The notes beneath the pieces are model-generated. The model had not been told where the DNA came from, did no database searches, and saw only the letters and a program-made list of their open reading frames with translations. Of a stretch of DNA of 31,001 nt, positions 1-31,001 are shown piece by piece (positions within the stretch are counted from its first letter, which is position 1; the number at the start of each line of letters is the position of its first letter). The DNA comes from Utricularia gibba (Eukaryota; Plantae; Magnoliophyta). The position numbers and the translations under genes are program-made. The stretch covers positions 1 through 31,001 of the forward strand of contig NEEC01000301.1 in assembly GCA_002189035.1 (NCBI GenBank). The letters run 5' to 3'.

Positions 1-1162
1 TCAGCTTAGGCTTGGGCCGAAAGTAAGTTGAAGCCCGGCAAAAAAGTGATGTATTTATTAACGTTCGGTTTTCGGGGTTGCCTACATGGTTTTTTCAAGG
101 AACAGCTTCTCGTTTTGTGGTGGCCAGTCTCACTAGGAACTTGGTCCGGGCCGCTGATTCTTTATGGCTCATGAGGACAAAAGGATGCAAATCGATGAAT
201 ACAATGATGCATTTGTTTAAATTACGATATCACGTGCACCCCACATCATTTTTTCAACAACGTACTTTATACTTGAAGAGGCGGTCTTGGGTGCACCTAG
301 AACGGGACAAAGGTCAGGTTGGGCTTTGCCAGAGAGTTAGTTGTAGCCCGGCAATGAAAGTGATGTATTTATTAACGTTTGGTTTTCGGGGTTGCCTACA
401 TGGTTTTCAAGGAAAAGCTTCTCGTTTTGTGGCGGCTGCTCTCGCTGGGAACTTGGTCCGGGCCCCCGATTCTATATGGCTCATGAGGTCAACCAGATGC
501 AAATCGATGAATATAATGATGCATTTGTTTTAAATTACGATATCACGTGCACCCTACATCATTTTTTCAACAACTTACTTTATACTTGAGCAGGTGGTCT
601 TGGGGGGCAAGAGGAACAGGACAAAGGTCAGCATAGGCTTTGGCCGAAAGTAAGTTGTAGCCCGGCAAAGAAAGTGATGTATGTATTAACGTTCGGTTTT
701 CGGGTTGCTTACATGGTTTTTCAAGGAACAGCTTCTCCTTTAGTGGCGGCCAGTCTCGCTAGGAACTTGGTCCGGGCCCCTGACTCTTTATGGCTCATGA
801 GGAGAAAAGGATGCAAATCCATGAATACAATGATGCATTTGTTTAAATTACGATATCACGTGCACCCTACATCATTTTTTCAACAACTACTTTATACTTG
901 AGGAGGTGGTCTTGGGGGGCAAGAGGAACCGGACAAAGGTCAGCTTAGGCTTGGGCCGAAAGTAAGTTGTAGCCCGGCAAAGAAAGTGATGTATTTATTA
1001 ACGTTCGGTTTTCGGAAGCTGCCTAAATGCTTTTTGAAAGAACATCTTCTCGTTTTATGGCGGCCAGTCTCGCTGGGAACTTGGTCCTTGACCCTGGTTC
1101 TGTATGGCTCATGGGGTGATGAAAAAAAATGATGCATTTGTTTAAATTACGGTATCACGTGC
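1..1162. repeat. Tandem satellite, ~314-bp monomer, block 1 (about 3.7 monomers)
   Basis: The landmark AAAGTGATGTAT recurs at 46, 360, 674 and 986 (steps of 314, 314, 312 bp). The satellite stops at ...ATCACGTGC (1162). Confidence 0.98.
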
Positions 1163-1898
1163 CCTGGTTATATTCATATTGTGCATTTTGGTGAGGAGAG
1201 CAGATTCACCATAAGTTTTCTCAACTTCATTACCATCTCTTAGTTCCAATCTCTTTTCTGTAGATTGCAACTCAATCATGAACTCTCTAAATGTTGGCTC
1301 TGGTGTAACAGGATATTCAGGATACAGCTGATGGAGCTTTCCTTTCAATAATGTCAAGGATTTTTCTTTCTGTCTCAAGTGCACATAACTTTGGCTCGAA
1401 TCTTGCAGGTAGGCTCATGATTGCCTTGCTAATCACCTTTTGATCCTCAAGTTTTTCCCCCAATCCTCGAATCTCCTTCACAAGCTTCGCAGTACGTTCA
1501 TAATAGACTTGTATGGTTTCATTGTCTAACATTTTGTTCCTCTCAAAGTCCTCCAGCTTGTTTTTGCATAATATCTCTCTGAGTTTGGCATCGCCTTCAT
1601 AATGGGATTTGAGAGTATCCCATATTTCTTTTGCTGATTGACACTCTGCAATATCATCAAATAGATGTTCAGAGATGGCTTGATACAAGGCATCCATTGC
1701 TTCATCTTTTCTCTGTTGAAGATACTCAGCTTCCTCTTGCTGTTCTGATGTGGATTTGCTTGTTATTGTAATAGCCGGAATCTCCCTTTCAACAACATCC
1801 CAAATCTTTCTGACCCGAAGGTAGCTGCGCATCTTTTTGACCCAGCTTCCATACTCTGAACCATCAAATATTGGAGGTCCTCTACCAGATGCCATCAT
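1142..1898 (-). pseudogene. gag: Copia gag fragment, copy 1, frameshifted by +1
   Basis: Split into ORF-track frames 1317..1904 and 1142..1384. CCTTTCAAT at 1341-1349 has one more T than CCTTCAAT in copies 2 and 3. This may be a consensus error. Confidence 0.8.
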
Positions 1899-2004
1899 AG
1901 CCACCGCTTGACAAGCTTTGGGTTGATACTTGGTAATCTACCAAGTAAAAAACGCTGAACGGTATATAAAATACTGAAACGAACACAGGTTTGAGAACCT
2001 TACT

Positions 2005-2016
2005 GCTCTGATACCA
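2005..2016 (-). other. Primer-binding site for tRNA-iMet, copy 1
   Basis: Plus-strand GCTCTGATACCA is minus-strand TGGTATCAGAGC, directly adjacent to the CA end of the LTR. This is the canonical plant copia iMet PBS. Confidence 0.95.
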
Positions 2017-2336
2017 TGTTGTTGCAAGAAAAATAGAGTCTTGGGAAGTAACAAAAGGTATGCTTATGAGATCACCTTGGATGAAAAACGACTCATGAAC
2101 AATAAGAATGACCGAAAACCTAATTGACACGCATTTCTAGTAGGGCTATATATACCAAATACCTAGGTTACCCAACAGGGCCACAATCATTGAAAACACA
2201 CAAAAAGCCCAACAACTCGAATCCAACACTTCCATGCTCGAACCCAACACCTTTTTTTATCTGAAATATGACATTATGACACAAGTTTAGTTCTTCCAAT
2301 CACCTTCAAGCTTTGGATTGAGGCTGATCTCCAACA
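2017..2336 (-). repeat. LTR, copy 1 (320 bp)
   Basis: TGTTG...CAACA terminal inverted repeats, bounded by the PBS and by satellite. It is 5 bases shorter than copies 2 and 3 through small deletions. Confidence 0.9.
2147..2154 (-). promoter_or_regulatory. Putative LTR TATA box, copy 1
   Basis: Minus strand GGTATATATAGCCC in the middle of the LTR, in the usual position upstream of R/U5. Confidence 0.55.
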
Positions 2337-5216
2337 CTTGGTCCGGGCCCCTGATTCTTTATGGCTCATGAGGACAAAAGGATGCAAATCGATGAATACA
2401 ATGATGCAATTGTTTAAATTACGATATCACGTGCACCCTACATGATTTTTTCAACAACTTACTTTATACTTGAGGAGGTGGTCTTGGGGGCAAGAGGAAC
2501 CGGACAAAGGTCAGCTTATGCTTGGGTCGAAAGTAAGTTGTAGCCTGACAAAGAAAGTGATCTATTTATTAACGTTCGGTTTTCGGGGCTACCTACATGG
2601 TTTTTCAAGGAACGCTTCTCGTTTTGTGGCGGCCAGTCTCGCTGGAACTTGGTCTTTACCCCGATTCTGTATGGCTCATGAGGTCAACCGAATGCAAATC
2701 GATTAAAAAAAATGATGCATTTGTTTAAATTGCGATATGACGTGCACCCCACATGATTTTTTCAACAACTTACTTTATACTTGAGGAGGCGGTCTTGGGG
2801 TACAGCTGGAACGGGACAAAGGTAAGGTTTGGCTTGCGCCGAGAGTTAGTTGTAGCCCGACAAATAAAGTGATAATTTGATATCGTTCGGTTTTCGGGGC
2901 TACCTACATGGTTTTTCAAGGAACGCTTCTCGTTTTGTGGCGGCCAGTCTCGCTGGGAACTTGGTCCTTGACCCCGATTCTGTATGGCTCATGAGGTCAA
3001 CCGATGCAAATCGATTAAAAAAGTGATGCATTTGTTTAAATTGCGATATCACGTGCACCCCACATGATTTTTTCAACAACTTACTTTATACTTGAGGAGG
3101 CGATCTTGGGTGCACCTGAACGGACAAAGGTAAGGTTTGGCTTGCGCCGAGAGTTAGTTGTAGCCCGACAAATAAAGTGATGTATTTATTATCGTTCGGT
3201 TTTCGGGGGCTGCCTACATGGTTTTTCAAGGAACCGCTTCTCGTTTTGTGGCGGCCAGTCTCGCTGGGAACTTGGTCCTTGACCCCGATTCTGTATGGCT
3301 CATGAGGTCAACCGGATGCAAATCGAAAAAAAAATGATGCATTTGTTTAAATTACGATATCACGTGCACCCCACATGATTTTTTCGACAACTTACTTTAT
3401 ACATGGGAGGCGGTCTTGGGGGGTACCTGGAACGGAAAAGGTCAGCTTAGGCTTGGGCCGATAGTAAGTTGTAGCCCGGCAAAGAAAGTGATGTATTTAT
3501 TATCGTTCGGTTTTTGGGGGCTGCCTACATGGTTTTTCAAGGAACATCTTCTCTTTTTGTGGCGGCCGCTCTCGCTGGGAACTTGGTCCGGGCCCTGATT
3601 CTCTTTGGCTCATGAGGACAAAAGGATGCAAATCGATGAATACAATGATGCATTTGTTTAATTACGATATCACGTGCACCCCACATGATTTTTTCAACAA
3701 CTTACTTTATACTTGAGGAGGTGGTCTTGGGGGCAAGAGGAACCAGACAACGGTCATATTAGGCTTGGGCCGAAAGTAAGTTGTAGCCCGGCAAAAAGTG
3801 ATGTATTTATTAACGTTCGGTTTTCAGGGTTCCCTACATGGTTTTCCAAGGAAAAGCTTTTCGTTTTGTGGCGGCCGCTCTCGCTGGGACTTGGTCCGGG
3901 CCCCTAATTCTTTATGGCTCATGAGGACAAAAGGATGCAAATCGATGAAATAATGATGCATTTGTTTAAATTACGATGTCGCGTGCACCCCAAATGATTT
4001 TTTAACAACATACTTTATACATGAGGAGGCGGTCTTGGGGGGCACTTGGAACCGGAAAAAGATCAGCTTAGGCTTGGGCCGAAAGTAAGTTGTAGCCCGG
4101 CAAAGAAAGTGATGTATTTATTAACGTTCGGTTTTCGGGGTTGCCTACATGGTTTTCAAGGAACAGCTTCTCGTTTTGTGGTGGCCAGTCTCACTAGGAA
4201 CTTGGTCCGGGCCGCTGATTCTTTATGGCTCATGAGGACAAAAGGATGCAAATCGATGAATACAATGATGCATTTGTTTAAATTACGATATCACGTGCAC
4301 CCACATCATTTTTTCAACAACGTACTTTATACTTGAAGAGGCGGTCTTGGGGTGCACCTAGAACGGGACAAAGGTCAGGTTGGGCTTTGCCAGAGAGTTA
4401 GTTGTAGCCCGCAATGAAAGTGATGTATTTATTAACGTTTGGTTTTCGGGGTTGCCTACATGGTTTTTCAAGGAAAAGCTTCTCGTTTTGTGGCGGCTGC
4501 TCTCGCTGGGAACTTGGTCCGGGCCCCGATTCTATATGGCTCATGAGGTCAACCAGATGCAAATCGATGAATATAATGATGCATTTGTTTAAATTACGAT
4601 ATCACGTGCACCCTACATCATTTTTTCAACAACTTACTTTATACTTGAGCAGGTGGTCTTGGGGGCAAGAACAGGACAAGGTCAGCATAGGCTTTGGCCG
4701 AAAGTAAGTTGTAGCCCGGCAAAGAAAGTGATGTATGTATTAACGTTCGGTTTTCGGGGTTGCTTACATGGTTTTTCAAGGAACAGCTTCTCCTTTAGTG
4801 GCGGCCAGTCTCGCTAGGAACTTGGTCCGGGCCCCTGACTCTTTATGGCTCATGAGGAGAAAAGGATGCAAATCCATGAATACAATGATGCATTTGTTTA
4901 AATTACGATATCACGTGCACCCTACATCATTTTTTCAACAACGTACTTTATACTTGAGGAGGTGGTCTTGGGGGCAAGAGGAACCGGACAAAGGTCAGCT
5001 TAGGCTTGGGCCGAAAGTAAGTTGTAGCCCGGCAAAGAAAGTGATGTATTTATTAACGTTCGGTTTTCGGAAGCTGCCTAAATGCTTTTTGAAAGAACAT
5101 CTTCTCGTTTTATGGCGGCCAGTCTCGCTGGGAACTTGGTCCTTGACCCTGGTTCTGTATGGCTCATGGGTGATGAAAAAAAATGATGCATTTGTTTAAA
5201 TTACGGTATCACGTGC
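2337..5216. repeat. Tandem satellite, block 2 (about 9.3 monomers)
   Basis: AAAGTGAT landmarks at 2557, 2869, 3177, 3488, 3798, 4109, 4420, 4728 and 5041. Confidence 0.98.
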
Positions 5217-5951
5217 CCTGGTTATATTCATATTGTGCATTTTGGTGAGGAGAGCAGATTCACCATAAGTTTTCTCAACTTCATTACCATCTCTTAGTTC
5301 CAATCTCTTTTCTGTAGATTGCAACTCAATCATGAACTCTCTAAATGTTGGCTCTGGTGTAACAGGATATTCAGGATACAGCTGATGGAGCTTTCCTTCA
5401 ATAATGTCAAGGATTTTTCTTTCTGTCTCAAGTGCACATAACTTTGGCTCGAATCTTGCAGGTAGGCTCATGATTGCCTTGCTAATCACCTTTTGATCCT
5501 CAAGTTTTTCCCCCAATCCTCGAATCTCCTTCACAAGCTTCGCAGTACGTTCATAATAGACTTGTATGGTTTCATTGTCTAACATTTTGTTCCTCTCAAA
5601 GTCCTCCAGCTTGTTTTTGCATAATATCTCTCTGAGTTTGGCATCGCCTTCATAATGGGATTTGAGAGTATCCCATATTTCTTTTGCTGATTGACACTCT
5701 GCAATATCATCAAATAGATGTTCAGAGATGGCTTGATACAAGGCATCCATTGCTTCATCTTTTCTCTGTTGAAGATACTCAGCTTCCTCTTGCTGTTCTG
5801 ATGTGGATTTGCTTGTTATTGTAATAGCCGGAATCTCCCTTTCAACAACATCCCAAATCTTTCTGACCCGAAGGTAGCTGCGCATCTTTTTGACCCAGCT
5901 TCCATACTCTGAACCATCAAATATTGGAGGTCCTCTACCAGATGCCATCAT
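5196..5951 (-). CDS. gag: C-terminally truncated copia Gag, 251 aa from the first ATG, capsid-type region only
   Basis: N-terminal PPIFDGSEYGSWVKKMRSYL...IWDVVE resembles the DUF4219 motif. DEAMDALYQAISE...SAKEIWDTLKSHYEG and MLDNETIQVYYER...KVISKAIMSLPARF resemble the Retrotran_gag_2/UBN2 region of copia Gag. There is no CX2CX4HX4C knuckle. The ORF track starts 2 codons earlier at a GTG. The last residues (ARDTVI) and the TAA come from satellite sequence. Confidence 0.88.
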   Translation of the reverse strand: MMASGRGPPIFDGSEYGSWVKKMRSYLRVRKIWDVVEREIPAITITSKSTSEQQEEAEYLQQRKDEAMDALYQAISEHLFDDIAECQSAKEIWDTLKSHYEGDAKLREILCKNKLEDFERNKMLDNETIQVYYERTAKLVKEIRGLGEKLEDQKVISKAIMSLPARFEPKLCALETERKILDIIEGKLHQLYPEYPVTPEPTFREFMIELQSTEKRLELRDGNEVEKTYGESALLTKMHNMNITRARDTVI

Positions 5952-6057
5952 AGCCACCGCTTGACAAGCTTTGGGTTGATACTTGGTAATCTACCAAGTA
6001 AAAAACGCTGAACGGTATATAAAATACTGAAACGAACACAGGTTTGAGAACCTTACT

Positions 6058-6069
6058 GCTCTGATACCA
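6058..6069 (-). other. Primer-binding site for tRNA-iMet, copy 2
   Basis: Minus-strand TGGTATCAGAGC immediately after the LTR end. Confidence 0.95.
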
Positions 6070-6394
6070 TGTTGTTGCAAGAAAAATAGAGTCTTGGGAA
6101 GTAACAAAAAGGTAATGCTTATGAGATCACCTTGGATGAAAAACGACTCATGAACAATAAGAATGACCGAAAACCTAATTGACACGCATTTCTAGTAGGG
6201 CTTATATATACCAAATACCTAGGTTACCCAACAGTGGGCCACAATCATTGAAAACACACAAAAAGCCCAACAACTCGAATCCAACACTTCCATGCTCGAA
6301 CCCAACACCTTTTTTTATCTGAAATATGACATTATGACACAAGTTTAGTTCTTCCAATCACCTTCAAGCTTTGGATTGAGGCTGATCTCCAACA
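6070..6394 (-). repeat. LTR, copy 2 (325 bp)
   Basis: TGTTGGAGATC...CTTGCAACAACA with TGTTG/CAACA inverted termini. Confidence 0.92.
6202..6210 (-). promoter_or_regulatory. Putative LTR TATA box, copy 2
   Basis: Minus strand GGTATATATAAGCCC, oriented towards the PBS and gag. Confidence 0.6.
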
Positions 6395-9300
6395 CTTGGT
6401 CCGGGCCCCTGATTCTTTATGGCTCATGAGGACAAAAGGATGCAAATCGATGAATACAATGATGCAATTGTTTAAATTACGATATCACGTGCACCCTACA
6501 TGATTTTTTCAACAACTTACTTTATACTTGAGGAGGTGGTCTTGGGGGGCAAGAGGAACCGGACAAAGGTCAGCTTATGCTTGGGTCGAAAGTAAGTTGT
6601 AGCCTGACAAAGAAAGTGATCTATTTATTAACGTTCGGTTTTCGGGGCTACCTACATGGTTTTTCAAGGAACCGCTTCTCGTTTTGTGGCGGCCAGTCTC
6701 GCTGGGAACTTGGTCCTTTACCCCGATTCTGTATGGCTCATGAGGTCAACCGAATGCAAATCGATTAAAAAAAATGATGCATTTGTTTAAATTGCGATAT
6801 GACGTGCACCCCACATGATTTTTTCAACAACTTACTTTATACTTGAGGAGGCGGTCTTGGGTGCACCTGGAACGGGACAAAGGTAAGGTTTGGCTTGCGC
6901 CGAGAGTTAGTTGTAGCCCGACAAATAAAGTGATAAATTTGATATCGTTCGGTTTTCAGGGGCTACCTACATGGTTTTTCAAGGAACCGCTTCTCGTTTT
7001 GTGGCGGCCAGTCTCGCTGGGAACTTGGTCCTTGACCCCGATTCTGTATGGCTCATGAGGTCAACCGGATGCAAATCGATTAAAAAAATGATGCATTTGT
7101 TTAAATTGCGATATGACGTGCACCCCACATGATTTTTTCAACAACTTACTTTATACTTGAGGAGGCGGTCTTGGGTGCACCTGGAACGGGACAAAGGTAA
7201 GGTTTGGCTTGGCCGAGAGTTAGTTGTAGCCCGACAAATAAAGTGATGTATTTATTATCGTTCGGTTTTCGGGGGCTGCCTACATGGTTTTTCAAGGAAC
7301 CGCTTCTCGTTTTGTGGCGGCCAGTCTCGCTGGGAACTTGGTCCTTGACCCCGATTCTGTATGGCTCATGGGGTCAACCGGATGCAAATCGAAGAAAAAA
7401 AATGATGCATTTGTTTAAATTACGATATCACGTGCACCCACATGATTTTTTCAACAACTTACTTTATACATGGGGAGGCGGTCTTGGGGGTACCTGGAAC
7501 GGAAAATGGTCAGCTTGGCTTGGCCGATAGTAAGTTGTAGCCCGGCAAAAAAGTGATGTATTTATTATCGTTCGGTTTTCGGGGGCTGCCTACATGGTTT
7601 TTCAAGGAACATCTTCTCTTTTTGTGGCGGCCAGTCTCGCTGGGAACTTGGTCCGGCCCCGATTCTTTGGCTCATGAGGTCAAAAGGATGCAAATCGATG
7701 AAAAAATGATGCATTTGTTTAATTACGATATCACGTGCACCCCACATGATTTTTTCAACAACTTACTTTATACTTGAGGAGGCGGTCTTGGGGCAAGAGG
7801 AACCAGACAAGGTCATTTAGGCTTGGGCCGAAAGTAAGTTGTAGCCCGGCAAAGAAAGTGATGTATTTATTAACGTTCGGTTTTCGGGTTCCTACATGGT
7901 TTTCAAGGAAAAGCTTTTCGTTTTGTGGCGGCCGCTCTCGCTGGGAACTTGGTCCGGGCCCCGATTCTTTATGGCTCATGAGGTCAAAAGGATGCAAATC
8001 GATGAAAAAATGATGCATTTGTTTAAATTACGATGTCGCGTGCACCCCAAATGATTTTTTTAACAACTTACTTTATACTTGAGGAGGCGGTCTTGGGGGG
8101 CACTTGGAACCGGAAAAAGTCAGCTTAGGCTTGGGCCGAAAGTAAGTTGTAGCCCGGCAAAGAAAGTGATGTATTTATTACGTTCGGTTTTCGGGGTTGC
8201 CTACATGGTTTTTCAAGGAACAGCTTCTCGTTTTGTGGGCCAGTCTCGCTGGAACTTGGTCCGGGCCCTGATTCTTTATGGCTCATGAGGACAAAAGGAT
8301 GCAAATCGATGAAAAAATGATGCATTTGTTTAAATTACGATATCACGTGCACCCCACATGATTTTTTCAACAACTTACTTTATACTTGAGAGGCGGTCTT
8401 GGGGTGCACCTAGAACGGGACAAAGGTCAGGTTGGGCTTGCCGAGAGTTAGTTGTAGCCCGGCAAAGAAAGTGATGTATTTATTATCGTTCGGTTTTCGG
8501 GGTTGCCTACATGGTTTTTCAAGGAAAGCTTCTCGTTTTGTGGCGGCTGCTCTCGCTGGGAACTTGGTCCGGGCCCCGATTCTTATGGCTCATGAGGTCA
8601 ACCAGATGCAAATCGATGAATAAAATGATGCATTTGTTTAAATTACGATATCACGTGCACCCTACATCATTTTTTCAACAACTTACTTTATACTTGAGCA
8701 GGTGGTCTTGGGGGCAAGAGGAACAGGACAAAGGTCAGCATAGGCTTGGCCGAAAGTAAGTTGTAGCCCGGCAAAGAAAGTGATGTATTTATTAACGTTC
8801 GGTTTTCGGGGTTGCTACATGGTTTTTCAAGGAACAGCTTCTCTTTGTGGCGGCCAGTCTCGCTGGAACTTGGTCCGGGCCCCTGATTCTTTATGGCTCA
8901 TGAGGAGAAAAGGATGCAAATCTGAATACAATGATGCATTTGTTTAAATTACGATATCACGTGCACCCTACATGATTTTTTCAACAACTACTTTATACTT
9001 GAGGAGGGTCTTGGGGGGCAAGGAACCGGAAAAGGTCAGCTTAGGCTTGGGCCGAAAGTAAGTTGTAGCCCGGCAAAGAAAGTGATGTATTTATTAACGT
9101 TCGGTTTTCGGGGTTGCCTACATGGTTTTTCAAGGAACAGCTTCTCGTTTTGTGGTGGCCAGTCTCACTAGGAACTTGGTCCGGGCCCTGATTCTTTATG
9201 GCTCATGAGGACAAAAGGATGCAAATCGATGAATACAATGATGCATTTGTTTAAATTACGATATCACGTGCACCCCACATCATTTTTTCAACAATACTTT

Positions 9301-10184
9301 ATACTTGAAGAGGCGGTCTTGGGGTGCACCTAGAACGGGACAAAGGTCAGGTTGGCTTTGCCGAGAGTTAGTTGTAGCCCGGCAATGAAAGTGATGTATT
9401 TATTAACGTTTGGTTTTCGGGTTGCCTACATGGTTTTTCAAGGAAAAGCTTCTCGTTTTGTGGCGGCTGCTCTCGCTGGGAACTTGGTCCGGGCCCCCGA
9501 TTCTATATGGCTCATGAGGTCAACCAGATGCAAATCGATGAATATAATGCATTTGTTTAAATTACGATATCACGTGCACCCTACATCATTTTTTCAACAA
9601 TACTTTATACTTGAGCAGGTGGTCTTGGGGGCAAGAGGAACAGGACAAAGGTCAGCATAGGCTTTGGCCGAAAGTAAGTTGTAGCCCGGCAAAGAAAGTG
9701 ATGTATGTATTAACGTTCGGTTTTCGGGTTGCTTACATGGTTTTTCAAGGAACAGCTTCTCCTTTAGTGGCGGCCAGTCTCGCTAGGAACTTGGTCCGGG
9801 CCCCTGACTCTTTATGGCTCATGAGGAGAAAAGGATGCAAATCCATGAATACAATGATGCATTTGTTTAAATTACGATATCACGTGCACCCTACATCATT
9901 TTTTCAACAACTACTTTATACTTGAGGAGGGGTCTTGGGGGGCAAGAGGAACCGGAAAAGGTCAGCTTAGGCTTGGGCCGAAAGTAAGTTGTAGCCCGGC
10001 AAAGAAAGTGATGTATTTATTAACGTTCGGTTTTCGGAAGCTGCCTAAATGCTTTTTGAAAGAACATCTTCTCGTTTTATGGCGGCCAGTCTCGCTGGGA
10101 ACTTGGTCCTTGACCCTGGTTCTGTATGGCTCATGGGGTGATGAAAAAAAATGATGCATTTGTTTAAATTACGGTATCACGTGC
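6395..10184. repeat. Tandem satellite, block 3 (about 12.3 monomers)
   Basis: Landmarks at 6616, 6930, 7243, 7553, 7858, 8166, 8471, 8780, 9082, 9391, 9698 and 10008. Confidence 0.98.
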
Positions 10185-10919
10185 CCTGGTTATATTCATA
10201 TTGTGCATTTTGGTGAGGAGAGCAGATTCACCATAAGTTTTCTCAACTTCATTACCATCTCTTAGTTCCAATCTCTTTTCTGTAGATTGCAACTCAATCA
10301 TGAACTCTCTAAATGTTGGCTCTGGTGTAACAGGATATTCAGGATACAGCTGATGGAGCTTTCCTTCAATAATGTCAAGGATTTTTCTTTCTGTCTCAAG
10401 TGCACATAACTTTGGCTCGAATCTTGCAGGTAGGCTCATGATTGCCTTGCTAATCACCTTTTGATCCTCAAGTTTTTCCCCCAATCCTCGAATCTCCTTC
10501 ACAAGCTTCGCAGTACGTTCATAATAGACTTGTATGGTTTCATTGTCTAACATTTTGTTCCTCTCAAAGTCCTCCAGCTTGTTTTTGCATAATATCTCTC
10601 TGAGTTTGGCATCGCCTTCATAATGGGATTTGAGAGTATCCCATATTTCTTTTGCTGATTGACACTCTGCAATATCATCAAATAGATGTTCAGAGATGGC
10701 TTGATACAAGGCATCCATTGCTTCATCTTTTCTCTGTTGAAGATACTCAGCTTCCTCTTGCTGTTCTGATGTGGATTTGCTTGTTATTGTAATAGCCGGA
10801 ATCTCCCTTTCAACAACATCCCAAATCTTTCTGACCCGAAGGTAGCTGCGCATCTTTTTGACCCAGCTTCCATACTCTGAACCATCAAATATTGGAGGTC
10901 CTCTACCAGATGCCATCAT
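10164..10919 (-). CDS. gag: C-terminally truncated copia Gag, 251 aa, copy 3
   Basis: The ORF-track translation (10164..10925) is identical to that of copy 2. Confidence 0.88.
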   Translation of the reverse strand: MMASGRGPPIFDGSEYGSWVKKMRSYLRVRKIWDVVEREIPAITITSKSTSEQQEEAEYLQQRKDEAMDALYQAISEHLFDDIAECQSAKEIWDTLKSHYEGDAKLREILCKNKLEDFERNKMLDNETIQVYYERTAKLVKEIRGLGEKLEDQKVISKAIMSLPARFEPKLCALETERKILDIIEGKLHQLYPEYPVTPEPTFREFMIELQSTEKRLELRDGNEVEKTYGESALLTKMHNMNITRARDTVI

Positions 10920-11025
10920 AGCCACCGCTTGACAAGCTTTGGGTTGATACTTGGTAATCTACCAAGTAAAAAACGCTGAACGGTATATAAAATACTGAAA
11001 CGAACACAGGTTTGAGAACCTTACT

Positions 11026-11037
11026 GCTCTGATACCA
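11026..11037 (-). other. Primer-binding site for tRNA-iMet, copy 3
   Basis: Minus-strand TGGTATCAGAGC immediately after the LTR end. Confidence 0.95.
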
Positions 11038-11362
11038 TGTTGTTGCAAGAAAAATAGAGTCTTGGGAAGTAACAAAAAGGTAATGCTTATGAGATCACCT
11101 TGGATGAAAAACGACTCATGAACAATAAGAATGACCGAAAACCTAATTGACACGCATTTCTAGTAGGGCTTATATATACCAAATACCTAGGTTACCCAAC
11201 AGTGGGCCACAATCATTGAAAACACACAAAAAGCCCAACAACTCGAATCCAACACTTCCATGCTCGAACCCAACACCTTTTTTTATCTGAAATATGACAT
11301 TATGACACAAGTTTAGTTCTTCCAATCACCTTCAAGCTTTGGATTGAGGCTGATCTCCAACA
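11038..11362 (-). repeat. LTR, copy 3 (325 bp)
   Basis: TG...CA termini; matches the copy 2 LTR. Confidence 0.92.
11170..11178 (-). promoter_or_regulatory. Putative LTR TATA box, copy 3
   Basis: Minus strand GGTATATATAAGCCC. Confidence 0.6.
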
Positions 11363-14300
11363 CTTGGTCCGGGCCCCTGATTCTTTATGGCTCATGAGGA
11401 CAAAAGGATGCAAATCGATGAATACAATGATGCAATTGTTTAAATTACGATATCACGTGCACCCTACATGATTTTTTCAACAACTTACTTTATACTTGAG
11501 GAGGTGGTCTTGGGGGGCAAGAGGAACCGGACAAAGGTCAGCTTATGCTTGGGTCGAAAGTAAGTTGTAGCCTGACAAAGAAAGTGATCTATTTATTAAC
11601 GTTCGGTTTTCGGGGCTACCTACATGGTTTTTCAAGGAACCGCTTCTCGTTTTGTGGCGGCCAGTCTCGCTGGGAACTTGGTCCTTTACCCCGATTCTGT
11701 ATGGCTCATGAGGTCAACCGAATGCAAATCGATTAAAAAAAATGATGCATTTGTTTAAATTGCGATATGACGTGCACCCCACATGATTTTTTCAACAACT
11801 TACTTTATACTTGGGGAGGCGGTCTTGGGGTGCACCTGGAACGGGACAAAGGTAAGGTTTGGCTAGCGCCGAGAGTTAGTTGTAGCCCGACAAATAAAGT
11901 GATAAATTTGATATCGTTCGGTTTTCAGGGGCTACCTACATGGTTTTTCAAGGAACCGCTTCTCGTTTTGTGGCGGCCAGTCTCGCTGGGAACTTGGTCT
12001 TTGACCCCGATTCTGTATGGCTCATGAGGTCAACCGGATGCAAATCGATTAAAAAAAATGATGCATTTGTTTAAATTGCGGTATGACGTGCACCCCACAT
12101 GATTTTTTTCAACAACTTACTTTATACTTCAGGAGGCGGTCTTGGGGTGCACCTGGAACGGGACAAAGGTCAGCTTAGGCTTGGCAGAAAGTAAGTTGTA
12201 GCCCGCCAAAGAAAGTGATGTATTTATTATCGTTTGGTTTTCGGGGTTGCCTACATGGTTTTTCAAGGAACATCTTCTCGTTTTGTGGCTCGCTGGGGAC
12301 TTTTCCTGGACCCCGATTCTGTATGGCTCATGGGGTCAAAAGGATGCAAATCGATGAATAAAATGATGCATTTGTTTAATTACGATATCACGTGCACCCC
12401 ACATGATTTTTTCGACAACTTACTTTATACATGGGAGGCGGTCTTGGGGGTACCTGGAACCGGAAAATGGTCAGCTTAGGCTTGGGCCGATAGTAAGTTG
12501 TAGCCCGGCAAAGAAAGTGATGTATTTATTATCGTTCGGTTTTCGGGGGTTCCTACATGGTTTTTCAAGGAACATCTTCTCGTTTTGTGGCAGCCAGTCT
12601 CGCTGGGAGCTTTGTCCTGACCCCGATTCTGTATGGCTCATGGGGTCAAAAGGATGCAAATCGATGAATACAATGATGCATTTGTTTCAATTACGATATC
12701 ACGTGCACCCCACATGATTTTTTCGACAACTTACTTTATACATGGGAGGCGGTCTTGGGGGTACCTGGAACCGGAAAATGGTCAGCTTAGGCTTGGGCCG
12801 ATAGTAAGTTGTAGCCCGGCAAGAAAGTGATGTATTTATTAACGTTCGGTTTTCGGGGTTGCCTACATGGTTTTTCAAGGAACATCTTCCCGTTTTGTGG
12901 TGGCTAGTCTCGCTGGGAACTTTGTCCTGGACCTCGATTCTTTATGTCTTATGAGGTCAACCGGATGCAAATCGATGAAAAAAATTGATGCATTTGTTTA
13001 AATTACGATATCACGTGCACCCTACATGATTTTTTCAACAACTTACTTTATACTTGAGGAGGTGGTCTTGGGGGGCAAGAGGAACCAGACAACGGTCATA
13101 TTAGGCTTGGGCCGAAAGTAAGTTGTAGCCCGGCAAAGAAAGTGTTGTATTTATTAACGTTCGGTTTTCAGGGTTGCCTACATGGTTTTCCAAGGAAAAG
13201 CTTTTCGTTTTGTGGCGGCCGCTCTCGCAGGGCACTTGGTCCGGGCCCCTGATTCTTTATGGCTCATGAGGACAAAAGGATGCAAATCGATGAAAATAAT
13301 GATGCATTTGTTTAAATTACGATGTCGCGTGCACCCCAAATGATTTTTTAACAACATACTTTATACATGAGGAGGCGGTCTTGGGGGGCACTTGGAACCG
13401 GAAAAAGATCAGCTTAGGCTTGGGCGAAAGTAAGTTGTAGCCCGGCAAAGAAAGTGATGTATTTATTATCGTTCGGTTTACGGGGGCTTCCTACATGGTT
13501 TTTCAAGGAACATCTTCTCGTTTTATGGCGGCCAGTCTCGCTGGGAACTTGGTCCTTGACCCTGGTTCTGTATGGCTAATGGGGTCAACCGGATGCAAAT
13601 CGATGAAAAAAAATGATGCATTTGTTTAAATTGCGATATCACATGCACCCCACATGATTTTTTCAACAACTTACTTTATACTTGAGGAGGCGATCTTAGG
13701 GTGCACCTCGAACAGGACAAAGGTAAGGTTTGGCTTGCGCCAAGAGTTAGTTGTAGCCCGACAAAGAAAGTGATGTATTTATTATCGTTCGGTTTTTGGG
13801 GTTGCCTACATGGTTTTTCAAGGAACATCTTCTCGTTTTGTGGCAGCCAGTCTCGCTGGGAGCTTTGTCCTGGACCCCGATTCTGTATGGCTCATGGGGT
13901 CAAAAGGATGCAAATCGATGAATACAATGATGCATTTGTTTCAATTACGATATCACGTGCACCCCACATGATTTTTTCGACAACTTACTTTATACATGGG
14001 GAGGCGGTCTTGGGGGGTACCTGGAACCGGAAAATGGTCAGCTTAGGCTTGGGCCGATAGTAAGTTGTAGCCCGGCAAAGAAAGTGATGTATTTATTATC
14101 GTTCGGTTTCGGGGTTCCTACATGGTTTTTCAAGGAACATCTTCTCGTTTTGTGGCAGCCAGTCTCGCTGGGACTTTGTCCTGGACCCCGATTCTGTATG
14201 GCTCATGGGGTCAAATCATTGATGCATTTGTTTAAATTACGATATCACGTGCACCCTACATGATTTTTTCAACAACTTACTTTATATTTGAGGAGGTGGT

Positions 14301-17300
14301 CTTGGGGGGCAAGAGGAACCAGACAACGGTCATATTAGGCTTGGGCCGAAAGTAAGTTGTAGCCCGGCAAAGAAAGTGATGTATTTATTAACGTTCGGTT
14401 TTCAGGGTTGCCTACATGGTTTTCCAAGGAAAAGCTTTTCGTTTTGTGGCGGCTGCTCTCGCTGGGCACTTGGTCCGGGCCCCTGATTCTTTATGGCTCA
14501 TGAGGACAAAAGGATGCAAATCGATGAAAATAATGATGCATTTGTTTAAATTACGATGTCGCGTGCACCCCAAATGATTTTTTAACAACATACTTTATAC
14601 ATGAGGAGGCGGTCTTGGGGGGCACTTGGAACCGGAAAAAGATCAGCTTAGGCTTGGGCGAAAGTAAGTTGTAGCCCGGCAAAGAAAGTGATGTATTTAT
14701 TATCGTTCGGTTTTTGGGGTTGCCTACATGGTTTTTCAAGGAACATCTTCTCGTTTTGTGGTGGCAGTCTCGCTGGGAACTTGGTCCTTGACCCGATTCT
14801 GTATGGCTCATGGGGTCAACCGGATGCAAATCGATGAAAAAAATGATGCATTTGTTTAAATTACGATATCACGTGCACCCACATGATTTTTTCACAACTT
14901 ACTTTATACTGGGGAGGCGGTCTTGGGGGTACCTGGAACCGGAAAAGGTCAGCTTAGGCTTGGGCCGATAGTAAGTTGTAGCCCGGCAAAGAAAGTGATG
15001 TATTTATTAACGTTCGGTTTTCGGGGTTGCCTACATGGTTTTTCAAGGAACATCTTCTCGTTTTGTGGTGGCAGTCTCGCTGGGAGCTTTGTCCTGGACC
15101 CCGATTCTGTATGGCTCATGGGGTCAAAAGGATGCAAATCGATGAATACAATGATGCATTTGTTTCAATTACGATATCACGTGCACCCCACATGATTTTT
15201 TCGACAACTTACTTTATACATGGGGAGGCGGTCTTGGGGGTACCTGGAACCGGAAAATGGTCAGCTTAGGCTTGGGCCGATAGTAAGTTGTAGCCCGGCA
15301 AGAAAGTGATGTATTTATTAACGTTCGGTTTCGGGGTTGCCTACATGGTTTTTCAAGGAACATCTTCCCGTTTTGTGGTGGCTAGTCTCGCTGGGAACTT
15401 TGTCCTGGACCTCGATTCTTTATGTCTTATGAGGTCAACCGGATGCAAATCGATGAAAAAAATTGATGCATTTGTTTAAATTACGATATCACGTGCACCC
15501 TACATGATTTTTTCAACAACTTACTTTATACTTGAGGAGGTGGTCTTGGGGGCAAGAGGAACCAGACAACGGTCATATTAGGCTTGGGCCGAAAGTAAGT
15601 TGTAGCCCGGCAAAGAAAGTGATGTATTTATTAACGTTCGGTTTTCAGGGTTGCCTACATGGTTTTCCAAGGAAAAGCTTTTCGTTTTGTGGCGGCCGCT
15701 CTCGCAGGGCACTTGGTCCGGGCCCCTGATTCTTTATGGCTCATGAGGACAAAAGGATGCAAATCGATGAAAATAATGATGCATTTGTTTAAATTACGAT
15801 GTCGCGTGCACCCCAAATGATTTTTTTAACAACATACTTTATACATGAGGAGGCGGTCTTGGGGGCACTTGGAACCGGAAAAAGATCAGCTTAGGCTTGG
15901 GCCGAAAGTAAGTTGTAGCCCGGCAAAGAAAGTGATGTATTTATTATCGTTCGGTTTACGGGGGCTTCCTACATGGTTTTTCAAGGAACATCTTCTCGTT
16001 TTATGGCGGCCAGTCTCGCTGGGAACTTGGTCCTTGACCCTGGTTCTGTATGGCTAATGGGGTCAACCGGATGCAAATCGATGAAAAAAAAATGCATTTG
16101 TTTAAATTGCGATATCACATGCACCCCACATGATTTTTTCAACAACTTACTTTATACTTGAGGAGGCGATCTTAGGGTGCACCTCGAACAGGACAAAGGT
16201 AAGGTTTGGCTTGCGCCAAGAGTTAGTTGTAGCCCGACAAAGAAAGTGATGTATTTATTATCGTTCGTTTTGGGGTTGCCTACATGGTTTTTCAAGGAAC
16301 ATCTTCTCGTTTTGTGGCAGCCAGTCTCGCTGGGAGCTTTGTCCTGGACCCCGATTCTGTATGGCTCATGGGGTCAAAAGGATGCAAATCGATGAATACA
16401 ATGATGCATTTGTTTCAATTACGATATCACGTGCACCCCACATGATTTTTTCGACAACTTACTTTATACATGGGGAGGCGGTCTTGGGGGGTACCTGGAA
16501 CCGGAAAATGGTCAGCTTAGGCTTGGGCCGATAGTAAGTTGTAGCCCGGCAAAGAAAGTGATGTATTTATTATCGTTCGGTTTACGGGGGCTTCCTACAT
16601 GGTTTTTCAAGGAACATCTTCTCGTTTTGTGGCAGCCAGTCTCGCTGGGAGCTTTGTCCTGGACCCCGATTCTGTATGGCTCATGGGGTCAAAAGGATGC
16701 AAATCGATGAATACAATGATGCATTTGTTTCAATTACGATATCACGTGCACCCCACATGATTTTTTCGACAACTTACTTTATACATGGGGAGGCGGTCTT
16801 GGGGGTACCTGGAACCGGAAAATGGTCAGCTTAGGCTTGGGCCGATAGTAAGTTGTAGCCCGGCAAGAAAGTGATGTATTATTAACGTTCGGTTTTCGGG
16901 GTTGCCTACATGGTTTTTCAAGGAACATCTTCCGTTTTGTGGTGGCTAGTCTCGCTGGGAACTTTGTCCTGGACCTCGATTCTTTATGTCTTATGAGGTC
17001 AACCGGATGCAAATCGATGAAAAAAATTGATGCATTTGTTTAAATTACGATATCACGTGCACCCTACATGATTTTTTCAACAACTTACTTTATACTTGAG
17101 GAGGTGGTCTTGGGGGGCAAGAGGAACCAGACAACGGTCATATTAGGCTTGGCCGAAAGTAAGTTGTAGCCCGGCAAAGAAAGTGATGTATTTATTAACG
17201 TTCGGTTTTCAGGGTTGCCTACATGGTTTTCCAAGGAAAAGCTTTTCGTTTTGTGGCGGCCGCTCTCGCAGGGCACTTGGTCCGGGCCCCTGATTCTTTA

Positions 17301-20300
17301 TGGCTCATGAGGACAAAAGGATGCAAATCGATGAAAATAATGATGCATTTGTTTAAATTACGATGTCGCGTGCACCCCAAATGATTTTTTTAACAACATA
17401 CTTTATACATGAGGAGGCGGTCTTGGGGGCACTTGGAACCGGAAAAAGATCAGCTTAGGCTTGGGCGAAAGTAAGTTGTAGCCCGGCAAAGAAAGTGATG
17501 TATTTATTATCGTTCGGTTTACGGGGGCTTCCTACATGGTTTTTCAAGGAACATCTTCTCGTTTTATGGCGGCCAGTCTCGCTGGGAACTTGGTCCTTGA
17601 CCCTGGTTCTGTATGGCTAATGGGGTCAACCGGATGCAAATCGATGAAAAAAAATGATGCATTTGTTTAAATTGCGATATCACATGCACCCCACATGATT
17701 TTTTCAACAACTTACTTTATACTTGAGGAGGCGATCTTAGGGTGCACCTCGAACAGGACAAAGGTAAGGTTTGGCTTGCGCCAAGAGTTAGTTGTAGCCC
17801 GACAAAGAAAGTGATGTATTTATTATCGTTCGGTTTTTGGGGTTGCCTACATGGTTTTTCAAGGAACATCTTCTCGTTTTGTGGCAGCCAGTCTCGCTGG
17901 GAGCTTTGTCCTGGACCCCGATTCTGTATGGCTCATGGGGTCAAAAGGATGCAAATCGATGAATACAATGATGCATTTGTTTCAATTACGATATCACGTG
18001 CACCCACATGATTTTTTCGACAACTTACTTTATACATGGGGAGGCGGTCTTGGGGGTACCTGGAACCGGAAAATGGTCAGCTTAGGCTTGGGCCGATAGT
18101 AAGTTGTAGCCCGGCAAAGAAAGTGATGTATTTATTATCGTTCGGTTTACGGGGGCTTCCTACATGGTTTTTCAAGGAACATCTTCTCGTTTTGTGGCAG
18201 CCAGTCTCGCTGGGAGCTTTGTCCTGGACCCCGATTCTGTATGGCTCATGGGTCAAATACATTCCGATGCATTTGTTTAAATTACGATATCACGTGCACC
18301 CTACATGATTTTTTCAACAACTTACTTTTATTTGAGGAGGTGGTCTTGGGGGCAAGAGGAACCAGACAACGGTCATATTAGGCTTGGGCCGAAAGTAAGT
18401 TGTAGCCCGGCAAAGAAAGTGATGTATTTATTAACGTTCGGTTTTCAGGGTTGCCTACATGGTTTTCCAAGGAAAAGCTTTTCGTTTTGTGGCGGGTGCT
18501 CTCGCTGGGCACTTGGTCCGGGCCCCTGATTCTTTATGGCTCATGAGGACAAAAGATGCAAATCGATGAAAATAATGATGCATTTGTTTAAATTACGATG
18601 TCGCGTGCACCCCAAATGATTTTTAACAACATACTTTATACATGAGGAGCGGTCTTGGGGGGCACTTGGAACCGGAAAAAGATCAGCTTAGGCTTGGGAC
18701 GAAAGTAAGTTGTAGCCCGGCAAAGAAAGTGATGTATTTATTATCGTTCGGTTTACGGGGGCTTCCTACATGGTTTTTCAAGGAACATCTTCTCGTTTTA
18801 TGGCGGCCAGTCTCGCTGGGAACTTGGTCCTTGACCCTGGTTCTGTATGGCTAATGGGGTCAACCGGATGCAAATCGATGAAAAAAAAATGATGCATTTG
18901 TTTAAATTGCGATATCACATGCACCCCACATGATTTTTTCAACAACTTACTTTATACTTGAGGAGGCGATCTTAGGGTGCACCTCGAACAGGACAAAGGT
19001 AAGGTTTGGCTTGCGCCGAGAGTTAGTTGTAGCCCGACAAAGAAAGTGATGTATTTATTATCGTTCGGTTTTTGGGGTTGCCTACATGGTTTTTCAAGGA
19101 ACATCTTCTCGTTTTGTGGCAGCCAGTCTCGCTGGGAGCTTTGTCCTGGACCCCGATTCTGTATGGCTCATGGGGTCAAAAGGATGCAAATCGATGAATA
19201 CAATGATGCATTTGTTTCAATTACGATATCACGTGCACCCCACATGATTTTTTCGACAACTTACTTTATACATGGGGAGGCGGTCTTGGGGGTACCTGGA
19301 ACCGGAAAATGGTCAGCTTAGGCTTGGGCCGATAGTAAGTTGTAGCCCGGCAAAGAAAGTGATGTATTTATTATCGTTCGGTTTACGGGGGCTTCCTACA
19401 TGGTTTTTCAAGGAACATCTTCTCGTTTTGTGGCAGCCAGTCTCGCTGGGAGCTTTGTCCTGGACCCCGATTCTGTATGGCTCATGGGGTCAAATACATT
19501 GATGCATTTGTTTAAATTACGATATCACGTGCACCCTACATGATTTTTTCAACAAACTTACTTTATACTTGAGGAGGTGGTCTTGGGGGCAAGAGGAACC
19601 AGACAACGGTCATATTAGGCTTGGGCCGAAAGTAAGTTGTAGCCCGGCAAAGAAAGTGATGTATTTATTAACGTTCGGTTTTCAGGGTTGCCTACATGGT
19701 TTTCCAAGGAAAAGCTTTTCGTTTTGTGGCGGCGCTCTCGCTGGGCACTTGGTCCGGGCCCCTGATTCTTTATGGCTCATGAGGACAAAAGATGCAAATC
19801 GATGAAAATAATGATGCATTTGTTTTAAATTACGATGTCGCGTGCACCCAAATGATTTTTTTTAACAACATACTTTATACATGAGGAGGCGGTCTTGGGG
19901 GGCACTTGGAACCGGAAAAAGATCAGCTTAGGCTTGGGACGAAAGTAAGTTGTAGCCCGGCAAAGAAAGTGATGTATTTATTATCGTTCGGTTTACGGGG
20001 GCTTCCTACATGGTTTTTCAAGGAACATCTTCTCGTTTTGGCGGCCAGTCTCGCTGGGAACTTGGTCCTTGACCCGATTCTGTATGGCTAATGGGGTCAA
20101 CCGGATGCAAATCGATGAAAAAAAAATGATGCATTTGTTTAAATTACGATATCACGTGCACCCCACATGATTTTTTCAACAACTTACTTTATACTTGAGG
20201 AGGCGTCTTGGGTACCTGAACAGGACAAAGGTAGGTTTGGCTTGGCCGAAGTAAGTTGTAGCCCGACAAAGAAAGTGATGTATTTATTATCGTTCGGTTT

Positions 20301-23300
20301 TTGGGGTTGCCTACATGGTTTTTCAAGGAACATCTTCTCGTTTTGTGGCAGCCAGTCTCGCTGGGAGCTTTGTCCTGGACCCCGATTCTGTATGGCTCAT
20401 GGGTCAAAAGGATGCAAATCGATGAATACAATGATGCATTTGTTTCAATTACGATATCACGTGCACCCCACATGATTTTTTCGACAACTTACTTTATACA
20501 TGGGGAGGCGGTCTTGGGGGGTACCTGGAACCGGAAAATGGTCAGCTTAGGCTTGGGCCGATAGTAAGTTGTAGCCCGGCAAAGAAAGTGATGTATTTAT
20601 TAACGTTCGGTTTCGGGGTTGCCTACATGGTTTTTCAAGGAACATCTTCCGTTTTGTGGTGGCTAGTCTCGCTGGGAACTTTGTCCTGGACCCGATTCTT
20701 TATGTCTTATGGGTCAACCGGATGCAAATCGATGAAAAATTGATGCATTTGTTTAAATTACGATATCACGTGCACCCTACATGATTTTTTCAACAACTTA
20801 CTTTATACTTGAGGAGGTGGTCTTGGGGGGCAAGAGGAACCAGACAACGGTCATATTAGGCTTGGGCCGAAAGTAAGTTGTAGCCCGGCAAAGAAAGTGA
20901 TGTATTTATTAACGTTCGGTTTTCAGGGGGTTGCCTACATGGTTTTCCAAGGAAAAGCTTTTCGTTTTGTGGCGGCCGCTCTCGCAGGGCACTTGGTCCG
21001 GGCCCCTGATTCTTTATGGCTCATGAGGACAAAAGGATGCAAATCGATGAAAATAATGATGCATTTGTTTAAATTACGATGTCGCGTGCACCCCAAATGA
21101 TTTTTTTAACAACATACTTTATACATGAGGAGGCGGTCTTGGGGGCACTTGGAACCGGAAAAAGATCAGCTTAGGCTTGGGCCGAAAGTAAGTTGTAGCC
21201 CGGCAAAGAAAGTGATGTATTTATTATCGTTCGGTTTACGGGGGCTTCCTACATGGTTTTTCAAGGAACATCTTCTCGTTTTATGGCGGCCAGTCTCGCT
21301 GGGAACTTGGTCCTTGACCTGGTTCTGTATGGCTCATGGGGTCAACCGGATGCAAATCGATGAAAAAAAATGATGCATTTGTTTAAATTGCGATATCACG
21401 TGCACCCACATGATTTTTTCAACAACTTACTTTATACTTGAGGAGGCGATCTTGGGTGCACCTCGAACAGGACAAAGGTAAGGTTTGGCTTGCGCGAGAG
21501 TTAGTTGTAGCCCGACAAAGAAAGTGATGTATTTATTATCGTTCGGTTTTTGGGGTTGCCTACATGGTTTTTCAAGGAATCTTCTCGTTTTGTGGCAGCC
21601 AGTCTCGCTGGGAGCTTTGTCCTGGACCCCGATTCTGTATGGCTCATGGGGTCAAAAGGATGCAAATCGATGAATACAATGATGCATTTGTTTCAATTAC
21701 GATATCACGTGCACCCCACATGATTTTTTCGACAACTTACTTTATACATGGGGAGGCGGTCTTGGGGGGTACCTGGAACCGGAAAATGGTCAGCTTAGGC
21801 TTGGGCCGATAGTAAGTTGTAGCCCGGCAAAGAAAGTGATGTATTTATTATCGTTCGGTTTCGGGGTTCCTACATGGTTTTTCAAGGAACATCTTCTCGT
21901 TTTGTGGCAGCCAGTCTCGCTGGGAACTTTGTCCTGGACCCCGATTCTGTATGGCTCATGGGGTCAAATCGATGCATTTGTTTAAATTACGATATCACGT
22001 GCACCCTACATGATTTTTTCAACAACTTACTTTATATTGAGGAGGTGGTCTTGGGGGCAAGAGGAACCAGACAACGGTCATATTAGGCTTGGCCGAAAGT
22101 AAGTTGTAGCCCGGCAAAGAAAGTGATGTATTTATTAACGTTCGGTTTTCAGGGTTGCCTACATGGTTTTCCAAGGAAAAGCTTTTCGTTTGTGGCGTGC
22201 TCTCGCTGGGCACTTGGTCCGGGCCCCTGATTCTTTATGGCTCATGAGGACAAAAGGATGCAAATCGATGAAAATAATGATGCATTTGTTTAAATTACGA
22301 TGTCGCGTGCACCCAAATGATTTTTTAACAACATACTTTATACATGAGGAGGCGGTCTTGGGGGCACTTGGAACGGAAAAAGATCAGCTTAGGCTTGGGC
22401 GAAAGTAAGTTGTAGCCCGGCAAAGAAAGTGATGTATTTATTATCGTTCGGTTTACGGGGTTCCTACATGGTTTTTCAAGGAACATCTTCTCGTTTTGTG
22501 GCGGCCAGTCTCGCTGGGAACTTGGTCCTTGACCCTGGTTCTGTATGGCTAATGGGTCAACCGGATGCAAATCGATGAAAAAAAATGATGCATTTGTTTA
22601 AATTGCGATATCACGTGCACCCACATGATTTTTTCAACAACTTACTTTATACTTGAGGAGGCGATCTTGGGTGCACCTGAACAGGACAAAGGTAAGGTTT
22701 GGCTTGCGCCGAGAGTAGTTGTAGCCCGACAAAGAAAGTGATGTATTTATTATCGTTCGGTTTTTGGGGTTGCCTACATGGTTTTTCAAGGAACATCTTC
22801 TCGTTTTGTGGCGCCAGTCTCGCTGGGAGCTTTGTCCTGGACCCGATTCTGTATGGCTCATGGGGTCAAAAGGATGCAAATCGATGAATACAATGATGCA
22901 TTTGTTTCAATTACGATATCACGTGCACCCCACATGATTTTTTCGACAACTTACTTTATACATGGGGAGGCGGTCTTGGGGGGTACCTGGAACCGGAAAA
23001 TGGTCAGCTTAGGCTTGGGCCGATAGTAAGTTGTAGCCCGGCAAAGAAAGTGATGTATTTATTAACGTTCGGTTTTCGGGGTTGCCTACATGGTTTTTCA
23101 AGGAACATCTTCTCGTTTTGTGGTGGCCAGTCTCGCTGGGAACTTTGTCCTGGACCCGATTCTTATGTCTTATGAGGTCAACCGGATGCAAATCGATGAA
23201 AAAATGATGCATTTGTTTAAATTACGATATCACGTGCACCCTACATGATTTTTTCAACAACTTACTTTATACTTGAGGAGGTGGTCTTGGGGGGCAAGAG

Positions 23301-26300
23301 GAACCAGACAACGGTCATATTAGGCTTGGGCCGAAAGTAAGTTTAGCCCGGCAAAGAAAGTGATGTATTTATTACGTTCGGTTTTCAGGGTTGCCTACAT
23401 GGTTTTCCAAGGAAAAGCTTTTCGTTTTGTGCGGCCGTCTCGCAGGGCACTTGGTCCGGGCCCCTGATTCTTTATGGCTCATGAGGACAAAAGGATGCAA
23501 ATCGATGAAAATAATGATGCATTTGTTTAAATTACGATGTCGCGTGCACCCCAAATGATTTTTTTAACAACATACTTTATACATGAGGAGGCGGTCTTGG
23601 GGGGCACTTGGAACCGGAAAAAGATCAGCTTAGGCTTGGGCCGAAAGTAAGTTGTAGCCCGGCAAAGAAAGTGATGTATTTATTATCGTTCGGTTTTTGG
23701 GGTTGCCTACATGGTTTTTCAAGGAACATCTTCTCGTTTTGTGGTGGCTAGTCTCGCTGGGAACTGGTCCTTGACCCCGATTCTGTATGGCTCATGGGGT
23801 CAACCGGATGCAAATCGAAGAAAAAAAATGATGCATTTGTTTAAATTACGATATCACGTGCACCCTACATGATTTTTTCGACAACTTACTTTAACATGGG
23901 GAGGCGGTCTTGGGGGTACCTGGAACCGGAAAATGGTCAGCGTAGGCTTGGGCCGATAGTAAGTTGTAGCCCGACAAATAAAGTAATGTATTTATTATCG
24001 TTCGGTTTTCGGAAGCTGCCTAATGGTTTTTTGAAGAACATCTTCTCGTTTTATGGCGGCCAGTCTCGCTGGGAACTTGGTCCTTGACCCTGGTTCTGTA
24101 TGGCTCATGGGGTCAACCGGATGCAAATCGATGAAAAAAATGATGCATTTGTTTAAATTGCGATATCACGTGCACCCCACATGATTTTTTCAACAACTTA
24201 CTTTATACTTGAGGAGGCGATCTTAGGGTGCACCTCGAACAGGACAAAGGTAAGTTTGGCTTGCGCCAAGAGTTAGTTGTAGCCCGACAAAGAAAGTGAT
24301 GTATTTATTATCGTTCGGTTTTTGGGGTTGCCTACATGGTTTTTCAAGGAACACTTTCTCGTTTTGTGGCAGCCAGTCTCGCTGGGAGCTTTGTCCTGGA
24401 CCCGATTCTGTATGGCTCATGGGGTCAAAAGGATGCAAATCGATGAATACAATGATGCATTTGTTTAAATTACGATATCACGTGCACCCCACATGATTTT
24501 TTCGACAACTTACTTTATACATGGGGAGGCGGTCTTGGGGGTACTGGAACCGGAAAATGGTCAGCTTAGGCTTGGGCCGATAGTAAGTTGTAGCCCGGCA
24601 AAGAAAGTGATGTATTTATTATCGTTCGGTTTTCGGGGGCTTCCTACATGGTTTTTCAAGGAACATCTTCTCGTTTTGTGGCGCCAGTCTCGCTGGGAGC
24701 TTTGTCCTGGACCCCGATTCTGTATGGCTCATGGGTCAAAAGGATGCAAATCGATGAACAATGATGCATTTGTTTAATTACGATATCACGTGCACCCACA
24801 TGATTTTTTCGACAACTTACTTTATACATGGGGAGGCGGTCTTGGGGGGTACCTGGAACCGGAAAATGGTCAGCTTAGGCTTGGGCCGATAGTAAGTTGT
24901 AGCCCGGCAAAGAAAGTGATGTATTTATTATCGTTCGGTTTTCGGGGTTGCCTACATGGTTTTTCAAGGAACATCTTCGTTTTGTGGTGGCTAGTCTCGC
25001 TGGGAACTTTGTCCTGGACCCCGATTCTGTATGGCTCATGGGGTCAAAAGGATGCAAATCGATGAAAAATGATGCATTTGTTTCAATTACGATATCACGT
25101 GCACCCCACATGATTTTTTCGACAACTTACTTTATACATGGGGAGGCGGTCTTGGGGGGTACCTGGAACGGAAAATGGTCAGCTTAGGCTTGGGCCGATA
25201 GTAAGTTGTAGCCCGGCAAAGAAAGTGATGTATTTATTAACGTTCGGTTTTCGGGTTGCCTACATGGTTTTTCAAGGAACATCTTTTCGTTTTGTGGTGG
25301 CTAGTCTCGCTGGGAACTTGTCCTGGACCGATTCTTATGTCTATGAGGTCAACCGGATGCAAATCGATGAAAAAAATTGATGCATTTGTTTAAATTACGA
25401 TATCACGTGCACCCTACATGATTTTTTCAACAACTTACTTTATACTTGAGGAGGTGTCTTGGGGGCAAGAGGAACCAGACAACGGTCATATTAGGCTTGG
25501 GCCGAAAGTAAGTTTAGCCCGGCAAAGAAAGTGATGTATTTATTAACGTTCGGTTTTCAGGGTTGCCTACATGGTTTTCCAAGGAAAAGCTTTTCGTTTT
25601 GTGGCGGCCGCTCTCGCAGGGCACTTGGTCCGGGCCCCTGATTCTTTATGGCTCATGAGGACAAAAGGATGCAAATCGATGAAAATAATGATGCATTTGT
25701 TTAAATTACGATGTCGCGTGCACCCCAAATGATTTTTTTAACAACTACTTTATACATGAGGAGGCGGTCTTGGGGGCACTTGGAACCGGAAAAAGATCAG
25801 CTTAGGCTTGGGCCGAAAGTAAGTTGTAGCCCGGCAAAGAAGTGATGTATTTATTATCGTTCGGTTTTCGGGGTTCCTACATGGTTTTTCAAGGAACATC
25901 TTCTCGTTTTGTGGCGGCCAGTCTCGCTGGGAACTTGGTCCTTGACCCTGATTCTGTATGGCTAATGGGGTCAACCGGATGCAAATCGATGAAAAAAATG
26001 ATGCATTTGTTTAAATTACGATATCACATGCACCCACATGATTTTTTTCAACTTACTTTATACTTGAGGAGGCGATCTTGGGTGCACCTGAACAGGACAA
26101 AGGTAAGGTTTGGCTTGGCCAAGTAGTTGTAGCCCGACAAAGAAAGTGATGTATTTATTATCGTTCGGTTTTTGGGGTTGCCTACATGGTTTTTCAAGGA
26201 ATCTTCTCGTTTTGTGGCAGCCAGTCTCGCTGGGAGCTTTGTCCTGGACCCCGATTCTGTATGGCTCATGGGGTCAAAAGGATGCAAATCGATGAATACA

Positions 26301-29300
26301 ATGATGCATTTGTTTCAATTACGATATCACGTGCACCCCACATGATTTTTTCGACAACTTACTTTATACATGGGGAGGCGGTCTTGGGGGGTACCTGGAA
26401 CCGGAAAATGGTCAGCTTAGGCTTGGGCCGATAGTAAGTTGTAGCCCGGCAAAGAAAGTGATGTATTTATTATCGTTCGGTTTACGGGGGCTTCCTACAT
26501 GGTTTTTCAAGGAACATCTTCTCGTTTTGTGGCAGCCAGTCTCGCTGGGAACTTTGTCCTGGACCCCGATTCTGTATGGCTCATGGGTCAAACATTCGGA
26601 TGCATTTGTTTAAATTACGATATCACGTGCACCCTACATGATTTTTTCAACAACTTACTTTATACTTGAGGAGGTGGTCTTGGGGGCAAGAGGAACCAGA
26701 CAACGGTCATATTAGGCTTGGGCCGAAAGTAAGTTGTAGCCCGGCAAAGAAAGTGATGTATTTATTAACGTTCGGTTTTCAGGGTTGCCTACATGGTTTT
26801 TCAAGGAAAAGCTTTTCGTTTTGTGGCGGCTGCTCTCGCTGGGCACTTGGTCCGGGCCCTGATTCTTTATGGCTCATGAGGACAAAAGTATGCAAATCGA
26901 TGAAAATAATGATGCATTTGTTTAAATTACGATGTCGCGTGCACCCCAAATGATTTTTTTAACAACATACTTTATACATGAGGAGGGTCTTGGGGGGCAC
27001 TTGGAACCGGAAAAAGATCAGCTTAGGCTTGGGCGAAAGTAAGTTGTAGCCCGGCAAAGAAAGTGATGTATTTATTATCGTTCGGTTTTCGGGGGCTTCC
27101 TACATGGTTTTTCAAGGAACATCTTCTCGTTTTATGGCGGCCAGTCTCGCTGGGAACTTGGTCCTTGACCCTGGTTCTGTATGGCTCATGGGGTCAACCG
27201 GATGCAAATCGATGAAAAAAATGATGCATTTGTTTAAATTGCGATATCACGTGCACCCCACATGATTTTTTTCAACAACTTACTTTATACTTGAGGAGGC
27301 GATCTTGGGTGCACCTCGAACAGGACAAAGGTAAGGTTTGGCTTGGCCAAGAGTTAGTTGTAGCCCGACAAAGAAAGTGATGTATTTATTATCGTTCGGT
27401 TTTTGGGGTTGCCTACATGGTTTTTCAAGGAACATCTTCTCGTTTTTGGCAGCCAGTCTCGCTGGGAGCTTTGTCCTGGACCCGATTCTGTATGGCTCAT
27501 GGGTCAAAAGGATGCAAATCGATGAATACAATGATGCATTTGTTTAATTACGATATCTGCACCCCACATGATTTTTTCGACAACTTACTTTATACATGGG
27601 GAGGCGGTCTTGGGGGGTACCTGGAACCGGAAATGGTCAGCTTAGGCTTGGGCCGATAGTAAGTTGTAGCCCGGCAAAGAAAGTGATGTATTTATTATCG
27701 TTCGGTTTTCGGGGGCTTCCTACATGGTTTTTCAAGGAACATCTTCTCGTTTTGTGGCGCCAGTCTCGCTGGGAGCTTTGTCCTGGACCCGATTCTGTAT
27801 GGCTCATGGGGTGCAAAATGGATGCATTTGTTTAAATTACGATATCACGTGCACCCTACATGATTTTTTCAACAACTTACTTTATATTTGAGGAGGTGGT
27901 CTTGGGGGCAAGAGGAACCAGACAACGGTCATATTAGGCTTGGGCCGAAAGTAAGTTGTAGCCCGGCAAAGAAAGTGATGTATTTATTAACGTTCGGTTT
28001 TCGGGTTGCCTACATGGTTTTCAAGGAAAAGCTTTTCGTTTTGTGGCGGCCTCTCGCTGGGCACTTGGTCCGGGCCCCTGATTCTTTATGGCTCATGAGG
28101 ACAAAAGGATGCAAATCGATGAAAAAATGATGCATTTGTTTAAATTACGATGTCGTGCACCCCAAATGATTTTTTAACAACATACTTTATACATGAGGAG
28201 ACGGTCTTGGGGGGCACTTGGAACCGGAAAAGATCAGCTTAGGCTTGGGACGAGTAAGTTGTAGCCCGGCAAAGAAAGTGATGTATTTATTATCGTTCGG
28301 TTTTACGGGGCTTCCTACATGGTTTTTCAAGGAACATCTTCTCGTTTTGTGGCGGCCAGTCTCGCTGGGAACTTGGTCCTGACCCGATTCTGTATGGCTC
28401 ATGGGGTCAACCGGATGCAAATCGATGAAAAAAAATGATGCATTTGTTTAAATTACGATATCACATGCACCCCACATGATTTTTTCAACAACTTACTTTT
28501 ACTGAGGAGGCGGTCTTAGGGGCACCTGAACAGGAAAAGGTAGGTTTGGCTTGGGCCGATAGTAAGTTGTAGCCCGGCAAAGAAAGTGATGTATTTATTA
28601 TCGTTCGGTTTACGGGGGCTTCCTACATGGTTTTTCAAGGAACATCTTCTCGTTTTGTGGCAGCCAGTCTCGCTGGAGCTTTGTCCTGGACCCCGATTCT
28701 GTATGGCTCATGGGGTCAAATACATTGATGCATTTGTTTAAATTACGATATCACGTGCACCCTACATGATTTTTTCAACAACTTACTTTATATTTGAGGA
28801 GGTGGTCTTGGGGGCAAGAGAACCAGACAACGGTCATATTAGGCTTGGGCCGAAAGTAAGTTGTAGCCCGGCAAAGAAAGTGATGTATTTATTAACGTTC
28901 GGTTTTCAGGGTTGCCTACATGGTTTTCCAAGGAAAAGCTTTTCGTTTTGTGGCGGCTGCTCTCGGGCACTTGGTCCGGGCCCCTGATTCTTTATGGCTC
29001 ATGAGGACAAAAGTATGCAAATCGATGAAAATAATGATGCATTTGTTTAAATTACGATGTCGCGTGCACCCCAAATGATTTTTTAACAACATACTTTATA
29101 CATGAGGAGACGGTCTTGGGGGCACTTGGAACCGGAAAAAGATCAGCTTAGGCTTGGGACGAAAGTAAGTTGTAGCCCGGCAAAGAAAGTGATGTATTTA
29201 TTATCGTTCGGTTTACGGGGGCTTCCTACATGGTTTTTCAAGGAACATCTTCTCGTTTTATGGCGGCCAGTCTCGCTGGGAACTTGGTCCTTGACCCTGT

Positions 29301-31001
29301 TCTGTATGGCTAATGGGGTCAACCGGATGCAAATCGATGAAAAAAAATGATGCATTTGTTTAAATTGCGATATCACATGCACCCCACATGATTTTTTCAA
29401 CAACTTACTTTATACTTGAGGAGGCGATCTTAGGGTGCACCTCGAACAGGACAAAGGTAAGGTTTGGCTTGGCCAAGAGTTAGTTGTAGCCCGACAAAGA
29501 AAGTGATGTATTTATTATCGTTCGGTTTTTGGGGTTGCCTACATGGTTTTTCAAGGAACATCTTCTCGTTTTGTGGCAGCCAGTCTCGCTGGGAACTTGT
29601 CCTGGACCCCGATTCTGTATGGCTCATGGGGTCAAAAGGATGCAAATCGATGAATACAATGATGCATTTGTTTCAATTACGATATCACGTGCACCCCACA
29701 TGATTTTTTCGACAACTTACTTTATACATGGGGAGGCGGTCTTGGGGGGTACCTGGAACCGGAAAATGGTCAGCTTAGGCTTGGGCCGATAGTAAGTTGT
29801 AGCCCGGCAAAGAAAGTGATGTATTTATTATCGTTCGGTTTACGGGGCTTCCTACATGGTTTTTCAAGGAACATCTTCTCGTTTTGTGGCAGCAGTCTCG
29901 CTGGGAGCTTTGTCCTGGACCCCGATTCTGTATGGCTCATGGGTCAAATACATGATGCATTTGTTTAAATTACGATATCACGTGCACCCTACATGATTTT
30001 TTTCAACAACTTACTTTATACTTGAGGAGGTGGTCTTGGGGGGCAAGAGGAACCAGACAACGGTCATATAGGCTTGGGCCGAAAGTAAGTTGTAGCCCGG
30101 CAAAGAAAGTGATGTATTTATTAACGTTCGGTTTTTAGGGTTGCCTACATGGTTTTCCAAGGAAAAGCTTTTCGTTTTGTGGCGGCTGCTCTCGCTGGGC
30201 ACTTGGTCCGGGCCCCTGATTCTTTATGGCTCATGAGGACAAAATGCAAATCGATGAAAATAATGATGCATTTGTTTAAATTACGATGTCGCGTGCACCC
30301 CAAATGATTTTTTAACAACATACTTTATACATGAGGAGGCGGTCTTGGGGGGCACTTGGAACCGGAAAAAGATCAGCTTAGGCTTGGGACGAAGTAAGTT
30401 GTAGCCCGGCAAAGAAAGTGATGTATTTATTATCGTTCGGTTTACGGGGGCTTCCTACATGGTTTTTCAAGGAACATCTTCTCGTTTTGGCGGCCAGTCT
30501 CGCTGGGAACTTGGTCCTTGACCCTGGTTCTGTATGGCTAATGGGGTCAACCGGATGCAAATCGATGAAAAAAAATGATGCATTTGTTTAAATTGCGATA
30601 TCACATGCACCCCACATTTTTCAACAACTTACTTTACTTGAGGAGGCGATCTTAGGGGCACCTCGAACAGGACAAAGGTGGTTTGGCTTGCGCCAAGAGT
30701 TAGTTGTAGCCCGACAAAGAAAGTGATGTATTTATTATCGTTCGGTTTTGGGGTTGCCTACATGGTTTTCAAGGAACATCTTCTCGTTTTGTGGCAGCCA
30801 GTCTCGCTGGGAGCTTGTCCTGGACCCCGATTCTGTATGGCTCATGGGGTCAAAAGGATGCAAATCGATGAATACAATGATGCATTTGTTTCAATTACGA
30901 TATCACGTGCACCCACATGATTTTTTTCGACAACTTACTTTATACATGGGGAGGCGGTCTTGGGGGTACCTGGAACCGGAAAATGGTCAGCTTAGGCTTG
31001 G
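11363..31001. repeat. Tandem satellite, block 4 (about 63 monomers, no element insertions)
   Basis: 63 AAAGTGAT-type landmarks counted from 11584 to 30723, with steps of 287-317 bp. The shortest steps belong to monomers carrying an ~18-bp deletion. Confidence 0.98.
12800..31001. repeat. Four-monomer higher-order repeat, ~1.22-1.24 kb
   Basis: The monomer preceded by AACCAGACAACGGTCATATT has its landmark at 13142, 14376, 15619, 17183, 18419, 19656, 20897, 22123, 23360, 25531, 26753, 27975, 28880 and 30109. Ten of the 13 intervals are 1222-1243 bp (4 monomers); the others contain 5, 7 and 3 monomers. Confidence 0.9.

Follow-up and report, generated by a model that had tools for sequence, protein, structure and literature searches.

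The repeat units of the retrotransposon-derived tandem repeats CRM1TR and CRM4TR (maize), the St repeats (potato) and Sobo consist wholly or mainly of element sequence. Tandem units that join satellite to transposon are represented by the composite repeats of the human T2T assembly and by the CentO + CRR segmental duplication of the rice centromere, their amplification being by segmental duplication. As for monomer length, satellites of 312 to 324 bp exist in Humulus. In the CEN180 arrays of Arabidopsis, ATHILA elements were duplicated after their integration, together with the satellite, and five such pairwise duplications are described, involving full-length Gypsy elements or solo LTRs that lie 8.9 to 538 kb apart (Naish et al., bioRxiv 10.1101/2021.05.30.446350). 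Identical target-site duplications (TSDs) accompany the transposon copies reported inside satellite arrays of Anoplius nigerrimus (a Gypsy element, 5 copies), Porphyrio hochstetteri (a LINE, 11 copies), and Cervus elaphus (retroviruses, 6 copies) (10.64898/2026.09.17.752431). For Utricularia gibba, the species studied here, the putative centromeric regions have been reported to lack satellite repeats (PMC8333044). We analyzed a 31,001-nucleotide stretch of its contig NEEC01000301.1 (hereafter, the window), in which a fragment of a copia element recurs as a subunit of a satellite array.

RESULTS

Our analysis revealed three copies of a retroelement cassette, all of them on the minus strand: cassette 1 (1166-2336; 1,171 bp), with its LTR at 2017-2336, its primer-binding site (PBS) at 2005-2016, and gag running from an ATG near 1898 down to 1166; cassette 2 (5220-6394; 1,175 bp), with the LTR at 6070-6394, the PBS at 6058-6069, and an open ORF at 5196-5957; and cassette 3 (10188-11362; 1,175 bp), with the LTR at 11038-11362, the PBS at 11026-11037, and an ORF at 10164-10925. 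Each copy thus comprises an LTR of 320-325 bp followed by a PBS of the tRNA-iMet type and by codons 1-246 of gag. A BLAST search with positions 1001-2500 as the query returned three copies within the window at 99.5-100% identity. A 20-mer spanning the left junction, named in a preliminary description of this DNA, occurs exactly three times (1156, 5210, and 10178), and alignment of the cassettes with their flanks upheld the claim of that description that both junctions are common to all three copies, base for base. Cassettes 2 and 3, said there to look identical, indeed agree at 1,175 of 1,175 bp, and cassette 1 differs from them by five small indels and no substitutions. One of these copies, cassette 1, carries an additional homopolymer base that breaks its ORF; this base was found in none of the read contigs among the matches listed, and is probably an assembly error.

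The gag fragment matched PF14223 (Retrotran_gag_2 / UBN2) over residues 25-185 (E = 2.3e-27; 96 bits versus a cut-off of 27) and, weakly and under the cut-off of that profile, PF13961 (23 bits); it is a copia-type gag, as carried by Ty1/copia LTR retrotransposons. The ORF of cassette 2 (5196-5957) encodes 253 aa, i.e., gag residues 1-246 followed by 7 satellite-encoded residues and a stop, and no exact-sequence record of the 253-aa or 251-aa gag/satellite ORFs was found in public assemblies. In all three copies the LTR has the termini TGTTG...CAACA and is immediately adjoined by TGGTATCAGAGC, which we take to be a PBS that would pair with the 3' terminus of initiator tRNA-Met. A TATA-like motif lies at 6198-6212 in the LTR of cassette 2. 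As read evidence we used Logan contigs from independent short-read runs, which give relative depths rather than an absolute copy number. Family relatives in run X7 part into a variety of flanking sequences at position 6394, the outer LTR end; the inner end (6070) is marked likewise. At the opposite side of the cassette, the gag frame of relatives in runs X5 and X7 stays open beyond 5220-5222, indicating that the left junction is a truncation. A second LTR, a pol ORF, and a polypurine tract (PPT) are absent from each cassette, all of which have one LTR and end at gag codon 246; the cassette is therefore a fragment of a Ty1/copia element and not a functional member of that group. A mobilizable pseudo-element was also considered and rejected, because ...AGGGGCCCGGACCAAG, which on the element strand precedes each LTR, is by eye not a polypurine tract. 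The stated absence of a TSD proved uninformative, as the element has lost its 3' end and one TSD side at most remains (CTTGG beside the LTR).

To place the junctions within the satellite monomer, we employed nhmmer segmentation, which confirmed that they fall at different monomer points (~position 100 on the left and position 1 on the right), with ~212 bp plus n monomers of satellite missing. On the right, the natural end of the 5' LTR of the element abuts monomer position 1. On the left, a break within gag is joined to monomer position ~100, with little or no clean microhomology; the sole resemblance of gag to satellite at the break is an imperfect TGCACC match.

The same segmentation resolved the satellite (plus strand) into an ordered series of monomer variants. 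The right part of an upstream unit (1-1165) consists of a partial F, then G, H, I, and a stub, J', of which G, H, I, and J' show no substitutions relative to unit 1; the presence of these monomers implies that the array continues to the left of the window. The satellite part of unit 1 (2337-5219) reads A B C D E F G H I + J', and that of unit 2 (6395-10187) reads A B C D E F G H [I/F] G H I + J', i.e., 12 full monomers. On its right side, the composite domain ends with the first two monomers, A and B, of another unit (11363-11992). The stub is 85-86 bp long and ends at monomer position ~100. The flanking variants therefore recur in the same order (A-I + J') beside every copy, as described previously. 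In contrast, the proposed unit of 9.3 monomers plus 1.18 kb holds as one form but not as the sole form: the window contains only two complete periods, and these are unequal (9 full monomers plus stub, 4,054 bp; 12 full monomers plus stub, 4,968 bp). Orthologous monomers are 95.5-100% identical, compared with ~87% for neighboring monomers, which is the identity pattern of a higher-order repeat (HOR). The cassette contributes 1,175 of 4,054 bp (29%) or 1,175 of 4,968 bp (24%) and the remainder is ordinary 312-bp satellite, so the unit is not essentially transposon sequence, as it is in a transposon-derived satellite. Around each cassette, G-H-I-J'-cassette-A is free of substitutions over ~2.7 kb, whereas monomers B-F carry 20 substitutions (~1.3% difference between units). 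The earlier view of the repeat as young accordingly fits the cassette with the sequence directly flanking it; the array, as the ~1.3% divergence in B-F shows, has some history.

The three extra monomers of unit 2 start with an I/F chimera (8869-9174, plus strand), in which, by alignment, the 5' ~170 nt resemble monomer I and the 3' ~140 nt resemble monomer F; in monomer clustering it groups with I/A-type monomers. This chimera is direct evidence of out-of-register homologous exchange in the array: unit 2 was lengthened by an unequal exchange with an offset of three monomers, and the chimera is its mark. Two monomers past cassette 3 the composite domain stops, adjoining an ordinary 4-monomer HOR: similarity to the composite unit falls from 99-100% to ~92% after monomer B, and no clean breakpoint was found in the monomer at the right end of the domain (11993-12298). 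The array that follows (11993-31001, plus strand) is devoid of cassettes and forms a loose 4-monomer HOR with a period of ~1,247 bp (identity 0.933 at lag 4 versus 0.87 at lags 1-3).

We assessed the read support for these structures. The left junction is bridged by a 139-bp contig (5177-5315; 0 differences, depth 326) from X1, an independent 2013 run; for the right junction, there was no bridging contig among the matches listed. Contigs exactly matching the cassette had depths of 386-534 in X1 and 84.5 in X5, as opposed to 7-28 for diverged family relatives, a depth suggesting that the composite unit is present in many genomic copies beyond the three in the window. Run X7, labeled as the same species, contains family relatives but hardly any of the satellite. 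Single-base indels are frequent in the assembly and half of them fall in homopolymers, rendering fine-scale differences unreliable, and polishing could have homogenized the cassettes. Nevertheless, the 20 substitutions in B-F and an indel of three monomers separate the units, which thus are distinct loci rather than copies made by the assembler. Neither the left-junction 20-mer nor the commonest satellite 23-mer had a match in JGI metagenome contigs, and six satellite-derived words (18-25 nt) had no match in published papers.

DISCUSSION

Our data argue strongly that the composite array arose from one copia insertion, followed by truncation and by recombinational co-amplification with the satellite through homologous exchange. 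A single Ty1/copia element, oriented on the minus strand, would have inserted precisely where two monomers of the ~312-bp satellite meet, and would then have lost all sequence past gag codon 246 as well as no less than 212 bp of satellite (we infer the loss from the breakpoint, which is observed), leaving a 1,175-bp LTR-PBS-gag stump incapable of transposition. Stump and ~9 flanking monomers would subsequently have been multiplied as a single 4.05-kb block via out-of-register homologous recombination between monomers (unequal sister-chromatid exchange or gene conversion), i.e., by the same process that builds satellite HORs. A later I x F exchange, three monomers out of register and shown by the chimera, gave rise to the 12-monomer (4.97-kb) variant. 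The preliminary description had proposed such a course, with amplification by a route other than transposition, and both parts are borne out: the shared junctions, the mid-gag break, the constant orientation, and the substitution-free ~2.7 kb fit this origin and exclude repeated transposition, and the I/F chimera shows homologous exchange. Junctions, strand, and flanking satellite variants are shared by all copies, as co-amplification entails.

Three other histories and one technical explanation deserve weighing. It is improbable that no deletion occurred and that the J'|gag joint is instead the breakpoint of the first tandem duplication (a non-homologous fusion of gag with a monomer lying downstream), with a full-length parent at the left end of the array. 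A joint with little or no clean microhomology beyond the imperfect TGCACC similarity would suit such an event, and the left end of the array falls outside the window; however, the rightmost unit should then run through I, J', and the rest of J, whereas homology stops after A-B, and the array-end phase sits at a monomer-to-monomer boundary. There is also little to recommend amplification through an extrachromosomal circle or rolling-circle replication with reinsertion, rather than by stepwise unequal exchange: the near-zero divergence of cassette and flanks across copies would be compatible with it, but nothing in the window requires a circle, and the two unit haplotypes, with a length variant explained by a homologous chimera, fit stepwise recombination.

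Somewhat less credible still is an assembly artefact, in which a noisy long-read assembler over-expanded or mis-joined a single cassette locus. The indel-rich consensus, the perfect identity of cassettes 2 and 3, and read evidence from contigs rather than from long reads spanning two cassettes could all be cited in its favor. Yet units 1 and 2 are set apart by the B-F substitutions and by an insertion of three monomers that includes a clean chimera, and words of the exact cassette and left junction reach depths of 326-534 in the 2013 run versus 7-28 for relatives; on the basis of these unit differences, the clean chimera, and the word depth, we set a pure artefact aside. Separate insertions of a short non-autonomous element, each at the same specific site, as suggested by an LTR end at the same monomer nucleotide every time, are hardly conceivable, given that the other end is a mid-gag break and not an element terminus, that second LTR, PPT, and TSD are all absent, and that the shared flanks, with monomer variants identical over kilobases, contradict them.

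Under single insertion, truncation, and co-amplification, the cassette could be a mere passenger, and we doubt the joint reading in which it is more than that, acting both through an LTR-driven putative gag-satellite RNA and as a register anchor. If that reading were true, head-to-tail copies would recreate LTR-PBS-gag-[9-12 satellite monomers]-LTR units. The intact-looking LTR, with its TATA-like motif, could drive a putative RNA for a zinc-knuckle-less Gag closed by the satellite stop codon, and this RNA could read on antisense into the satellite. Among the runs listed as containing the stretch, none is recorded as RNA, which is no evidence of silence. The unique 1.2-kb block may serve as a register anchor that focuses homogenization, which, if true, would explain the substitution-free zone centered on the cassette beside the 1.3% divergence in B-F.

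The locus offers a base-resolved example of a satellite array that captures a foreign fragment and turns it into a repeat subunit, with the recombination scar (the I/F chimera) and two unit haplotypes still visible. Within an otherwise featureless array, the cassette is a unique sequence tag, of use in tracking unequal exchange, dating array turnover, designing FISH or PCR markers, and checking the assembly of satellite regions.

Arabidopsis ATHILA and the 2026 centromere atlas already provide documented cases of retrotransposon co-amplification within satellite, and the present locus reveals no new mechanism. The likeness to the human T2T composite repeats and to rice CentO + CRR is one of description, as organisms and element classes differ. 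With CRM1TR/CRM4TR, the St repeats, and Sobo, our array shares a retroelement in the tandem unit, but here the element is a passenger. The same is true of the Athila-derived arrays of Rosa canina, in which retroelement sequence likewise lies within a tandemly repeated unit; there the unit is wholly or mainly element, whereas ~71-76% of ours is pre-existing satellite. The animal cases of the centromere atlas are similar in that a single integration was followed by copying through host recombination, with strand and flanks the same in every copy; those elements are mostly intact, whereas ours is a plant copia fragment for which the accompanying monomer order is resolved and the TSD is beyond check. 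As with ATHILA in CEN180, a retrotransposon inside a satellite array has been copied along with the satellite; unlike ATHILA, it is here a truncated copia stump, a fixed subunit that returns every 4-5 kb and is apparently repeated many times.

Results

Tandem Repeats Finder resolved one satellite with a period of 312-314 bp over positions 1-1113 and 2336-31001, and nhmmer, with one monomer as query, detected 92 monomers in the window together with three interruptions of ~1.17 kb each. These interruptions (i.e., cassettes 1, 2, and 3, at 1166-2336, 5220-6394, and 10188-11362) all read on the minus strand as copia fragments; BLAST with 1001-2500 returned three copies at 99.5-100% identity, and the junction 20-mer singled out in the preliminary description occurs exactly three times in the window (1156, 5210, and 10178). 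Pairwise comparison of all monomers gave their order, with variants lettered A to I and J' denoting the 85-86-bp stub left of each cassette. The window starts with ...F G H I J', followed by cassette 1; unit 1 (2337-5219) reads A B C D E F G H I J' and leads into cassette 2; unit 2 (6395-10187) reads A B C D E F G H [I/F] G H I J' and leads into cassette 3, after which A B and then unrelated monomers follow. The cassette-to-cassette periods are 4054 bp and 4968 bp. The composite domain ends on the right at ~11992, after monomer B, and its left end lies beyond the window. The three cassettes, common junctions, and recurring monomer order described previously were thus confirmed.

Each cassette carries an LTR with its outer end, starting TGTTGGAG, at 2336, 6394, or 11362 (minus strand) and an inner end of ...CAACA; it measures 320 bp in cassette 1 and 325 bp in cassettes 2 and 3. 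Directly after the LTR, without spacer, comes TGGTATCAGAGC, which we take to be the classical copia primer-binding site (PBS) for initiator tRNA-Met, and ~105 bp beyond the PBS begins an ORF that matches Pfam Retrotran_gag_2 ("gag-polypeptide of LTR copia-type"; E=2.3e-27). The gag part of the cassette ends after codon 246, the last 7 codons and the stop being satellite-encoded. In cassettes 2 and 3 this truncated ORF of 253 aa is open (5196-5957 and 10164-10925, minus strand), and that of cassette 1 is split by a homopolymer insertion of 1 bp (1317-1904 plus 1142-1384, minus strand); identical copies permit no inference about selection on gag. Zinc knuckle, pol, PPT, and second LTR are all absent from the cassette, which is incapable of autonomous transposition.

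The right junction coincides with the natural end of the LTR. Contigs of related elements in X7 (a sequencing run consulted, like X1 and X5, as Logan contigs) part into differing sequences precisely at 6394/6396, and likewise at 6070, the inner edge of the LTR. The satellite side of this junction is monomer position 1 (GGGAA|CTTGG); it is seen in the assembly only, none of the listed bridging contigs covering it. The left junction, at 5219|5220, marks a break rather than an element terminus, because relatives' contigs in X5 and X7 continue beyond 5220-5222 with the gag frame staying open. Its satellite side lies at monomer position ~100; junctions at positions 1 and ~100 leave ~212 bp plus n whole monomers of satellite missing, as had been claimed. 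At the break, gag and satellite share only an imperfect TGCACC similarity. The reported lack of a TSD is real but uninformative, since the element lacks its 3' end. Stub J' (1080-1165, 5135-5219, and 10102-10187) has ~15 bp fewer than other monomers before the junction (…CATGGGGTGATGAAAAAAAATG…), a private deletion common to all three copies.

No substitutions separate the three cassettes, nor do any occur between corresponding units in G, H, I, J', and A (a zone of ~2.7 kb per comparison), and B-F of units 1 and 2 differ by 20 substitutions in ~1550 bp, so that there are two or more unit haplotypes. The region surrounding the cassette was either homogenised more recently or coalesced later. 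There are also many 1-bp indels, half of them in homopolymers, which are probably long-read consensus errors. The five indels that set cassette 1 apart, including the gag frameshift, have no support among the read contigs shown, and X1 contigs over 5177-6062 show zero differences from cassette 2.

The three additional monomers of unit 2 open with a chimera (8869-9174), the first ~170 nt of which carry the diagnostic bases of I and the last ~140 nt those of F. Homologous exchange between I and F, misaligned by three monomers, is expected to yield just such a product, which is direct evidence that the cassette block is reshaped by the recombination process of the satellite itself. Within each unit, monomers B and C (2647-3270; 6709-7336) resemble one another (95-97%) more than they do other monomer types, which suggests an older local monomer duplication there.

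The cassette-free part, 12299-31001, forms a loose 4-monomer higher-order repeat (HOR) with a period of ~1247 bp, in which identity is 0.933 at lag 4 and 0.914 at lag 8, versus 0.87 at lags 1-3; irregularities of 3 and 5 monomers occur now and then in its monomer-type string. Unit monomers C-D-E-F match a single copy of the HOR that fills 12.3-31 kb (94-97% identity), and G, H, I, A, and B are without close counterpart there (best downstream identity ≤0.92). The border monomer between the two domains (11993-12298) is strongly diverged (≤0.93 to any other monomer) and has an 8-bp deletion close to its 3' end; it shows no clear chimeric breakpoint. Our literature search found no paper describing this satellite.

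Read evidence was restricted to Logan contigs, with depth given as word depth. A 139-bp contig from X1 (2013 run) bridges the left junction over 5177-5315 (43 nt of it in the satellite and 96 nt in the cassette) with no difference and a depth of 326, and exact cassette contigs reach 386-534 in X1 and 84.5 in X5 (2016 "plant metagenome" run). Over-expansion of the cassette locus by the assembler is argued against by these left-junction and cassette depths of 326-534 in X1, versus 7-28 for contigs of diverged relatives, and by the way the units differ in substitutions and in length; the depths also suggest a copy number well above three. Satellite bins in X1 mostly lie between a few times 10^4 and 2x10^5 (full range, ~2x10^3 to 2x10^5), and the cassette-to-monomer ratio is, very roughly, 1 per 200-400 monomers. 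In X7, which bears the same species label, LTR and gag relatives 90-95% similar and with varied flanks, seen along 4821-6708, represent a dispersed family, and satellite contigs are almost lacking; the satellite, and with it the composite unit, may therefore vary between accessions or between mislabelled taxa.

Discussion

The best-supported history is integration, truncation, and recombinational amplification. One copia element would have integrated at a monomer boundary, where its end is still visible, the common flanks pointing to a single event. The element beyond gag codon 246 and adjoining satellite would then have been lost, probably by a deletion ending at the observed breakpoint. Repeated out-of-register homologous exchange, as seen in the I/F event, would presumably also have produced the whole-unit duplications, multiplying the block and later altering its length.

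Rolling-circle amplification of the block is conceivable, if improbable, and is not needed. Another reading takes the J'|gag junction as the first duplication breakpoint, with a full-length parent element surviving at the array's left end; this fits poorly, as the right end of the array halts after A-B with no continuation through J. Retro-mobilisation of an LTR-satellite-LTR unit looks unlikely, because no RNA-labelled run on record contains the stretch and the bases that precede each LTR do not form a polypurine tract. The mid-gag junction and identical flanks rule out independent targeted insertions and support the preliminary interpretation, namely, a single insertion, truncation, and amplification by the satellite's mechanism. 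More novel, if improbable, readings are that the amplified cassette gives rise to an LTR-driven gag-satellite transcript, and that it acts as a register anchor for homogenisation.

The cassette is useful as a marker. CRM1TR and Sobo are transposon-derived satellites, a sense that we reject here, three quarters of the unit being old satellite. In Arabidopsis CEN180 arrays, five ATHILA loci were duplicated post-integration, and the HOR-generating mechanism was proposed (Naish et al., bioRxiv 10.1101/2021.05.30.446350). A 2026 centromere-atlas preprint (10.64898/2026.09.17.752431) describes insertions of Gypsy, LINE, and retroviral elements that were copied inside satellite arrays and have identical TSDs, as well as Athila-derived tandem arrays in Rosa. 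The present cassette is of the same kind as the ATHILA/CEN180 and atlas cases, and the process is already documented; it differs from them in being a truncated copia stump, in forming a fixed subunit with a short regular period, and in preserving the recombination scar.

Follow-up and report, generated by a model that had tools for sequence, protein, structure and literature searches.

In Arabidopsis, ATHILA elements and solo LTRs in the CEN180 satellite have been duplicated after integration, a copying that Naish et al. credit to a higher-order-repeat mechanism or to gene conversion (bioRxiv 10.1101/2021.05.30.446350). LTR-initiated read-through from Athila2/106B into cen180 repeats has been observed by RT-PCR and RACE (May et al. 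2005, PMC1317654). The TRIM element Cassandra forms shared-LTR tandem arrays, gives multi-unit read-through transcripts and has a copy number altered by unequal crossing-over; the same work cites TGGTATCAGAGC as a conserved LTR-retrotransposon PBS (Kalendar et al. 2020, PMC7215508). LTR retrotransposons that carry internal tandem repeats and seed satellites are described by Vondrak et al. (2020, PMC7004042).

The stretch of DNA analysed here (the window, 31,001 nucleotides) is filled by a satellite of ~312 bp (TRF, 92.6 copies over 2336-31001), of which 91 monomers, averaging 89% identity overall by pairwise comparison, tile the window in a monomer map made with nhmmer. Three non-satellite blocks, all on the minus strand, interrupt the satellite; these are co-oriented copia remnants, hereafter stubs, at 1163-2336, 5217-6394 and 10185-11362. 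In the following feature list, unit A runs from LTR1 to LTR2 and unit B from LTR2 to LTR3, monomers are numbered m00, m01 and so on, and letters denote monomer variants.

1 to 1162, minus strand: monomers x y z C' (m00-m03) below copy 1; the amplified block continues past the left window end
1163 to 2016, minus strand: internal part of copy 1, with PBS (2005-2016), 5' UTR and gag from the ATG at 1898; ORF 1317-1904
2017 to 2336, minus strand: LTR1, 320 bp, the 5' LTR of remnant copy 1 and formally the 'downstream LTR' of unit A
2337 to 5216, minus strand: 2880 bp of satellite, the 'cargo' of unit A; by the nhmmer map and pairwise identities these are m04-m13 (D' p q r s t x y z C')
5217 to 6069, minus strand: internal part of copy 2, with PBS (6058-6069), 5' UTR and truncated gag ORF 5196-5957 (253 aa)
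6070 to 6394, minus strand: LTR2, 325 bp, with TATATATA at 6210-6203
6395 to 10184, minus strand: about 3790 bp of satellite, the 'cargo' of unit B; m14-m26, in which the variants of unit A are joined by a further triplet, x' y' z'
10185 to 11037, minus strand: internal part of copy 3, with PBS (11026-11037), 5' UTR and truncated gag ORF 10164-10925 (253 aa); identical to copy 2
11038 to 11362, minus strand: LTR3, 325 bp
11363 to 12140, minus strand: monomers D' p q (m27-m29) upstream of LTR3, the last part common to the other units

The LTRs have the ends TGTTG...CAACA; LTR2 and LTR3 are 100% identical, LTR1 has 98.5% identity to LTR2, with indel columns as the only differences, and the window holds no further LTR matches. 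An nhmmer match starting at 2301 had suggested that the LTR resembles the satellite over its first 36 nt; on direct alignment the satellite match begins at the LTR edge, with a 1-nt overlap. Directly after each LTR stands the PBS TGGTATCAGAGC, complementary to the 3' end of tRNA-iMet. The TATA box, TATATATA, occupies LTR positions 185-193 of 325, with further starts at 11178 and 2154, and the LTR downstream of it contains no AATAAA-like hexamer, even when one mismatch is allowed. A tRNA scan found nothing, an Rfam scan of positions 1-13000 recovered no 5S or other family, and the published 5S boxA/boxC motif gave 0 matches on either strand.

The internal parts encode a gag that is truncated, lacking the zinc knuckle, the satellite encoding its last 6 codons and the stop. 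Pfam matches consist solely of Retrotran_gag_2 (PF14223, E 2.3e-27) and DUF4219 (PF13961, E 6.5e-5, below its gathering score). Against a pine copia gag the ORF has 28% identity, and a protein word search with gag returned one distant pine gag only, the ORF itself not being recovered. In copy 1, which lies outside both units, a 1-nt insertion causes a frameshift that shortens the product to 195 aa. On the strength of its LTR-PBS arrangement and its copia-type gag, the stub is the remnant of a Ty1/copia LTR retrotransposon. Everything outside the three stubs is satellite by monomer tiling of the window, which contains no pol (PR-INT-RT-RH), no second LTR for any stub and no 3' element end; a target-site duplication is definable for no copy.

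Most of what the first-pass annotation said of this layout is borne out, namely that the LTRs all point the same way, that two units are bounded by near-identical LTRs, that these contain 2.9 and 3.8 kb of satellite, and that the units arose by tandem amplification, for which the same junctions and the co-duplicated flanking monomers speak. It had also assigned to each unit a TATA box (given as 6202-6210), an intact PBS and a gag ORF; the TATA box, at 6210-6203, and the PBS hold, and the gag has to be amended to a truncated frame with a satellite-encoded end.

The identity of the satellite itself was also considered. X43.1 of Silene latifolia, a 313-bp satellite, was considered as a candidate and rejected, as the 3' 19 nt of the published probe 12H5 (PMC3212565) had no match at up to 3 mismatches. 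A satellite of 312 bp, Hssat1, is known from Humulus scandens (PMC10614002). Four conserved 17-20-mers of the present satellite were absent from published papers in a full-text search. Scans of metagenome collections, which hold hardly any plant DNA and so say little here, gave 0 matches for a satellite 28-mer and for an LTR/PBS 26-mer, and in these same collections, nearly devoid of plant DNA, neither a parent element nor a dispersed copy was found.

In copy 2 the satellite meets gag at 5216|5217 (satellite consensus position 262) and LTR2 meets the satellite at 6394|6395 (position 164), and both junctions are identical in all three copies. Satellite phase 164-262 (99 bp) occurs on both sides of the stub, from which it follows that the truncation extended into the satellite. 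Over the cassette of ~1180 bp there are 0 substitutions among the three copies, and copy 1 is set apart by nothing more than 6 indel columns. From LTR to LTR, unit A spans 4378 bp and unit B 5293 bp; the head-to-tail unit lengths are 4053 and 4968 bp, the difference of 915 bp being the extra x'y'z' triplet, a whole-monomer difference. Among the flanking variants, the series x y z C' and D' p q come back with their order unchanged and at 97.7-100% identity, with m00-m03 99.6-100% identical to m10-m13, and m27-m29 100, 99.7 and 98.7% identical to m14-m16; monomer C' has the same 15-bp internal deletion at each copy, and region 1-5216 as a whole matches 4063-9271 at 97%. Identical breakpoints and co-duplicated private flanking monomers, the marks of a co-amplified TE fragment, are thus present in every copy. 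From m30 on no monomer has a counterpart above about 94%, so the amplified block ends near 12140; its left end lies beyond the window. Divergence within the unit is uneven, with 0-2 substitutions per pair over x y z C', the stub and D' p (about 2.8 kb) as against 19 substitutions in 1.2 kb of monomers q-t (binomial P 2e-9 for the contrast), and one simple duplication is therefore insufficient; later gene conversion or a two-step history would be needed.

Common junctions, common flanking variants and lengths that differ by a three-monomer block all argue for one truncated insertion that was then amplified. We put at roughly 87% the probability that a single truncated copia insertion was multiplied with its neighbouring satellite by ordinary satellite amplification, the LTR-gag-satellite-LTR units being a by-product. 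The architecture of the locus and its single-origin history are established by the sequence comparisons above. A single Ty1/copia element would have entered a monomer of the 312-bp satellite at consensus position 164. Its zinc-knuckle region of gag, pol, the PPT and the 3' LTR would then have been lost through a deletion or an illegitimate recombination that began inside gag and reached downstream satellite (position 262); where exactly gag was broken, as compared with an intact element, is inferred. The remaining stub of 1.18 kb, comprising the 5' LTR, iMet PBS, 5' UTR and the capsid part of gag, would then have been multiplied together with neighbouring monomers by the processes that build satellite higher-order repeats, presumably unequal exchange between misaligned monomers and gene conversion, so that no fewer than three units, 4.05 and 4.97 kb long, came to stand head to tail. 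On this account tandem copying of a one-LTR stub automatically produces the LTR-PBS-gag-satellite-LTR layout, which is not a rebuilt element. As no substitution is seen in 1.18 kb, an assumed rate of 1.3e-8 substitutions per site per year puts any two copies less than about 100,000 years apart.

That all three stubs sit at the same satellite phase would also be expected if a short non-autonomous LTR-gag element had inserted three times independently by targeting one satellite position. Each copy, however, is bordered by the same private monomer variants, which match at 99-100% and extend for >1 kb on one flank and for about 0.45-0.8 kb on the opposite one, and this flank identity effectively refutes independent insertions; the identical gag/satellite junction, the common 15-bp deletion in C' and the lack of a 3' LTR and of a TSD stand against them as well. 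It is very improbable that mis-assembled repeat reads turned a single stub into three: indels, a typical type of long-read error, are all that distinguishes the stubs, but one unit is three monomers longer than the other, and the distal monomers of the units differ by 5-19 real substitutions.

Amplification of a single stub leaves the question of what the units might do. The first-pass annotation had proposed that each could give a discrete 4-5 kb RNA, mostly minus-strand satellite. In such a built-in transcription unit the upstream LTR would drive an R-to-R transcript through gag and 9-12 minus-strand monomers, polyadenylated in the next LTR and feeding siRNA or chromatin pathways. The LTRs are indeed intact, very young, co-oriented and identical, and have a TATA box, and there are precedents in the LTR-started Athila2/106B co-transcripts into cen180 in met1 Arabidopsis (PMC1317654) and in multi-unit read-through transcripts from Cassandra arrays (PMC7215508). 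Nevertheless, we consider such a built-in transcription unit improbable, and the sequence does not support the proposal, because a transcript would meet canonical AATAAA 7 times in unit A and 10 times in unit B before it reached the next LTR, which itself has nothing resembling that hexamer after its TATA box, and because positions 1-12500 contain no inverted repeat of at least 40 nt able to give hairpin dsRNA. The first AATAAA follows the gag stop by 142 nt, and 82 of the 91 monomers have the hexamer on their minus strand. With AATAAA so abundant in the satellite and wanting in the LTR after the TATA box, a short RNA would be the likelier product; if the LTR promoter fires, the likeliest transcript would be a short LTR-gag-satellite RNA ending at one of the first satellite AATAAA. 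It is a long shot that the young, identical LTRs become active upon release of silencing and that some of their transcripts pass the AATAAA to reach the next LTR, giving strand-specific, R-bounded satellite RNAs. In that case the amplified stub would be a regularly spaced promoter/terminator module that lets the satellite be transcribed and supplies siRNA, and on rare occasions it would be copied in trans as a template.

Mobilisation of the units in trans, with the parent copia family packaging and reverse-transcribing them as two-LTR pseudo-elements and so spreading satellite monomers, was likewise put forward by the first-pass annotation, and we judge it very unlikely. The 5' cis parts, i.e. 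R-U5, an intact PBS and the 5' part of gag, are present, and the identical LTRs have TG...CA ends; the 30 nt before each LTR are, on the other hand, plain satellite, identical among the copies, in which the longest purine run is of 6 and stands away from the LTR; a PPT is therefore lacking, as that annotation had itself cautioned. In the repeat-carrying LTR elements introduced above, the tandem repeats are reportedly placed upstream of the PPT. Compared with a complete or mobilisable LTR element, the units lack a PPT, a TSD with unrelated flanks, and pol, and share their LTRs head to tail; the full-length RNA required is itself unlikely, and the kilobases of identical flank common to all copies imply copying at the DNA level. 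A functional reading of the units is weakly supported, the sequence giving no sign of a discrete satellite RNA produced from them or of an ability to move.

Amplification of one stub with its satellite would make this locus a tidy, datable and very young case of a retrotransposon fragment captured by satellite homogenisation. In an array that is otherwise monotonous the unique stub can be used as a marker, and the sharp block of identity around it shows, as is seldom possible, how long a tract of exchange or conversion is.

No new mechanism is called for, as Arabidopsis already provides described cases both of TEs copied as DNA within satellites and of LTR-started transcripts that run on into satellites. 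The locus resembles ATHILA in CEN180 in that a retrotransposon insertion has been copied at the DNA level together with satellite; the ATHILA copies, however, are Ty3/gypsy elements, full-length or solo LTR, lying 8.9-538 kb apart, whereas here a copia LTR-PBS-gag stub recurs in tight tandem every 4-5 kb and consecutive LTRs bracket gag and satellite. With Athila2/106B it has in common an LTR embedded in satellite, which in that system is the promoter of strand-specific satellite co-transcripts upon loss of methylation, the known form of the transcription idea; there the transcripts have been demonstrated, whereas for the present units they are conjectural and the transcribed satellite strand is full of AATAAA. 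The LTR-internal-LTR-internal-LTR layout and the PBS are those of Cassandra, but a Cassandra unit consists of an LTR and its own internal domain only, with 5S boxA/boxC in the LTRs, whereas here each unit includes 9-12 host satellite monomers (2.9-3.8 kb) and has neither 5S motifs nor a PPT. The elements of Vondrak et al. (PMC7004042) similarly contain satellite-like arrays between the two LTRs of one unit; their repeats belong to a complete mobile element, whereas at this locus the satellite came first and its bracketing by LTRs is secondary.

The window, all 31 kb of it, is a single tandem array of a satellite with a monomer of about 312 bp (TRF resolves 2336-31001 into 92.6 copies with an 80% match; nhmmer tiles the window with 91 monomers), the monomers having a mean pairwise identity of 89%. 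To the right of 11363 (11363-31001) the array has a higher-order period of four monomers (1247 bp, 92.5% identity), every fourth monomer of this bulk array being of one distinct type. X43.1, a 313-bp satellite of Silene latifolia, was rejected as the identity of the repeat, its published probe giving no match. On the minus strand TATAAA occurs once per monomer in nearly all of the monomers scanned (those within 2017-11362), and the poly(A)-like and TATA-like hexamers of the satellite show strong strand asymmetry. For CpG, the satellite (12000-31000) has an observed/expected ratio of 0.88, an unusually good retention for a plant heterochromatic repeat, compared with 0.37 in the copia-derived sequence (5217-6394). 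The array is interrupted by three truncated copia remnants, here termed stubs:

1163-2336, minus strand, stub 1, interrupting the satellite array
5217-6394, minus strand, stub 2, interrupting the satellite array
10185-11362, minus strand, stub 3, interrupting the satellite array

The stub LTRs are 320-325 bp long, with ends TGTTG...CAACA, and carry a TATA box, TATATATA, at LTR positions 185-193; in copy 2 this lies at 6210-6203, in agreement with the site proposed in the first-pass annotation. Directly after the LTR comes a 12-nt primer-binding site (PBS), TGGTATCAGAGC, which is the established site for initiator tRNA-Met. The same PBS has been quoted for plant LTR elements (PMC7215508). A 5' UTR and then a gag ORF follow (ATG at 5951, 10919 or 1898), in which Pfam identifies Retrotran_gag_2 (E 2.3e-27), a sub-threshold DUF4219 and nothing else; the nearest outside relative reached is a copia gag from pine, 28% identical. 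The element-derived part of gag ends between 5216 and 5217, the final six codons and the TAA being encoded by satellite. The truncated ORF (253 aa, capsid domain only, with its satellite-encoded closure at 5196-5216 and 10164-10184) resembles a gag-only expression cassette, but its copies, with zero substitutions between them, carry no information on selection. The stubs lack a zinc knuckle, pol, a polypurine tract (PPT) and a 3' LTR, and the LTR used as a query against the window returned these three copies and no others.

Comparison of the copies and their surroundings indicates that there was one insertion, which was afterwards copied at the DNA level. Across about 1180 bp the three stubs differ by no substitution; relative to copies 2 and 3, copy 1 has six indel columns, and the frameshift caused by one of them shortens its gag to 195 aa. 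Three or four of the copy 1 indels are in short runs and one deletes a base in the TATA stretch; these differences could be sequencing errors of long reads and not real mutations (1163-2336 compared with 5217-6394). In every copy the LTR/satellite junction is at consensus position 164 and the gag/satellite junction at 262. Satellite phase 164-262 (99 bp) is thus present on both flanks of the stub, which implies that the truncating deletion extended from gag into the downstream satellite, rather than being confined to the element. All three copies share a private internal deletion of about 15 bp in the monomer next to gag (5160-5216 in copy 2), a handy marker for the amplified block.

With individual monomers denoted by letters, the plus-strand order is x y z C', stub 1, D' p q r s t x y z C', stub 2, D' p q r s t x' y' z' x y z C', stub 3, D' p q, then ordinary array. 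Counterpart monomers are 95.6-100% identical between units, compared with 89% for monomers generally, and the extra x'y'z' triplet accounts precisely for the difference between the stub spacings, 4053 and 4968 bp. The right end of the amplified block lies near 12140 and its left end beyond the window. The shared flanks exclude independent insertions of the stubs. The units are three monomers apart in length and carry real substitutions in q-t, which makes it unlikely that the near-identical copies are an assembly artefact.

Identity is uneven within the block. The segment comprising x y z C', the stub and D' p (about 2.8 kb) has 0-2 substitutions per pair, whereas a comparison of units 1 and 2 gives 19 substitutions in the 1.2 kb of monomers q-t (about 1.5%; binomial P 2e-9), and one of units 2 and 3 gives 5 in the roughly 0.3 kb of monomer q (binomial P 2e-7). 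A single duplication would not leave such a profile within 1-12140. The stub and its nearest monomers may later have spread, or been re-homogenised by conversion, with 1.18 kb of unique sequence as the pairing anchor; alternatively, the bulk array might convert the distal monomers. The profile is suggestive of a tract of conversion or exchange that has the unique stub as its anchor. With an assumed rate of 1.3e-8 substitutions per site per year, 0 differences in 1178 bp set an upper bound of about 98,000 years (5% level) on the separation of each pair of copies.

The first-pass annotation had read the locus as two units, each bounded by LTRs, and this layout is borne out: the first, LTR3-PBS-gag-3.8 kb satellite-LTR2, is 5293 bp long (11362 to 6070), and the second, LTR2-PBS-gag-2.9 kb satellite-LTR1, is 4378 bp long (6394 to 2017). 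The arrangement follows, however, from tandem copying of any one-LTR stub. The further proposal, that each unit could give a discrete 4-5 kb RNA begun in one LTR and ended in the next, is not favoured by the distribution of poly(A) signals. AATAAA is present in 82 of the 91 monomers on the minus (transcribed) strand and in 8 on the plus strand, such that a transcript started in LTR2 would meet seven, and one started in LTR3 ten, before the next LTR, the earliest being 142 nt past the gag stop, in T-rich surroundings and with CA dinucleotides just downstream; in the LTR after the TATA box there is no hexamer matching AATAAA with at most one mismatch. On these motifs a short LTR-gag-satellite RNA appears more likely than a 4-5 kb RNA, although plant poly(A) signals are loose and this is hence no proof. 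Inverted repeats of at least 40 nt able to form hairpin RNA are absent from the region (1-12500). Movement of the units in trans, also envisaged earlier, is argued against by the lack of a PPT (the 30 nt preceding every LTR are ordinary satellite, in which the longest purine run is six and does not abut the LTR), by the lack of a definable target-site duplication for the units, and by the flanks, which are the same around every stub copy.

In Arabidopsis, ATHILA elements and solo LTRs have been duplicated at the DNA level within CEN180 arrays, the mechanism proposed being that by which higher-order repeats are built, or else gene conversion (10.1101/2021.05.30.446350), and in met1 plants co-transcripts begin in the Athila2/106B LTR and extend into cen180 repeats (PMC1317654). 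Cassandra TRIMs form shared-LTR arrays with multi-unit transcripts and a copy number altered by unequal exchange (PMC7215508). The present locus differs from Cassandra in being without its defining features, having neither 5S boxes nor a PPT, and in that its unit contains host satellite; it works like the post-integration duplications of Arabidopsis, but in a tighter tandem form. These comparisons place it in the known class of TE fragments captured and amplified by a satellite array, of which it is a new and very young case.
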